A stretch of DNA of 63,983 nucleotides, the filler included, from Hausera hauseri (taxonomy: Eukaryota), in NCBI GenBank assembly GCA_046269625.1. It is 12 parts of 12 records of this genome, joined end to end, with 100 filler letters (N's around TTAATTAATTAA, not from the genome) between each part and the next. Parts side by side here need not be neighbours in the genome. Positions count along the whole stretch, not along the records: positions 12,757 to 20,064 come from JBJURY010023342.1; 11 more parts are not named here. One strand, written 5' to 3'. A program made the position numbers and the translations under genes. The notes under the pieces are model-generated. The model was not told where the DNA came from, did no database searches, and saw only the letters and a list, made by a program, of their open reading frames with translations. How positions within the stretch are numbered: position 1 is the first letter of the stretch; each line of letters opens with the position of its first letter. Below, piece after piece: positions 1-63,983 of this stretch.

Positions 1-967
1 TGTTTGATAAGAATTTCATTCGAATAAATTAGACCAATATAAATACAAGCAGAGTATAAATCAAATTCAAAAACTGGTGAGCAATGTTTTACCAAAACAG
101 TTAGTTGTCCAGTCTGTAGAATCAAAATAGAGAGGATAGTAAATAATTTCCAATTCGCAGAAATTAGGAAAACAAATTTTGTTAAAATCATAATAATATT
201 CAGTACTCTAAGTGGTACGGATTTCACGTGAAAAAGTTTAATATAGACAAGTTATAGTGAAAAAATATTAGGTCACCTGCTCAACAATAAAAGTAATGAA
301 AATGAACTTACACAAACACAAAATAACTGTGTTCGTCTGATTCTAAGAGAAGTTTTTTTCATCCATGAAATGATCAAGTATTTATACTTGATATACTAAA
401 TCAACATGTTCCACATAATTAATTGTACCATATTTTCAATACAAGCACAAGTCAAAATATATGTTGACCAAAAATAAATATACAATTTAAGCAAATGAAA
501 TATCGATCACCAATAACAGAATATCAACAATAGATTCAGCAATTAAGCAAAAGTAATTATGGATCAATGAAATATATGTCGGTCACAATTTGTCAATTGG
601 TCTAAATTGGTCCATTCAAAAATATAGAGCTTTTAATACGATTCACTTTGTTATAGAAATATTTGAAAACATAAAAGAAGAAATAGTTTCTACATCAATT
701 TCTATTTGTTAAAATAATTTTATAACATTCCTGTGAGATATTTTAGTTCATGTAAATGAACAATGTGCAATACATATTGATACATTCACAATATGCAAAA
801 TTGAATATAAAATAGTCAGTTGAATGAAATGTCCATTTAAATATCCAACAGAAATGGCAATAAAACAAAGAACAAAATATTTTACTGTCATTTCGACAAA
901 TAAAATAATTTTATTCAGTCAAACTAAAATCGACAAAGTTTAAATCAAGTCCAGCAGCAAAGAGGAA

Positions 968-1528
968 ATGTCGAATTTGCAAAGTAATTTAGATGAGTTA
1001 AATATAAAAATCAATAATTATGAAAATGACACGAAGCAATGTCATGAAAAAGTTCATCGGCAACTTCAAATGAGCATGACAAAGTTAGGTGAGTTTCAGA
1101 GGAAAAATTGGAATAGTTTAGAGAAAGCAGAGAAATACAACAGAATGTCAATGGAACTGGAACACAAGAAGAAAGAATTGGCCAGCCTAATTTTAGAATT
1201 TGATAATATCTGTAACCAGCTGGTGTATGCAACTTATGTGGATGACACATCAGTTTTCTGGAAATGGAGAAAGCAAGAAACTATTGTCAAATTAAAATTG
1301 GAGTCTGTCCAACAGGAATGTATGAAAATGGCAGAAAATTTGAATGGTCTTTCGATAAAATACAAAGAACCACTGAAGAAAAAAGAAGCCTTTGACAAAA
1401 TGAAGGAGAAAATTAAATGGATTGTTGAAGACTTGACTTTACAATTCGGCGAGTCCTATGGTGGATTGAGCTTTTATAAGCATCTGTACAAAAGGAATAT
1501 GAAGGAAATTGAAAAGATTGAAGGATAA
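968..1528 (+). CDS. Intronless 186-aa coiled-coil protein of unknown function, paralogue of 3225..3827
   Basis: Intact ORF, Lys/Glu-rich helical composition. Clear similarity to 3225..3827 (YVDDTSVFWK vs YVDYTSKFWN; EDLTLQFGESYG vs EDLTLKFGNSYG). AATAAA about 50 bp after the stop. Confidence 0.75.
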   Translation: MSNLQSNLDELNIKINNYENDTKQCHEKVHRQLQMSMTKLGEFQRKNWNSLEKAEKYNRMSMELEHKKKELASLILEFDNICNQLVYATYVDDTSVFWKWRKQETIVKLKLESVQQECMKMAENLNGLSIKYKEPLKKKEAFDKMKEKIKWIVEDLTLQFGESYGGLSFYKHLYKRNMKEIEKIEG

Positions 1529-1742
1529 GTGGATTGTTTACATGGACTACATTTGTCATGTAAATTTTATTTTAAATAAATAATTTATATTTGACGAAGT
1601 AATTATTATTAACTATTTATTTATTCGGCTTGTGTTAATGTTTATAATTTAATCTTTATGTTAATGGTTTAAATTTATAGTTCACCAAATGTTTGGATTA
1701 TTTATTGGTAGAAGTGAATACTGGCTTTCGCTGGACCCTTCT

Positions 1743-1756
1743 GTTACCATGGTAAC
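1743..1756. promoter_or_regulatory. Perfect palindrome GTTACCATGGTAAC matching an RFX X-box
   Basis: 14-bp perfect palindrome fitting GTTNCCATGGNAAC, in a locally GC-richer patch with an ATTGG (reverse CCAAT) and other short palindromes. Confidence 0.4.
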
Positions 1757-2549
1757 GAGATACGTCCATGATGTATGACTCGTCATGATTGGTGGTTTTG
1801 CGCTAGCGCACCTTGCTTTCATGACAATCTGAGGAATTGTGATTAGATATCCACACTTAGAGTACCGAATATTATGATGATTTTAACAAAATTTCTTATC
1901 CTAATCAATAACTCGTACACAATCTTAATAGAGCATAGACTATAGAAAGTTTTTGCTTTTTGATAATCAAAATCTCAGTTTTCGTGAACTTTTTTTTATA
2001 TTTTCACAAGTACAAAATTTGGTAATACAGAGTAATTAGTATTTTTGCTGTGGTAAAACTTAGTGATTCATATTTAATCCTGATTTTACGGATGCTACAT
2101 AAAAGATTTTTACAACATATGACAAAACGTATGAAAAATTTTAACATATGTGGATTATTTTGATCCCTTTCTTTTACTACAAACATTTTCTTTTCATTTT
2201 TGTTAATTTAGCGGAATATGTAAATTATTTTATCCCATTGGAAATGTTTCATGTGAGTAAAACTATTTTATTGTATTTTTATAACTGACATATGTTAGAC
2301 GAAATAACTGCATATATTTGTAACTATTTAATCTTGGGGAACATAACACAAGTTTTTCTGATACGTCATGTATTTCTACAATATTTGTAAGTATGACTTC
2401 TTGTATATTCATTTTGTATGTTTTTATTTCATTGATTGTCTAATTGATATTTTACATAAATATTTATTAAAAGTTTTATGTCTTTAAATAGTTTTACCTC
2501 ATATTATTTTTATATTATTTAAGTAACGTACATATCGCAATAGGATTAA

Positions 2550-2733
2550 TTAGAAATTAGTTACTCACCTCTCTATTCTGGTTCTACAGACTGGACAACT
2601 GTTTTGGTAGAACATTGTTCACAGGTATTCAAGTGACCACAAGGTAGGACGATGAATTCGAATGTGTATGCTGAACACATGAAACATTGATAGTTATTCA
2701 AATTTATTTTGCGCATTATTTCCAAAACCGTAT
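2550..2733 (-). pseudogene. IAP/BIRC-type C3HC4 RING-finger exon remnant (frameshifted); partial inverted copy at about 74-150 (+)
   Basis: Minus strand reads YQCFMCSAYTFEFIVLPCGHLNTCEQCSTKT/[4-bp deletion]/CPVCRTRIER after a cag acceptor. 74-150 (+) reads EQCFTKTVSCPVCRIKIERIV. Confidence 0.7.
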
Positions 2734-3224
2734 CTGTTATGTAATTAACAATTACTAATTATTACGTATTTTATCGGATTTGATGAGTTTGTTTAATTTA
2801 TAAACATTCTGTAAATGCAAAAAAATCAAGAACCAGCTCCTGACGAATGCAGTGTCAGCCAAAAATGTGAAAATCAATTTTATTTGAATGTAATTTCCAA
2901 CAAAATGTGTCAAATCTTTTCATTCAAAGAGAACCTTCGTATTTTAAATTTGTTGATATTTTTCATTTTTAGGAATTACAACAATGGTAAAAATTTTAAT
3001 TTGTTCGAAAATTAATTCCATTTCTATTCCGATGTTTTGATAGACAAAGTTTATCAATAAATAGCTGCGATTGTTGTTATATGCAAATTGTGTTTTGTGG
3101 TTTGTTTGATAACAATTTCATTCGAATAAATTAGACCAATATAAGTACAAATAAAAAGTAATTCAAATTATTTCTGTCATTTGCGCAATTAAAAATATCG
3201 GCGAACATTACATAACATAACTTC

Positions 3225-3827
3225 ATGGCTGACGAACAAACAGAATTTGCGTTACTCCAAACCAATTTAGAAAAGATGATTGAAAATTGTAAAAACTACG
3301 AACGAGAGAGCAAGGAGTGCCAGGATGAAATTTATCATATGTTGCAGATTAACATGAAAACTCTGAAAGAATTTCGAGTAAAACATTCGAAAAGTTTTAT
3401 AAAGACTGAAAACTATTTCAAAAAGGAAGTTGAATTAGCCAAGAAAAAGCAAGAATTAACGAAATTAATAACCGAACTTAATGGTATTGACAATCAAATG
3501 GTAAATGATGTATACGTAGATTACACATCGAAATTTTGGAATAATAAAACACAGAAAACCGTTAGAAAATCAAAACTCGAAATAGTCCAAAAGGAATGCA
3601 TTGATATGACAAACGAATTGTTTTACCTTCAGAAGAAATACAAAACATATTTACAACAAACCAACGATTATCATGTTATGAAAGAAACATTTAAGTCGGT
3701 AATGGAAGATTTAACTTTAAAATTTGGTAATTCATATGGTAGTCAAAGTTATTTGAAAAAGGTTTGTGAAAGTGAATTGAAAAAGTTGAAGGAAATGGAA
3801 GAATTTCGAAAAATATTTATCAAATAA
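3225..3827 (+). CDS. Intronless 200-aa coiled-coil protein of unknown function, paralogue of 968..1528
   Basis: Intact ORF, homologous to 968..1528. The upstream block 3102-3150 duplicates positions 1-48. Confidence 0.75.
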   Translation: MADEQTEFALLQTNLEKMIENCKNYERESKECQDEIYHMLQINMKTLKEFRVKHSKSFIKTENYFKKEVELAKKKQELTKLITELNGIDNQMVNDVYVDYTSKFWNNKTQKTVRKSKLEIVQKECIDMTNELFYLQKKYKTYLQQTNDYHVMKETFKSVMEDLTLKFGNSYGSQSYLKKVCESELKKLKEMEEFRKIFIK

Positions 3828-4287
3828 ATTGGTGATTAGTAAAGTTCGGATTAAATGTTAAATACATGTATTTATTTATTTATTCTAATTTTGTATTTTG
3901 TACATAATTTTACCAATGGAGTAGATCCAATTTCGAAATATCCAAAAGATAAGTGGATTGCATATTTACGAATGGGATCTACTGTTCAATTTTTCAATAA
4001 TTGAGATGGGAGAGCGACAATATTTTATTCAATTAAATCAATTATCGAAGAGAAGAATAACGTTATTGGGGACAGTTATGTTCATCAATTATGCGCGTCT
4101 ACGGGGATTCACGAGAGAGAGAGAGACAGAGACAGGAAGAGAAAAGTAAACGTTTCATTCAGAAAGGTAATGGTGCTTTAATGGATAAACTGCTACCAAG
4201 TCTTATAAGTCTTTATTTGAAGAGGCATGAAATTGCGAATTTATTTTCATAAACAATAAAAGGTAATTTTTTACCTATTATAGAAAA

Positions 4288-4387
4288 NNNNNNNNNNNNN
4301 NNNNNNNNNNNNNNNNNNNNNNNNNNNNNNNTTAATTAATTAANNNNNNNNNNNNNNNNNNNNNNNNNNNNNNNNNNNNNNNNNNNN
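4288..4387. other. Artificial contig spacer N44-TTAATTAATTAA-N44 (also 8402-8501, 12657-12756, 20065-20164, 26458-26557, 31564-31663, 36215-36314, 40686-40785, 50154-50253, 55295-55394, 59932-60031)
   Basis: Identical 100-bp structure 11 times; the 12-mer places stop codons in all six frames. Confidence 0.99.
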
Positions 4388-4705
4388 ATCTTACAAGGTG
4401 AATTGTCAGAGGGAACAAGCCCAAGAGGGAGACCAAAGATGAGATATAAAGATGTCTGTAAATCGTCCATGGAGCGCTTTCACTCTGATGTTAGTAACTG
4501 GGAAAAGCTTGCAGAAAATCGCTCGGCACTGAGGGCATCGCTACGCAGAGGCACAACAACATTCGATACTGCAGTATTCAACAAGCTGGAAGACAAAATA
4601 TGTAGACGCAAAGAATCAGGGGAAATTAATGCATGGTAGCCTATTCATACTGTAGCAGAATCTGTCAAACATTGGTAAGTTTAGCCATGAAAGAAGCTGT
4701 TCACT
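4388..4705 (+). mobile_element. RTE-clade LINE ORF 3' end fragment
   Basis: LQGELSEGTSPRGRPKMRYKDVCKSSM...WEKLAENRSALR is the typical RTE C-terminus, followed by a degraded C2H2-like tail (CRICQ..IGKFSHERSC). Confidence 0.8.
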
Positions 4706-4794
4706 AGCCAGCATTTTCTGCTTTCAAGGCCGTCTGACAAGATGAGAAGGCCAATCAAGATATATGTAGTTGATTATTTGCGTAGTTAGTTAAT

Positions 4795-6540
4795 TGAGTA
4801 GTGGAAGATATCAGCGTTGAAAAGTTAGCCTTCATCATCAGGTGTCCTGTTGTTAGTCATATAAACATCATCAGGTGACCCGTCTTGTTAGGAAATGGAA
4901 GTTAACAGCATTGTTAGATTAGTCAAACAGCATTCTGTGTCCTTTTAATGGGGATATTAGTCGTCATCAGATGCCCTGTCTTACAAGGAAAGAGAAGATA
5001 GCAACGCTGGTAGGGGTAACCAGCCTTTTTTTATGTTAAAAACTTTTCATGTCGACCATTTTATGTCAGCCGAGCAGCCTTGTTATGGGTATTAGTCAGC
5101 ATCAGGTGACCAGTTGTATAAGGAAGGGGAAGTTAACAGCGTTGTTAGGGTAGTCATGATCACGTGTCCGGATGTTAGGGGTATTAGACGTCAACATGTA
5201 CCCTGGTGGCCGTATAGGGAAAAAACTTTTCGTTATTTTTTGTTTTTGTCATTTGCCCTTTTTAAATTTTTTCCCCTTTGACCTTTGATCTTTACCATGT
5301 GAACTTTGTCACATGACCTTTGTTATTCACCTGACCTTTGTCACATGGTCATTGCCGTTTGGCATTTGTCATATGATCTTTCCCGGCTTTACACAAGTAA
5401 CCGTGTATTCTCAGCCTCATTACACTGAGCGGCCTTGTTAAAGCCAGAAGAACTTCTCGCTAATACAAAAGCCCATGACAGCAACCTTCGAGTCACAAAA
5501 TTGTAAGAGTTTTTGCCATAAAATCAGTATTATAATCTTACAATAATAGTGTTACCCTTATCTCTTGATCGTATTTGCAATGCTATCACTTCGAAGTAAT
5601 TAGCTTATTTGACCCCATCAGACATGTCCATATTCAATTCTTGACGAGAACTAATGCAAGCATACGGATATATGTACTGACATCGGAAGCAAATGACGAA
5701 AACATCAAGGAATGTACAGCAAACTACAAGAAAACGCTACACACAATGTAAAGAAAAATACATCACAATTATTTTGGGCGATTTCAATGCAAAAATCGTC
5801 ATTGAAAGAACATATTTATAGACGAGGAGAAAAGTTGTTAACATGAAAATTTGCCCAACATGAAAAATTGTCGAAATGAAAAACAATTGCCAACTGAAAA
5901 AAATTAACAACATGAAAAAATGACCGATTTGAAAAAAAAATGCCAAAATAACAAAAATTGACAACATACAAAATGACCGACCAAAAAAATGGCAGACATT
6001 AAAAAAATGGCCGACATAAAAAATGGCCGAGGTGAAAAGAATTGATGATATTAAAAAATGGCTGCACATGAAAAGAAAGGGCCGACATAAAAATGGATAA
6101 CATGAAAAAAATTGTCGACATGAAACATTGTCGACATGAAAAAATGGTTGACATGAAAAGTTATCCACATGAAAACATATCCGACATGAAAAGTTGTCGA
6201 AATGAAAAATTGCGACATGAAAATTCGCCAGCATGAAAAGAAAATGGTCAAAATGAAAAGTTACCGACATGAAAAAAATTGGCCGACATGATGACGGTAA
6301 ATCCAGATGAGTACCACCTAATAACGCTGTTATTTTCACCCTCCTTATACGGTTGGGGACATTTTGATGAATAATAGTCCCAATAACACGACACATGATG
6401 GTGACTAATCTAACAACGCTGATAACTTCCCTTTCCTTATATGACAGGTCACCTGATGAAAAGTTGTTGACAAAAAAATGGCCATTACCCCTACCAACAT
6501 TGCTATCTTCCCTTCCTTGTACGACAGGGCACCTATCTGA
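4795..6540. repeat. Modular repeat arrays in inverted orientation (about 4795-5210 vs 5830-6540), including a ccgacatgaaaa minisatellite at about 5830-6290
   Basis: Units such as catcaggtgaccagttgtataaggaaggggaagttaacagcgttgttagggtagtca (about 5100-5156) match the reverse complement of 6402-6458. About 4966-5050 matches the reverse complement of about 6455-6540. Confidence 0.75.
5640..5805 (+). mobile_element. LINE apurinic endonuclease (APE) remnant
   Basis: Frameshifted QAY..TSEANDENI...GDFNAKI motifs. Confidence 0.55.
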
Positions 6541-6949
6541 ACGGCAAACCTATACCGTATCGTCATCAATGTATATTAGTGACCAAGACCTGGGAACCCC
6601 ACCACGGCGTTATATAACTTATATAAGGAAATATTTAACATAAGACCGGGAAAGACATAGGGCGTATTGGTTTTTCTAACTGAGCGGTAAACCTATAGTG
6701 GTGGAGCATCATCATTAGTGTACAAGACATTTCAATAAATCCTCTAGCTTAGCTAGACCTTGGACGCATCGCCGCGGGGAACTGCTGGCAGGCCGCCGTA
6801 ACTTGCTGTCAATTTTTCTGTAACTAAAAAACTAAAGATACGAGTACACCGAAATTACAACATAAAACCATTTTTTATTTTACAAATTTTTATTTGCCTT
6901 AGTACATGGGAGAAAACCGTTCTAATTTTAGTCTTTTGCTTGGTCTTTT

Positions 6950-8010
6950 TCAAGGGTTGCTCAAATGTATGTACTGAACAGATGAAGAGGTTTCCGTTTC
7001 GACGGACGGATCCGTAGTAATATTGGACTTTCGAGGGGCTTTCAGTTGTAGGGGCTCAGATTCGTCTTGGCTTGGTAACTGGTAATCAGACGTGTTTTGA
7101 GCAGAGCGATCAAACGATGAAACAAAGTTCTGAAAGTAAGCCACCAACTTTAAGACATCCAACATGTGTACAGGCCATTTATGTGTGTGGTTAAGGAGCT
7201 TTGAAAGAAAACCCAGCGCTGTGAGAAGGAAGTGTTCAATTTTGTGTTGGAAGAATTCAGACAAACAGTGAGTATCGATAAGTTGTACTGTCTCGGTACA
7301 AGTAGGGATAACTTGGCAAACACAAATTGTGATATGGAGAGACTTATGCTAGTATGTTGGAAATCGCATACTGATATAGTGGTCTGAAGTGCATTGAACA
7401 ATGTATAAATTGCACGGAACTGACAAAGTTACAACGAGTAAAGTTCAGTTAAACGGAACTGGATCCTTTAGTTAGCTGTCCTATGTGTTTAGCTTGTTCC
7501 GGCTCACGTTAATTGTGGAATTATAATTATCTTGTATGTTATGACGGCAATGGAAGTCGTGTAGCCCGGTTTGCTTTAACCATGGGCCTCGACATTGCTT
7601 TCAGTGTCTCTGTGTGAAGCTTCGTATTGTGTATCTGAGGTCTGTTACCTGTTGTATCGCGTAAGCCGATACATGTGCAATTAGAGACTTGTTGGATGAT
7701 AAAGAATTGACACAGCTGACATAAAGGAGAGCGTAGATATAAGCTCCTTGCACACATTTAGTCTTCCCATTGTTGTTAGTTAATAAAGTTAGTTTGAATT
7801 ATTCAATACGCCTTCTCCAGTCCATGCAGTTCGTGCTGAGAACCTTTGTTGCAAGATAATTGGTGTTGAAGAAATTGTGTTATTGTTCATGGTTGAATGG
7901 TTGTGAATCAGTTTAAGCCATCCTATATCTGCGGTATAATCATTAGCGAACCTTGTGTGCATATAGTCCTGCCACCGGCAATTGTCCAATATATGCAAAC
8001 CGCCATTATA
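6950..8010 (-). mobile_element. Possible degraded hAT-like transposase remnant
   Basis: Fragments CVCQ..., SQRW, KWP..AYF loosely resemble hAT catalytic-region motifs; heavily decayed. Confidence 0.25.
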
Positions 8011-8059
8011 TAGAATCTGGCAAACTAATGATGTATCACGAGAGTGTGTAGCTATAATG

Positions 8060-8401
8060 CATAGCTATTAGCTGTCACAACAGCCACTAGCCCAGAAGAA
8101 GAAATTGAACAGTTTTATGTGGAAAGGGATGCAGCAATGAAACAATGTAAATTTGGAGAAGTTTCTATAGTAATGGGAGATTTTAATGCAGTTACCATAG
8201 TAATGGGGGATTTTAATGCCAAAGTGAGAGATAATCAGATGGCGAAACAAACGGACAATTTGGTCTAGGGCAGAGAAATGACAGAGGAGATAGATTAATT
8301 TAAATCACACCACATGATCATATGTAACACATGGTTTAAGCAACATCCAAGACGTTTATGGACATGGAGAAGCCGATGTGATAATTATTATAATCAGATA
8401 G
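8060..8401 (+). mobile_element. RTE-like LINE APE endonuclease fragment with internal 30-bp duplication
   Basis: EEEIEQFY...IVMGDFNAV-TIVMGDFNAKV...GLGQRNDRGDRL...CNTWFKQHPRRLWTWRS...NQID. Confidence 0.85.
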
Positions 8402-9436
8402 NNNNNNNNNNNNNNNNNNNNNNNNNNNNNNNNNNNNNNNNNNNNTTAATTAATTAANNNNNNNNNNNNNNNNNNNNNNNNNNNNNNNNNNNNNNNNNNN
8501 NCCATGAAATATACACGGTGATAAGAAAAAACCAAATCAAGACATTAAATTTCGGAAAATCTGCACGAAAATTCTATGTGTGCGTTTGTAAAATACTTTT
8601 CATATAGTATTTGAAAACCACTGATTTCGTCAATATTTTCCTCTTCAACAAGCAGCCTTTTGTGACAGTGAATTCATCATTCGAGTTGCATTGTCTACAT
8701 ACCCATTGGTCACTATTAAAGTACTCATTACTGTACCATACACCAGCAGGATGATTCACCATGCCTTAATTGCTAATTTAGTCACTTTAATCGCCATTTT
8801 GACATCTACAATTCTCATCAATAATTTAAATGTCAGCTGTTGGTTGAATGTTAATGGAGTGTTCTAATTTTTATGTGATATGATGTGGACAGTACACGTT
8901 ATGTTCATCGACATTTCAATCATGCATGCGTAGATTTGTCTAAATTTTACATTTTCATTATTTGTCATCAGCTAATGTTCTTCCTTTGTAATATTCGATT
9001 TATAGGTTTTTATTGATGTTCTGTCAATACAAAATGTATTGATTTCTTCCATCGTGTATAAATTTTGATTATGTACATGACTGACTACACACTATATTCG
9101 ATGGATATATTTTATTTCGTCACAACATAAAGTCAGAACATATAAATCGAATGTTAAATGAACATTAACTCGAATTCATATCTTTTATCGGGGGAATATT
9201 GAATACATCTGTGATATTGATTAAAAATTTGTACAAACAGTCAGTAAACAACTGACCCATCTGTTTATAGGTACAAGAAATGTCAATTTTTCATTGGCTG
9301 ACTTCAATTATGAAATCTACACACTCACACAGTCTGATATGAAGGAAATTAGATAAAAATATGTTTATCGGCACTTGTACAATTTACCCCCATTTCATTT
9401 CACCGCACTGTTTATTGAATATTGTTATTAAATTAG

Positions 9437-9568
9437 ACGGTATGGTCGCTGGTTTGATCACAATAATCTGGAAAATGGTGCACAACAGTTGCTTACATAT
9501 GCATTTGATCATGGAAAGAAATGGGAGAAATTGATCGATGAATGGCAGAATCCGATTTTGAATGATAA
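9437..9568 (+). CDS. GBA2: Non-lysosomal glucosylceramidase (GH116), internal exon
   Basis: ag|a-RYGRWFDH...YAFDHGKKWEKLIDEWQNPILNDK|gtatgt; phase-2 56-bp intron 9569-9624. Confidence 0.9.
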
Positions 9569-9624
9569 GTATGTGGATAATTTAGTAGAACAAAAATATT
9601 TGGATTATTGGCCTACTTTTACAG

Positions 9625-9800
9625 ACGGTACCCTGATTGGTTTAAATCAGCATTGTTCAATGAATTGTATTATTTGGTTGATGGCGGTACTGTATGGATG
9701 GACAGAATCGATATTTCATTACCTGTTGAGTCTGCTGATCCGATTATCAGAACTAGACAACAACATTATGCAGAATATGGTGTTTTTGGATATTTGGAAG
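9625..9800 (+). CDS. GBA2: GBA2 internal exon
   Basis: [23 protein letters not shown]...[10 protein letters not shown], phase-consistent AG/GT boundaries. Confidence 0.93.
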
Positions 9801-12144
9801 GTCTTTATTGATTATTATTATTGTGTAATATATTCTGATTTTGTGACACACATTTTACTGATGAACTTATACCAAAACCCTTAGCACATTTCAAAGTTTT
9901 GGTGATGGACGACGAAGCATATGTCCCCTGGGAAGAAATTTTATCACGGATCCTTTCGTTTCAGAGGCCACAATCGGCGGTAAAATATAACCGATTGAGT
10001 GTCTGAAGAAGCGTTTACTGCGCAGCGGGAGGAGGGGAGGAGGGGGATAAAATTGGCAATACAATTTCATGGACATAAATTTTGGTAGGAATAAGATTAC
10101 ATTTTGGTAGGTCTAATAAATCAATAAAATCAATAATTAATGGCCTATCGATTGAGGGAGAACCAACCAACATTTACCCGCTTATGGCAAATTCTCGTAT
10201 GCATTATTTGTTGACAAGAAGGAGGTCTACTGGGATTATTTCTTAACCATCATGTACAAAACAAGACATTGCAGCTATTCAGTCGATGGAATGCATTGAA
10301 AAAGAGCAAAAGCGGAAGAACGAGAGCTGTATATGCGATGTAGAGTTTGTTAAAGTGCAATGCGAACCAGGACGTCGTGGATGAATGGCAGGCATAGATA
10401 GGAAACATGAAGTCTAAGCTTACAAGAGAAACGTCGAATCACAGGCATTCTGTTCTTCTACAAAATCAGCAAATAAAGATCCGCCAATTCCTCCATCATC
10501 CGATTCGTCAGTTTCTTAAGCTGAAGGAGATTCCGGGAATAAGAATCGACGGTTAGGTTGTCAGTCAAGGAACAATGTAACGCTATCATGCAGACGATAG
10601 ACAACTGGAGTAAATGCAAGTTTACTCGTGGTCCCTTTGAGACAGTTGACTTCCCCTCTGCTTTTTTGACTTTGACATCACCGTTGAAGAGAAACGAATA
10701 ATGATTGAGGCAATTCATACTGTTGAAGGACAACAAGTATTCACCAACAGAGGATAGATTTAATACTAGAACAGGCGTCCGTCGAAAAAGATTCAACCAG
10801 ATAACCACCTGTAATGTTACTTGTGGTGTAGGTCATCGATTATGGAATTAGTGACAACAACAATATTTGTAAATATTTACCATTGATGGCATTTAAGTAT
10901 TATTTAGAAATCAATAAATAGTATATTTAAATTGAAATTTGAATAATTGAATGTAAATCAATGAATAGTTTATGAGAGATGGGTGTAATGGTATAATTAA
11001 TCTATATATCAAATTAAGCTAAATTTCATGTATACATTACGATACTCAGCATATTGTCCAAATGTGACTCATTCGATCGATAACTCATGGCCTGTTTGGG
11101 TAGCCCTTGCATTTTCAACAGTGTTGTATCAAAAGTTGCGTCGTCGATCGTTCTGTGTTGTCAATTAGCGGGCAATTAGCAATGAAATGGGAAAATGTAG
11201 TCATTAGTGATGAACAATATGATTAATAGTTCCATTTGTATCCATTTGTACAGTTGTCATAGTCAAATGAAATGGGAAATAATGAAATAACGGACATTTT
11301 GTTATTATTTATGATCGGTTGCGTTGGTTATTTCATAACAAAATACCTAACAGTACATAAAATGAAATGCAACTGTCAAACGTATAACAATTATCTCATT
11401 GTCGTCCTCTCTATTGTTCATTATTCAACTCGCATTGATTGCAAATTAAATTTTCATCTCACTCTCATCTATGAAAATAATTGTACTTTTATTGATTATC
11501 CCATTGGTTCTTTTTCTGTCTCTTTATTGATTAGTATACATTTGATGTTTAATATCATCACAAATGCCACAAGTGAAACGTCAAATTTTCATTATAATTT
11601 CATATGACACACACACATACATACACATATGCACACATACAATATATTCTTTGATTATTGGAAATGCCGGTTCTGGCACACACAACTCCTCCAGAAATTG
11701 CGCAATCCATCATGTGCTCTCATGATGCAATGTTAAAATTTGCGGAAATATACTCAGAGGACTAAGAAATTGACCTTAAAGGAAAAATGGCTTTTTGGAA
11801 ATTGCGTCATAACGAAGAAACATATTGCATCCAATCCGTACGGTCCAATGCCGTCCATATAGGATTCATTCGTCTCACTTCATTGAATCGAATCGAACGA
11901 CATGTTAACCAACTCCATTGGACGCACGGGAGCTGAGATATCGCACATCAGTACCGTTATCCAAACATTTTGCATATACCACTAGAATCGCGCTGACACG
12001 CCTACGTCAAAAATGCAACAACGCAATTCCCATAAACATACGAAAGGACTCATTTGGCCAGTTTTGTTTGTGCTTGCTGATAAATTATTTTAATTATGAT
12101 TATAATTAATTAATTATAATTAATCGAATTGTATGGCATTGTAG

Positions 12145-12509
12145 GCCATGAATATCGAATGTACAACACGTATGATGTCCACTATTACTCCAGTTGGGCA
12201 TTAGTCACGCTGTGGCCACATTTACAGGAGTCCATTCAATACGACATGACTGATGCCACAACTGCTGATGACCAATCAAATTGTTACTACGTCCATAAGG
12301 GTGTACAGGAAGCACGTAGTAACCGATTTGCCATTCCACATGATGCCGGTGATCCAGAGGAAGAACCATTTTTGTTGTACAATGCATACATCATGTACAA
12401 TACTGATGAATGGAAAGACCTTGGACCAAAATACGTGTTGCAGGTGTTCCGTGATTGGAAAATGACAGGGAATGATAGTTACCTTCGATATACATTTCCA
12501 GTTGCCATG
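12145..12509 (+). CDS. GBA2: GBA2 internal exon (3' boundary uncertain)
   Basis: G|HEYRMYNTYDVHYYSSWAL..LWP..Q...PHDAGDPEEEPF...NAY...WKDLGPKYVLQVFRD; joins the previous exon in phase across a 2.3-kb intron. Confidence 0.93.
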
Positions 12510-12756
12510 TTAAAGTATAAAATTGAAAGTTTATTATACAAATACGGTTAGCAAAATGTATGTATAGCAAGTAACGGGAGAAAAACACAGGAACTTGGTG
12601 AAAGTACAGAAGAAGATGGCGTATTAAGGATGAATAAAAGGGAAAAAGACACGAGGNNNNNNNNNNNNNNNNNNNNNNNNNNNNNNNNNNNNNNNNNNNN
12701 TTAATTAATTAANNNNNNNNNNNNNNNNNNNNNNNNNNNNNNNNNNNNNNNNNNNN

Positions 12757-14216
12757 TAAACTTCAATTTGCCAAAATCCTTTACGTAAATCTAATGTGGT
12801 GAACAACATTTTGTCTTTTAAATTATTCAGTATTTTATCGATCCTAGGTAACGGATAAGTGTTGTCCACTGTTACTTCATACAAGGCGCGGTAATCTAAA
12901 CACATCCTGATAGATCCATCTTTCTTTTGTACCATTACAATTGGGGCTGCCCATGGAGAATTACTTGGTCGAAATATGTCGTGCTGTTTCATCTCAGCTA
13001 TTATTTCTTTTGTCCTTTCTCTTTTATCATAATTAAGCCTATATTGTCTCTTCTTAATGGGAGTCTCCATTCCTTGTTTTAATTTAATTTCATGCTTGAT
13101 GACTGGTATTACTCCCATATCATATTCATCCACTGCGAATACATTCTTACATTGCTGTAATATTTTTATTATGCCTTCTTTTTCTGCATCTGTCAGTGAG
13201 CTCTCTTTACCAAACAAATCATAGTCATTCTAGTTGATAGGGGTTTTCGTAAGTTTTATAGTTTTATTATCTTTATTGAGATGGGTTTTTAATCTAATCA
13301 TTGGCTCGTCCTCGAACCGTATTCCACATTCTGCTTGTGGTTTTTGACGTTGTTTTTCTACGAATTCGGATAATTCTTGTACAGTGGAGATAATAGCTTC
13401 TATTGCCTTATTACCTACATCTTTTGTAATATATATGTAGGCAATTCTTGTGCCTTTCCTCAATAATTTTGGTTTATTTGAAACAGTAGCTATTCGAGAA
13501 ATTACTTGTTGTTCTCGAATATTATCGATCGCATGAGCAATCCATAATTAACTTTTATCCATAAAGTTTACATTTGGTTCAATGTATACATCTCCTTCCT
13601 CTCGACCTTCTACTAAAGCTTTAAACACAACTTCTGTCCTAGCTGGTATTAGTACATATTCTTTGATAGATACCGTATCCTTTTTCTCTTTCTTAATTTT
13701 TCGGTATGGTTGAATTTGTTGGGTTTCTAAATTTATACACATATTTTTTAATTTTGCTAACGCCTTACATTCAAGTATAGCTTCAGCTACTAATTCGTCG
13801 GCTATTCCAAATTCCTGTTCGAATTTTTGATTAAGTACTTTCGTTTCACATTTAATTAAGTCTTTTACCTGCACTTTAGTTCCAAATGCTCCAATATTCG
13901 TAATATCTTCTGTGGGTTTTTGTAATTTCTTTTTTAATTGTTTGGGCAACTGTTTCCGCAAAATCATTGAGGCCGATGCTCCTGTGTCAATTATTGCGGT
14001 GATAGGATATCCATCTATCCATATTACTGTGCTTGATATTACTTTACCTCCATCTATACTGGTTATCAATGCCTGTTTTGGAGCGGATGGATAGAACATG
14101 AGCTTCAAATGCTTTGAGTCATAATTGTCTATACCACTTGAATAATGTATATCTATATATTCATTAGGAGACATAAAGTGTTGCTGTTTTAATTGGTACT
14201 CATTCCACCTTCTCAT
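12757..14216 (-). mobile_element. Ty3/Gypsy aspartic protease - linker - reverse transcriptase N-terminal part (pseudogenised)
   Basis: AIIDTGASAS protease motif; RT motifs SPWAAPIVMVQKKDGSIRMCLDYRAL, YPLPRID, LDLRKGFWQI. ORFs starting at 14216, 13463 and 13217 share one frame, split by single stops. Confidence 0.93.
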
Positions 14217-14399
14217 CTGAGGAATATCTGATATTAAAGTCCTTCGCTTCTTACTTAGAGCAGTAATTAAACTCCATATCCTTCTAGTGTTTTCGGTTGG
14301 TTTAGGTATTTTCTCCTTTATCTTCTTTGGTTGGAATTTGTTTTGATCGTTACTATTATTATCGTCATCATTCTTGTTTTTGTTTTTCTGTTTTCATTC

Positions 14400-16240
14400 A
14401 GCGTCCTTTTTAATCAAAAAGCAACTAGCTACGGATGGAATTAGTGCACAAATAATTTTTCATGTACACTCAACAGCTTGTTTAATGCTCTAACCTTTGG
14501 TTATCATAGTCAAAATTGCTTTATAAAGGCGAAAATATAATAAAATCCCAGACATCCTGAATTAAATTGGCCAAACCACATATACCATCCCCATGCGGTC
14601 GCAAATATATCCTTAGCTATTTTCTAAGCATAGTCCGGTCCTATCAAATTTTCCCTGTTAGCTTTCCCGATGTGATCAGCTAACACTCTCATTGCAATCT
14701 CTGTTAGAACTTTTTGTCTATGTTGAGGGAACATCATCATTCTTCTATGGTTTTTCATATCTTGCTCGGAATACACACCCATCTTTACTAAGTCTATCAA
14801 TGGCTTATACGTTTGTTCGGTTTTGAAATTGATTAAACTAATCCTCCGAGGTGGAGTAATCTGATCCTTCTGCGGCACCCTTATCCATAAGTTATCGCTT
14901 AGTCGATATGCTGGCGACATAGTATATGTACAATTTGGCGTACATATGGTTTTTCTGCCGGATCTAATAATATCCGGGTGATTAATTGCAAGAAACGTGG
15001 TTTTTCCTTGTACCAGATAGGTAACTCCATGGTACAGTCGGTTGTTGGTCTGAGTTTGACAGCTACTTTTGTACAATCGAAAGTTACTAGCGTCTCACCC
15101 ATTGTTTGAGCAAATTTCCATTCTGCATGGGGAGACTCGGCTGGATCTTTTATTATTCCGTCCGTTATCGCAGATAGATATATTCGGTTTCTAATTATCT
15201 CTCTGTTCAATTTACAATCATTTAATATTATTTCTCGATACATAGCATAAATATTTTCTTGTTGGAAGTGATAAATAAAATCAATCTTATTATCGAAATA
15301 GAGATGAGGCTTCACTTCCGATTTATCAATCTTCCTTTTAACTTTTGTTATTTCTGTTGTGGATAAAAATGTCCCTTTATAATTTTTTCGAAATATTGTG
15401 TGGTCGCATCTTCTAGTGTCACTTTCTAATTAAAATCTCATTCCGTCTTGAGGATTTGCGGAATATACCATGGTAGGAGTCTCAATCATATCCGATACTC
15501 GGTCTAGTTTACTCTTAGATATTTCTTCTTTATACATTCGTCCTTTTGTTTCATTGAACTTTCCTGTTTTTAATAAAGCTAATTGACACTGATCCCTATT
15601 GACTTCATATGACATAATTGATTCACCAGTGTCACATTTTTTATTATAATAATCACATTCCGGGAACGTCATCATCTTTCCTGAAGACAGCTCAAAGAGG
15701 GCATCGTATTCTCTCAACTCAACTTGGTAATCTTCAATAGCCACTATATTATCTAAAATTTCGCCATTTATATTGTAAGACTCACCCTTACAATATCCCG
15801 TCTTATCAACTGTTTCAGCCACGAAAATTCTTTTATTGATAGTTTTTCCTTTCTGAGCTTTCAATCTAATATTGCCAATATTAATCTGTTTTGTCACAAA
15901 AGCCTCTATGCACATTCGTTTACTTATAGGAAGTGGTTCGAATGGAGTAGTTGGTTCAACTATTGCTGAGTTTCGGTACCAATATCCGAAAATGAAGTGA
16001 AAGTATTTCTTTCAAACAAAGCATTCTTTTACCTTAGTTTTCACAAACTCTGACTGTTGATAAACGTAGTACTGTTTTTCCTATATAGTAGTTAATGAGG
16101 CTGGATTGGCAAAAGGACATTGTTCTAAATCTAATAAGGAATATATTGGACCTTCATTGGCTTGGCTGCAATCATAAGCAATAATTGAAAGTGCTTCTGG
16201 CATCAGGCTAAACAAAAGAAGTATGGGTATTACTTTGGTT
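14400..16240 (-). pseudogene. Chuvirus/Monjiviricetes-like class III fusion glycoprotein (env-like), embedded in the Gypsy polyprotein
   Basis: Signal peptide VIPILLLFSLMPEALS then IIAYDC..YSLLDLEQC; GYCKG; ECDYYNKKCDTG; HLYFDNKIDFI...MYREIILNDCKLNR; GETLVTFDCTKVAVKLRPTTDCTMELPI; GVYSEQDM..RMMMFPQHR; C-terminal W/G-rich hydrophobic segments. Several stops and two frameshifts. Confidence 0.85.
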
Positions 16241-16698
16241 AGCTATGATAAGTCGAAATCCGGTTGTTGGTTTTGTTGTCTCTCTGATTGCTGAGGTGGA
16301 AGATATTCCATTCGTTGCTGTGTAGTTGGTGTCGATTCATGTATTGTTTTATGGACCAGGCTACTAATCCATCCACCTCTGCACTTTATCCATCCCTCGA
16401 CATTATCCTTTAATGCTCTTGTGGCAATTTCTATATTTCACTGTATTTCCTCCTGGTTCGGATTTACACCGTTCATTACCATTATTGCTGTCACAATTTT
16501 ATTTCGGTACATACCAGTTCCCATCATTCTTGAAAGAATATCCCTCTCCTGTATTTCATTTATCCTCTCGTCTGTAGGGATATCCGCAAATTGTTCACTA
16601 ATCTTTGCAATTTCATTCCTTATAGCATGCATTAGCGAATCCGGTATTTGTAAATTAGTATTAAACTCAACGAATACATTATGCACTCTTGCTAACAA
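16241..16698 (-). pseudogene. Unassigned helical plus Q/P-rich polyprotein segment, in frame upstream of the glycoprotein signal peptide
   Basis: Same frame as the glycoprotein N-terminus, with two in-frame stops; truncated at about 16700. Confidence 0.55.
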
Positions 16699-16699
16699 G

Positions 16700-17410
16700 G
16701 TTCAAAGAGATCAGACTATTGCTCAAGCCTTTGTCGAAGAAATTGTTTTTAATTATGGAGCACCGACTAAATTATTGACGGACCAAGCACCAAACTTCAC
16801 AGGAGAAATTATGGCGGAAATATTAAAAAAATTTCAAATACCACAGTTCAAAACTACTCCGTACCATCCTCAAACGAACATAACAGTAGAAAGATTTAAC
16901 GGAATATTAACTAATATGTTAGCGACCATGGTCAATGAACGACAAGACGATTGGGACGAATATATTAAACCATGTTTATTTGCAATAAGAAATACAATTC
17001 ACCCCGCAACCAAAGAGACACCCTTTTATTTAATGTACCTTAGAGATGCCCATATGCCAATTGATTTGGACTTTAAAATGCCCGTCTCCCATTTAAAAGA
17101 CATGGAATACAAAGAATTATTAGAAGAAAAATTAGGATATGTATGGAATTTAGCCTCACGTCATATAAAGATATGTCAAAAAGAGTATAAAGAACGCTGT
17201 GACGAAAAAGCTAAACCACATGACTTTAAACCTGGGGACAAAGTCATGTTGCATACATCCTTGAGTAAAAAGGAAAATACATCAAAATTAGACAGACCAT
17301 ACAAATGTCCATACATGGTTCAAAAAGTAGACGAAACTAACATCTACTTAAATAAAAATAAAAGAAATAAAATCGACCCCATAAAAGTCCATATGAACAG
17401 ATGTAAACCA
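16700..17410 (+). mobile_element. Ty3/Gypsy integrase core (N-truncated) plus GPY/F-like region
   Basis: TIAQAFVEEIVFNYGAPTKLLTDQAPNF...TTPYHPQTN..VERFN...DWDEY...TPFYLM...FKPGDKVML...KLDRPYKCPY...VHMNRCKP. Confidence 0.93.
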
Positions 17411-17439
17411 GCACCCGTGGAGTCAAAAATAAGGAATGA

Positions 17440-18600
17440 AAACCTCGGTCCATTACTAATAGAAACATTTGTAATATTAACTTTAGTGACTAGTATATCA
17501 GCCGAATCCTTGGCTGTAAATTACAAAGCCGTACAAGTTGGGAAATACCCTTGCATAAAAATCGCGGCTAATCGGAATTTAACAACAGATGAATATATAC
17601 ATATATTCATATCAGAATTACCTATAGTGGAAAAAGCAACGCCAGAAAACTGCGATTTGTACTATAATTATTCAATACACATTTGTTATTGGCTTTAATT
17701 CGGAGAAATGTATAGGATCGAATATGCAATTGGAAAGAGTGATCACAGTTACAGAACATATTTCTCATTCCCTGGTACTACCCATTATTTCCATCGATCC
17801 TATTTTCTTATTTCGTTTTACACTAATGTCATGAAAAATGGACCTTGTGAAACAGCAGAACCCGACATTACAATCACAAAATATATCAAATTTAAATATG
17901 CAATATTAGATGGAATCAACAACATATATTATAAACCAACTTATCAGAATCCTTACTAATCTTGTCCTATTGTTTTTGATAAGGAGTACGCAATATATTA
18001 TTGGACCGCGTATAATGGTTATACATTGTCAAAAACAGCAGATGGTCCGGAGACAATTGCGAAGTCCCTGATAAGGACAACAGAAAAAATAATTATTTTG
18101 GTAACACAACTGAGTAGTTCAAGAACACTACAAAGAATAGTAACTAGTCCAGCAATGGAACCAAAGAAAGCTATTAAGGAATTAGACATAATTATCCAAC
18201 AAACAACGCATTCATTAGTTATTACAGTGACAGATTTAAAGACTACGAAAATAAAGTTTGAATGCTATTTTAATCACAGGGTGGTCGGTGAAGGAATTTT
18301 AACTCCGGAGGAACCAACCTCAGCTTGCATATCTTTAAAAGAAAACACAAGCTATAAAGTTATTATAATAGAATTAAATGAAGAGGGTCAAAATATTCAA
18401 ACTATTAATCGAATAGAAAAGACATTAAAACAAGTGGCTATGACAAATATGAAGGCCATAAAAACAACTAGACCAGATTATGAGAACAACTCAAACTAAT
18501 ATATACAAATAATGATTGTATTATGTGTATTTTTAATACTAATAGTTATATTGTAACTCTTAACAATTTATTGTTCTAAAATAAAACGCAGCCAACGTAG
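17440..18600 (+). pseudogene. Type-I membrane protein (signal peptide, beta-rich/FN3-like ectodomain, TM) in frame after integrase
   Basis: LLIETFVILTLVTSISA signal-like segment; ORFs 16421, 17708 and 18026 share one frame; SLKENTSYKVIIIELNEEG resembles the FN3 LxPxTxYxVxV strand; TM IMIVLCVFLILIVIL*LLTIY followed by basic KIKRSQRR. Confidence 0.65.
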
Positions 18601-18608
18601 GACAAAAA

Positions 18609-19850
18609 ATGTTAAATGAATTAAAACTAATAAGGGAGGACGCCGAAAATGAACCAATAAAGAGAAAAGATGCGTATTACATTAAAAGCCTAAGGCAGGT
18701 TGAAAGACTTGCCGATCAAAAGCGACAAATTCGATCGCCTAAGGATATAACTATATGTCTGTGCACAACTATACAAGATAAGGCCTCTGAGTTCTTGGCG
18801 ACCTATCAAAAGATTAGACAATCAAAATATAAAAACATTTCCATTCTTCAAACCTCTCGGCTAATATTATATTTCTTTGTAGTCCAAGAAGGTTCAGAGC
18901 AAGCCCAAAGACAGAAATCGTTCTACCACAATATTACGGCCAATTCAACGGCAACCATGCATAAAGATTATTCATACTTCGGCAAAGCTTCACGCATACA
19001 AAACAATTTAAAATGTCACTTAGTAACCCAAAGGTGTGGTCTTATTATCAAATTGCAAAGCCGATCGGCGAACTTAACAGATTTAATTGATATTTCTGGG
19101 CGAACCAGATCTGTCTATATTTCAGTAGCAAGAGAGGCCGTTCAACTTAAAAGCAGATTCTTGTCAAATAATATAACCGATACCGTAGAACTTTTGGCAT
19201 TTACGACAATTCACCTTCATCAACAGTTCTACAAAAATGCCGCGATTATTATACGAACTTATACTGGATCATCACCAATAATATATATCGAGGTAACGAG
19301 AAAAGATGTACATAAAGTACAATACGACATGCCTACTTATGAAACACCTATATCAAAACGGTTTAAATTAGAGACAGGTATATCATTCTTTAGAAGTTCT
19401 CAATTTACTAAGCAAGATGTCATGATAGTAGCAATTAATTTAGCTTACACGATGACTCCAATTCGGAATAAAGAAACTACTCCAGTTGAAATCACTATAA
19501 AAACATTGAAGGTGATATTATTTTGGATCAAATTATTTGTCCACGAGATAAAGATGATAACTACAACACATATCACTGGCCTTAAGGAAATGGATTTAAT
19601 AGGTCAAATGGATACTAATCAAGTTGAATCCCAAATGAGGAAAATATTAATCGGAAAACCAATAATCGGAATGTACGTATTTAAACATTCAAATACATCA
19701 TATCTTGGGACAATATCCTTGACCTACGGGATCTATTTTATCATAAAAAAATTAAATTCCAAAATGAAGAAACTACAAAACAAATGTTTACAAGATTTAA
19801 TGAAGGTATTTAGCCGCAGAGAACTTCAGAAAAAGCCTCAACGATATTAA
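18609..19850 (+). pseudogene. Cytoplasmic accessory region ending in a degenerate REX4/ISG20-like DEDDh exonuclease fold (about 19425-19690)
   Basis: IVAINLAY...PVEITIK/(shifted frame)NIEGDIILDQIICPR/...THITGLKEMDLIGQMDTNQVESQMRKILIGKPIIG follows the REX4 pattern; the ExoI acidic residues are absent. Confidence 0.6.
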
Positions 19851-20164
19851 AAATATACAATTCAGTTCCCCGATATAAAAATAAAATCGAAATGTTGAAA
19901 CCACCGTTAGAAACCATGGATACATCAGAAACTACGTTTAATGACCGAGTCTAATCTAAATCCATGAATTCTTTATCCGAAAATAAAAGTCAAGCGACTG
20001 TCTAGACGCCCAAGAATCTTGAACAAATGACAGTACCCATTCAAACATCATCATCCAAAGTTTCNNNNNNNNNNNNNNNNNNNNNNNNNNNNNNNNNNNN
20101 NNNNNNNNTTAATTAATTAANNNNNNNNNNNNNNNNNNNNNNNNNNNNNNNNNNNNNNNNNNNN

Positions 20165-21530
20165 ATTTCATATTAAAAGCCATTAAAATATCTATTCCCC
20201 CACAGCTTCCGGCCTGATTGTTTTTACTATTATCAATTCAATCTCATGTACTTCCTTATCCCACTCCACATTGACTTTTATCTTCCCCAAACAACCATCG
20301 AAAAGACTTCATTTAATATTAAAGCGCACTTAGTTAACCTAGGTTTTCCTATCGCTTTCCAAATCTTTTCACTGATTACTGACATACTGGCTCCACTATA
20401 CAACAACATTTCTATTCCACACTTGTTCAATTTGACTTTACTCCACCACTGTCGGTCTTTCCTCACTACCATTGCTGCATCTCGATTTCATAAATTTTCT
20501 ACGCCAACTCCACTGAAGAAATGATCGCAACAGAATTTCTGGTGTTCAAAGTTTCCTGACTTCGTCTTCATTTGGTACTATTGCGTCCATATGGTCGTCA
20601 TACATCTCTTCCACACACATCGGATTTACCTGTCGTAATTTGAAATAGCTTCTAAATCCGTGTACAGTCCCCACATATCAAACATAAGTTGTTTAAAGGA
20701 CAGTTTCTTCTAATGTGTCCGTGTTTTCCACAACAAAAACAATCACCTTAGATAGCATTTCCTCTTTCGATGCTGGTAAATCTTTCACAGTACTAAAGCT
20801 TTCTGGCTTATATAATACGCACAGTGAGTTGGAGCATGTCTTCTCCCATCTGAGATTAAACTGAAAGGTTGCCTCTTATCCTAAGCAATATTATTGTTCA
20901 TCGACCTCTTTTCGAACCTTTCTTTTATCGGATATTCTGTTCCACTGTTGTGTATGACCAGTCTTCTCTTATATTCCATGGGTTTCACGTATGGTGTATT
21001 TCCGAGATTTTCTTTCGGGAGCATTTACCGCATCTTGGAAAAATTTCTTCACTGGAGCCACTTCTCTGTACTCTTTTCTCTACAGTTTGTCTATCCTCCA
21101 AAATTTTAGCTTCCTCCCTCATCTCTACCGTCATTTTTGGCTTGAAAACAAACAGTCCTCTTAGCATTTTCGAGCTAATTCGTTTTCTAAGAACTTCTTA
21201 AACGAATTCTTCTTTGTTCAAATCGAAAATTTTATCGGTTACTTGAAGGACCCTGATCTCAAATGTCAAGAAATTTTTCTCCTTCATTTTGACACACGTT
21301 GGCCAATTCGACTACCTCATCGAGTGCTCACCTTCCTCATAAACGTAGTTTTATTCCATATTATGAACCCTTCCTCCGACGGTTGGTTCCCCTTTTTTGT
21401 TTAAAATCCGTCCACAAAATTCTGGCTTGTTCCTTAACAAGAATTCACATAGTTCCACAAGTGGCCATCGAAAAAATTTTTTGGAGTGTATCATATCTTC
21501 CAGCCATCATTTTGCTTCATCCGTAAATCA
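20165..21530 (-). mobile_element. Degraded Ty3/Gypsy gag (CCHC knuckle) plus protease
   Basis: CCGKHGHIRRNC knuckle at about 20700-20740; protease motif MLLYSGASMSVI (D>Y). Confidence 0.7.
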
Positions 21531-21794
21531 ACCATCAAATTGCCGAAGTGACGCATCATAGTATTTACGGAAATGTTCGTTATAGTCCGGAGGACTGGTA
21601 TAACCCGGTCCCATGGTCCTGGCTTCATCGCAAGTTAGGATCGGTTTGCTCGGCAAGATCGATGGATCGAAATCCGGAGTATCACCTGACATCTTAAGTT
21701 GGATTGAGTTAAAATTAAAATACAGTTTATTAATTATAAGTGTTCAAACAAATTTTCCGTTTATTAAAAATAAATAATTTTAATTATTTATTTT

Positions 21795-24700
21795 TGAACC
21801 ATCACTGTTATGCTTCTTGACTGCACTCCACAGGCTTACTTCACCATCAATTCTGTCTGAAACATATTCTTCATACAATTTCTGGTCAGTTTCATCAATG
21901 CTCAGGATCTGTGAAAAACGCTCTTATGGGACATAAGCGTGTTATAATGTTGTAAAATTTATCACCTTCAGCGGTAGCTGGGTTACCATGACTAAGTATA
22001 GCTGCATTTATTTTCCTGATTGCCTGATGGTCCTTTCTTATTGAACTAGGACTTAGACCATGATGTTCAGCATTTGTACTGTCAGATTCCATTGCAAAAT
22101 GACTCTTGAACTGTCTTGAAAGAATTGACAAGTTTGGTGTCGATATCAAAGATCCCTGTCTTGCACTGGCATTATTCGAAATCTCAATCAGTCTTGAGTA
22201 TATCTTTATTTGTTTGTTAATATGTTCAATGGCATGATCAGCACCCATTGACACAAATGGAATGCCATATCTAGTGACTTAAAGACTACCTTCTTCACGT
22301 TCCCTCCATGTTTAGGGTAATTTTTAGGAGATAATGCATATGTGCAATGTACCTTGGCCAGTCTCCTATATTTGATCCTATCAAATGCAAAGAACAGCTT
22401 ACAAAGTCATGTTGCAGTTTGTAGATGGAACACAAAATCAGCATTGCGGGATGCTGCAACAAAAAATAAGATTGCCTCCATCTGACGCAAGTACTTTATT
22501 ATGGACTTGAAGATGGCAAATTTAGCCTTTTGTGCTTCACAGTCATTTAATGAGTTCAGCAAACCGGCATTAGTAATAGTTTCAAGCAGATTGGCATTAG
22601 CTTCAATAGTACATTCCCGGTTGGTTGGTTGGTTGGTTGATTGGTTTCTCACCACAGCATGCTATTTCTACTTTCTGTGTTGTTTGCCAGAAAACTTCTT
22701 TCAGCTGTGAGTTTTCTTTTACAAACTCTTCCAACACCAACTCGTATAGAGCAACATACGAGTAAATATGAGAACAAAGAGAACGCTTGTAATGCTTGAA
22801 CTTCAAGATTTGCCCCCTTGTTGCTGCACCAAATACACCGGTTTCTATCCAGGCATAATCTATACCAGAGTTCTCTATAGAAAAACCAAGAGCTCTCAGA
22901 GCAGCCATGATTTCGTGCAATTTCCCAAATCTGGAGACAACTGTATTCTTAAGATTAGGTTTGGCATCCAAAAACTTAATGATCTTTTCGTACAGGGTCA
23001 TATAGAACGAAATAACAGTCGGATGTTCTTCGCCTACTGTCAGGCGTCGCAATTCAGTAGTCGACATAATCACAATTCAACGGGGTTGAATATTCATGCG
23101 CAACTTCAGGAAGCAGTGGTAGAGCACAGACGTTTGTTACTGGAACATTTTCAGAGATCAATGAATTGTAATCTGCCAAAGAATGAATCTGCATAAGATG
23201 GAAGCAATCATTCATCTCAATTGATTCAAACCATACTTGTGAGATATCCCATTTTGCTTCATTGTAAATTGCTCTGTCCTTTTGTATGGTTGTGGTTTTG
23301 GTGAGGCGCACTCCAACATTTTGACGTACTATGGCTGTACAGAGAAAATTTTGCTTCAGTTATTGTCAGATCAGGTGGAACTGGTATACTGAAGCATCAT
23401 CCTTTTGATACACCGCTACTATTGTTCCATGAATTGTGCTTTTAACATCAGAAATATCTTCAGCAATGTCCGTATTGTCAGCTGCGAAAAAAGCCAAACG
23501 TCCCCTTTTTAACAAAAGGTGATACATACAATCCTTGAAAATGCTTTGTGTTTTCCACCACAACATTAGTAAGAGCAGTTTCAAGAAGGAGCGCATGACC
23601 ATATGATACACAATACCTTGACTGTGGAAAAGATCAATCAACGTTTTATTTCGGGTATCATGGTACACTGTAACTGTTAGTCAAAATACTTAGGGATTTT
23701 CCTTTTCCTTTCGTTGTCGGAAGGTTACTGTACCATATATTGACTTGTAGTTCACCTGTCCGTTTGATTTGCATCAATGCAGAATATTTTGGCTAATTGT
23801 TAGTGCGGTATGGTCAATGAAACCCCCTTGTTTTAGATGTTAATTCATCAGCAGGCCCGACAATGATCCTGCGGATCAAACTGTAGAATTCAATTGGAAC
23901 ATTAGCGATGTCACTTACTGCTGGAATCATATTTGCTGAATTTTCCTCTTAGATACAGCAATAGCCTTTCGTATTGTCTGCATTGCTGTAAATACTGTCT
24001 TCATATTATTCATATCATTGTCATCACTTGTTAATGCAAAATGAACCATATCTTTCGCGCATGCTGTTGGACAGTACAACACTGGGTATTCTTCTCTTTG
24101 TCTGCAGTACTGGCACGTGGTAGTGCATTAAGAATCTTGTGCTTTAAACACTGCATGCTGAACGATGAAGTGTGATCTTTCAATCCTTCTTTTCCAATCA
24201 TGGGCATGTGTGTGTTTTCAATGTTATTCATTGAAATAAGCTCTATTTCTAGTTCAATCAAACATGCATTTTGTAATGATTTTTCTGATGAATAATAGTC
24301 AGTGTCATCTGGCCATCGTGCATCATGCAAAACATGTACTGTCCAACAGTGTTTGTGATACTTAATGTCAATAGCATGAGCATCAGCCGTTGAAATAGAG
24401 GTATTAAGTCTGGTAATGAATACAAGGTTATTTGATTTATCACAGCTGACCAGCGTTATATGTTGATGCTTTATGTAATTTTTCACCACTGTCTTCTTGT
24501 AAAAAGAAACAATTCGTTGTTAAACGGCATCCTGCTAGACCCTATGAATGGCAGAGATTTATTTTCTAGGCATAGTTCATCTATTTCACTAATTACTCGT
24601 TTTTTGTCTGGATAGGAATTAGTAGACATTGAATATTCATAACGATCTCGGGCTCGTTGAATATTATCCTTGTTAGTAGCATCTGGATAGCCGCTGCAAT

Positions 24701-24990
24701 GACAAAATATTTGATTTTCACATAGTGCCTGTTTTCACACTCCTTGAGTCGCGTATGCAGATCTACATGTAGTATGCAGATCTACATGTAGTATGCAGAT
24801 CTACATTGCCCTTTTCATTACTGTCTGTAGTAACTTTTGGTATGAATCAAGTCTGGAATTCAACGCAATTAGCCCTTCTTGTGATCGTCGCACTGACAAA
24901 TTATGCAGTTTCAAGTCATTAGCTTCAGGAATAGACACGACTCGACTCAGTTGGTACATATTGCAATTTCTGGATTTAAATTAAAACACA
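21795..24990 (-). mobile_element. Academ-like DNA transposase remnant
   Basis: Ordered motifs DAHAIDIKYHKHC; FFAADNTDIAED..TIHGT..VYQ; VVSRFGKLHEIMAALRALG..IENSGI..AWIE.GVFG..HYKRS; GADHAIEHINK; many frameshifts. Confidence 0.75.
24752..24806 (+). repeat. 19-bp tandem repeat x about 3 (gtatgcagatctacatgta)
   Basis: Directly visible tandem copies. Confidence 0.85.
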
Positions 24991-25094
24991 AGAATTAGGG
25001 GTGAATTTACTAGAGTAAATACAGCTACTACGGACAAAGATATCTACTTAATAGAAATAACTAGTTTCGAAATCACATAGAGCAAATCTGATAA

Positions 25095-25800
25095 TATGAG
25101 ATATGTCCGAAAAGTTCCAGGAATGTGTTCAGAAAAAGTTTATTACCAAATATGTACACAATTTACAAGTTTTCCCTTTCGAAGGAATCACCTCGAATCT
25201 AACGCACTTTTCAATCATGCTCCGCCACGCCTCCATGCATTTCTGGGACGATTACACTGGGATTGTACGCAGTTATGCCGTCACGGCCCTCTGGATGGTT
25301 TCCACATCCGGAAAACGAGTCCTCTTGATAACACCTTGATGTTTGGGAAGGGAAAAGTCAAAGTGGGCCAGGTCTGGTGAGTTGGCAGGTTGCTCCAGCA
25401 CGATGATCTGCTTCTGAGCCAGGAACTGCCGAACACTTAGGCACCATTTTCGCAAGATCTTCCGAATGCCTAAATCTTCAGTGTCAATCTTCCAAAGATT
25501 GTCCCAGTTGATGTCTAACTCACTTATGATTATATCAGTCGGACGATGATCACCATGCACCAGCTGCCTCACACGCTCAATATTGTCCTCCGTTCTGTTG
25601 GTTGAGGGCCTTCTGCTCCTGGAGTCGTCTTCCACGTCCTACCGTCGATCTTTGAATCTCTTGCGCCTCTCAAAAACAAGTCATCTTGGCATCGTTTCAT
25701 TTCCATACACTTGCTGTAGCATTCAGAGTGGTTCTGATGGTATTTTCCCAAGATTAACCAATAATTTCAGGTTGATTCGTTACTCAGCGCTCAGTTTTAA
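25095..25800 (-). mobile_element. Internally deleted Tc1/mariner (mariner-like) element
   Basis: HTH region (LQQVYGNETM...EDDSRSRRPST.RTEDNIERVRQLV) joined directly to FLAQKQIIVLEQPANSPDLAHFDF (YSPDLAP-like); TIR-like end tatgagatatgtccgaaaagttcc at 25095. Confidence 0.85.
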
Positions 25801-26557
25801 TATTCACAAAACGAACCAAATAGAGGAGCTTTTAACAAAATTAAGACAGAATATAAACAATGCAATGGTGAGAGCTGCTATCATGGTTATAAACACATCA
25901 TATTATGTGATGTGATTACGTTATCATCTAATTTATAATCAATCTTCCTATTATAGCGCACACAGCACACGCAATTCTCGGATTTTCCTGACATACCTCG
26001 GAACATCGTTTCTTGTGTAAAATTTATTGACCAAAAACAGATATTACCTTCACATTTACCTAACAGTTCATTTCGGGTAAGGATACGACTTGTTAAGATC
26101 AAAATCTGATTACTAATCGTTGGCAGGTTCGATTCATTCATAAACAACGGACTATCCGATGATGAATTGAACAAAAATTATAATAACCCATAAACCTAAT
26201 CAAATAAACTTTTAACTATGCACGGCATAACCTTAATTATCATAGTAATTGAAATAATATTTTATAACGTAACTAAATATATTATAATACTTTGTTGCCT
26301 AAGAATATTAGATTTACAAATTTTGGAAACACGTTTTTAGAGAAATTTTAGGAAGTTAAGAAATTGAATGAAGGTAGTTATCATGTTTCGGAGATCCTCG
26401 CGTTAATCATTGAGATTATTTAGTTTTAAGGAAGTCAATTGCAAAAAAGTCTCTGATNNNNNNNNNNNNNNNNNNNNNNNNNNNNNNNNNNNNNNNNNNN
26501 NTTAATTAATTAANNNNNNNNNNNNNNNNNNNNNNNNNNNNNNNNNNNNNNNNNNNN

Positions 26558-29500
26558 TATGCGATGTGTTTGCTTGCAGAGGTTGAAATTGGGGGAAAAA
26601 TTGTCAAATTTTGTAGTGAATGTTGTATCGTGCAAAGGCGAGTCAGAACGAAGGGAAGAAGGTGAAGAATGGAGAAAGATTGTTGGAGACGGATGGTTAA
26701 AGGTATTCAAGAGAGTGTTATAAGACGACGGAGTAACAACAGGCGAAATGGCGGATGAAAGAGGAGAGACGAAAATTAAAGTAGAAATTGGAATTGTGTT
26801 AGGCGAAAGAGTAGAAGTAAAAAATGAGACAGAGGGAGTGGTAGAGAAAGAAAGAGAGATAGGAATAGAAGTAGGAGGTGGAAAATTATGAAGCAGAACT
26901 AGGAGCAGGAGGTGAAACTGGTGTAGCAACAAATAAAGGAACAGCAGGAAATGTAGGAGTAAAAAAAGGGGTTGACGTGTCGATTGGTGAAGTGTCGTCG
27001 ACAAAGAAGGCAAGCTTTAAGTTGGTACTGTAAGTTCTTTACAGTCTTTAGAGATAATAGCATTATGTGAATGCAGCTGTATCAGTTTATAGGGCCCCAA
27101 ATACCGCGACTGAAAACCGCACGGCGTATGATTTTTTAGCCATACGAATTTTGCTGAATACAAGTTTTTGTGTAAATGTTTTGTCTTTGTGAAGTATGCC
27201 GCAGAACGAATCTTTGCTGACCGTAACGAAGTGATTTTGCGCCGCCCGTATCGTTTTATCTGTAGGAGCGTCGTCCAGGCAGTTAGTTCGAACAATGTTC
27301 GTACAGGAGCTCCGAATAATACTTCGGTAGGTGAGCATCCCGTAGAAGTAGACGGAGTGTTCAGCCAGCCAAGCAAAACAAACGGAAGAAAATTCGTCCA
27401 ACTAGTGTTGGACTCTGCAAGGGTTCTTAGTGACGTTTTCAATGTTCGGTGGAAGAGTTCTAGGAGGCCATTCGATTGAGGATGGTAAGGCGTAGTATGT
27501 ATGTGATGGATCCCCAATCGGTTAACAAGGGATTTGAACATGTTGGATTCAAACTGTGGACCCTGGTCCGTGAAGATGAAACGAGGTGATCCAAACCTGC
27601 TAATCCATGTGCGAATGAAAACGTCAGCTGTGGTATCAGAGTTCATGCTTCGCAGAGGGATGGCTTCTGGCCATCGCGAGGAACGGTCCATCATGGTAAG
27701 AATGAATTGATGACCGTTGTCTGAGGAAGAGGGCCAACGATGTCGATATGCACGGATTCGAAACGCGATGTGCAGAGGAAGTGGAACAGTGACGGCTTTA
27801 AATGCTTAGTTGTTTTGAATTTTTGGCAAGCCATACACTCCTTAACCCATGCCTGCACATCAAAACGCATTGACGGCCATATTACTTGTCGATGGAGTAA
27901 ACGAAAAGTGGCTTTAGCATCAGGGTGGTGTAGCGAATGTACGCTATTGCAATGATGGTGAGAGAATTATGACGGAATGACCTGGTTTGGAAGTGTCTAA
28001 AGCCACGCTGTCAACAATTGTGCAAGATTTGAAAGCATTAAGCATGTCTTGAGGTGGCTGGTTCTGTTGAAGTTAAGCTTGCGTAAAAATCGGTGAAAAA
28101 TTAATCGAACTAACCGACCTACATAAAAAATCGGCAACGATTTTATTAACCCCATTAATATGTTTTATGTCGAAGTTAAATGTCGACAAGTATGATAACT
28201 GTCGTTTTTGGAGTGTGGAAGGATGTTTCATAGCCATGATGTTAAGTAAGGGTTTGTGATCGGTTTATATAGTAAAATGGCAAGTGACAAGTAGGAGAAA
28301 TGCTTTAAAGCAAGAGCGATGGCCAATAACTCTCGATCGAACGTTGAATATCTGGTTTCAGGGGGTGTTAGCTTGCGAGAAAAAAATTCTAGCGATTGAT
28401 TTTCTCCTTTGTAGATCTGGTGTAGTACAGCACCTATCGCAGTGATTTAAGCGTCTGTAGTAAGGATGAGTTCTGCAGCAGGCTTGGGAAAAGCGAGAAT
28501 GTCGACGGTCTTAATTCATTCGCGTAGCTTATCAAATTTGTCTACAAACTCAGGTGTCCACTGGATTGGCTGATGTTTTTGCCACCGCTTGCGTGCAAAT
28601 GGTGCTGTCAATTCGGAGCAATATGGTACATATTTGTATACAAAGTGTAGTATACCGAGGAAGCTGCGCATTTCGGTGGTCGTACGTGGCAATTGGATAT
28701 TCTTAAGGGCTTCAACGCGGTCTAGTTGAGAAGAGTGGCCGTCTGGTGAAATAACGTGACCTAAAAAGTTGATGCGCTTTTTAGTGAAATGGCATTTTTC
28801 GAAATTGGCTTGGAGATTATGGTGGTTAAGGCGTTGGAATATTGCGTGTTGTTTGGACGAAGACGAAACGATGAGAATAGGATCAATGTAAGGGTGCGCA
28901 AACTGGAAATTTGAGAGAATCGAATCAATATGTCGCTGAAAGGTCTGGGCGCATTTCTTAAACCGAAAGGCATAAACAGGTACTTGTAGAGGCCAAAAGG
29001 AGTAGTGACAGCAGTTTTTTCTATTTCTTCGGGTTCCACCGGTATTTGGTGGTATGCTTTGGCTAAATCGATGGTCGAATATGTTAGTTGAATTAAGGCG
29101 ATGCAGGATGCCCTTGATGAGTGGTAAGGGGTAGGAATCCATGATGGTCAAGTTGTTCAACTGTCGGTAGTCACCACGTGGTCTAAAAGTACAGTCATTT
29201 TTTGTACAACGTGTAAAGGTGACGACCGAGGAGATTTCGAACGGCGTACAATGCCGGAGCGTTCTAGTTTAAGAAATGCGGCTTCTACGGCTTGTCTACG
29301 ATGAGGTGACAGTGGTCTTACCTTTTGACATATTGGTCGTTGATGCTGTGCAGTTATGAGATGTACAGTGCTGTTTGTAGGAATCAACGCACGATCTTTT
29401 TTAAGTACGCGTGGACATGATGTGGTAACGGATTGCTGTAAAGTTGTAGGTAACTGTGAGAGATTTGGCAGAAGTGATGAAACGGCTTGAGTAGTAGCGG

Positions 29501-31563
29501 ATGCAATTTGTAAATTGTTTTGTGATGTGCAGTCAAGTAGTATTTGGTGTAAGATGGTCGAATTAAAAATAGTGTTGGATGAAGTGATTTCGTCGAGTGA
29601 ATGAACATTTGTGGCAGTACCACAATTATCGATATTGAAGCTCGATCGAATATCAATATTATTATTTAAAAATTTACGAATTGAATTATTGTTATAGAAA
29701 TTCGAATTATATATTGATTTTTCCAAAATTCACCTCCGTGTCTCGATCGATTGCACGGTAGTTAAAATGCTATTGACATGCTCAGTATTTCTGCCAGTGA
29801 TGCCGCTCCTCAGACATCGTTGACTACAGTCAACCAATAAATTATAATGTGATACAAAATTGGACCCTAGAATTGCCATCTGGATGTCAACAACTGTGAA
29901 TGTCCAGTGGAAAGGTGAAGGAAATTTTGGTAAGATGAAAAATAATTTAGCCGTGACAGAAATGCGCAGCGGTTGACCTGAAGGGGTGTATAAGTGTTTA
30001 ATTCTAAATGGTGAATTTTGTACAGAGAAAGATTGTGGTAATAAGGAAATCGCTGCACCTGTATCAATGAGGAAATATACGGATTGCGTTGTAGGAGAGG
30101 TGATTGCAGCCTTTAGAGTAAAGACAGCAAAAGAGGCATGTCGGCATTCAGAAAGTGAAGTAGTGCTTTTGCCAAAGTTTGCCGTGACTTCTGGAGGCAA
30201 ATTTAGTTTTTTTGAAAAGGTGAACTAGGATGACTATTAGAAGAAAAGGTAGTACTTCCGTCATTCGTGTCTGGTTTCAAAGTGCAGCCTGGAATGAATT
30301 TACGAGTTTGATTTTTAAACTTTGCGTGGTAAATGCAAACAACGGTGACTGAAGGAAAACTTTTATTGTAAAATTTGCACCCTTTGCAGCATTTCTTGGC
30401 ATTCTTGTTGAATCTGCTGTGATAATAGCAGATTGACGACCGCGCAGGCAATGGTGACCAGTTTTTAGATGCAGAATGGGCGAGGTTTGCAAGAAAATCC
30501 CTTCGCCGGGACACGGAAAGCTCATTCAATTTGTTGTTTATATTGTTAATGGTTGCGTGTAGTGCGGTATTTTCAGCACGTAGCTGATTGAGTTGTTGTT
30601 CTATTGATATGTTATTGGTTTGAATATCATTAGGGGCAACTGCCGCCGAAACAACTTATGGACAATGTAAGTGTAGAACACCATGTGTTTTATCAGCTAA
30701 TTCGGTCAATTTATCAAGAGCCGTGGAGTCCTCCACCACGGTAAGTAGGGCCCCAATTTGGATAAGTAACGCGATTAAAAAGTAATGACGCAGTAGTTCG
30801 GGGTAGTGTTCTTTACTGACGCCGAGAGTTTGCAGATGTGACAAAGACGTGCCTAAAAGTTATGATGGTCGTTGTGTGCGTATAGAATTGTCGTGGAAGA
30901 AGCGTTGTATGACGGTGTCGATTGAGGGTTCTGTGATTTTAAGAACAGCGTTGGAGAGCTGTCAGTATGAGTCAGGAAGTTCAAATATTTCAAGGCTGTT
31001 GTTAATTCGTGTTTTAATGTTGTTAGGGAGTAAGAAGAGGATATTGTGTCTTGGTTAAGGGGTCGGTGATATTGTTTGCCTGTAGCCACAGTTGATGGAA
31101 TTGCAGCCAAACTTTGCTGGAGCCTTGGTTGCCAATGAAGAATTCGGTGCAATTAGGGAAAGGAGCGAAAGGGGTAGTAGGTAAAGTATTATTGGTGGAA
31201 GAAGGAATGGATTTTTGAAGTAGTATGACAAATTTTGGTTTCGTGGTGGTTTTATCCGTGGTGTCTATGGTGGGTGATGAATTCATGCCACCACGGATGC
31301 GGAAGTGTATGTGGAAGTGAATATAAGTTGAAAAAGGTTACAGGGTACCAACGAGAGGTACCATGGAGCCGTGGTGTGACGTAAAAGTCAGATGAGCGAA
31401 GAAAAGTGGAGGACGTAGTATATAGTAGCAGTGTTTAATTATGTTAATGCATTTGTACGAATGTTTATTATTTAAAGAAGAGGAAATACGGAGATGTCGT
31501 GTAGCCGGGGGCGTGTCGTGGGGGTTCAGTAAACGGTGTCGCCTGACCCAATGATATAGGGTG
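26558..31563 (-). mobile_element. Near-complete degraded Ty3/Gypsy element: gag - PR - RT - RNase H - IN - Pro/Ser-rich tail
   Basis: Gag with CYYHSRF..AKKC..C motif; FLIDTGAAISLLP; [22 protein letters not shown]; RNase H SRKLTPPETRYSTFDRELL; IN RWPEAIPL...TDQGPQFES...YHPQSNGLLE...YLGPYKL. Confidence 0.92.
30206..30212 (-). promoter_or_regulatory. A_AAA_AAC -1 ribosomal frameshift heptamer at the gag/pro junction
   Basis: Minus strand CAA AAA AAC TAA ends gag (stop 30205-30203); the -1 frame continues KLNLPPEVT into the protease ORF. Confidence 0.75.
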
Positions 31564-31822
31564 NNNNNNNNNNNNNNNNNNNNNNNNNNNNNNNNNNNNN
31601 NNNNNNNTTAATTAATTAANNNNNNNNNNNNNNNNNNNNNNNNNNNNNNNNNNNNNNNNNNNNATGTAACAAATTGGTAACTATACCAAAGAACATTACA
31701 TGTATTTATCGTGAACATGGTTCACATTGTGCATATAAAATATGTTTTGCGTTATGTCAAAGTTATATTTTTACTAAATAAATGTTGCTGAACATATGTT
31801 TTTAAAGACTAAAAATAATGAA

Positions 31823-32149
31823 CTATAAAATATGTATCAAAACAACACTATCAACTTTGTGCTCAGTCGTACTGTCAGAATCAACGATAGTTTCATCACT
31901 ATCATCTTCTAGTCAGATAATGGGAGGATCATCTATTAGCATAATCTGGACCCAAATCACATATATACATTGGTCCTCTGAATCCTACACGACAACGTAT
32001 TCGCACTGTACCCTGCACATGGGGCACGTCATGCTGTGCCTCAGCCACTGTTGTAGAACACTGCAACAGAATAGGTGATTATCACATGTGGCGAGTCTCA
32101 TCTTTGCGCCACGCATTGGCTCGAAGCATATTGAGCATTAATTTTCCAT
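31823..32149 (-). pseudogene. Polinton/adintovirus-associated RING protein with acidic tail (3 in-frame stops)
   Basis: MEN*CSICFEPMRGAKMRLATCDNHLFCCSVLQQWLRHSMTCPMCRV...IMLIDDPPII*LEDDSDETIVDSDS, all in one frame. Confidence 0.7.
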
Positions 32150-32487
32150 AATTAAATTTTGAAATTTGAACTAATGAATTATCAATGCATATAACTGTGT
32201 AATGTGTGAAGATATTTATTACTAATTTGAATTATCCACTGTCAATTGCTTAAGTATTTACTTAGTTTTTTTAGTTTATTTAGCATTAGTTTATGTAGTA
32301 TTATTATCATTGTCTTATATAGTCCTATTATTACTATCCTTTATTTAGCTTTAACCTAGTCTTACTCATTTCTTTACCTTGCACCACATTACCTGATAAA
32401 AAAGGTATATATTAAAACAAACTTTTATTAACATAACAATACATTGTTTTCAAGCAACATGACATTCAGAACAACAATAATGTTCAT

Positions 32488-35400
32488 TTACATAATATCC
32501 TGCTGCACATAACCATGAGGCAGTGTTCTAATGCCATCCTCCCTTATCCATCGCTTATCGTCGTACCAGTCCCAGCTTTTCTTCACCAACTTAACTACTG
32601 CGATCTTATGTTCTCTGGACTGTATCCTTTTTATTTCGGACTTGATATTGCATTGATCCCGCAGCACCCGAACATAATAATCAAATGTTATATTCCTGGC
32701 CAGTGTTGATTTTTGTACCCCTTTGCCCGTTTCTTAATTTGTCTGCACACAGCGATGGCGTACATTTGTGACCGAAGAGCCACAAACCTCGATATTATCC
32801 TTGTATTAACTTCGTCCTTTAACTTGCCCAAAACCTTCTTATTCATCAAAGAATAATTTCTGTGTTCTTTAGGGTAATCGGATGTATCCATATGTGTAGC
32901 TAATTTGGCAAAGTCATCATACATGTCCGCCGTTTGAATTTGATACACGAAGGAGTCAGTATCCATGTACATTAGCTGCAGCCTTTTGTTGAATGTTGGA
33001 ACCATTACGTCATAATGGAAATTTTACATTAGTGTCTTCGATATGTCCAGTATGGACATGCCAACATATATGGGCTTACTGAATTCCAGGCTCGTCTTAA
33101 GCATATGGATACTGACGAGGTTTTCTACATATATAATACTGCTGTGAAAGTTGGGCTTCGTAATTAGTTTTTTCGCCCTCTTCCAATCACAGACCAGTTC
33201 TATATTTATTCGGTTCCTGATGTTCTCCATTGTTTTTCCGAACACAATGTTGTTGTACAACTTCTACTGGTTCTTTTCGAAGTCATTTTTCGCGTCGGTC
33301 CTCAGCTTTGTGTTAAAATCGATATATGGTTGCAGCCACCTGGATTGACTGAACCAAAGGGATCGATGGATCTTCGTGATGCGGAGTCCATTCTTTATCG
33401 CCTGCTGGAGATTAATGTAATGTGCTACATATCTCTCCTTGTTCTCCATATAACAGAGCAATTTTGTAAATTTTCTGTTTGGCGGCTGTTTGCTGTCTGA
33501 GAGGAAAAACAGCTGTTCATGCCTTTTGTGGATATCATTTGGGTATTCCACGTCTACCTCCAATATGTATCCAACATCTCCGTTTGGGTCCAGGTCCTGG
33601 ATCTTGATCTCGTCCGGCTGCTCATCTCATTGAAAATTGCTGTATGGTAATAGCTTGCTTATTGCCCAACCATATAGGTTGTTTGCATCTAGGTATGTGA
33701 CGTATTGGGATGGTTTCAATGCATCATAATCTGCCATATAAATGTAGTTGGCTTCACTATATCTGTGAATGGCCTGACAGATTCCTCCCCTGATTCCTCG
33801 CTCGATCATGAAGTCCATGTTATAGTCCTTTAGGATCTGCAACCGGATACCCGTATATGTGAGCATTGCTGCCCAACTCATTTCAGAGGCAGTAGAGAAA
33901 TGAGCCGGATCCAGCTTGTGACTCGCAAGTGTGACGTCTCTGAACCTTTCGAAGACGTTCGTAAGCAGCAGCACGTCTGTTTGGAGATATACATCGCTAT
34001 AATCTTCAATTGTCCTGCATTTGAATGTCTGCCAGACTCGCTGTGAGTGTTCATAATCAGTATCACTGATACCTGTGTCTGACAGTTTGCTGTAGAAGTC
34101 TTTCTTAGCTGGAAGTGTTGTCTCGTCCAATGATCCCCACGAAGTTATATAATTATAGGGGAAAACACCACTCCTTTTGACTAAATCGAAAGTTGTTGGG
34201 AAAAACTTCTTCGTTTCCTTCAACTTTTCTTCTGGTAGATTTTTGATCAGGCTGTCCAGTAACGATTCCATAAAACGATAACTGTCGATAAATCTAAGTC
34301 TGGTGTGGCCCACATATATAGTAAATGAGATATATTTCTCTTCGCTATTCGGGATCACCTGAATGTCACCCTTAATGTTGCCGAATTCATGAATAGTGAA
34401 ATGGGAGTTATATCCACTGAGATTTTGGAATATGACGGGGACATGTGAACAGGTTTTACATCGTAGGTTGCAATTGTTGCAAGCTGCGCCTCTGTATTTG
34501 CCGGTTACATGGCAATGATCCCTTACCTGCCTGTTCTTTATCGTACATAGGCTTCTGCATAGGTAGTATAATGTTGCCATATGCACATCTGGATTCTCTG
34601 ATGATGACATCACATTTGTATCTTTACGTTTCTGTCGAATCTCTTGAATTCTGTAGACCACATCCTCCAATCGCTTTATGAAGTGTGCCGCTGAATTTTG
34701 ACCCTTGAATAAGAATGGCTCCGCATCGAGTCTTTTGTCATACATACAGTATGATGATAACTCGTGCTGCTGGTATGCCGTTTCGCTACTCCATTGAGAA
34801 TTGGGACTACAACTGTGCACTGGTCTGAGGATCGCTTCAAAGTCGCAGTATATAACTACTGGCACTTTGAGCATTTTTTCGTACTCCTGGAACTCGATAT
34901 AATTTTCCTTAGGAAATTCAGTCCGGATGCAATAGTTTTTATTGCAGTACATCCTATGTTCCTTGAGCTTCTCCTCAGCACCTTCACCGCTAAAATGTGA
35001 CAAACAGCATTTGCATATTGTAATTCCTTTATGATTTTTTGTAATTTGGGATCTGATGAGACGTTCAAAATTCCTTATCCATACGTAGTGGCTCTTATCA
35101 CCATCGTCTATCATGAGAAGATCCTTATGGTCATTACGTTCCACCTCACACACGTTTAGGGGATAGAATCTATTTGTTTCGTCCACTGAAAATTTATTAA
35201 TGGATATATGATTCACACGTGCAAATTTCTTGATTTCCTCCAAAGTTTGTGAAAACGTCATGCAATCAAAATCATAGCTATGCCGTAAGTCATTGCACAA
35301 CCAAACCCGCGAGGCATTATGTTCATCCGCTATGAGTTTCGATAAGATGGTATATTTAAAGCACATGTTGTCCTGATTGAGCACATTTACACATGCTTTC

Positions 35401-36214
35401 TTCTTGCGGATCCACTCTGGGAGCTCTATGTAGGAGCTACCTCTCATCGGGCTGTACTTATGTACATGAATCATCAATCGCGTGACTGATGAGAGAGCCC
35501 AGCTGCTCCCCTTATACTGGCTCTCCTCACCTTCATGGATAAGTTTTGTATATTCCTCATTGATCCATTCTTGAATGTTGGTAGACTGCGTTATCGGCCT
35601 ATTCTTCGTCTTGAATGTCCGATGTGATATTTCGAAATCGACATTACTGTATGCTGCCTCTAACTTAAGGTTGACTTGAAGGGCCTTGAGTTCCACCAAA
35701 ATGTCCTGGATGATACCCATACTTTCATTTGATGCAGAGTCCAGGAACTCATTGACGGTTGAATGACCTGTTGCGTCAATTATATATTTGCAGACCTTAC
35801 CTCCGAGTGCAGATGAATCAACTGACCGCTGCCTCTGACTTTTAGGTGCGGCACTAGTGGCTGCCGCAGCACCTCGGAAGTCAGCATGGTGGACTGTATG
35901 GTCTGTGTATAACTGTGAGTATTCAGCGCCGGTCACAGTCTCGCATACTGGGCAGATGTAATAGTCCAATCCATAATATTTTTGCCCATAATATTGTCGC
36001 ATTACTCTGTGGCAATCCTCCGAATTATGTGCTGCTGATGTGCAGTAGGTGTATGTTGGACACCTTTGAGTATTCGGTTTTTCAGCATTATGCACAGATG
36101 GCATATTTGAACGGAATATCTACTTCTTGGATTTTGATGCAAAATATTCCAGATGGTGGGCATGATCTTCTTGAAATTCTTCATGCGTTCTGCATATCGT
36201 CTCACATCTGGGGC
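32488..36214 (-). mobile_element. Polinton/adintovirus-like protein-primed family B DNA polymerase (broken into several ORFs) with an endonuclease VII-like Zn domain
   Basis: GSSYIELP, IYCDFEA (ExoI), RDHCHVTGKYRGAACNNCN, FIDSYRFM, YLDANNLYGWA, NNIVFGKTMEN, YMDTDS, DDKR. Confidence 0.93.
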
Positions 36215-36314
36215 NNNNNNNNNNNNNNNNNNNNNNNNNNNNNNNNNNNNNNNNNNNNTTAATTAATTAANNNNNNNNNNNNNNNNNNNNNNNNNNNNNN
36301 NNNNNNNNNNNNNN

Positions 36315-36434
36315 GGGCCCTTCACCGCTCTTCACTGCCGATTGGGCTTTGACATGTCGCAATAACGGTAGAACGTATGCCAGAGTCTTCCTGCTGCCGG
36401 TTTTTGCAACACCAATGACGTCCCTGCCGGACAT
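36315..36434 (-). pseudogene. DDX46: DEAD-box helicase DDX46/PRP5 fragment (motif I region, GKT>RKT)
   Basis: [40 protein letters not shown]; truncated by the spacer; no Q-motif or clear acceptor immediately upstream. Confidence 0.75.
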
Positions 36435-38231
36435 AACCGTAGAATTTACCCCATGAAATTTTACTAAAATCAATATCTATATAAAAAATATTTTACGACC
36501 AAAAGAATTAACTTCATCAATAAAATCAAATGCATAATAAAACTCACAAATCATTCACATTGTAATGCGAAATCATACTTTGAATTTTTCTACTAAAATA
36601 AAATATCTTGTCAAAATTTGACGGAAATATAAAATTATTCATTTTAACTGTTTCACGTTGATTATTCAAATAATAATTTCCAGGAATTAATTTTCGGTGG
36701 TCAATAGGCACAATCGAAACAATTGCGTCTTCAATTTTATTCTAAAATTTACGCAATAATAAATTAATTGTCATACAATTCTTACTTGAATAAATATTTT
36801 ATTTTTACTCCAATTTTTATGACGTAAAACTAAAAACCACACTAGTAAAATAATCACCAAACCAATTATCAATCCAATAAGGAAGAAAACGAAATAAGCT
36901 GCACTATTGTCGAAATACAAAACACAATTCGAATCCATTTAAAATTTGGTTAAAGTGTTACTATGTATCAAAATGTATTGATACATTTAAACAAAACGTG
37001 TTAGGTTAATTTTTCCATATGGCTTTTTCAATTGAAATTCACGTTTGACTTCAAATTAAAAATACCATTCTTTTTATTTATTTGTTTAAAATGAAATCAT
37101 TAGTAAACAACAATAATTTTGTCCTGTACTTTTCACACTCAGTGATCTTTCAGTGCAGAAATATTTTTATTATGTAGAGTATACGTGCAAAATTGATATG
37201 TAGAATTGATATAAGAATATAAGAAAAATCTCATCGATCTTTAAACGAAATATAAATAAATTGGTATTTATGATTTTCGATTTTTGTAGTTTAAAAAATA
37301 ATCTTTTTCAACTCTATCGTCCAAGAATTACAAAGTCTGCTCCATTTCATGTTTTATAAGACTGATAAGTGGAAATGGATTATAAAATCAACCCGAGTTC
37401 ATGAATAATTCAAATCTAAATTAAAATTGATTTTCTTAAAACTAATCGGTATAATAAATAAAAGTTAAAAGTATAGAATAATAAAAAAAAACTTATTGCT
37501 CAATATTTAATTATTCACCTTCAAATTATGAGATACATTTACATTAAGTATAGTTTTGGATGATTTTTATTTTAAAATTTAGTTCATTCATAAGTTTGAT
37601 CTGGTTTCATAAATCAATTTCACTTACCTTAAATCTACTTTATATTTATTAAATTTATTATCGTATTTGCGACATAAAATATACTGGAGAGACATATTTT
37701 AGTTTATCATCCATGAATATCTTTTGGGTTCACAAATATTTCTTAACTCGTTTAATTTAGTCTACTGAACATATCGAATAAATTACTTTTCATTATTATA
37801 CGCGAAATTTTACTGTTAGTTTTACTCTTTAAGGATGCAATTTCCTTACGTCAAAATCCTTCAATTCATTGTAATTTTTAGTTATTTTGCTTTATTTAAC
37901 AAATGTGATGACAGTTTTATCTTCTGCTTTTTATTAAGTTTTCCATAAGTACGATTATAAATTTTGAACAATTTTAATATAGATATGATAAATGAAATGG
38001 CATAAAGATTTGAATACTTAAATCGGTTGTGCAATTTATTTGAAGTAATCGTTGTTAAGAAGTGGTCACTTGTGAGTAATAGAAACGTTCAATTCATATA
38101 TCGAAGTGTTACTCATTCTAATTCAAATCAATTTACTTTTGTAACTGACTTTTTGCATTTAGAAAATTGTTGAAAATCTTCTTAGTGATGGGCTTCTCGG
38201 TGATTGCTATTCATTGTTACTCATTAAACAA

Positions 38232-38508
38232 CTACTTAAACTTTTCAAAGCCTAAAACAAAAATACTTGATAAAAAATGGCAATCATACAAAAATACCGT
38301 TAAATAAAGTTGGATAATTTTCCTTATAATACTCCATTCGGTCTGCAAAATGCAAATAATGACAATACATAAGTAAAACTTCACCTGGATTGTTTTTTGC
38401 CTTGTAAATGACGTAACCAACTCCGATAAATCCAGATAAAATGTTCAATAATAAGAAAGCTTTCATTTGTGTCCGTCTCCTTGCATCTTTACTCAGATAA
38501 ATCCTCAT
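38232..38508 (-). CDS. Small (about 62 aa) single-TM protein, CEBPZOS-like; introns 38343-38384 and 38252-38297
   Basis: Spliced translation MRIYLSKDARRRTQMKAFLLLNILSGFIGVGYVIYKAKNNPDRMEYYKENYPTLFNGFEKFK*; GT-AG introns of 42 and 46 bp. Confidence 0.5.
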
Positions 38509-38846
38509 CGGTGTCGGTAAAAAATAAAATTTGAAACAGTAAACTGAATATTGCCGAAAAACCCCAAAAATGTATGTCAAATAAAACTTATTATAAAATC
38601 TATATACCAAATACCGCATAATATCATTAGAATTTATGAAAACTTTTTATTTTCTAATATTTCATATTAAAAATATTATTTCTTTAATCAAGTAAATAAC
38701 TGGAATAAATAAAATGAAAAATACTATTTGTAATATCACAATTATGTAATTCGAAAAAAGAAAATAGCAGTAACCATTAAAAGTAACTATATATCAAAGA
38801 ATTTCTACATTTTAACAATTCCACGAACACTAAAAATTAATTTTTA

Positions 38847-39154
38847 ATGAGAGTTAACTGTTGCTGATAAAAGATTCGTGCTGTATGATTATTTTTATTG
38901 TTCAATATTCCGATAGTATTTGGATTAGCCGGGGCTTTATATTACGAATTATCTAATGACGAAAGTTGTTCTTCTTTGCTTATTTATATTAATTATTTAT
39001 TCACAGAAAAATACCAACAATTCAGTGAGACTTATCCTTGGTTAATTGCGGCAAACAAAAGTTATTTTTGGTACTGTTTTTTGGAAATTCTATTCTATTT
39101 GTAGGGTATCAACAACACTTAAGATCATTGAAAGGATGCATGAAAGCAGAATAA
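38847..39154 (+). pseudogene. Divergent paralogue of 38232..38508 with three early in-frame stops; introns 38965-39006 and 39061-39104
   Basis: MRVNCC**KIRAV*LFLLFNIPIVFGLAGALYYELSNDEKKYQQFSETYPWLIAANKRYQQHLRSLKGCMKAE*; 42-bp phase-1 intron at the same position as in the partner gene. Confidence 0.45.
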
Positions 39155-40785
39155 ATACATGCTTGTGGATCTCTCACGTTCAAATTTTTAGTTGTTGATT
39201 TTACTGTGTATTATTTGATTCTGAGTATTTCTATATGTAGTAAAATATTGAATTTCAGTTTTGACTTTTGATGAAATTGAGAAATAAAACTAGTTGATAT
39301 ATCAACTAATTATCACCAGCATTTGATGGTATTGTTTTCCAGTTCACAATTGTAAATTATATGTAAACAGTTTATTGCTTTGTTTTTATTTAAAATTGTA
39401 TATTTTTGTCGTTATAGATTTAGAGTTTTTTGTCGGTTAATGTTTACCAACCATGTTTTTGTTGTTCAACTTACACTAGAGTTAAAATTTCATTTTAATT
39501 CTGTTCTGTCATTTGCTGTACTACCTATTTGTTAGTCTATGTTTACTTCGACAAAGTTGTCTAATCAATCATGATTGGATTTTATTAAATATTTATTGGC
39601 ATTTCAACTTAATTTTTACGTTTTATCTATTGTTATGCGTTTAAGAAAACGCTTGAAAATTTTTAAACTTAATCGTAAAAAATATGTTTAACGTTTTTGT
39701 AATTTAGCAATTGGATTGTGCTTAAATTTATTACTATTTTTTAACGTATTGTTTCATGCGAACATTAGAAGGTCAAGTATATAAGTATACTTTGGATTTT
39801 GACAGTTTTAGTTATTTGATTTTTTGTTGATGCGTTAGTCACGGTTACTTTTAGAAAAATTTTTTTAACATTGAAAATGTATGTGTTCTTGGTTTTATGG
39901 GGTTTTTCGCAATGCTGATTCCGAATATGTTTTTATATTCCTTTGATGAAAGCGAATTTTCACTATTTTATTTATTATTTCGAATGTGCCCATAAAATGT
40001 ATAAGTTTTTCATTTGATCGACAAATGTAACTAAACAGAAAAATTCAAATTGAATGCAAGCATATTTTAGAGATTTTTCGACATTGAATCTTTCACTTTC
40101 AAACTCTGCTTGTTCAAGCTTTTTCTTGATACTGACATTGTTGGCTACCGAAAAGCATTCGTTTTTATTAAAACATGGGGGTTTTACTCTTTTTAACCAC
40201 GTTCATCTAAAAGAATGTAGAACAACATCAGATTATTTGGTACTTTATTCTTCCGCTTTCTATTCAATTTGAGTTCTGAAAATTCTGATACTGTTAATAA
40301 CAAATTTTTGATAAATTATATCCATGAATGAGAAAACATTTTTTATACTATTATATCAACCAGTGGCGTTCCGAAGGAACTTTAAGAGGTTAAACCTGTT
40401 CACGGAACCTGACTTCAAAATTTTTTTCATGGGATCTATTGGTAATGTTTAAAATTTTAAATTTTTTGTACATTTTGTAAACATTTAAACATGAATAAAT
40501 TTGAAAATTGCTTAAATTTCATATTGGGAACCGAAAGTGCAGGATGTACCATTCAAGATGCTGTTATTGTTACAAATTAATACTAGCACAACTATTACGT
40601 AAACCCCCTAACTTGATGGAAATATTTGCATCTGAAAGCCCAGGTTTTCCTCTATAATCCGTAAAAAAATTTTGTTCGAAAGTTGNNNNNNNNNNNNNNN
40701 NNNNNNNNNNNNNNNNNNNNNNNNNNNNNTTAATTAATTAANNNNNNNNNNNNNNNNNNNNNNNNNNNNNNNNNNNNNNNNNNNN

Positions 40786-43700
40786 GTATTAACTGATGCA
40801 CTTATAAGATGATGTGCTTATTATTCGATACGCTTATTATGTGATGCGATCAAAAGGTGATGCACTTAATAGGTGGTGCACTTATTAGGTGCGGTGCTTA
40901 TTTGTTGATGCTGTGATTAGGTGGTGCGCAGACTAAGCTATGCATTTAATTATCGATGCGCTTATTAAGGGATGCGCTTATTAGGTGATGAACTTATTAG
41001 TTGATTCACGTATTAGGAGATGCACTTATAACGTGAAGCGATTATTAGGTGAGAGGCTTATTAGGTGATGCGATTATTATGTGATGCACATATTAGGTGA
41101 TGCAATTATTGGGTGAAGCACTTATTAGGTGACGCTGTTATTGGGTCGTGCGCAGATTAGGCGATGCACTTATTTATCGATGCACTTGTTAAGCGATGTG
41201 GTTATTATGTGATGCAGTTATTAGATGATGTCTCTATTTGGTCCTGCGCCTATTAGTTGATGCACTAATTAGTTGATGCGCTTAATAAATGATGCACTTA
41301 TTAGGTGGCGCACTTATAAGTTGATGCACTTATAAGGTGATGTGCATATTAGGTGATGCGCTTATTACGTCATGCACTCATTGGTTGATGCACTTATTAA
41401 GTGATGCAGTTATTAGGTGATGTACTTATTAGGTGATACACTTATTATGTAATGCACTTCTTAGGTGATGCGCTTAATAAGTGAGCCTCTTATTAGGGGA
41501 TGCACTTATTTGTCAAATAACATATCAGGCGATGCGCTTAATAGTTGATGCATGTATTACGTGATGCACCTTTTAGATGATGCACTTATAACGTGATGTG
41601 CTTATAAGGCGATACGTTTATTAGGTGATGCTCTTATTAGGCGATGCACTCATTAGGTGATGCATTTATTAGGTGATGCACTTATTAGGTGATGCGCTTA
41701 TAACGTGATGTGCTTATGAGGCGATACGTTTATTAGAAGATGCTCTTATTAGGCGATGCACTCATTAGGTGATGCATTTATTAGGTGATGCACCTATTAG
41801 GTGATGTACTTAATAGATGATGCGCTTATTAGATGATGCTGTTATTATGCGGTGCGCAGGTTAGGCGATGCACTCAATTATCGATGCACTTATTAAGCGA
41901 TGCGCTTAGTAGGTGATGCACATATTATTTGATATGCTTATTAAGTGATGCACAGATTATGCGATGCACTTAATTATCGATGCACTTATTAAGCGATGCG
42001 CTTATTAGGTGAATCACTTATTAGGTGATGCTATTATTAGGCGATGTGCTTAACAGTTGATGCACTTATTAGGTGATGCACTTATTAGTTGACACGCTTA
42101 TTAGTCGTTGCACTTATTAGGTGATGCACTTATTGGGTGATGCACCTATTACTTGACGCACTAATTATTTAATGCACTTATGAGTTGATGCGCTTATTAG
42201 TTGATGGACTTATTAGGTGATGGTCTTCTTAGTTGAGGCGCTTATTATTTGATGCGCTTATTACGTGATGGTATTAATAGTTGATGGGCTTATTAGGTGA
42301 TGCGCTTACTAGGTAAGGCGCTTATTAGGATATGGGCTTATTAGGTGATGTCCTTCTTAGGTGAGGCGCTTTTTAGGTGATTCGCTCATTACGTGATGCA
42401 CTTATTTGGTGTTGTAATTATTAGGTGATTCATTTATTAAGTGATGCACTTATTATGTGATTCACTTATTAGGTGGTGCGCTTAATATGCGAGGCTCTTA
42501 TTAGGTGATGCACTTATTTGTCGAATCACATTTTAGGCGATGCGTTTAATCGGTAATGCACATATTAGGTGATGAAATTATTAGGTAATGCACTTATAAG
42601 GTGATGCACTTATTAGGTGATACGCTTATTAGGTGACGCGCTTATTAGGTGATGCGCGCATTACGTGATGCACTTATTATGTGATGCACGTATTTGGTGT
42701 TGTATTTATTACGTGATGCATTTATTAAGTGATGCACTTATTATGTCATTCAAGTATTATATTACGCTCTTAATAAGTGAGGCTCTTATTGGGGGATGCA
42801 CTTATTTGTCGAATCACATTTTAGGTGATGCGCTTAATAGGTGATGCTCGTATTAGCTGATGCACTTATTAGGTGATGCTGTTATTAGGTGGTGCGCACA
42901 TTAGTCGATGCAATTAATTATCGATGCACTTATTAGTTGATGAACTTATTACGTGATGCACTTATTAGGTGATGCTGTTATTAGATGGTGCGCAGATTAG
43001 GCGATGCATTTAATTATCAAATCACTTATTAAGCGATGTGCTTATTAGATGATGCACTTATTAGGTGATGCACTTATTGGGCGATGCACATATTAGTTGA
43101 CGCACTAGTTAGTTGATGCACTTATTAGTTGATGCGCTTATTAGTTGATGGACTTATTACGTGATGGTCTTCTTAGGTGAAGCTCTTATTAGTTGATGCG
43201 CTTATTACGTGATGGTATTAATAGGTGATAGACTTATTAGGTGATGCGCTTATTAGGTGTTATGCTTATTAGGAGATGCGCTTATTAGGTGATACACTTA
43301 TTAGGTGATGCGCTTGTTAGGTGATGCGCTTATTAGATTATGCACCTATTAGATGATACACTTATTAGGCGATGCACTTAACAGGTGATGCACTTATTAG
43401 GCGATGCACTTCTTATTTCATGCGCTTATTAGGTGATGCGCTTATTGGTTGATGCACATATTAGTTGACGCAATAATTAGTTGATGCACTTATTAGTTGA
43501 TGCGCGTATTATTTGACGCGCTTATAAGTTGATGGACTTATTAGGTGATGCCCTTATTATGTCATGCACTTATTAGGTGATGTGCTTATTAGTTCATTCG
43601 TTTCTTAGTTGCGACACTTCTTAATTGATGCACTTATTAGGTGATGCGTTTTTCATGTGATGCGGTTATTAAATAATGCACTTATTAGGTGGTGCGCTTA

Positions 43701-46700
43701 TTAGGTGATGGATTTATTTGTCGATGAACATATTAGGCGTAGCGCTTATTATGCGATGCACTTATTAGTCGAAACGCTTATTAGGTTATGCACTCATTAG
43801 GTGTTGCACTTAGTAGGTGATAAAATTATTATGTGATGCACTTATTAGAAGATTCACTTATAATGTGATCGACTTATTGTGTGTTGCCCTTATTATTATT
43901 AGGTGTGATACACGTATTAGGCGATGCGCCTGTTACGTGATGCGCTTATTAGATGATGCGCTTATTAGGCGTTGCAGTTATTAATTGAAGCACTTATTAT
44001 GTGATGGACTTATTAAGTGATGCACTTCTTAGGTAATGAGCTTATTAGGTGATGCGCTTATTATGTGATTCACTTATTGGGTGATGCATTTATTAGGTGA
44101 TGCGCTTATTAGGTTATGCGCATATTATGTGACGCACTTATTAGTTGGCGCACATATTAGGTAATGCACTTATTAGATGGTGCGCTTATTAGGAGATGCG
44201 CTTATTAGATGAAGCACTCATTAGATGTTGCACTTATTATGTGATGAAATTATAATGTGATGCGCTTATTAGATGATGCACATATTATGTGATGGACTTA
44301 TTAGGTATTGCCCTTATTATTATTAGGTGATGCACGTATTAGGCGATGCGCCTCTTACGTGATGCGCTTATTATATGATGCGCTTATTGGGTGATGGATT
44401 TCTTAGGTGATGCACTTATTAGGTGATGCATGTATTAGGTGATGCGCTTATTAGGTGATGCGCATATTAGTTGAATCGCTTATTACGTGGTAAGCTTATA
44501 AGTTAATGCACTTTTTATGTGATGCACTTATTAGGTGATGCGCATTTAAGCGATGCGCTTATTAAGTTATGCGCTTATAATGTGATGCACTTATTATGTG
44601 GCGCACTTATTATGTTACGCGTTTATTAGGTGGTGCGCTTATTAGGTGATGGACTTGTTTGTCGATGGATATATTAGGCGATGCGCTTATTAGGTGATGC
44701 ACGTATTAGTTACCGATTGTAAGGTGATACACTTATTAGTGATGCGCATATTAGGTGATGCGCTTATTAGGTTTTTTTTTCTTATTAGGTGAGACGCTTA
44801 TTATATGATGCTCTTATTAGTTGATGCATTTATTCGGTGACGCGCTCATTCGGTGATGCACTTATTAATTGATGCGCTTATTAGGTGATGGACTTAATTG
44901 TTGATGCTCATATTAGGCGACGCTCTTACAAGGTGATACATTTATAGTGTGATGCGCTTATTAGGTGATGCGCTTATAATGTGATGTACTTTTTAGGTGG
45001 CGCACTTATTATGTAAGGCGCCAATAATGTGGAACACTTATTAGGTGACGGACATATTTGTCGATGGACATATTAGGCGAAGCGCTGATTAGGTGACGCA
45101 CTTATTAGGTGACGGACTTATTAGGTGATACACTTATTAGGTGATGCGCTTATTAGGTGATGCGCTTATTCGGTGAAGGAGTCCTTAGTTGACGAACTTA
45201 TTAGGTGATGCACTTATTAGGTTTTGCGCTTATTAGGCGAGGCGCTTATAGGTAATGCACTCATTACGTGATGCACTCATTATGGGATGCACTTATTAGT
45301 TGATGCGCTTATTAGATGAAGGACTTATTTGTCAATACTCATATTAGGCAAAGCGCTTACTAGTTGACCCACCTATAGTGCGATGCGCTTATTAGGTGAT
45401 GCGATTATTAGGTCATGCACTTATTAGGTGATGCGCGTATTATTTGATGCGCTTATAAGGTGATGGACTTATTATTTGATGCCCTTATTAACTGATGCAC
45501 TTATTAGGTGATGTGCTTATTAGTTCATGCGCTTCTTAAATGCGGCACTTATTATTTGATGCACTTATTAGGTAATGCGTTTTTTATGTGATGCGGTTAT
45601 TATGTGATGCGCTTATTAGGTGATGCACTTATTAGGTAATGCACTTATTAGTTGATGCGCTTTTTACGTGATGCGTTTATTAGGCTATGCGCTTATTATG
45701 TTACGCACTTATTATGTGGCGCACTTATTAGGTAATGCATTTAATAGGTTGTGCACGTATTATGTGATGGATTTATTTGTCGATGGACATATTAGGCGAA
45801 GCACTTATTAGGTGATGCACTTAATGGGTGATGCGCTTATTATGTGATGCACTCATTAGATGTTGCACTTAGTAAGTGATAAAATTATTATGTGATGAGC
45901 TTATTAGATGATTCACTTTTAGGTGATGGATTTATTAGGTGATGCGCTTATTATGTGATTCACTTATTGGGTTAGGGACTTATTACGTGATGCGCTTATT
46001 AGTTGATGCGCTTCTTAGGTGATGCACGTATTACGTGATGCGCCTATTACGCGATGCGCTTATAAGATTATGCGCTTCTGACGCGCTGCGGTTATTAGGT
46101 TATGCACTTATTACGTGATGCGCTTATTAGGCGATGCAGTTATCAGGTGATGCACCTATTAGTAGAAGCCATTATTAGGTCAGGCGCTTATTAGGCGTTG
46201 CGCTTATTTGGTGAGGCTCTTATTAGATGATGGACATATTAGGTAATGCGCTTATTAGTTGTTGCGCTTATTACGTGATGCTCTTATTAAGTAATGGACT
46301 TATTAGGTGTTGCCCTTATTATTATTATTAGGTGTTGCACGTATTAGGCGATGCGCCTATTACGTGATGCGCTTATTAGATGATGCTCTTATTAGGCGTT
46401 GCAGTTATTATGTAAAGCATTTATTACGTGATGGACTTATTAGTTGATGCACTTCTTATGTAAAGCGCTTATAAGGTGATGGACTTATTAGGTGATGCGC
46501 TTATTATGTAATTCATTTATTGGCTGATGCACTTATTAGTTGATGCGCTTTTAGGTGATGCGCTTATAAGGTTCTGCGCTTATAATGTTATGTACTTATT
46601 AGGTGGCGCACTTATTAAGTAATGAGCTTATTGGAAGCTGCGCTTATAGATGATGGACTTATATATCGATGGACATATTAGGCGAAGCGCTTATTAGGTG

Positions 46701-49700
46701 ACGCCCTTATTACGTGACGGACTTAGTAAGTGATACACTTATTAGGTGATGCCCTTGTTAGGCGACGCGCTTACTAGGTGATGCAATTATAGTGTGATGC
46801 GCTTATTAGGTGATCCGATTATTAGGTGATACACTTATTAGGTGATGCGCTTATTAGATGATGGACTTATTTGTCGATACTCATATTAGGCGAAGCGCTT
46901 ACTAGTTGACTCAATTATAGTGTGATGCGCTTATTAGGTGATGCGATTATTAGATCATGCACTTATTAGGTGATGCGCGTATTATTTGATGCGCTTATAA
47001 GGTGATGGACTTATTAGTTGATGCTTTTATTAACTGATGCACTTATTAGGTGATGTGCTTATTAGTTCATGCGCTTCTTAGGTGCGGCACTTATTATTTG
47101 ATGCACTTATTAGGTGATGCGTTTTTTATGTGATGCGCTTTTTAGGTGATGCGCTTATTATGCTACGCACTTATTAGGTAATGCACTTATTAGGTGGTGC
47201 ACTTATTATGTTATGGATTTGTTTGTCGATGAACATATTAGGCGTAGCGCTTATTAAGCGATGCACTTATTAGTTGAAACGCGTATTAGATTATGCACTC
47301 ATTAGATGTTGCACTTAGTAGGTTACAAAATTATTATGTGATGCACTTATTAGATGATTCACTTATTAGGTGATGGACTTATTAGTTGTTGCCCTTATTA
47401 TTATTAGGTGATTCACGTATTAGGTTATGCGCCTATTACGTGATGCCCTTATTAGGTGAGGCGATAATTAGGCGTTGCAGTTATTAGTTGAAGCACTTAT
47501 TATGTGATAAACTTATTATGTGATGCACTTCTTAGGTAATGCGATTATTAGGCGATGGACTTATTAAGTGATGCGCTTATTATGTGATTCACTTATTGGG
47601 TGAGGGACTTATTACGTGACGCGCTTATTAGTTGATGCGCTTCTTAGGTGAAGCACGTATTACGTGATGCGCCTATTACGTGATGCGCTTATCAGATTAT
47701 TCGCTTCTTACGCGCTGCGGTTATTAGGTAATGCACTTATTATGTGATGCACTTATTAGGTGATGCACTTATTATGTGATGCACTTATTATGTGATGCGC
47801 TTATTAGGTGATGCACCTATTAGTTGAAGCCATTATTAGGTTAGGCGCTTATTAGGCGTTGCAATTATTTGGTGAGGCTCTTATTAGATGATGGACTTAT
47901 TAGGTAATGCGCTTATTAGTTGTTGCGCTTATTAAGTGATGCTCTTATTAGTTGATGCATTTAATAGGTGATGCGCTTATTTTGTGATGCGCTTATTAGT
48001 TCATGCACTTATTAGTTGATGCATTTAATAAGTGATGCACTTATTAGTTGATGCGCTTTTAGGTGATGCGCTTATTAGGTTATGCGCTTATAATGTTATG
48101 TACTTATTAGGTGGCGCACTTATTATGTAATGAGCTTATTAGGTGGTGCGCTTATAGGTGATGGACTTATATGTCGATGGACATATTAGGCGAAGCGTTT
48201 ATTAGGCGACACCCTTATTAGGTGGCGGACTTAGTAAGTGATACACTTATTAGGTGATACTCTTATTAAGCGACGCTCTTACTAGGTGATGCAGTTATAG
48301 TGTGATGCGTTTATTAGGTGATGCGATTATTAGGTGATGCGCTTTTAGGTGATGCGCTTATTAGGTGATGCGCTTATTAGGTGATGCGCTTATTAGGTAA
48401 TGCAATTATAATGTGACGCGCTTATTAGGTGATGCGCTTAGTAGGTGATGCACTTATTAGCTGATGCACTTCTTAGGTGATGCGCTTATTAGGAGATGGA
48501 CTTATTTGTGGATGGACGTATTAGGCGAAGCGCTTATAAGTTTATGCACTTATTACTTGATGCGCTTATTAGGTGATGCACTCATTAGGTGTTGCACTTT
48601 TTAGTTGATGCACTTATTAGGTGATGGACTTATTTGTCGATACTCATATTAGTCGACGCGCTTACTAGGTGACCCACTTATCGTGTGATGCGCTTATTAG
48701 GTGATGCAATTATTAGGTTAGGCGCTTATAATGTGATGTACTTATTAGGTTGCGCACTTATTATATAGTGCGGTTATTAGGTGGTGCGCTTATTAGGTGA
48801 TAGACTTAATTGTCGATGGATATATTAGGCGAAGCACTTATTAGGTTACGCACTTATTTGGTGATGCGCTTATTAGGTGATGCACTCATTAGGTGTTGCA
48901 CTTATAAGGTAATGAAATTATTATGTGATGCGCTTATTAAATGATTCATTTATTAGGTGATGGACTTATTAGGTGTTGTCCTTATTATTATTAGGTGATA
49001 CACGTATTAGTCGATGCGCTTATTACATGATCCCCTTATTAGGTGATGCAACTTTTACGCGTTGCAGTTATTAGTTGAAGCACTTATTAGGTCATGGACT
49101 TATTAGGTGATGCGCTTGTTATGTGATTCACTTATTGGGTGAGGGACTTATTACGTGATGCGCTTTTTAGGTGATGCACTTATTAGTTGATGCACTTAAT
49201 AAGTGATGCACTTATTAGTTCATGCGATTTTAGGTGATGCGCTTATTAGGTTATGCGCTTATAATGTTATGTACTTATTAGGTTGCGCACTTATTATGTA
49301 GTGCGCTTAATAGGTAGTGCGCTTATTAGGTGATGGACGTATATGTCGATGGACATATTAGGCGAAGCGCTTATTAGGTGACGCCTTTATTAGGTGATGG
49401 ACTTATTAAGTGATACACTTATTAGGTGATGCGGTTATTAGGTGATGCGCTTATTAGGTGATGGACTCCTTAGTTGACGATGTTATTAGGTGATGCACTT
49501 ACAAAGTTTTGCACTTATTAGGTAAGGCGCTTATTAGATGATGCGTTTATTATTTTATGCACTTATTAGGTAATGCGATTATTAGGTGATGCACTTATTA
49601 GGTGGTGAACTTGTTAGGTGATGCACTTATTAGTTGATGCGCTTATTAGATGATGGACTTACTTGTGGATGCTCATATTAGGCGACGCGATTACTAGGTG

Positions 49701-50153
49701 ATGCACTTATAGTGTGATGCGCTTATTAGGTGATGCGATTATTAGGTGATGCACTTATTAGGTCATGTGCTTATTAGTTCATGTGCTTCTTAGGTGCGGC
49801 ACTTATTATTTGATGCACTTGTTAGATGATGCACTAGTTAGGTGATGGACTTATTTCTCGAATCATATATTAGGTGATGCGCTTAATATGTGATGCACTT
49901 ATTAGCTGATGCACTTATTAGATGATGCGCTTATTAGGCGTTGCAGTTATTATGTGAAGCATTTATTACGTAATGGACTTATTAGGTGATACACTTCTTA
50001 GGTAAAGCGATTATTAGGTGATGGACATATTAGGTGATGCGCTTATTATGTGACTCCCTTATTGGGTGATGGAATTATTAGGTGATGCGCTTATTAGGTG
50101 ATTCGCTTATTAGATGATGCGCTTATTAGGTGATGGATTTATTAAGTGATGCA
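40786..50153 (+). repeat. 16-bp satellite array, consensus TTATTAGGTGATGCRC, roughly 580 units, with higher-order variant blocks
   Basis: The whole contig is tandem degenerate 16-mers; no ORFs in any frame. Confidence 0.98.
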
Positions 50154-50255
50154 NNNNNNNNNNNNNNNNNNNNNNNNNNNNNNNNNNNNNNNNNNNNTTA
50201 ATTAATTAANNNNNNNNNNNNNNNNNNNNNNNNNNNNNNNNNNNNNNNNNNNNGT

Positions 50256-50351
50256 TTAACCAACGATCTGGGACAAAAGATCCCATTTATGAGCGGAACA
50301 TCGACGGTGACGTTACGTTTTAGGACGAAGGGACAAGTCGATTTCCAGTAA
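50256..50351 (+). pseudogene. Polinton minor capsid (penton) C-terminus
   Basis: LTNDLGQKIPFMSGTSTVTLRFR* matches the typical penton end, and it lies just upstream of the core/MCP genes. Confidence 0.7.
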
Positions 50352-50364
50352 GGTTGGTCAGACA

Positions 50365-50810
50365 TACCCCTTTGCATCGAAACGCCGAGGCATACAACGA
50401 CTTTTACCACAGCCAAGCCAGAGATGGGATTCCCGTCTTTGTCAGTGGTAGACATCAGAGAAGGAGAGGGATTTGAAGTTTCTTTAGCTCTGGGGTCGAA
50501 TGGTTCTCCCATGGCTAAAGACTGAAGGCAAAGCCCTGCTCAGGGAAGGAATTGGTACGAGCTTGCAAGTCTCCAATGACGCTTTAGCCGATAGAAATGT
50601 AGGTGAAGCCATTAGAGACCACGCCAGACAGGCGGGTCAGAAACTGCTGCAAGGTGCGGTGAGCCACATGGCAGGCAACCAATCGGGTAGCGGTACCTGC
50701 CCCACCAGGCGAGCCCTTTAGCAAAGGAATAAAACCGACGGTCGCTTCGAGTATTTCTCATAACAAGTGCAAGGAAAAGCGAGTCAGGCTGTATTCAGAC
50801 ATCCTTGATT
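50365..50810 (+). pseudogene. Polinton/adintovirus core (pVII/pX-like) protein, frameshifted
   Basis: YNDFYHSQARDGIPVFVSGRHQRRRGI*SFF...PWLKTEGKALLREGIGTSLQVSNDAL..RNV.EA...QSGSG. Confidence 0.65.
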
Positions 50811-50814
50811 AATA

Positions 50815-52072
50815 ATGTCTCTCCTTCACCCCGGCTCGTGCGAGTGCCTTCACTCTGAATTGTATTTGTTTAGTGTTCCTCCGACGCAAACGGCGGTAGA
50901 GGAAGGACAGTTTGTAGAAATTTACCTCGCTTCTCTCGCATCTGGGGCGCCCATAGAATTTGTAATATCCGGAAACAGCGAAGAGTATCTAGATTTGTTT
51001 AATAATTTTTGTTACACGTGAAAGCCAAAGTCGTTTTAGTCAATGGCAACAACATACCCAAAGTTTATTTTCTCAAGTGGACTTTGCCCTGAGCGATAGG
51101 TTGATCACGCTTAGTGAAAACACGTATCCTTACAGATCTTACCTCGAATCGATCTTAAATTATGGTCAGGAAGCAAAAAAGGGGTCACCAAACGGCAGCT
51201 CTATACTGCAACGACACACCAACATTTTTCGATGATGCAAAAGGCGAATTTAACTTTGGAATAAAAATGCGTTGGGTGTTGGCTGGAGGTAGTCATGAAA
51301 TGGATATGATGGAAAAGTTGCACTCTGACATTTTCGTGCAAGACCGATATTTGCTGAACAGTGTAGATGTAAAAATAAAGCTCACACCGGCCAAGGACGC
51401 GTTCAGCCTTATAGCCGACGATCCAGCAGAAGATTATAAATCAATTATAACTTTAGCCGTCCTGGTAGTCAGGAAAGCCAATTTAAATCCAGCCATCTCT
51501 CTGGCACACGAAAAGGCCTTAACTACAGCGAACGCGAAATACCAATCAAACGTATCTCACTATAGACATTGTCTATCCCTAAAGGGATGTTGTCGCACAT
51601 TCAAGACAATTTTTTTCCTAAGTAAAACACCCACACGTATTGTAGTCGGAATAGTTAGTTCCACAGCCTTTAATAACCAGTTCAACTTCCAACACTTTGG
51701 CCTGACATATCTTAATGTAACCGTTGATGGTCGAACAGCCACAGGCAAACCGTTACCAAAAAACTTTGAACACAATCAATATGCCAGAGCCTTTTTGGAA
51801 CTAATCTAGCGATGAACCTCATAGGCATAACACTGGGTGGGATGTACAGTACAGAGATTTTAAGAATGGTTACACACTCTACGCCTTTGACTTAACACTC
51901 AGCCTTTTTATACGGTGACCAGTTTGAACTCGCGAAAAACGGACCCCTTTCATTAGAGTTTAAATTTTCCTCCATAACGCCAGAACCTATACAAGTCATA
52001 GTGTACGCTGAGCAAGATTCCATAATTGAAATTTCCAAGACTCGCCAAGTGTTAATGAATTACGCAGCTTGA
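50815..52072 (+). pseudogene. Polinton/adintovirus major capsid protein (double jelly-roll), frameshifted
   Basis: MSLLHPGSCECLHSELYLFSVPPTQTAVE...PIEFVISG..EYLDL; YPYRSYLESILNYG; LHSDIFVQDRYLLNSVDVKIKL; PTRIVVG; FNFQHF; GYTLYAFDLT; VIVYAE..SIIEI. Confidence 0.9.
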
Positions 52073-52076
52073 AAAA

Positions 52077-52550
52077 ATGAATACTGAAGAAATAATAACA
52101 TTTTACAGTCTGACATTTTCGTTGTCATAAGTATTAGCGCGAGATCAACTACCAGAGTTTTTTGATAGAACCAAGCCTGCTGCCTTTGTCATAAACACAG
52201 ATCCCAGTTATCTAGCAGGCAGTCATTGGGTTGCCTTGTATTACAACGGTGATGGAACATTTGAATACTTTGACTCGTTTGGTTTACCGCCAATGCACAA
52301 GGACATTACAATTTTCATAAAAATGAACTCTGACAGACTGGTCATCTATAATGTACAGCCTCTACAAAGCATTACGAGTAACACGTGTGGTCTCTATGCT
52401 ATTTATTTCATCCTGATTAAATGTCGAGGGAGAAGTATGCAATGCGCCCTTATGCCGTTCACAATACACAGACAGCCCACGAATGACATGACTGTTTGGT
52501 GCTTCGTTCGACCTTGGCTGCGCAAAAATAAATTTGATTTTGTTCTATAA
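52077..52550 (+). pseudogene. Adenain-like cysteine maturation protease
   Basis: VINTDPSYLAGSHWVALY...EYFDSFGLPP...QPLQSITSNTCGLYAIYF (H-D-Q-C catalytic set); 5' part disrupted. Confidence 0.9.
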
Positions 52551-52635
52551 ATAACTATGACGTTATAAAACCGGGTTGAACCGGTTATAATGGTATATAA
52601 GAAGCTGCGTTTTCGCTGTAGCCAACACACTGAAA

Positions 52636-53121
52636 ATGTATACGAAGATAGGCGAGCATTTGTATATGACAACCGATGCGGTGTTTGTGAAACCGCTAGG
52701 TGACATGAAACTAGTGACCGTTTCATTTTATAGAAATAAGACCATGGTGCATGTTCGCCGATACTTTGGAGAAATTTACATCAAATACCCGACGAAAACA
52801 GTCATCTCGTTGAATCGCGAAGACTTTGAAAAGCTGCTCGCGATGCAGAATGACATTTTAGCTGCTTTTGATAAGCTAAACACGGCACCAAAAGATGTAT
52901 CAGAAAGAGAACCGTTAACAGACATTGACTCAAATGTACCAAATTTTCTCTCATTCTACAATCAAGACACGCAACCTGACTTTTTACAGACCTATGTGCC
53001 CACGTATGATGCTTGTATTCAAGCAACAACACCAGTTTCTGATGTTCAATATAAAAAACAATTAAAAGAGCCACGCAAGCCGTCTCTGAAGAAATTCAAA
53101 CGCGTGAAAAATTTGCCTTAA
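52636..53121 (+). CDS. PC4/Sub1-like ssDNA-binding domain protein of the Polinton
   Basis: KPLGDMKLVTVSFYRNKTMVHVRRYF...YPTKTVISLNREDFEKL follows the PC4 pattern; ORF intact, with a basic C-terminus. Confidence 0.75.
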   Translation: MYTKIGEHLYMTTDAVFVKPLGDMKLVTVSFYRNKTMVHVRRYFGEIYIKYPTKTVISLNREDFEKLLAMQNDILAAFDKLNTAPKDVSEREPLTDIDSNVPNFLSFYNQDTQPDFLQTYVPTYDACIQATTPVSDVQYKKQLKEPRKPSLKKFKRVKNLP

Positions 53122-54340
53122 TAAATGTTGAAAACCCAAAACGTTGTTATTTCAGTATGTCTGTGTATGGCTGTATGTGTGAGTATGTCTGTGTGTGTGA
53201 TATTAGTCACATGATATATAGCCAGCTGACAACCAGAGATTCTACACGACAACAAGAATTGGACCTTTTTCTCTATATTCATCGTTGGAAACAACTATTT
53301 GCCACAAGACAAAACTTTCTCTCTATGAATACCCACAGCTAACAAGATGATGAATAAATGCTCTAAACAACGACCTCTACCACGGTGATGAGAGTAAACA
53401 ACAGACAAACGTTCACAGATGAAAACAAAGTGCAGAAGATCACTACTTGTTATTTTCCTCTCTTTTTTCTTCACTCTTAACTAAAGCAACAGAGGTGAAA
53501 ACTAAAACATACATAACTTAACAAATTGACAAATACAATATTCCGTTATTGATCCTACACATAATTAAAACACCACCTGCGGTTCAGAGTCAGAATGAAT
53601 CTAGATTGCCGTGCACGACAAAAAAAATAATCAGCATGCTGGTCTTTCTCGCTGGCTTTGTAGCAGATGGTGCATTTATTAACTTGCCAGGTCTTTGTTT
53701 CAACGGCGTGTATAGCCAAAATCCTCTCTATATAAACCAGCCGATTGGTTAGTTTTACTTCACTGTGTTCCAAACCTGTGTGACAGATCCACTGCCTTCA
53801 AGAAACATTTGGAAAATTTCGGAAATAATTTACTGTATGGTAAGTATAACAATATCTTTTAGACTCGAAAGTGTATATACCTGTGTGCAGTTCAAACATT
53901 AGTGTTATAATTTAGTTCTTTATTAGGCCTTTTAAAGACTGATGTTCACCATCTTTCTTTGATATCAGTAACTGTTGAGTCACGTGCTTAATGGAGGCTA
54001 TTAGTGAAAAGTATTTATTGTTTTACTTAGTGACCCTTACAAATACTAATTGAATGTGAGGTCAAAGGCACCAACCACTCGGTCATCATCGAGGGCTATT
54101 GCGCCTGGTACTCAGACCCCTGTGGAGCATAGGTTGTCACACATACTTTGTACCTTAGGGACAAAGGGAACATGGTGCTGTCAGCCAAGTGGCTGGTATT
54201 CGAAATATAAAAAATAAAAACAATCGTTAAGTAACAGACTATAACTAAATCAACATACAAAGCACATCTTGTAACTAACTTATTCCCTGCTTGATTTCCC
54301 CGATTTAGTTTAGTTTAGATGCCTGTGTTAAAACAGTGTT

Positions 54341-55294
54341 TTGGAATTAATATTGACATATTCAAGTTTGATGATGCGCGAGTCCTTTCCCCAAAACTTG
54401 GATTCAGGTGGTAGTGACAGGTTTACCGATACGTTATGTCTTTTACTTTTTAAAAGTCATTTTATGTACATAGTTGACATAGATAGAGCAGGGCATGCCT
54501 TCTCGTGTTCTAAATGCGGCAAGTTGTGGAAAGTACATCGGTCCATGACAGAACGTGTAAAGGTGGTGCTTCAAAAGAAGTATTTAAAAATTCACCATCA
54601 AACGAAATAGTACCTTTACGCGTCTAGCCACACAAAAGTACAAATTTCTAGATATATGCAATTACTTAGCCATGGGGTTTAGTTATTCCAAATATCTAGC
54701 CGCGTATAAGGTGGAAGAAACTAAAGGTTTCTTCTGTTATGAATATATAGATAGTTTAGCCAAGTTGGATGAAACTAACCTGCCTCCACACTCCATCTTC
54801 CATTCGACGCTTAAAAACTGTAACATTTCCGAAAAGGACTACGAATATTGTCAACGAGTATGGAAAACAGAGGGGATGCACACCGATTTCCTCATCTGGT
54901 ACAACAACCAAGATGTAGTCCCCTTTATAACGGCATTGGATAGACAAGTCGCGTTTTATTCCGAGTTGGGGGTAGATATTTTTAAGCAGGCGATTAGTGT
55001 CCGCTGGGTGAGCTTAAATTATCTTTTTAAAACCCTGCCCTCCGACGTTAGTTTTTCCTTGTTTTCCAAACGTCAGCAAGATCTCCACCAGACCCTCAGG
55101 GACAATATAATCGGGGGACCTAGCATCATGTTCCATCGAGAGCATACATCTGGCAAGACGCGTATTAGGTGTGATAAATTAGTTAAGAGTATTAAGGGTT
55201 ATGACGCAAATGCTCTTTATCTCTGGGCTCTAATGCAAGATATGCCGACCGACTTTGCCATTGTAAGAACTTGTGAAGATGGGTTTAAGAAACA
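54341..55294 (+). mobile_element. Second, different Polinton pPolB (internally deleted, truncated)
   Basis: HFMYIVDID...FSCSKCGKLW; FLDICNYLA.GFSYSKYLAAY...KGFFCYEY...YNNQDVVPF...IIGGPSIMFHR...GYDANALYLWALMQDMPT. Confidence 0.9.
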
Positions 55295-55394
55295 NNNNNN
55301 NNNNNNNNNNNNNNNNNNNNNNNNNNNNNNNNNNNNNNTTAATTAATTAANNNNNNNNNNNNNNNNNNNNNNNNNNNNNNNNNNNNNNNNNNNN

Positions 55395-55540
55395 GCTGCA
55401 TACAATGGCTCCCCAATTTGAGCAAAATCTTTGATAAACCTTCTATAATAATTTGCTAAGCCTAAGAATAATCGTAACTGGGTGACACATCTTGGAGGGG
55501 GTGCTTCTCGAATTTTGCCAATCTTGTCATTTGTTAACAC
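55395..55540 (-). mobile_element. Ty3/Gypsy RT thumb/connection fragment
   Basis: KIGKIREAPPPRCVTQLRLFLGLANYYRRFIKDFAQIGEPLY. Confidence 0.88.
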
Positions 55541-58112
55541 AGGGATTGAACGAAGTCGTTCAACCTTTAGTACTTGTCAACATATAAAGGTCAGCCTAAT
55601 TGGTGTAATTGGTGAGTTCGCTTACCTCTTTTAGTAATTGGGTGAATCTGTTTATCTCATTTATGTTTATCAACTTCCTCATACTCTCAGCCTGTTCTAT
55701 CACATGTTCTTTTCTGTACATAGTTACTCCTTTATATCTTCCTTCTTTATTTATAGTTCTCAACCATTCCCTTTAGGTAACGACAATAGCCAAGTCCTTA
55801 ATTTCTATACTATGACCGATTGTTAATCTCAGTAACTCATCTATATAGAGGGAAAATTTAACTCTAGACTGTTTTGGAGTAATTATTCGTTCGAGTTCCT
55901 GGATGTGGTTAGCCTTTAATAAACTATCAAAGGTTCGAATTATCCCGCCAATTAACAACATTAAGTCGCCAAATTTCCTGTTAACACAGGTAGAGATTAT
56001 AGCGATTAACAACATCCAATTATCAGATTTATTTAGGTTCAGAGGTACATATGAAGTCACTCTATAAAACATACAAATTTCATACATGCATAACTTTAAA
56101 TAATGAATATTAGATAATAAGAACCAAGTATCCAATCCTATATCAGAAAATAGTCGCGTTAGGTTCAAAAATTTATATATCTTTTAGTATTATTATATTA
56201 CATAATTTACTAAGTTAAAACCTTTTGACTGTTAACCAAATAAATAGAGAACAATCTACCACTAGTATTATCGTAACAATCAAAAGTCTTCTGATTCAAC
56301 CATGTTATTTAATGATCAGGGGTATATGCGATAAGGAAATAATAATGTCTAAACCAGGAAATATGTTCGAAATAGTAGAACAGACAGAAAACAACTAAAA
56401 TCAAGATAATCGACCCAGACTCCAAAATTGATTCATTCATTCTCAATTTCAATCTACAAGATTTTTACATAACGGAACATCATTTAAAACAAACGGTTAA
56501 TTAAATCATAAACTCAACAACCATTTATTCCATTGTCAAGTATGTTCTAATCTCCCTTTCCAACGGAATGAATTAAGCCGTCATCCGATTTATTTCGTAC
56601 CGCAGTATCAAAATCGATAGGTTTATTTTCTTACTTTGTCACAACCAGAACCAATCCTTAATGACAACCTCCGCATCAGCGACATATATCTAATGATTCA
56701 TTTTGTTGAAATTCTAAGTACAGTTTAGTATCTCACGAAATCATTCAGGATTTGTTAATAAATTTAGTTCAAATAATTTCTCATCATACCTTCATAGTCG
56801 TCGTAATGTTATCTGACTCAGGTTAAATCGAAATCTCGTGAATTACCCTAATACGACAAAACACAACACAGATAATATAATTAACGTCTACCCGCTAGGA
56901 CTCTTGCTTGGATTACCTTCGATCAATATACAAATATTCTGTACATAAAATAATCAGATATCTGAATCCGTGAATCATCGTAAAACGTTGTTTCCTATGC
57001 AGGTTAATCCACCGCCGTTCTGGCATATCGACGACTTTGCATTTTCCTTAATCTCTCCTCGTTCATCTCGAAGACCCACTTCATCGTTGCATATCATTTG
57101 TTTCGTATCCGACCACAAGTTGTCATTACGTCCGTTATAACCAGACCATTTAATACAGTTTATGAAATTCAAAACTTTATTACATAACAAAAATAACAAA
57201 ACCATAATTATAACATCGATCATGGGTTATTGATATATTGATACCATAAAACATCTAAATAAACATATCTTACCAATACTCGCTTTGGCCACATTTCTAC
57301 TACCATTACTAAGTAAGGGAATCGCATTTCCTTGAGCTTCAGCATCAAAAGCCATTTCCGGATTCGGAAAATTAACATGATCTATTATTGCAGTCACAGA
57401 CTCCGTTCCAGCATCCATCCTATCGTTGATTATTGGCATATCAGGGTTCATTTAATTATACTGTTTCACAGAGAATATACAATTCTCTCTCTCTTATTAC
57501 AACATGAACAATGGTTACGTAAACTTTCCAGAAAAAACGTCTGGTCCGAGAGTAATGCTAAAATTGCAGTAGTTGAAAAAATTTTTTTTGTTTTTTTTTG
57601 TTTCTTAACTTCGTTAATTTATATACTTGTCTCGTATATGCAAAATTGGTTACCACTTGAATTTTCAAATTATTCAAATGAATTTTCTTATTCGCCATAC
57701 GATTGCAAAATTGGTTACCAGCTGGATTTTTAAATCATTTAAATAAATTTTGTTATTTACTGTGTGTTAATAGGCGATCTACTGTATGTTACCAGGTCAA
57801 TTTTCATAATTGACTATTTGAATTTTTATAATCGATTACTGTTTCTGGCCGAAGAAAATTTTGATGTAATATTCATTTTAAAATCTCCTATTGATTCTAG
57901 CATCAATCGATCAATACCCAATCCACCTCTGGCTAACAATACACATATACATAGCAGTGGTAATGAGGATACCCATCACTTGGGTTACACAGTAAATGAA
58001 GTAAGAAAGAAAACAAAATAAATAAATAAAATGTATTTACTAAATGTCTACTAAACAACAAAACATCCACAGAATGATAGTGTTGGTAATGTTGTGTCGC
58101 AGGATGGTGAAA

Positions 58113-59931
58113 TCAACAATGGTACATCATAATAAAGTTTGCTGGAAGTGTTATTCCATTATTCTGCATCGGACTGAAACTTATGAATCTAATGACCCTA
58201 GTGGCCCTCAACATTTCTCCCCCTTTGAAAAGGATTCGGTCCTCCGGATCACACTGGGTACTGGCATCGATAAAACTGAGATTTCTGGGTCGAATTGTTA
58301 ACGTTGAATCATTCACTGGGTTCATCCAATGGCATAATTGCTGGGTATGGTTATCGTAGACGTAGGAGAAGTGGTAATATTCTTATGGTTGGCGGCAGTA
58401 GGGACATGACATACCGTTCTGAAATGTCATTTGGAGTGCATTGTTTGGATCAATGGATTGAAGGAATTGATAACGGAGTTTATTGAAATATGTTGCACAC
58501 AAGGTGTGGTTACATTGGAATTGGACTATTGTTATTCTCTCGGTTAGACAAATTGTACATTCGTAGGTTGGAAGTTGATCGTAAAAGAGAATTTGCAATG
58601 TTGCCCAAAGATTTGGTGGGGCTAAATTGGAAATAAGGTCGATTCGGCATTTACTGAATACGGGGAACCAATCCTGTTGTAATGATATTGGTAATGGAGG
58701 ATTATGAGATATTGTTGGTGTAGGCGTTATCGAAGGTGCAAGTACTAGTAATTCAGATAACGGTCTAATGACTCTTTCAGGATTGTAACGTGGATGGGGG
58801 ATTCAAGATGGCTGGTGTAGAAGAGACATTATGTTTATATGGGGTAAAGGTACTTGGTATACAAAAGATGGTGGTTGGTTTATTGTAGATGGGCTAAAAC
58901 AATTGATAGGGAATTCAATTCGAACTGAGGATTGCTGTTCTAATCGAAAGTATCTTGTGGGTAATAGTTGAGGAATTGGGGTGTTAGTAATAGTAAGTAA
59001 GGCTCGACTCGGGTGATGGAAGTAAGAAGATATGTATTCAGGGCAAAAATAACATACTGCAAATTAAACATCGATGGTGGGATTCCAACTGGTAACAATG
59101 AGAGCAGTATTCTGCATTACAGCAACTAAATTGGTAATCTGTTTTATTAGGTTTATTGCATAAACAACAAGTATGTAATTGAAAATAAAGAATAGAAAAG
59201 GGTGTTGACACATCCCATGTATAATAATATGTAACGTGATCAGAAGGTTCAATGATTTCGAGAGTTTTGGCGTGAAGTAAGGTTTGATCGGCATCAGATG
59301 GGAATGCGTTATGCTGGATGCAATATTTTATCTCATACTTGCAGATTTGACAATAAGGCATGGGGTTTGCCTGGGATTTTGCTCTATCTATGCAGTATGA
59401 ACAGAACATATGCAAACATAGTGTTAATCTGTATACGACATTGAGGATCGCTCGACATTCCATACATTCTGGGAAATCTAAAAATAAGCATAATTAATTG
59501 AGATTTAATTCGATTGTATTAAGATCTATACAATTATCAGTGTCTTCAATATATAATGAGTTGGATAGGTAGTTGTACAATTGTCTAAGTAAATGGGCTT
59601 GTACTAATGGTAATGTATATGTAGGAAGTATAGTGGTTCGTAGTAATCGTTTGCTTAGACGGATTATAGGTACGGGGTCTTTTGAGAAATTTATAGAGAT
59701 AGGATGGTGGTAAAAATCGGAGAAACCATTGGTATCACTAATAGGCAATTTTAATGAACATAAGAGTAGATCAAGTTGTGATGTTATTATAAATTTGTGC
59801 TGCAATATATCTTGTATAAGGGGTACGAAGTCTTCATTATCGATTTTATACAAGGTAAGGTCATCAGTTATGCCTGCAAAAAGTGTTCTCCAATCGATAA
59901 CTTTATGTCTGGGATACATTTGTTGCTGTAA
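58113..59931 (-). pseudogene. Decayed long reading frame with three RING-like zinc fingers and Pro-rich linkers
   Basis: CMEC...CLHMFCSYC...CQIC; CCLC...CCNAEYCSHC...CLIC; CTIC...CNHTLC...CPYCRQP. ORFs starting at 59919 and 59463 share a frame; no introns apparent. Confidence 0.7.
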
Positions 59932-60569
59932 NNNNNNNNNNNNNNNNNNNNNNNNNNNNNNNNNNNNNNNNNNNNTTAATTAATTAANNNNNNNNNNNNN
60001 NNNNNNNNNNNNNNNNNNNNNNNNNNNNNNNACTTACAATCGTCTGATCGTGAGGCGCTTAGAATATGAAATGCTCAACTGCTTTTGGGCTATCTGCCGA
60101 AACAATTTCCACCACCAGTTGATTTGCTTAAGTGGGATTTTCACCGGTTTGAAATTTTCCGACTGAATTTTCCCCATGTTTCCATGGTCTGAACGAGTTG
60201 ACATTGTGTGCCTTCGATTCCTCGACATTGGTTTGACATGTCCACCAAAGATTGCAAAATTCGTAACTCGTGTCGCGTTTCTCATAAAAATTTCCTGTTT
60301 TTCTTCTTGCTTCTAGTGCCGTCCAGTAAAATATTTAACTCTCGCCGCGCTAAAAAATTTTTCTCCCCTCATTGAGCTCTTTCGATTTCCGTCGGTGACA
60401 TGTGCGACATGTGACATGTGCTTTCAATCCTGGGGGGGGTCTTCCGATCTCGAGACATGAAATGCTCAGAATTGCGAGATAGGTGGGGAAATTATATAGC
60501 GAAGCTCGAAAAATGCTTTTGAAAAAATTTTCCGACGGTGGTTGAGAGCCCACACTTCTACTTACTGAC

Positions 60570-60670
60570 ACGGGCCATATAAAGTCGTGGATGTACGCCA
60601 ACAAACTATTTTCGTCCAGAAAGGACCGAACAAATATGAAGCTGTGTCCCTACAAAGAGTAACGAAAGCA
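60570..60670 (+). mobile_element. Ty3/Gypsy integrase C-terminal GPY/F region
   Basis: GPYKVVDVRQQTIFVQKGPNKYEAVSLQRVTKA, in frame with ORF 60587..61132. Confidence 0.65.
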
Positions 60671-60779
60671 TCAATATCATACAATGATTTCATAAGACAG
60701 GTAGAGTTAGAGTCATCAGATAAAGTAGAACCAAAAATAGCGGCTCTATTTCAGAGGCAAAACATGGATAACTTTAAAT

Positions 60780-62420
60780 TTATGAGTTACCGAGTTTACC
60801 CCATATGGGGTAGATACTTTGGCATGGTATTCTTTATTTTATTGACGTTTTTCTCACAACTTGCAGCTGCTTTATACAACTTTACTAAATTGGTTATATA
60901 CACAACCATTTCTCATATTGATAAAAGCGAACCTATTATTTGCTTCCGAACATCCGTACGGGTATACTCACATTACAAAGTGAAGTTTGCATTCACATCT
61001 TCAAATAAAATATCAACCAGTTGCACTATCCCGGATAAACATCATCAGACTTGTTGCCAACTAAATTATGATACTTCTTATACTTCTTATGTATTATTGA
61101 AATCTTTAGATCAGGACGGATATAGTATTTAATGGAACCCGAATATTAATGTTAATATCCCTCTTCAGGATATCGTGGATATTTTAGACAAACCAAAATC
61201 AGATATGGTACTCTATGATGAGTTCACTGCTTAATTCTTAAAAAATAATACTGCGATATCAGAGATAAATTCGGTCCGTCCTTGCATCAATTTCCGAACT
61301 ATACAACCTTTGCACCTTAGATACAAAATTCATATATGGTATGATGCTCACCCCAGATATGTGCATCAACCACATTTCTGTTATCTCAATAGAGCACATC
61401 CTCTAGTATGCTATGCTCTCCATACTAATATTCGGTACATAATCCGTTTTGATATGTACTTCAGCAAAGGCACTTTTCATCTAATACAATCCTCGCGATT
61501 ACCAATCTTTATCATTATTAAAAATACGCAGATAAAATCTATTTTAAATATTATCCATGTTCCAAAAATTTCTACACGTACAGCCACCCACAAGAGTAGA
61601 GGAGAGATAGGAATAACCAGAGAAGTAACCAAAGCAACCACAAGAGTAGCAGAAGTAATCAAACCGCTGACGAAGACAATAAAGAAAGACAAGCATATTT
61701 TCAAAGGAAGATTTATGAAAAATTTCCCAATCGAATTTAAATTGAAACCTTATACAAATAGAATCGAGATAACCATTTCTCAAAAAATAAAATGAAAAAA
61801 TTCGGATAAAATGTACAAGTATCTACTAAAAAGTCGAAATCAAGTTTTCCAAAAATAAACGCAATTTTTGTGAAGGCCTAACACTGGATACAAATAATTT
61901 TGTCAAAATATACACGAAAGATAATTCAAAATTAGTGACGATAAAAGCGTCACCCTTAGCAGATCAATATCAACACATAAGATATAACGAAGAAGATGGA
62001 AGAATGAAAACAACCACAACTTTACCGGACATTACAGAATCGTATTTACTTAAATATTAGTGGAAAATTGGGTAGTGTTAGGAATCGGTACAATATGTCT
62101 AATCATAGCAAAATATAATCATAAATGAAGTGTAAAAGAACAAAAAATAATGAATCCCATTACTACGAAATAATACGAAACAACAGAAATTATAAGATAG
62201 TGGAGTTAAACAATATTGAACCACAGAATATTACAAAAGACATACCACTGACTCTTAATGAAATTCAGAGAAGAGAGAAATATACACAAACCACATTATG
62301 TTTTATACCTCTCTTACTAATCAGATTAAATAAAGACAGCACATACAAAATTTAACAACATATTGGTACATAATCCTTATGATTGGTGGACCAATAATAA
62401 TGAGTTATTTTAGTAAGAAT
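60780..62420 (+). pseudogene. Post-integrase signal peptide / ectodomain / TM protein, homologous in layout to 17440-18600
   Basis: YFGMVFFILLTFFSQLAAA signal-like segment; ORFs 60587 and 61310 share a frame; NNRNYKIVELNNIEPQNI vs ENTSYKVIIIELNEEGQNI; hydrophobic YWYIILMIGGPIIMSYF then basic residues. Confidence 0.5.
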
Positions 62421-63520
62421 ATCAAATCCAATCAAATAAGAAAACGAATCAAATTTAACTTGTGTGTTAACACGAATAGATATAAATTAGATATAATTCA
62501 ACAATTTTTCAGTTTAATCGCTGACAATATGTCAAGAAAGCAGAATAATGCTCCCGAAATGGGAAGCGGGAACTCATCAAGAAAAAGAATCAACGCTCCT
62601 AAAACAGGAAGCTCAAACTCCAGGCGAGTTATCGCAAACGCTACCGAAACGGGAAGCACTCAGGATTTCGGACAAAGAAGAGGGACAAATAAAGAAAAAT
62701 ATGACAAAGAAGGAATTAGAAAACTTTCCGTCATTCGCCAAACTATGTCGTACGCATTTTACGACAAAATAATCGCGCATCTCGATCAGGATAATCAATT
62801 TATTGACGAAGTCTCAAAAATCCCAAATTATTTCAAATATGGAGAAACGAGGAACCGATGCTTACTTCCATTTAAATTATATCACTTTGATGCTATTCTC
62901 CCTCTCACACAATGGATGAACGAGAATAAAGGAATAACAGCTCACATAGCATTAGGCAGAGTTCAGATAAATTTTAGAAAATTAGATGGCAAGGAAAATC
63001 GAATAGAGAAAATTGACCATCAAGAATCGTTACAGATCAACTATGCAATAGACCCAAAAGGAATCACAACTGTTTCAAGAGAAATGCTAACCATTGGCCC
63101 TATTGAGTATTATATTGCAGAAAGTGTATACTCAATGCCAGAGCTAATAAAATTTAAAAGTGAACCAAATGAAGAAGAATTACGAAGAGGATCCAATATT
63201 TTATTAACTGACAGAGCAAAAAGCATCAGGTACTTAGCGACTTCCTTTGCATATGGAAAACGATCAAATGGAACCCAGATTCCATTGCCTATTGAAATCA
63301 TTATTGCGGAATCAAATGGTGACATTATTTTTTCTGAAATAATATCCCCAAGAAGAGCAATCCATAACTTGAATAGAAACCGGCACAAGATAGATTGGAA
63401 TCAAATTCAAACCGGAATGGATTGACCAAAACTTAAAGCTGAAGTTACAAAATTTACTTTGGGATATAAAATTGTGGCGTTAGAAGTGCACAAGTCGTTT
63501 AATGCGCTTTGCATACTGAT
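62379..63520 (+). pseudogene. Cytoplasmic accessory region with degenerate REX4/ISG20-like DEDDh exonuclease fold (about 63231-63510)
   Basis: YLATSFAYG...PIEIIIAESNGDIIFSEIISPRRAIHNLNRNRHKIDWNQIQTGMD*PKLKAEVTKFTLGYKIVAL; homologous to 19425-19690. Confidence 0.6.
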
Positions 63521-63983
63521 TATTCGAGCTTGCGCAGTTGTGGATCCCATGAAGAATGTATAGAAAACTTATAATCAACAGATAACTAATATATGTCAAA
63601 TAATAGCTATGCTGAAACTTCTCCAATTTCCGAGTACTACGGAAGGAAGACTCCAGTTAACTATAGAAGCTCACAAGAAAACTACCGATCACTATGTATG
63701 GACACCAACTGAACCCCAAGGAAACATACTTGATTATGGAGACTTATTGAATCAAAAAACGTCCATTTGATGTTTAGGCCACGTAGTAAAAGAAACAAAA
63801 TTCAAGAACATTCCAATGAAGGACAAGATCGAGCCTGGTGAATTTGATGTATCTAACTGTCAAATATCAGAAGGGGAAACAGATGATTAAATGAGAGTGA
63901 ACAAAAGAAAATATTGATAAAAAGGAAATGCGACTGGACAACGCAAGTTCAGATATCTACTCAAACCGAAAGTTTAGAAAAGA

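Follow-up and report, generated by a model that had tools for sequence, protein, structure and literature searches.

The contig at positions 12757–20064 of the window (63,983 nucleotides of joined Hausera hauseri sequence) contains two truncated halves of Burro-like elements arranged head to head. The minus-strand half encodes a Bcl-2-like domain (X), a herpesvirus gB-type envelope protein (Env), an aspartic protease (PR) and the N-terminal part of a reverse transcriptase (RT). The plus-strand half encodes the C-terminal part of an integrase (IN) and a second predicted membrane protein, Y. The two halves are cut off at the same base (16701/16702), with neither an LTR nor a spacer between them. 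The contig is small (7.3 kb), is bounded by N-run linkers, and is one of 12 short contigs that make up the 64-kb window of this fragmented assembly. Neither element end lies inside it, and it lacks Gag, LTRs, RNase H (RH) and the 5′ portion of integrase. No LTR pair was found among the rows listed by a repeat search of the window, where satellite and N-runs dominate the output.

The minus strand is read through three frames in succession (16701–14929, 14944–14510 and 14519–12757), which are joined by frameshifts near 14935 and 14515 and contain 5, 1 and 5 in-frame stops, respectively. In the first and third segments, 52–61 stops occur in the off frames, so the 11 stops of the coding frame leave it far more open than expected by chance. 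The initial annotation had described a near-continuous frame with scattered stops and two frameshifts, and this description holds. The order that it gave (X, signal, glycoprotein, anchor, linker, protease, RT) is likewise recovered along 16701–12757, and its Ty3/gypsy assignment agrees with the protease and RT in the window and the full PR-RT-RH-IN order in relatives.

X occupies 16330–16701 (minus strand) and is 5′-truncated at the junction. The initial annotation left this helical domain as unknown; we find it to be Bcl-2-like, with the BH1–BH2 region at approximately 16548–16360. A profile built from seven sequences (A1) retrieves Bcl-xL as its best PDB match (E 1.4e-4, covering BH1–BH2 only), and 59 of its 60 listed matches are named Bcl-2/Bcl-xL-type chains, the other being named 5-HL. 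Pfam Bcl-2 matches in the relatives fall below the cut-off (E 7.7e-5 to 0.055). The window X by itself gave 41 PDB matches at E<=10, none of them to Bcl-2 and the best (E 0.008) unrelated, and its structure model is of low confidence (pLDDT 47; best Foldseek E 0.61). This copy carries a stop at 16440 and lacks 7 residues that its closest relative has. The domain likely dampens host cell death. We dropped the idea that a Bcl-2-like domain is new to such elements, as it has already been published for Burro. A Q/P-rich spacer, recognized from its sequence, follows at 16246–16329 on the same strand.

The Env region begins with a predicted internal signal sequence (16186–16242, minus strand; hydropathy peak 2.17 at 16233), followed by a class III, HSV/gB-type ectodomain (14600–16185) that is broken by stops and by the frameshift near 14935. 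The frameshift near 14515 and three stops fall in the region of the membrane anchor and a further hydrophobic stretch (14410–14599). Signals and transmembrane segments were called from hydropathy alone throughout; the anchor reaches values of 1.9–2.5 in intact relatives. The Monjiviricetes_fusion family (PF24664) matches from the signal onward, first over profile positions 6–423 (E 1.5e-33) and then over 426–565 (E 3.7e-24), where the match carries on across the first frameshift. These scores lie far above the cut-off and support, at the level of sequence, the class III fusogen proposed initially. In PDB searches, the Env profile (A3) found herpesvirus gB in 26 of 26 matches (best E 0.008 over 74 positions), and a single-sequence search with the window Env returned no matches.

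The designation ‘chuvirus-like’ is correct at the level of the Pfam family, PF24664 being a Monjiviricetes fusion family, but does not extend to the closest sequences, which are Envs inside retrotransposon polyproteins. The window Env is 32–38% identical to these, whereas identity to stand-alone proteins of ~650–700 aa is mostly 20–28%, and the latter fall outside its clade. In the FastTree phylogeny the window Env lies in an 11-row clade (support 0.997); in 8 of the 10 other rows, Env and a protease motif that follows it belong to one protein. By sequence comparison, the nearest relatives of this Env are thus retrotransposon Envs rather than viral G proteins. That a gypsy element recently acquired its glycoprotein from a chuvirus would fit the family name, but both the closest matches and the clade placement argue against it, none of 10 matches whose names were retrieved bears a chuvirus designation (most are nameless), and such Envs have been argued to be ancient (PMC13524379); we regard a recent capture as very improbable and rejected it. 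A search for viral contigs gave 22 pattern matches, of which none was confirmed.

Env is followed on the minus strand by an N/D/K-rich linker (14025–14393), predicted to be a cytosolic tail, and by the DTG aspartic protease (13746–14024; RVP, E 3.3e-7). The protease–RT interval (13230–13745) is colinear with relatives in the P0001 alignment and corresponds in position to a dUTPase-like domain reported in Burro by HHpred (PMC6431247); it has no Pfam dUTPase match at E<=0.1. The RT fragment (12757–13229) is cut by the contig end, and its RVT_1 match (E 7.8e-7) scores 29.4 bits, just below the cut-off of 29.6. It is 43–49% identical to RTs of relatives with an upstream Env (P0024, P0027, P0042, P0171 and P0173). 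The linker had been described as stop-free and in frame with the protease ORF MRRWNEY. This is accurate from 14393 onward, but the preceding anchor–linker stretch has three stops (14492, 14462 and 14396) and one frameshift; the Met of MRRWNEY lies ~60 codons upstream of the protease domain, which begins at 14024 in the RVP match.

Because of these breaks, the window copy alone does not establish continuity between Env and protease, which is instead established by relatives and family contigs. The three stops and the frameshift might hint that Env is a separate ORF or an insertion ending ahead of the protease. Most of the family depth, however, lacks these breaks: 82 family contigs in run X1 and 24 in run X2 (~98% and 100% of depth) differ at the stop codon before the linker. 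Family contigs tile 14000–14700, and no foreign insertion or LTR is present between Env and PR. In the wider Env clade, a protease motif lies downstream of Env within one protein in 13 of 18 other rows, and the remaining 5 records stop inside Env or soon after it. A separate Env is largely refuted by the single-ORF relatives and the family contigs, and is scarcely tenable. The anchor-to-protease distance is 195 aa in the window and 124–217 aa in 9 of 11 relatives.

The proposal that X, Env, PR and RT lie in that order in one polyprotein is upheld by intact relatives with stop-free Env-PR-RT-RH-IN. Single ORFs with PF24664 ahead of RVP, RVT_1, RNase H and rve occur in P0024, P0027, P0033, P0039, P0171 and P0173; the full PR-RT-RH-IN order is seen in P0024, P0027, P0171 and P0173. 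Env is stop-free between the BCL2-like domain and the protease in P0173 and P0022. Both window halves are homologous to these relatives, and all four window segments align in order onto P0173, whose N-terminus contains CCHC and Ty3_capsid matches (the latter E 0.011, below cut-off). The sibling P0021, 79% identical to the window X-Env, contains CCHC (197–212), ubiquitin (473–522), Bcl-2 (651–748, E 0.055) and Env, in the order stated for Burro (PMC6431247). The ubiquitin match is weak (Pfam E 0.031), and the region falls outside the window contig.

The order itself is not new, contrary to the initial annotation. Arkhipova and Yushenova (2019) described in-frame Gag-BCL2-Env-PR-RT in planarian Burro elements (PMC6431247), and gB-type elements with Env upstream of POL were described in 2022 and 2026 (PMC13524379). 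Burro/GYPSM1 elements are giant gypsy-like elements of dugesiid planarians (Jurka 2007; Grohme et al. 2018, both as cited in PMC6431247). Like the window lineage, they have one ORF with a BCL2-like domain, a mononegavirus-like Env in frame before the protease, and RT-RH-IN; Gag-CCHC and ubiquitin/SUMO-like domains precede these in Burro, where P0021 has its CCHC and weak ubiquitin matches. Decayed fragments with stops and frameshifts are mentioned in a related species (PMC6431247). Their polyproteins are 4,873–5,140 aa within an internal region of up to 25 kb and include MATH, BIR and ankyrin domains (PMC6431247). The window element lacks these three domains in the parts at hand; ankyrin is present in P0171. 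P0021 has only ~630 aa before the Bcl-2-like domain, and the polyprotein is probably ~3,100–3,200 aa by our estimate. The position of Env, in frame between the BCL2-like domain and the protease, is that of Burro, but because P0021 suggests a shorter ORF we file the element as Burro-like rather than as Burro.

The element also shares features with the GAG-ENV-POL gB-type Ty3/gypsy elements of Platyhelminthes, Nematoda and Bryozoa (Chary and Hayashi 2026, PMC13524379; also Sacco et al. 2022, as cited there). In both, a gB-type ectodomain flanked by signal and anchor lies upstream of POL, and domain I–II of the window Env has, by eye, the motif and cysteine pattern of six Schmidtea ‘C1a’ rows in supplement 2 of that paper. 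Its main text contains none of the terms BCL, Burro, fibronectin, FN3, ‘fused’ or ‘polyprotein’. The same glycoprotein family occurs in the BEL/Pao LTR retrotransposon ‘Anakin’ (Dezordi et al. 2020, as cited in PMC13524379), which belongs to a different superfamily; the window relatives have Ty3/gypsy capsid, RNase H and integrase profiles. BEL/Pao membership was rejected, with no Pao family among the Pfam matches of 16 and 5 relatives.

The plus-strand half, adjoining at 16702, was not mentioned in the initial annotation. It starts with the integrase core and C-terminal domain (16702–17425; rve, E 4.8e-4), 5′-truncated at the junction. This integrase is 51% identical to P0001/P0173 over 241 aa and groups with Env-upstream elements (85/89 and 89/93); it lies in no starred clade of the tree, and the RT tree has no resolved branching. 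A second predicted internal signal (17444–17503, plus strand; hydropathy peak 1.82) is in frame with integrase, within a plus-strand frame that is stop-free from 16295 to 17698. The signal is followed by an ectodomain of ~330 aa with two stops (Y, 17504–18496) and a predicted transmembrane helix (18500–18560; hydropathy peak 3.28).

The module of Y at 18140–18442 has no Pfam match and is predicted to adopt an FN3 fold. Its AlphaFold model contains seven strands (pLDDT 82.6), and Foldseek against the PDB places FN3 on top (TM ~0.6), with 18 matches at E<=0.001 headed by a centyrin, a monobody and fibronectin FN3. The model thus suggests that the module is FN3-like by fold, outside Pfam membership: Pfam fn3 has no match in the window, and its best match in P0002 is fn3_2 (E 0.69). 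The P0002 tail scores 0.94 to fn3 clusters in the Atlas. Six relatives finish with this tail layout (integrase, signal, FN3-like ectodomain, transmembrane helix), and in five of these it belongs to the ORF that also encodes the gB-type Env; the P0033 tail has no FN3-like motif. Y is very divergent among relatives. No homologues were found among 491 candidates, and a profile of five relatives' FN3-like modules, which were chosen by an FN3-like motif, did not detect the window module. We found no earlier description of a signal-FN3-TM tail after integrase. Neither FN3 nor a transmembrane tail is mentioned in the Burro text, and ‘fibronectin’ does not occur in the text of PMC6431247 or the main text of PMC13524379. 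A second envelope protein within the same polyprotein is likely the new point of this locus.

The head-to-head arrangement is likely an inversion within a dead copy, in which a break at 16701/16702 would have reversed the Bcl-2-to-RT portion against the integrase-FN3 portion. Each half is present at high copy number in either run. Alternatively, the halves could derive from different copies or related families joined by recombination or nested insertion. No record spans the entire contig, the RT tree leaves the branching unresolved, and family depth across Y drops from ~10,000 to ~1,000 towards 18370 (and is ~100-fold lower beyond), all of which would suit two sources. An internal inversion, however, yields such a layout, and the halves share their best relatives and are cut at an identical base with nothing between them; we consider two sources unlikely. 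This alternative alters the history of the locus only, as the relatives carry the lineage architecture. It is less probable still that the junction is a chimera made when a high-copy repeat was assembled. The fragmented assembly, the very high family depth and seven X2 contigs that lose their match at 16702 and continue into other sequence are compatible with a chimera, but a real copy-specific rearrangement predicts the same picture, and both halves, taken separately, are colinear with intact relatives. We hold it probable that the locus is a decayed, likely inverted copy of a Burro-like Ty3/gypsy retrotransposon, that the one-frame polyprotein of its intact relatives is predicted to thread the ER, and that an enveloped particle with two surface proteins is the likely product.

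The intact relatives encode, in one frame, Gag, the Bcl-2-like domain, the gB-type fusion protein, PR, RT, RH, IN and the predicted FN3-fold membrane protein. We infer a model of ER threading and signal-peptidase cleavage that appears reasonable. Gag and the ubiquitin-like and Bcl-2-like domains would remain on the cytosolic side, and the first internal signal would direct Env into the ER lumen, where cleavage by signal peptidase would leave the Bcl-2-like domain tail-anchored, like cellular Bcl-2 proteins. The Env anchor would return the chain to the cytosol, with PR-RT-RH-IN held on the Env tail until cut by the element protease. The second signal, after integrase, would send the FN3 modules into the lumen, and the last helix would anchor them. 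The four predicted membrane crossings would keep Gag and Pol attached to the membrane at which budding occurs, with all parts 1:1 on one membrane and capsid, enzymes and envelope coupled at budding.

The herpesvirus gB fusogen requires separate receptor-binding glycoproteins. By analogy, attachment partner of the fusogen is the role that we tentatively favour for the FN3 protein. The likeness to herpesvirus entry is in working only (a class III fusogen plus a second type I membrane protein): no homology was found between Y and the herpes receptor-binding proteins, and Env and Y come from one polyprotein, unlike in herpesviruses. Y could instead be a host modulator, a reading that we rate almost as probable, acting as a cytokine or growth-factor receptor decoy or as a cell-surface superinfection-exclusion factor. 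Cytokine and adhesion receptors, which are built of FN3 modules, dominate the match lists; the element has another host-modulating domain (Bcl-2-like), Burro carries BIR and MATH (PMC6431247), and Y diverges strongly among relatives, like arms-race proteins. Receptor binding, however, accounts equally well for fast divergence, and because Y shares one ORF with Env and Gag, is made 1:1 with them and has a predicted type I topology, it would reach the same budding membrane. With attachment as the role of Y, Burro-like elements might, more speculatively, be enveloped viruses whose entry machinery consists of two proteins cut from a single polyprotein, a gB-type fusogen placed between Gag and Pol and a host-derived FN3 receptor-binding spike behind integrase, with a tail-anchored Bcl-2 mimic set free in the same cut at the signal.

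That Env precedes protease-RT in frame was known already; what the locus adds lies at the C-terminal end of the polyprotein, where a signal-FN3-TM protein recurs behind integrase in the same lineage. If the two-protein reading is true, an LTR retrotransposon has a split attachment/fusion system in herpesvirus or paramyxovirus style. If Y is the attachment protein, these retrotransposons would keep binding and fusion apart, which would explain entry by a gB-type Env without herpes-like helper genes and provide a handle on which cells they reach. Beyond Y, the plus strand contains a low-copy, stop-free ORF of 421 codons (18585–19850), without a Pfam match and without homologues among 1950 candidates of 227–723 aa, which may be accessory to the element or unrelated to it.

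The contig at 12757–20064 carries a decayed Burro-like GAG-ENV-POL element, composed of two truncated halves that meet head to head at 16701/16702. The minus-strand half can be read from 16701 to 12757 in three successive frames and contains 11 in-frame stops, versus 52–61 in the off frames of the two long segments. Pfam identifies a gB-type glycoprotein (Env; PF24664 Monjiviricetes_fusion, E = 1.5e-33 and 3.7e-24) whose match carries on past the first frameshift, followed downstream by an aspartic protease (PR; RVP, E = 3.3e-7) and then by the start only of a reverse transcriptase (RT; RVT_1, E = 7.8e-7, 29.4 bits versus a cut-off of 29.6). The order glycoprotein, protease, RT proposed in the initial annotation is borne out on this strand. 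The copy itself is dead. Three stops and one frameshift lie between the Env anchor and the N/D/K-rich linker, and a fused polyprotein therefore cannot be shown from this copy alone.

Relatives show that Env and PR–RT are fused in one polyprotein in this lineage. Searching 1.84 billion representatives yielded 349 matches at E ≤ 0.001; from the best 150, 16 were picked by length and scanned with Pfam. PF24664 is present in all 16, and an aspartic-protease family lies downstream of it in the same protein in 11. RT and RNase H (RH) are also found in five of the 16, four of which contain integrase (IN) too. Env–PR–RT–RH–IN is free of stops in P0171 (4844 aa) and P0173 (3735 aa), both cluster members; P0173 has a capsid and CCHC motif ahead of these domains, and all four window segments align to it in order. 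Spacing between anchor and protease is conserved, at 195 aa in the window, 124–217 aa in nine of 11 relatives, and 339 and 364 aa in the other two. Tandem extra aspartic-protease domains occur in P0022, P0024, P0025, P0040 and P0171, some of them downstream of integrase; P0171 has up to seven such stretches, together with ankyrin repeats and C2H2 fingers. The Env-Pol-FN3 retrotransposon polyprotein P0027 (HBK71150.1) carries the label of a Flavobacteriaceae metagenome-assembled genome, which most probably reflects eukaryotic contamination of the bin.

An Env tree (FastTree) was built from 51 regions: that of the window and those of 50 records, selected by rank or length from 105 in which Env covers at least 400 aa; P0021 was too short to include, and P0026 and P0171 form one cluster. 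The window falls in an 11-row clade (0.997) with a downstream protease motif in 8 of the 10 other rows, within a wider 19-row clade (0.997) with the motif in 13 of 18. The element belongs to a high-copy family in two public runs, X1 and X2. Across 14000–14700 depth is present in 30/30 bins, and family contigs tile the stretch by overlap, with neither an LTR nor a foreign insertion between Env and protease, as a separately inserted glycoprotein and PR–RT would show. At two positions the bulk of the family depth departs from this copy: within the stop codon that precedes the linker (82 contigs in X1, 24 in X2) and around the frameshift near 14515 (14 contigs in X1, 3 in X2). The breaks near the linker are therefore attributed to decay of this copy. 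The Env-before-PR–RT architecture is correct and already published.

Sequence comparison supports a class III fold for Env, in line with the proposed fusogen homology: besides the PF24664 match, all 26 PDB matches of a 32-sequence Env profile are herpesvirus gB (best E = 0.008). By eye, the window Env is like the Schmidtea rows of a published supplement (PMC13524379), a resemblance that makes a flatworm host likely. Recent capture from a chuvirus is not supported. Among the matches listed, the closest relatives are retrotransposon polyproteins (32–38% identity), and stand-alone proteins of about 650–700 aa are mostly 20–28% identical. No chuvirus protein name came up among 10 Env matches looked up: two are annotations from arthropod genomes, and the remainder are unnamed or hypothetical.

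The domain preceding the Env signal (domain X), initially regarded as an unknown segment, can be assigned to the Bcl-2 type, and a Bcl-2-like domain in such elements is also published. A W-x-x-x-x-GGW-type motif lies upstream of the Env signal, both in the window and in 6 of 173 proteins fetched, and an iterated profile adds P0095 and P0032. Against the PDB, a 7-sequence profile matches chains of Bcl-xL and Bcl-2 over the BH1–BH2 region (116 matches at E ≤ 1, best 1.4e-4), and Pfam Bcl-2 matches that fall short of the cut-off occur in P0106, P0023, P0142, P0095 and P0021. The window domain alone gave no Bcl-2 match in the PDB. Its model is poor (pLDDT 47); Bcl-2 family chains rank top in Foldseek, but at E ≥ 0.61. 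In P0021, a 79% identical sibling, the order is CCHC, ubiquitin-like, Bcl-2-like, Env.

The plus-strand half, overlooked in the initial annotation, begins at 16702 with a C-terminal integrase portion (51% identity over 241 aa to P0001/P0173). Hydropathy places a signal-like stretch, an ectodomain of ~330 aa and a strong transmembrane helix downstream, a predicted second membrane protein (Y). The window integrase groups with Env-upstream elements (85/89; no starred set); an RT tree, suggested as a check in that annotation, fails to place the window RT. Homology of both halves ends at one and the same base, with no spacer, and in seven X2 contigs the match ends at 16702 and continues into sequence absent from the window. 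The head-to-head layout is best accounted for by an inversion inside a single element; the junction might instead join two different copies or be an assembly chimera.

Six relatives reach beyond integrase (P0002, P0024, P0027, P0033, P0171 and P0173; P0001 shares the P0173 cluster), and all have a late hydrophobic helix. A signal after integrase exceeds the hydropathy threshold in four and is seen by eye only in P0002 and P0173. In five of them the tail shares its ORF with the gB-type Env; P0002 is a fragment beginning at the RNase H end. An L-x-P-x-T-x-Y-type motif occurs in the window and five of the six, and is absent from P0033. With a profile of six modules, themselves chosen by this motif, FN3-containing chains come out on top (neogenin, E = 2.4e-4; fibronectin, Tie2, Dscam). 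More independent evidence comes from the Atlas, where the whole P0002 ectodomain scores 0.94 to fn3 clusters (181 shared features), from an AlphaFold model of the window module with a 6-row alignment (seven strands, pLDDT 82.6), and from Foldseek, which matches this model to FN3 domains in the PDB (18 at E ≤ 0.001, TM about 0.6) and to FN3-like viral domains. The Pfam scan of the window found no match over Y, and a profile from five relatives' modules did not detect the window module. The modules resemble FN3 in their predicted fold and are very divergent.

A second membrane protein, with a predicted FN3 fold, that ends the same polyprotein is likely an unreported feature. The accessible text of PMC6431247, PMC13524379 and PMC5408684 contains no occurrence of 'fibronectin', and literature searches for an FN3 tail showed nothing relevant among the papers listed; subscription papers, Repbase, figures and the Grohme 2018 extended data may note it. 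We propose that one polyprotein would cross the ER membrane four times, at the signal, Env anchor, second signal and Y anchor. The Gag, ubiquitin-like and Bcl-2-like domains would be cytosolic, with the Bcl-2-like domain left tail-anchored once the signal is cleaved; Env and Y would be lumenal, and PR–RT–RH–IN would stay attached to the Env tail until released by the protease. Particles formed by budding would bear a second spike beside the fusogen. For Y we favour, with low confidence, the role of an attachment protein partnering the fusogen; a host modulator is a close rival and only slightly less probable.

Directly after Y, a stop-free 421-codon ORF (18585–19850, plus strand) is intact although it lies beside a decayed element; it has no Pfam family, no homologue was found, and family depth is about 100-fold lower there. 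A second, unrelated-looking piece at 60569–63425 (plus strand) shows the same tail layout by eye: an end resembling an integrase C-terminus, a signal, an ectodomain whose cysteine/tyrosine motifs are FN3-like, an S/T stalk and a hydrophobic helix. It has no Pfam match and no BLAST match to the 16702–18562 half. A 363-aa ORF follows the helix, and its end resembles a DEDD-type exonuclease.

Twelve short contigs, joined by N-run linkers, make up the window, and the glucosylceramidase-like, gypsy and Polinton-like sequences on the contigs around the element point to a eukaryotic host, likely an animal. The contig neighbouring the element holds a GH116 (GBA2-like) glucosylceramidase fragment (12120–12551, plus strand, E = 7.8e-41), and a decayed Ty3/gypsy element without Env lies at 27017–30655 (minus strand; rve E = 8.5e-12, RVT_1 E = 4.2e-7). 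Polinton/Maverick-like genes occur at 50254–55294 and 33627–36119, including an adenovirus-type protease (52131–52547; Peptidase_C5, E = 4.4e-7) and, by eye, ORFs that resemble a capsid gene (51159) and DNA polymerase B (54588 and 33627); the ORF at 33627 matches Endonuclease_7. A 16-bp satellite (>430 copies, about 70% identity) spans 40786–50153. RING-finger-like ORFs cluster at 58386–59493 (minus strand; zf-C3HC4_2, E = 0.004) and might belong to a large mobile element as accessory genes.

Follow-up and report, generated by a model that had tools for sequence, protein, structure and literature searches.

A likely Burro-type gypsy element of Hausera hauseri with a predicted second membrane protein and a putative pseudo-exonuclease beyond integrase

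Burro elements are described as encoding, in order, a BCL2-like domain, a mononegavirus-like fusion protein, a protease, and a reverse transcriptase (RT), with nothing described after integrase in the sections of PMC6431247 consulted, and the accessory cargo reported in the consulted portions of two accounts comprises BCL2, BIR, RING, and ankyrin domains (PMC6431247; PMC13465017). The element analyzed here resembles Burro and GYPSM1, as outlined in the consulted parts of three sources, in the succession of BCL2-like domain, envelope (env), protease, and RT on one strand, in its very high copy number, and in its accessory cargo (PMC6431247; PMC13465017; PMC8532177). It differs in that integrase continues into a predicted signal, an ectodomain, a helix, and an apparently dead nuclease. 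Burro and GYPSM1 are characterized by a single gag-to-integrase frame of ~4,900 aa and by a size over 30 kb, with long LTRs and BIR, ankyrin, and MATH cargo. The present copy is decayed and apparently inverted, carries five stops in its BCL2–env frame, and is known from a 7.3-kb contig. Searches with the present element returned no Burro pol sequence. GAG-ENV-POL errantiviruses of the HSV/gB type, which according to the consulted part of PMC13524379 occur in Platyhelminthes, Nematoda, and Bryozoa, likewise place a class III env before gypsy pol, and by eye the env studied here lies near the env sequences listed for Smed_errantivirus_1 and _2 in the supplement of that paper; a single envelope protein is described for them in the same part, and the words "exonuclease" and "fibronectin" have no occurrence in its main text as consulted. 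The bdelloid LTR elements Juno and Vesta carry an active DEDDy ORF3 (PMC5408684; mentioned in PMC6338049), which is also a DnaQ-fold nuclease domain located 3' of pol. In the consulted sections of PMC5408684, ORF3 is RNase D-like, keeps its catalytic residues, has no TM domain, and replaces env, whereas the tail described here is of the ISG20/REX4 kind, has no D-x-E, is preceded by a membrane protein, and occurs alongside an env. In the literature searched, no second membrane protein or nuclease was described for Burro or gypsy elements, and the enveloped retrotransposons covered had one envelope protein each; the primary Burro papers (Grohme 2018; Lee 2026) and the eLife figures, which lay outside this search, may annotate the region.

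The window, i.e., the whole stretch of 63,983 nucleotides analyzed, consists of 12 contigs joined by 100-base N spacers (N runs start at 4288, 8402, 12657, 20065, 26458, 31564, 36215, 40686, 50154, 55295, and 59932), and contigs on either side of a spacer are unrelated. False inverted repeats in the window arise from spacer arms. The element under study occupies the contig at 12757–20064 (JBJURY010023342.1), and both of its ends lie outside this contig. Two arms can be distinguished, one on the minus strand from 16701 downward and one on the plus strand from 16703, the latter starting in the middle of integrase (Table 1).

Table 1. Features of the element and of related pieces in the window
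Feature	Position	Strand	Remarks
Protease and RT start	12757..14393	-	Cut by contig end; 2 stops in 545 codons
Class III (gB/chuvirus-like) fusion glycoprotein	14624..16242	-	PF24664, E 1e-33 and 1e-14
BCL2-like domain	16369..16641	-	Pfam Bcl-2, E 0.014; same frame as fusogen signal, directly before it
Strand junction between arms	16701..16703	.	Opposite coding strands on either side
Integrase C-half and GPY/F region	16703..17431	+	0 stops in 239 codons
Predicted internal signal peptide	17444..17503	+	Kyte-Doolittle (KD) 1.82 over 19 residues; cleavage site by eye
Predicted ectodomain	17504..18499	+	~330 codons, 7 Cys
Predicted TM helix and basic residues	18509..18616	+	KD 3.39 over 19 residues for 18509-18565
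Predicted cytosolic linker and conserved middle domain (~18897-19320)	18585..19410	+	Aligns with P0004 and second element
Putative DEDDh (REX4/ISG20-like) pseudo-exonuclease	19411..19850	+	Profile comparison; without D-x-E
Third piece: putative pseudo-exonuclease C-half, then RING fingers	58389..59931	-	E 7e-5 to P0004
Second, highly diverged element	60569..63707	+	Separate contig; tail E 3e-8 to P0004

On the minus arm, Pfam profiles place a protease at ~13746-14024 (RVP, E 1e-7) and the RT start at ~12762-12932 (RVT_1, E 2.4e-7); between them, in a fitting place, a dUTPase-like stretch was recognized by eye, with no Pfam match in the scanned piece. The fusogen possesses an internal signal (~16186-16242), and its frame is disrupted by stops and frame changes; frame changes also occur between env and protease in the present copy. 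The BCL2-like match spans profile positions 6–100 of 100 at 16.3 bits, under the cut-off of 31.4, and comparison of this piece with the PDB yielded no Bcl-2 chain in the best 60 of 84 rows, which were chance rows. The BCL2-like piece and env share a frame with five stops, and the decay of env amounts to five stops in 600 codons. A relationship to Burro had been guessed in the original prediction and is upheld by this BCL2-like match, albeit one under the cut-off, directly before env, in the order given in the consulted sections of PMC6431247. The fusogen that had been placed upstream is likewise present, but on the opposite strand in this copy. The element is likely a decayed, high-copy-number member of the Burro-type GAG-ENV-POL gypsy elements, with a host that is probably a flatworm.

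Both arms are covered by contigs at 80% identity or more in each of two runs (X1 and X2). In X2, seven loose ends ahead of position 16702 were read by eye as the absent N-terminal half of integrase, and none of the pieces listed bridges the junction at ~16702. The junction reflects either an inversion of the present copy, which is most likely, or an assembly chimera. Since env and the extension beyond integrase lie on opposite arms with no bridging piece listed, we infer their membership of one element.

Integrase was matched by Pfam rve (E 7e-4) and by an integrase C-terminal profile (E 4e-14), and its frame remains open to 17695, passing through a hydrophobic stretch at 17444–17500 with no stop between. 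The frame closes at 18617–18619 and contains in-frame stops at 17696, 17957, 18497, and 18554, the last of these inside the predicted helix. The expectation that integrase reads into a second membrane protein was borne out in its open frame, signal, ~330 intervening codons, helix, and basic residues, but these four stops had been overlooked. Across 398 codons the four stops compare with 28 and 43 in the other plus-strand frames, a count equaled in none of 5000 shuffles, and this degree of decay is comparable to that of env. Other copies lack two of the four stops among the 40 of 88 rows listed, stops 17957 and 18554 not being among those rows. In X1, 608 of 626 depth units (29 contigs) are free of stop 17696, as are all 31.6 (five contigs) in X2; stop 18497 is missing from all 38.5 depth units in X1, and X2 does not cover it. 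Contigs of ~84% identity (18288–18441 and 18406–18715) lead from the ectodomain through the helix into the beginning of the downstream frame. Third codon positions account for 19 of the 40 differences listed (p 0.044, a weak result from rows chosen by the tool). No introns interrupt the extension, and numerous contigs belonging to the repeat family of the element cover it, as opposed to what would be seen for a host gene with introns. Judged on its coding pattern, the integrase frame likely goes on to encode what is predicted to be a second membrane protein, of type I.

The ectodomain has no relative in Pfam, the PDB, or the protein search. Its AlphaFold model is all-beta but of low confidence (pLDDT 37.5), and a Foldseek search with that model returned no match at E<=0.001; both are uninformative. 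For the FN3-like strand foreseen in this region, the resemblance is by eye, neither Pfam nor the PDB gave an FN3 match, and a profile of 28 bacterial FN3 domains scored at shuffle level against the membrane-proximal ectodomain (635 of 1000 shuffles equally good). Glycosylation sequons are not enriched, with four in the ectodomain versus six in the predicted cytosolic frame.

The second frame (18585–19847, plus strand) is open over 421 codons, with no stops in the 368 codons tested as against 37 and 25 (0 of 5000 shuffles). A single relative, P0004, was recovered among 1.84 billion protein representatives (E 2.8e-7); it constitutes a single-member cluster and matches the tail only. P0004 itself matches ISG20L2 in the PDB (E 0.0026) and connects two more pieces of the window (E 8e-6 and 7e-5), with E 3e-8 to the second element. 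A profile built from the four-sequence alignment also matched ISG20L2 in the PDB, at E 1.9e-4, and in the Atlas the RNase_T clan accounted for all 10 of the best matches with a family (top score 0.88), a result taken as a lead only. Against a profile of bacterial DEDDh domains, assembled from 19 of 30 loci (L140 from the unpublished genome G149, L137, L146, L155, L156, L157, and five weak or partial DEDDh loci being left out), P0004 scored above 250 of 250 shuffles and the pieces of the window above 247, 245, and 248 of 250, in one register throughout. In this register, anchored by the alignment to the bacterial profile, the D-x-E of motif I is, by eye, absent from all three element sequences covering the first strand and present in five of five DEDDh controls from E. 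coli. Pfam gave no match for the nuclease domain, the AlphaFold model of the nuclease tail (pLDDT 33) gave no Foldseek match at E<=0.001, and hhalign with one or few templates proved too weak even for the nuclease. This pattern is consistent with the pseudo-exonuclease that had been proposed: the domain likely adopts a DEDDh fold without the catalytic D-x-E and, as far as sequence motifs can tell, is likely non-cutting. The prediction of ~410 aa ending in a REX4/ISG20-like fold agrees with the 421-codon frame and its DEDDh-like domain, but a second frame change probably occurs inside the nuclease near 19690, where a weak match appears in another frame (E 0.6-0.8), so that the long frame likely ends in ~50 codons of the wrong phase. 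For the middle domain, a resemblance to an AlkB-like 2OG-Fe(II) barrel was seen by eye, with no match in the PDB or Pfam, and two small bacterial profiles (seven and nine sequences) did not rise above shuffles. Residues 4–27 of P0004 form a hydrophobic stretch (KD 2.77 over 13 residues), in frame and directly before the middle domain; this stretch may represent a helix or a signal, or may be an artifact of a broken copy.

The same order of features recurs in the second element, comprising a GPY/F-like stretch, a signal (60818–60874), an ectodomain, a helix (62054–62110), a decayed stretch, the middle domain, and the pseudo-exonuclease (63138–63449). The GPY/F-like stretch was identified by eye, and its integrase identity was not confirmed. 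No similarity to the first element is detectable outside the tail, and the two ectodomains are not alignable. Upstream of 60569, non-coding sequence lies where the integrase core would be. In the third piece, the nuclease runs across one stop into RING fingers (Pfam E 0.024 and 8e-7), and another RING lies in a different frame. The contig of this piece also holds heavily decayed remains resembling RT, RNase H, and integrase, by eye, at 55400–56300 (minus strand). We regard the feature as real, belonging to a family and seen here in a broken copy; no intact family member was found in the searches made. Protein searches with the tail returned none of 3114 candidates (738–2105 aa) and none of 4060, 0 of 107 viral contigs contained the tail, and no phage record did. 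The gypsy relatives recovered match integrase alone, in 14 of 14 proteins and in eight of eight metagenome loci (eight of 46 stretches). Another decayed gypsy element, with gag-like, protease, RT, and integrase portions (rve E 8.5e-12), lies at 27017–30655 on the minus strand, and the extension was not detected in it by tblastn.

The original prediction attributed the change of frame between helix and nuclease to a single frameshift in the A-run at 18604–18609, and this was not supported. Among the 16 of 444 pieces listed, three contigs bridge the A-run with at least 31 letters on each side; one is ungapped, two are gapped somewhere, and no indel reached 45% at the A-run, in addition to which the frame contains the four stops described above. 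Among the rows listed, six of 10 differences at 18590–18746 fall on third positions of the downstream frame. Given the ungapped contig, the lack of an indel at 45% or more, and these third positions, the frames probably break shortly before the A-run or else are separate by construction. The latter arrangement is a serious but less probable alternative. In it, the basic tail would be the end of the membrane protein, and an accessory ORF, expressed through splicing or re-initiation, would encode the pseudo-exonuclease, which would act in the cytosol or nucleus, e.g., as a decoy in RNA silencing comparable to Maelstrom or EXD1. It would account for the frame change in the present copy, for the contig that reads ungapped from 18559 to 18714, for P0004 opening with a Met of its own (its contig has 1561 bases), and for the RINGs behind the nuclease in the third piece, and it has a precedent in the bdelloid DEDDy ORF3s, which the consulted part of PMC5408684 describes as separate ORFs. 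The obvious start codon gives a divided answer, as none of the 8.45 depth units of X2 depart from ATG 18609 but all 24.6 depth units (five contigs) of X1 do, and the next Met is inside the conserved middle domain. Also weighing against a separate ORF are the gaps in two of the three bridging contigs and the six third-position differences of the downstream frame, three of which lie before or at ATG 18609. We give an even chance to the arrangement in which the helix and the dead nuclease of intact members form one chain; in none of the sequences examined were a strong helix and the nuclease found in a single open frame.

The reading we favor, at a probability of roughly 55%, takes the plus arm as the 3'-terminal part of a GAG-ENV-POL element resembling Burro, the polyprotein of which would also give rise to a further membrane protein, of type I, and to a non-cutting, RNA-binding DEDDh domain. 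This suggests that such elements would make two different membrane proteins, as had been proposed; within one element family, the fusogen is joined by a second signal–ectodomain–helix unit in frame with integrase. It is quite probable that one polyprotein crosses the ER membrane twice, at the fusogen and again after integrase, and is cut by signal peptidase and the element protease. In this topology, cytosolic gag and BCL2 would be followed by a signal, the lumenal fusogen, a helix, cytosolic pol, the second signal, the lumenal ectodomain, a helix, and the cytosolic tail. Such alternation of signals and helices, as in standard ER topogenesis, fits a single polyprotein; cleavage by signal peptidase would follow the second signal, the element protease would free integrase, and production from a single chain would keep the second protein in step with the fusogen. 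The most likely role, we think, is that of an envelope accessory, a proposal made tentatively and with somewhat less than even confidence, in which a rapidly changing ectodomain would engage host molecules next to the fusogen and the dead nuclease would keep RNA, uncut, near the membrane. Paramyxoviruses pair an attachment protein with F, and herpesviruses pair gD/gH/gL with gB. The likeness to these two-glycoprotein entry systems is by analogy alone, a fusogen accompanied by a second, more variable surface protein, and no sequence or fold relation to them was found. The bolder extension, in which Burro-type elements have an envelope and enter cells by means of two proteins cut from a single polyprotein (a gB-like fusogen encoded ahead of pol and a separate attachment protein encoded behind integrase, the cytosolic dead nuclease of the latter tying genomic RNA to the budding membrane), is unlikely. 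Class III fusogens of mononegaviruses usually perform binding and fusion alone, which favors instead a surface protein of the carrier cell that stays outside the particle and modulates the host as a decoy, superinfection block, or signaling molecule. Such a protein would be akin to the host-control cargo of Burro (BCL2, BIR, RING, and ankyrin domains in the consulted parts of PMC6431247 and PMC13465017). That role, a serious rival, is nonetheless somewhat unlikely: production in step with env from one chain would fit a particle component equally, and no receptor-like relative emerged from the Pfam, PDB, or Foldseek searches. Passive capture of a piece of host mRNA with no role for the element is very improbable. 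Contigs at 80% identity or more do thin after ~18330, but such thinning cannot rank parts and carries no weight here. The join is in frame with the signal at a workable place, the same order recurs in the second element, the ectodomain has no host-gene relative in the protein search, and three diverged sequences have lost the same catalytic motif and retained the fold. As a candidate, a second membrane protein arising from the integrase end would offer a concrete means by which these very abundant elements may choose cells or tune their host. Loss of the catalytic motif across several lineages would point to RNA binding, e.g., in packaging or in interference with small-RNA silencing. Annotations of pol that stop at integrase overlook ~1,000 codons.

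Several other features were observed on the remaining contigs. Stretches resembling a Polinton/Maverick-type DNA polymerase B by eye lie at 33627–36119 (minus strand) and 54588–55346 (plus strand), the first with an Endonuclease_7 match (E 2.5e-5). A long satellite of 16-base units extends over ~40730–50150. Two alike lysine/glutamate-rich, coiled-coil-like frames, recognized by eye, share one contig (944–1528 and 3216–3827, plus strand), and an exon-like piece at 12120–12551 (plus strand) presumably resembles a non-lysosomal glucosylceramidase.

Follow-up and report, generated by a model that had tools for sequence, protein, structure and literature searches.

The window analyzed is a stretch of 63,983 nucleotides made up of 12 contigs of the Hausera hauseri assembly GCA_046269625.1 joined end to end. 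Positions 60032-63983 (JBJURY010862742.1, here contig 12) form a contig of their own, as the sequence-only reading had it, and carry copy B of the module studied; copy A lies on contig 4. Contig 12 begins on the plus strand, as do all features of copy B, with the LTR-like end of a foreign repeat (60032..60570, last letters TGACA) that interrupts copy B within the integrase. This repeat is different from copy B and far commoner: the summed depth in run X1, which is not equivalent to copy number, was 43,551-62,365 in its 4 bins and 151-2,248 in the following 26 bins. It had no match in Rfam. Next to it is the C-terminus of a Ty3/gypsy integrase (60572..60680, the last ~35 residues with the GPY/F module), and everything upstream of this C-terminus is absent from contig 12. 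The assignment had been proposed from the GPY motif at 60572 and was borne out by a profile of 22 integrase C-termini, which aligned with 60569-60670 at E 0.0013, the sole match with E <1 in a six-frame translation of the contig. A single open frame (60569-61132) spans the integrase end and a signal-peptide-like segment in frame with it (60818..60874, hydropathy 2.09), which, judging from its sequence, may be cleaved. It is followed by an ectodomain of ~390 residues (60875..62053) with three Cys-bearing, fibronectin-type-III (FN3)-like motifs at 61052, 61409 and 61869, and then by a transmembrane anchor, a 6-residue tail and a stop (62054..62128, hydropathy 2.18; stop 62126-62128). The ectodomain is interrupted by stops and two frame changes; the stops at 61130 and 61232 were present in 0/5 and 0/13 of the X1 contigs listed.

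In copy A, also on the plus strand, the integrase core and C-terminus (16712..17420) matched Pfam rve below the cut-off (E 1.9e-4) and showed 47-49% identity to proteins P0001-P0005. The integrase module expected at the end of pol is thus found in copy B by the profile and in copy A by rve and by this identity to full RT-RH-IN proteins. In the integrase frame follow a signal-like segment (17444-17500) and an ectodomain of ~335 residues (together 17444..18508), and then an anchor with one internal stop, a basic tail of 17 residues and a stop (18509..18619, hydropathy 3.39). The stop at 18497 was found in none of nine X1 contigs. The signal peptide, ectodomain and transmembrane segment first reported after the integrase agree, in both copies, with in-frame hydrophobic segments starting at 60818 and 62054 in copy B and at 17444 and 18509 in copy A.

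The ectodomains appear to be FN3-like, that of copy A by fold prediction and that of copy B, more tentatively, by its thrice-occurring Cys motif. AlphaFold2, run on the single sequence of copy A 18140..18436, predicted the seven-strand beta sandwich expected of FN3 (pLDDT 75.7). For this model Foldseek placed only FN3 scaffolds and FN3 domains at the top of its list (probability 1.00), and Atlas fn3 clusters scored 0.88-0.89 for the same segment, which we take as leads only. This domain aligned with copy B 60975-61130 (13/2000 shuffles), a match confined to a single FN3-like unit. No fn3 match to either copy was found in Pfam, NCBIfam or PHROGs, and a single-sequence PDB search with the copy B ectodomain gave chance matches only. 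A bacterial FN3 profile built from 29 matches, at least one of its seeds being on the wrong strand, missed even the copy A domain and so had no power.

Downstream of the anchor, both copies have a long frame whose ATG overlaps the stop of the membrane protein (62125 in B, 18609 in A). The membrane frame ends 6 codons (B, 62126) and 17 codons (A, 18617) past the anchor. In copy B this likely second gene of ~590 codons (62125..63890) has a frame break near 62334-62355 and stops at 63423, 63561 and 63768. One X1 contig spans the break and keeps the same reading frame across it, 62125-62531 was tiled with one frame change in 6/20000 shuffles, and the stop at 63423 was in 0/15 X1 contigs. The gene continues through low-complexity repeats of ~15 residues, seen in the translation (62529..62660), whose number differs among copies (X1 contigs join back from 62567 to 62541 and 62511), a ~155-residue domain common to both copies (62754..63221) and a putative pseudo-DEDDh core (63234..63503) that probably extends to ~63700. 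Codon usage, when modelled, was too noisy to show whether the linker is coding. The likely second gene of copy A (18609..19954) contains the shared domain at 18918-19420 and the pseudo-DEDDh part at 19428-19690; its frame is broken near 19500 and 19568 and at about 19815. On the two contigs, the last reading frame is followed by a further 93 and about 110 bases.

The end of copy B had been said to align with 19425-19690, and the motifs quoted for this were located at 63234-63349 in B and 19428-19545 in A. Plain comparison of the two copies was not significant, either with tblastn, tblastx and three-frame Smith-Waterman or frame by frame (0/9 frame pairs exceeded shuffles), because copy A shifts frame twice within the motif. 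With an X inserted at each break, the motif region scored 95, a value reached in 0/2000 shuffles and in 0/200 of a module-sized null. The match reaches upstream to 62754 (B) and 18918 (A) with a score of 112 (56/246 identical, 0/500 shuffles), so that the homology of the tails covers ~250 residues at 23% identity, twice the stretch originally quoted. The ~155-residue domain reached significance by itself (6/500 shuffles). Alignment of the repaired translations, which had been suggested as a check, thus succeeded for the tails and failed for the whole ectodomains (32/500 shuffles, not significant). MAFFT misaligned short pieces in two alignments. Relatives were sought widely: Pfam, NCBIfam, PHROGs and PDB contained no family that matches the shared domain; neither the tail nor the ectodomain of copy B had a match in a set of 5.8 billion sequences, among 1.84 billion representatives or in viral contigs; scanning viral and metagenome contigs with sequence patterns returned 0, 1 and 28 stretches, in none of which tblastn found a relationship; and tblastn against phages gave 13 weak chance matches only. 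The layout and the homology of copies A and B are very probably real.

By sequence comparison, the end of the tail probably adopts a DEDDh-exonuclease fold of the ISG20/REX4/RNase_T kind. The top Atlas cluster carried RNase_T (0.93, 181 features, 14% of members). A profile of A and B matched one structure, ISG20L2 (PDB 7yw5), its sole PDB match at E<=10 and gapless over 70 columns from beta2-beta3 to the ExoII region; its E value of 0.35 is by itself at chance level, another PDB profile search having given a ribosomal protein at E 0.4. Searching with a pattern derived from both copies retrieved 190 loci, of which 187 have an open frame. The ExoI signature D-x-E-[TS], which the pattern does not require, was present in 153/187 open-frame loci, and 8/10 sampled loci were RNase_T above the cut-off. 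In columns outside the pattern, A and B scored at 1 and 4 of 10000 shuffles. The acidic residues themselves are replaced. At ExoI, D and E are N and A in copy A and S and A in copy B; the ExoII aspartate (offset 67 in 114/139 members) is H in A and S in B. Unlike ISG20L2 and RNase_T (PF00929), the tail therefore lacks ExoI D/E and ExoII D, and it has no Pfam match by itself. The HMM alignment of A and B ends ahead of ExoIII; a His-x4-Asp near 63690 in copy B is a possible ExoIII by MAFFT placement. With the three placeable acidic residues lost in both copies, the domain reads as a pseudo-enzyme and not as a member of the active family, and the pseudo-DEDDh call made at the outset stands on the profile, the Atlas cluster, the ISG20L2 match and these losses. 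Other searches were negative: Pfam, NCBIfam and PHROGs gave no DEDDh match to the nuclease part of either copy, single-sequence PDB searches found nothing for either nuclease piece, PDB searches with two further alignments gave chance matches only, and an AlphaFold2 model of the copy B domain (pLDDT 35.9) had a best Z of 4.2 with no DEDDh among the 50 matches listed. Decay alone is unlikely to account for the losses, since 2975/4366 X1 pieces are at least 90% alike to copy B, too little decay to strip three residues twice.

The surroundings of copy A suggest what kind of element is involved. On the minus strand of contig 4, head to head with the integrase, lies a block (12757..16701) with a Bcl-2-like segment, a gB-type env, a protease and the start of a reverse transcriptase (RT). 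Monjiviricetes_fusion was above the cut-off in 3/3 pieces, followed by RVP, also above it, and RVT_1. The Bcl-2-like segment matched Pfam Bcl-2 below the cut-off (E 0.032 over profile positions 6-100), and its PDB search returned calmodulins from E 0.065 up and no Bcl-2 among the best 60 of 104 matches. Relatives P0001 and P0003 have the order PR-RT-RH-IN; on contig 4, PR-RT and IN are head to head. A single inversion fits, since the RT and the copy A integrase share P0001 and P0003 as best matches and since two X1 contigs do not cross the junction, stopping at 16702 and 16715 and then continuing unlike the window. The block is thus probably the inverted front of copy A's element, and no X1 contig showed its uninverted form.

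The order Bcl-2-like/env/protease/RT has been published for planarian elements, both the giant Ty3/gypsy Burro/GYPSM1 (PMC6431247), which also share with contig 4 an env akin to mononegavirus fusion proteins and much accessory cargo, and the GAG-ENV-POL errantiviruses (PMC13524379). The latter, with HSV/gB-type env upstream of pol as here, occur in Platyhelminthes, Nematoda and Bryozoa (e.g. Smed_errantivirus_1-6), and the env of contig 4 resembles Schmidtea entries of that study when compared by eye. The group is therefore probably of the known planarian GAG-ENV-POL kind, and the suggestion that it is undescribed was too strong. Such an env is present on copy A's contig and absent from contig 12; copy B, which has neither env nor RT, may be placed among these elements by analogy. 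The giant single ORF, the Gag with CCHC knuckles and the long LTRs of such elements are absent from the two contigs. What differs is the 3' module, FN3 membrane protein and exonuclease, which we did not find described for such elements in the literature searched. The passages of PMC6431247 on Burro/GYPSM1 mention no FN3 membrane protein past the integrase and no exonuclease-like gene, and copy B lacks the front part that they describe; in PMC13524379, neither 'fibronectin' nor 'exonuclease' appears in the main text or the seven supplement files, and no second membrane protein joined to the integrase is mentioned.

Copies A and B are very distantly related, broken virus-like retrotransposons, likely of flatworm source. 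Our reading of contig 12 as a whole, to which we give a probability of roughly 0.45, is that it carries the 3' end, now decayed, of a Ty3/gypsy retroelement with an integrase fused in frame to a predicted FN3 membrane protein, and with a likely separate gene for a predicted dead DEDDh nuclease that would bind the RNA of the element.

Shared order had been taken as a sign of one old, conserved architecture. An old homology between independent elements stands, but a single conserved fusion of integrase, membrane protein and nuclease is not borne out. An integrase-fused membrane protein was found in 4/31 integrase relatives, and the exonuclease-like tail is absent from all four of these intact relatives, which were compared as proteins, so that a separate exonuclease gene could still follow them in their DNA, and which end 0, 16, 23 and 124 residues past the anchor. 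In run X1, the copy A tail was covered some hundred-fold thinner than its pol and env, and one contig skips 18945-19505; the copy B tail was covered as evenly as its ectodomain. Because of its absence from the relatives and its thin cover in copy A, the tail behaves like an optional cassette. The most serious competing account, which concerns ancestry and to which we give somewhat less credence than to our own, is that an old 3' cassette moves among Pol lineages by recombination, in which case the shared order would not prove a single old family. The copy B integrase end is nearer P0007 than copy A (pairwise z 9.3 vs P0007, 4.8 vs P0005 and only 2.3 vs copy A), the membrane-tail label requires 3 changes on the integrase tree, and copy A cover falls from >11,000 to <150 past 18400. 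Patchy distribution and exchange among lineages have been reported for ORF3 of the bdelloid rotifer retroelements Juno and Vesta (PMC5408684). Against such exchange, the tail-bearing relatives cluster on the tree (4/500 shuffles), copy A groups with P0001-P0005 with support of 98/96, and the drop in cover may reflect divergence beyond 80% rather than absence. The copy A integrase had 0 matches among viral contigs.

The nuclease-like part had been described as a cytoplasmic region of the membrane protein. The stop shortly past the anchor and the overlapping ATG, seen in both copies, speak against this, and we favor, with some reserve, a separate gene coupled by stop and restart; its borders rest on two decayed copies, as searches for an intact relative of the tail came back empty. 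A single polyprotein is a less likely alternative; its cytoplasmic tail would be the dead nuclease, which would hold the RNA-Gag particle at the budding membrane like a matrix protein. Such a polyprotein would agree with an X1 contig spanning 18406-18715, whose length places the copy A anchor and tail in one frame (1 of 4 control pieces was itself out of frame by this reading), with the loss of the copy A ATG in 5/5 X1 contigs listed, the next in-frame Met falling within the shared domain, and with the basic, juxtamembrane-looking cluster that opens the copy B stretch from 62125. Both frame changes also lie in A-runs, where single-base slips are common. It requires, however, two independent breaks, each <20 codons from the anchor and each with an in-frame ATG on the stop, and 3/4 intact relatives terminate at most 23 residues past the anchor.

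If the part is a separate gene, it might still be a captured host ISG20/REX4-like gene, a functionless passenger whose catalytic residues were lost by drift. The missing tail in the four relatives, the thin cover of copy A with its skipping contig and the broken state of A and B would all suit a passenger, which we nevertheless consider improbable: scaffold residues and a 3-residue insert past ExoI are kept across two lineages at 23% identity, the extra upstream domain is retained alongside in both, the copy B tail is evenly covered, three stops are private to this copy of B, and open frames of 363 and 421 codons persist. An active nuclease with a rebuilt site, whose targets for trimming would be primers, RNA termini or small RNAs of the host, is very improbable, since the three metal-binding positions are non-acidic in A and B and the aligned core has no conserved Glu/Cys/His set common to both, even though ExoIII is unplaced by the HMM, copy B offers its His-x4-Asp as a candidate, and Maelstrom has a DEDDh fold without the DEDD motif (PMC7968707).

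Precedents exist for parts of the preferred reading, a dead-DEDDh gene past the integrase. Juno and Vesta also carry a DnaQ-like exonuclease gene past pol (ORF3), but theirs is DEDDy, RNase D-like, catalytically intact and without a transmembrane segment (PMC5408684), unlike copies A and B with their DEDDh ISG20/REX4-like domain, lost residues, extra upstream domain and adjacent FN3 membrane protein; the DEDDh-type matches and lost residues set the tail apart from such an ORF3. RNA binding by a DEDDh fold without the acidic site has precedents in PML PXL and Drosophila Exu, likened here by description, although these are host proteins with a SAM-like subdomain (PMC13659232). The arenavirus nucleoprotein exonuclease is a virus-borne DEDDh domain linked to suppression of host defence, as proposed here, but it is catalytically active, part of a nucleoprotein and from an unrelated virus (PMC7968707).

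In the proposed scheme, host signal peptidase would cleave the internal signal, so that the end of Pol is released as a type I membrane protein, whose FN3 repeats would mediate attachment in partnership with the gB-type fusion protein from the Burro-like front. Ribosomes stopping past the anchor would begin again at the ATG that overlaps the stop, making a soluble protein of linker, ~155-residue domain and dead nuclease. This protein would cover RNA or cDNA ends in competition with host 3'-5' exonucleases, acting as an optional counter-defence cassette that binds element RNA rather than cutting it. Such a nucleic-acid-binding shield is a tentative assignment of function.

The usual view of enveloped Ty3/gypsy elements credits them with gag, pol and a single fusion protein. 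As is established for herpesviruses, a fusogen of the gB type generally requires a receptor-binding partner; none has been described for these elements in the literature searched, and the FN3 membrane protein fused to the integrase offers a concrete candidate. Host DEDDh nucleases reportedly restrict retroelements, and from this, together with the dead copy borne by the element, follows a testable hypothesis of counter-defence in animals with stem cells that rely on control by piRNAs. For annotators, the Pol of this clade extends past the integrase. More speculatively, flatworm-type enveloped elements may use two glycoproteins for entry, a gB-type fusogen before pol and an FN3 attachment protein cleaved from the integrase end, and may also carry a dead ISG20/REX4-like antagonist of host RNA-end surveillance that is conserved across lineages 23% alike.

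The sequence-only reading held that an integrase, a membrane protein and a pseudo-DEDDh (dead exonuclease-like) domain follow one another in two divergent copies, copy A on contig 4 (plus strand, ~16712 onward) and copy B on contig 12 (60032-63983). Copy B indeed opens with an integrase GPY motif: an integrase C-terminus profile matched at 60572 (E 0.0013), with no other match under E 1 on that contig; the profile was built from 22 of 31 integrase relatives, the other 9 being without such a motif. The hydrophobic segments were likewise located in the integrase frame, at 60818 and 62054 in copy B and at 17444 and 18509 in copy A. Direct comparison of the unrepaired copies gave no significant match, because copy A shifts frame twice within the motif quoted in that reading. 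With X placed at the breaks, the tail ends aligned, as that reading had it (score 95; 2000 shuffles reached at most 58, and 200 module-sized shuffles at most 76). The match extends upstream, 62754-63503 pairing with 18918-19690 (score 112, 56 of 246 residues identical, 0 of 500 shuffles). The upstream ~155 residues, for which profile and PDB searches matched no family, align on their own (6 of 500 shuffles); the corresponding figure for the whole ectodomains is 32 of 500.

Residues encoded by 18140-18436 of copy A were predicted from single sequence to form seven strands (pLDDT 75.7). Foldseek matched this domain to FN3 scaffolds and FN3 domains at probability 1.00 and TM 0.46-0.65, and its named viral matches were mostly FN3; nearby Atlas fn3 clusters (0.88-0.89) are leads only, and a bacterial FN3 profile has no detection power here. 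The domain aligns with 60975-61130 of copy B (13 of 2000 shuffles). A motif defined post hoc, C-x2-L-x2-[DN]-[TI]-x-[YN], occurs four times in the six frames of the window, once in the copy A ectodomain and three times in that of copy B. The 31 relatives have it a single time, in the ectodomain of P0003; shuffled sequences gave a mean of 0.5 and a maximum of 3. The related protein P0001 has a short Cys-rich ectodomain (residues ~1085-1195) from which the motif is absent; thus different ectodomains occupy the slot behind the integrase.

The anchor frame of copy B ends in a stop codon (62126-62128), and the next frame opens with an ATG at 62125; the stop of copy A is at 18617-18619, with a frame of 413 codons running from the ATG at 18609. 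From 62125, a tiling of copy B reaches the long ORF after a single frame change (6 of 20000 shuffles), and a contig of X1, a public sequencing run, bridges this change and keeps the same frame on either side, so that 62125-63890 was once a single ORF. The copy B stops at 61130, 61232 and 63423 are in none of the listed overlying X1 contigs, a comparison covering the 40 listed of 422 differences, and one X1 contig crosses the break near 61790 without a frame change. From these sequences we estimate a probability of about 0.6 that a separate gene, coupled by stop and start, lies behind the anchor. The nuclease part had earlier been taken as the cytoplasmic region of the membrane protein; the junction evidence on this is split, 60:40 for two genes. 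Such a fusion, which would make the dead nuclease a membrane-tethered RNA anchor, is a tentative alternative: anchor and tail share a frame in one diverged X1 contig over 18406-18715, and the ATG at 18609 differs in all 5 X1 contigs listed there. However, in each of the two independent copies the anchor is followed by a short tail and a stop overlapped by an ATG, resembling the intact relatives, and single X1 contigs carry little weight since one of four control pieces for the frame reading was itself out of frame.

Searches of Pfam, NCBIfam and PHROGs, and of the PDB with single sequences, gave nothing for the nuclease-like domain, and its single-sequence structure model was uninformative. 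Four indirect lines nevertheless concur in supporting a DEDDh relationship. Residues 120-363 of copy B lie near an ESM Atlas cluster in which 14% of members carry RNase_T (181 features), with a score of 0.93 that has no calibration for protein parts. An A+B profile gave ISG20L2 as the sole PDB match at E<=10, gapless over 70 columns, at an E of 0.35 that taken alone is chance level. A DNA pattern built from the common beta2-beta3-P-G motif retrieved at least 120 + 70 loci; an open frame is present in 187 of the 190 matches listed, 153 of these 187 carry the ExoI D-x-E-[TS] that is absent from the pattern, and RNase_T was over cut-off in 8 of 10 sampled loci. Finally, as a circularity control, scoring was limited to non-pattern columns of 139 unique members among the matches listed (1 of 10000 shuffles for copy A, 4 of 10000 for copy B). 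The ExoI Asp and Glu positions are N and A in copy A, S and A in copy B; the ExoII aspartate, which 114 of the 139 listed members have 67 residues after the motif Glu, is replaced by His in copy A and Ser in copy B. Both copies share a 3-residue insert behind ExoI. With the four lines in agreement and these residues replaced, the pseudo-DEDDh call is supported for three of five catalytic positions, non-acidic in both copies (ExoI D and E, ExoII D). That the tail is functionless cargo is unlikely, and a nuclease with a rebuilt active site is more improbable still.

A search with the copy A integrase matched 31 longer proteins, in four of which (P0001, P0002, P0003, P0007) the integrase runs in frame into an ectodomain and anchor. 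Both hydrophobic segments are above threshold in three, P0002 having the anchor only, and the C-termini lie 124, 23, 16 and 0 residues past the anchor; a nuclease domain is found in none of the four. No tail relatives were found in the large protein sets or viral and metagenome contigs searched. In a tree built from 29 integrase rows, with P0012, P0020, P0025 and P0028 excluded as too short, copy A groups with P0001-P0005 (support 98/96), and the membrane-tail label changes three times and is clustered (4 of 500 shuffles). The copy B integrase end is nearer P0007 than copy A. P0004, a close integrase relative, has aspartyl-protease-like domains behind the integrase instead of a membrane protein, and P0003 has two protease-like stretches ahead of RT. 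A distant Ty3/gypsy pol on contig 6 (27017-30224, minus strand; rve, RVT_1) forms a long branch on this tree.

From 16701 down on the minus strand of contig 4, profile matches give a Bcl-2-like segment, a gB-type env, a protease and RT, in the order reported for Burro in part of PMC6431247; the Bcl-2-like segment (Pfam E 0.032) is under the cut-off and gained no support from a PDB search. This Burro-like arrangement makes a flatworm host probable. GAG-ENV-POL elements with gB-type env are described from flatworms, nematodes and bryozoans in part of PMC13524379. Nothing of the contig 4 front is left in copy B. The contig 4 RT and copy A integrase have the same best matches, P0001 and P0003 (45-51%). 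At the head-to-head coding-to-coding junction between them (16702-16715), two X1 contigs end on either side and then diverge from the window, which points to a copy-private inversion or an assembly chimera; most simply, RT block and integrase would be one element with a private inversion.

The window's 12 contigs, 4-9 kb each, are separated by N-linkers. Pieces of X1 contigs 80-100% alike number 4366 on copy B and 10358 on 15500-20064 (copy A), and so both copies are members of repeat families; one quarter of copy B's sampled words are present in X1. Summed X1 depth, which is not copy number, is even along copy B (151-2,248); along copy A it drops from 11,158-38,307 in the env and integrase part to 9-143 downstream of 18407. 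Most of copy A's family is without this tail, or has one less than 80% alike. One X1 contig skips 18945-19505 (depth 84 versus 20-60 around) and so lacks the last part of the shared domain and the first part of the nuclease fold. Copy B's integrase end is adjoined at 60570 by an unrelated, far more abundant repeat (60032-60570), with a terminal TGACA directly 5' of the GPY codons; 137 X1 pieces depart from it at 60491, and it may represent the end of an LTR that inserted into copy B. Elsewhere, contigs 7 (33627-36119, minus) and 10 (51159-55346, plus) hold Polinton/Maverick-like or adintovirus-like pieces with 183 aa in common at 31% (Endonuclease_7 within an 830-aa ORF, adenoviral protease C5, PC4). 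Contig 11 (58383-59931, minus) has 2-3 RING-finger stretches in a decayed frame, RING cargo being also named for Burro elements. A tandem array of 584 copies of a 16-base unit (40794-50153) fills contig 9, a Glycosyl hydrolase family 116 catalytic piece (12120-12551, plus; E 7.8e-41) is probably a host exon, and a 270-codon open frame at 5737-6549 (minus), without family match, overlies A-rich 16-18-base tandem repeats.

The suggestion of a possibly undescribed group goes too far: the probable front of copy A follows Burro order. Its 3' module was not found in print. Active DEDDy ORF3s occur in rotifer LTR elements, according to part of PMC5408684. In the open literature we found no account of LTR elements with an FN3 membrane protein or with a dead DEDDh gene, though outside it Grohme 2018, Repbase and subscription journals may name these domains; neither 'fibronectin' nor 'exonuclease' occurs in PMC13524379 or in any of its 7 supplement files. 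What is added here, as judged from sequence, is a second lineage 23% identical, a common upstream domain and the loss of catalytic residues in both copies.

The layout, homology, fold relationships and lost residues shown here suggest how a two-gene arrangement might work. By established cell biology, signal peptidase would cut the internal signal to yield a type I membrane protein whose FN3 units face outward, making this protein a candidate attachment partner of the fusogen. Stop-restart translation would give a soluble protein carrying the dead nuclease. PXL and Exu are described in part of PMC13659232 as dead DEDDh folds that bind RNA, and the predicted RNA-end binding is modelled on them: the dead nuclease would bind RNA or cDNA ends and may thereby shield the element from host 3'-5' exonucleases.

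What the first reader, a model, noticed from the sequence alone, without database searches (positions are those of the whole stretch)
63231..63510. Catalytically dead REX4/ISG20-like exonuclease fold conserved in both element copies
Both copies keep the structural pattern of DEDDh REX-family domains (beta1-loop-beta2-G-beta3-P, then helical segment and 'G..I[IV][GA]'). Both replace the ExoI DxE motif with non-acidic residues (AINLAY / ATSFAY). Shared loss suggests ancestral inactivation and reuse, for example as an RNA-binding or decoy domain against small-RNA or innate defence. Known analogy: arenavirus NP and nidoviruses use active DEDDh domains. The decoy role is speculation.
Basis: inference. 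Interest (0 to 1): 0.7.

Follow-up and report, generated by a model that had tools for sequence, protein, structure and literature searches.

The report
Dead exonuclease gene in invertebrate retrotransposons
Several unrelated-looking jumping-gene remnants in this animal genome carry an extra gene derived from an RNA-trimming enzyme that has lost its cutting residues, so it was probably kept for binding RNA or proteins rather than for cutting.

Summary
Partly confirmed. Both motifs are present (63237; 19431), but the two 'copies' are not copies of one element. They lie on separate contigs, show no significant direct similarity, and are both decayed. The copy at the finding has three in-frame stops and lacks the Exo III segment.

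The family derives from DEDDh exonucleases. Three of three PDB hits of its profile are ISG20L2, PolC exonuclease and ISG20. Profile-profile match to 14 active DEDDh enzymes has probability 92.5. Atlas features give RNase_T. Folding failed, so the structure is untested.

All three members with Exo I lack both acids. Intact P0002 keeps at most one of five catalytic residues, so inactivation is probably ancestral. Most likely it is an accessory pseudonuclease of Ty3/Gypsy-like elements that binds RNA. The decoy role is untested. Active DEDDy ORFs in rotifer LTR elements are known; my nine literature searches found no dead DEDDh form.

The parts
62529..63890 (+). Copy B: accessory ORF of about 450 codons, decayed (stops at 63423, 63561, 63768). 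N-terminal region of unknown family, then the DEDDh-derived domain, then a C-terminal tail shared with P0002
63225..63551 (+). Copy B DEDDh-derived domain, strand beta-1 to strand beta-5. The Exo III segment is missing after it
63225..63254 (+). Copy B Exo I strand (IRYLATSFAY): no acidic residue
63468..63500 (+). Copy B beta-4 and Exo II position: Ser (ISG20 register) or Lys (DnaQ register) where the Asp should be
60758..62149 (+). ORF upstream of B, broken, with an N-terminal hydrophobic (signal-like) segment and a C-terminal membrane-anchor-like segment; no Pfam hit
60569..60718 (+). Possible integrase C-terminal remnant (GPY-K-V-V; motif recalled, not confirmed by Pfam)
   Evidence: recall
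18609..19860 (+). Copy A: same accessory ORF family, with out-of-frame stretches. Exo I strand at 19419-19448; Exo III-like segment at 19817-19858 in another frame (by eye)
17438..18550 (+). ORF upstream of A, broken, with signal-like N-terminus and hydrophobic C-terminus (by eye); no Pfam or PDB hit
16700..17420 (+). Integrase core and C-terminal part upstream of A (Pfam rve E 1.9e-4, below the curated cut-off)
12757..16240 (-). Opposite-strand segment of contig A: Monjiviricetes-type fusion glycoprotein (env-like), then aspartic protease, then reverse transcriptase. Either an inverted part of the same element or a second element
   Evidence: PF24664 E 9e-17, RVP 1e-7, RVT_1 2e-7
59494..59931 (-).
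   Evidence: (tblastn E 7e-5)
58383..59493 (-). Two RING-finger ORFs directly downstream of C (best Pfam E 0.004 and 8e-7, below curated cut-offs)
58212..58226 (-). Purine tract of 13 nt followed by TG: candidate polypurine tract and 3' LTR start (weak: 3 such sites in the window)

Best explanation
Large Ty3/Gypsy-like LTR retroelements of an AT-rich animal genome carry, near their 3' end, an accessory ORF of about 450 aa. Its C-terminal half came from a eukaryotic DEDDh 3'-5' exonuclease of the REX4/ISG20 group. Shown: family homology, DEDDh origin by sequence profile, and loss of the catalytic acids. Inferred: the Exo I acids were lost once, before A, B and P0002 diverged to about 25% identity, and the dead domain then stayed under selection. 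Inferred mechanism: the domain keeps the RNase H-like scaffold and binds single-stranded RNA or RNA 3' ends without cutting them, as metazoan Maelstrom and EXD1 do. It would coat or chaperone the element's own RNA and shield it from host 3'-5' trimming and surveillance nucleases. The copies in this window are dead relics of such elements.
For: P0002 is the only hit of A among 1.84e9 representatives (E 2.7e-7) and bridges A and B (z 20 and 10.4, 0 of 300 shuffles each). P0002 against the PDB: 3 of 4 hits are DEDDh enzymes, all on the same segment (ISG20L2 E 0.0026; PolC exonuclease and ISG20 0.14). Three-member profile: 3 of 3 hits DEDDh, best E 4.3e-4. Four-member profile against 14 active DEDDh enzymes: probability 92.5, E 4.7e-7, 114 columns. 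Atlas: RNase_T in 23 of 30 hits for A and 29 of 30 for P0002, top scores 0.90 and 0.91. Exo I is non-acidic in 3 of 3 members that have it, with invariant A-Y. Exo III His and Asp align with Leu365 and Leu370 of intact P0002 (global mode, low column confidence). Any single Ala change among ISG20 D11, E13, D94, H149, D154 strongly impairs activity (PMC10085690, one passage). Context: integrase, then membrane ORF, then this ORF in A; same order in B by eye; RING ORFs and a PPT-like tract after C. Precedent for dead DEDD domains retaining RNA binding: Maelstrom and EXD1, as stated in PMC5408684 and PMC2628886.
Against: No binding or expression data. Only four sequences are known, and three are broken or truncated. 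P0002's DNA context could not be seen, so it is not shown to be element-borne. Both AlphaFold runs failed and both fold searches were uninformative. Atlas scores of 0.90-0.91 occur for 4-10% of shuffled proteins, and the shared-feature counts (157-167 of 256) are under the 170 typical of true family members. A and C do not score against the active DEDDh profile by themselves. Asp314 of P0002 aligns with the DnaQ Exo II Asp in the local profile alignments, so one acid may remain. B's retroelement identity rests on gene order and a recalled motif, not on a Pfam hit.
Confidence: 0.5

Rival explanations
1. The dead domain is a protein-level decoy or adaptor. It mimics a host REX/ISG20-like or small-RNA trimming nuclease, titrates its partners, or presents them to the element's RING E3 ligases for degradation, so it acts as a counter-defence gene.
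For: C is followed immediately by two RING ORFs. Planarian Burro elements carry RING, BIR, BCL2 and MATH host-meddling domains (PMC6431247 section 7). Arenavirus ExoN suppresses innate signalling (PMC7968707, abstract and passages).
Against: No RING ORF was seen after A or B within their contigs (both are cut by contig ends). Identity to host enzymes is very low for a mimic. The arenavirus domain is catalytically active. No partner is identified.
Confidence: 0.2
2. The domain has switched active site and is still a nuclease by a non-DEDD mechanism, as proposed for Maelstrom.
For: The Glu of P-x-E is invariant in 3 of 3 and the Asp of M/I-D in 4 of 4. An active-site switch is proposed for MAEL (PMC2628886, passages).
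Against: The MAEL set E-H-H-C-H-C is not present beyond the Glu. The invariant Glu is also ordinary in active bacterial DEDDh enzymes (profile line).
Confidence: 0.12
3. A captured host exonuclease is a neutral passenger, and the missing residues are independent pseudogene decay.
For: A and B are riddled with stops, frame changes and a deletion. Rotifer extra ORFs showed no clear departure from neutrality (PMC5408684 discussion).
Against: P0002 is a 447-aa stop-free protein with the same dead motif as A at 27% identity. An open frame and a shared N-L-A-Y are unlikely to survive such divergence without selection.
Confidence: 0.12
4. The DEDDh likeness is chance, and the protein has another fold.
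Against: Four different methods point to the same family on the same segment. The strand and helix order of the weak model (three strands, helices, strand, helices) fits the DnaQ topology.
Confidence: 0.06

Closest known systems
DEDDy ORF3 of bdelloid Juno and Vesta LTR retrotransposons and Terminons (PMC5408684; part 1 of 5 and passages read)
   Same: A DnaQ-like 3'-5' exonuclease domain carried as a separate extra ORF downstream of pol in invertebrate Ty3/Gypsy-like elements; function untested.
   Different: Those are DEDDy (RNase D/mut-7-like) with invariant residues reported intact (DEDD changed to DEED). This family matches DEDDh (ISG20L2, ISG20, PolC) and lacks the acids, follows a membrane-protein ORF, and has an extra N-terminal region.
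ISG20 / ISG20L2 / REXO4 group (PDB 1WLJ, 7YW5; PF00929)
   Same: Best solved matches; they align over beta-2 to the helix after beta-5.
   Different: These are active cellular enzymes with D-E-D-H-D. B has 0 of 5 of these residues and P0002 at most 1 of 5.
Maelstrom MAEL domain and EXD1
   Same: DEDD-derived domains that lost the catalytic acids and are reported to keep RNA binding.
   Different: Host piRNA factors. MAEL is defined by E-H-H-C-H-C, which is absent here apart from the Glu. No PF13017 hit.
Burro giant gypsy elements of planarians (PMC6431247 section 7)
   Same: Mononegavirus-type env between gag and pol, RING and other accessory domains. Contig A has a Monjiviricetes-type env directly upstream of PR-RT.
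   Different: No exonuclease-like ORF is listed for Burro in the section read, and no sequence comparison was possible.
Arenavirus NP ExoN
   Same: Viral DEDDh domain; Atlas rank 6 for A (score 0.87, a lead only).
   Different: It is catalytically active, has a zinc finger, is fused to the NP core, and belongs to an RNA virus, not a retroelement.

Membership tests
DEDDh (DnaQ-H, PF00929) superfamily | Sequence-profile homology to DEDDh domains | tested here: met
   Family level. No member reaches any Pfam RNase_T hit; B alone is marginal (5 of 200 shuffles).
DEDDh (DnaQ-H, PF00929) superfamily | RNase H-like fold, beta1-beta2-beta3-alphaA-beta4-alphaB-beta5-alphaC | tested here: inconclusive
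Active DEDDh exonucleases incl. ISG20/REX4 | Exo I Asp-x-Glu | tested here: not met
   S-x-A in B, N-x-A in A and P0002; no D or E in the strand. Present in 14 of 14 control enzymes. Not in the contig for C.
Active DEDDh exonucleases incl. ISG20/REX4 | Exo II Asp | tested here: inconclusive
   Absent in B under both registers and in A. P0002 has Thr315 by ISG20 register but Asp314 by DnaQ register. C has an Asp nearby.
Active DEDDh exonucleases incl. ISG20/REX4 | Exo III His and Asp | tested here: not met
   Segment missing in B; Leu and Leu in P0002 (low column confidence); Thr/Gln in C and Gln/Lys in A by eye (A has a Glu one position away).
REX4/ISG20 subgroup specifically | Clusters with REXO4/ISG20 rather than with other DEDDh groups in a phylogeny | not testable with these tools
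   No eukaryotic REX set could be fetched; only the ranking of PDB hits and eukaryotic Atlas clusters.
Maelstrom (PF13017) | E-H-H-C-H-C residue set | tested here: not met
   Definition from PMC2628886. Only the Glu is conserved; no C-H-C cluster in alignments A2 and A4.
Bdelloid retroelement DEDDy ORF3 | DEDDy-type homology with intact catalytic residues | tested here: not met
   PDB hits are DEDDh and the residues are lost. DNA_pol_A_exo1 appears only as an 11% minority family in one Atlas cluster. The rotifer sequences were not compared directly.
Ty3/Gypsy LTR retrotransposon (Metaviridae-like) | PR-RT-RH-IN order between two LTRs, PBS and PPT | tested here: inconclusive
   Contigs are 4-7 kb fragments. 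A has IN upstream and PR-RT on the opposite strand; C has a PPT-like tract; B has only a recalled GPY motif. No LTR pair is visible.

The most novel reading that the evidence does not exclude
A clade of env-bearing invertebrate retroelements encodes a dedicated counter-defence protein: an ISG20/REX-derived pseudonuclease, in some lineages teamed with RING E3 ligases. It blocks host RNA 3'-end surveillance or small-RNA trimming, a retroelement counterpart of Maelstrom-type domestication working against the host.
Probability: 0.2. Interest if true: 0.8.

Novelty: new variant of a known kind. Interest (0 to 1): 0.5.

Why it matters
Protein-level anti-silencing genes of animal retrotransposons are hardly known (my recollection; one search listed ten papers, none with such a nuclease in title or abstract start). 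An old, conserved, element-borne pseudonuclease is a concrete candidate, and one intact natural protein (P0002) exists to test it. It would also extend the list of exonucleases captured by retroelements from active DEDDy to inactive DEDDh.

Tried and rejected
Searches that found nothing. Pfam for A, B, P0002 and the domain pieces: 0 families. PDB sequence search with B: 0 hits; with C: 2 unrelated weak hits. Word-seeded homolog searches: B, 0 of 3183 candidates; P0002 domain, self only of 363; two-member profile, 0 of 343, lengths 94-321 only. Longer fused forms were not searched. GTDB genomes: 85 pattern matches, 0 confirmed. Phage and plasmid tblastn: none, or noise at E 0.8-7. NCBIfam gave only PolC at E 0.015 on the exonuclease part.

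Folding. Two AlphaFold runs were unusable; the first also used partly out-of-frame sequence of A. Foldseek and VIA results on such a model are no evidence either way. The two-member profile also hit ribosomal uL24 (E 0.27), which I take as noise from A's out-of-frame tail.

Controls. The 80 DnaQ loci were too alike; only 1 was used in the control profile, with E. coli DnaQ and 12 of 13 phage loci (the broken L082 was dropped).

Ideas rejected. 'Two copies of one element'. Maelstrom membership (definition). The upstream membrane ORFs could not be identified.

Left open. Copy B itself was not examined by language-model features or folding. The N-terminal region has no profile search.

Full report
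What the window is. It is a string of 12 short contigs joined by N44-TTAATTAATTAA-N44 linkers, mostly 25-45% GC, made largely of decayed repeats. The finding lies in the last contig (60032-63983).

The observation. Both motifs are where stated. B's frame is open from 62334 to a stop at 63423, inside the finding, with further stops at 63561 and 63768. Neither ORF matches Pfam, and B matches nothing in the PDB or among 3183 word-seeded candidates. A and B do not match each other significantly (best E 0.68; 7 of 300 shuffles score as high). So they are not two copies of one element.

A bridge. An unfiltered search of 1.84 billion representatives with A returned one protein, P0002 (447 aa, E 2.7e-7), a singleton from ENA without name. 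It matches A over 276 columns (27%, E 2e-14) and B over 104 columns that cover the first two-thirds of the finding (33%, E 4e-8). None of 300 shuffles reached either score. The three align loosely along their length, including an N-terminal region and, for B and P0002, a C-terminal tail. P0002 also finds a third member in the window, C (59599-59913, minus strand, E 7e-5). C is stop-free but cut by the contig end. A profile of P0002, A and C picks B as the best other piece among 1797 six-frame pieces (E 0.0038; hhalign E 5e-5).

Family. P0002 hits ISG20L2 (E 0.0026), PolC exonuclease and ISG20 (0.14 each) and one unrelated protein (0.98) in the PDB. The three-member profile hits only those three DEDDh enzymes, best E 4.3e-4. 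I built a control profile of 14 bacterial and phage enzymes, all with D-E-D-H-D. P0002 scores 13.9 bits against it (0 of 200 shuffles), B 1.9 bits (5 of 200), C 29 of 200 and A 106 of 200. The four-member family profile aligns to it at probability 92.5, E 4.7e-7. Atlas features gave RNase_T for A's domain (0.90; 23 of 30 hits) and for P0002 (0.91; 29 of 30). Such scores occur by chance 4-10 times in 100, so they only corroborate. Both AlphaFold jobs failed (pLDDT 48.5 and 36.8), and the fold searches are uninformative. The fold is therefore inferred from sequence, not shown.

Catalytic residues. ISG20 needs D11, E13, D94, H149 and D154 (PMC10085690, one passage). Exo I: the conserved Glu of P-x-E aligns with ISG20 R27, 16 residues after D11. 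The Ser of B and the Asn of A lie 17 before it, and the Asn of P0002 13 before it. Local alignments do not reach this strand, so the register rests on spacing and pattern. The register-free result is firmer: the 12-residue strand window has no D or E in A or B, and one Asp, after the motif, in P0002. Exo II: B has Ser or Lys depending on register, and A has no acid within the window. P0002 has Thr by the ISG20 register but Asp314 by the DnaQ register, and C has an Asp nearby, so this position may survive in two members. Exo III: B is 41 residues shorter than P0002 here and has no such segment. P0002 has Leu at both positions (low confidence). C and A have non-catalytic residues by eye, A's in another frame. 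B thus has 0 of 5 and intact P0002 at most 1 of 5.

Was the loss ancestral? A and B are pseudogenes, so their state alone proves little. But P0002 is open over 447 residues and shares N-L-A-Y with A at 27% identity, and A-Y is invariant in 3 of 3. One early loss followed by selection explains this best. It is an inference from three sequences.

Context. A follows an integrase remnant (rve E 1.9e-4) and a broken ORF with signal-like and anchor-like ends. On the opposite strand of the same contig lie a Monjiviricetes-type fusion glycoprotein, protease and RT. This env-before-pol order is reported for planarian Burro elements (PMC6431247, section 7). The layout fits an internal inversion of one element, or two abutting elements. 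B has the same order of membrane ORF then accessory ORF, but its integrase tail is only a recalled motif. C is followed by two RING ORFs and a 13-nt purine tract plus TG, one of three such sites in the window. The flanks of A, B and C show no tblastx link. P0002's DNA context was not available.

Mechanism. Most likely (0.5) this is an accessory pseudonuclease that binds RNA or RNA 3' ends and protects or chaperones the element's RNA. The analogy is Maelstrom and EXD1, described as inactive DEDD derivatives retaining RNA binding (PMC5408684 passages; PMC2628886 passages). Rivals: protein decoy or E3 adaptor (0.2), switched active site (0.12), neutral passenger (0.12), chance likeness (0.06). 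None of the functional steps is shown.

What is known. Rotifer LTR elements and Terminons carry DEDDy ORFs with intact residues (PMC5408684, part 1 of 5 and passages). Nine full-text searches (listings only, except the six papers named) showed no report of an inactive DEDDh ORF in LTR elements. PMC3985635 and PMC7968707 were read as passages only. Repbase, GyDB, subscription journals and supplements were not searched and could hold such a record.

Verdict. A real, rare family: a new variant of a known kind. It is interesting because the dead site seems old and conserved and one intact protein can be assayed. It is held back by four sequences, no structure and no function. Interest 0.5.

Noticed in passing
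window 12757-16690 (minus) against 16700-20064 (plus): Env-like Monjiviricetes glycoprotein directly upstream of protease and RT (Burro-like order), back to back with an integrase that resumes in mid-core; looks like an internal inversion of one element.
   Followed up: partly
window 58383-59493 (minus): Two RING-finger ORFs with a proline-rich spacer between copy C and a PPT-like tract.
   Followed up: partly
window 17438-18550 and 60758-62149: Unidentified broken membrane-protein ORFs upstream of A and B; no Pfam hit, no convincing PDB hit, no similarity to each other.
   Followed up: partly
P0002 N-terminal half; window about 18900-19330 and 62740-63130: A region of about 200 aa shared by A, B and P0002 ahead of the exonuclease-like domain; no family assigned.
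   Followed up: no
window 50254-55294: Adenovirus-type protease (E 4e-7), PC4-like ORF (E 3e-6) and an ORF that looks by eye like a type B DNA polymerase fragment: Polinton/adintovirus-like remnant.
   Followed up: no
window 32688-36119: Long ORF (830 aa) with an endonuclease VII-like segment (E 2.5e-5) and, by eye, type B polymerase motifs: second Polinton-like remnant.
   Followed up: no
window 27017-31337 (minus): Another decayed gag-pol element (protease-, RT- and integrase-like ORFs by eye; integrase matches A's at E 1e-13).
   Followed up: no
window 40794-50153: 9.4-kb satellite of about 584 copies of a 16-nt unit.
   Followed up: no
window 55395-55600 (minus): RT/RNase H-like fragment (LRLFLGLANYYRRFI) at the far end of contig C.
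   Followed up: no
all 11 contig junctions: Identical artificial linker N44-TTAATTAATTAA-N44; ORFs that cross it are artefacts.
   Followed up: yes
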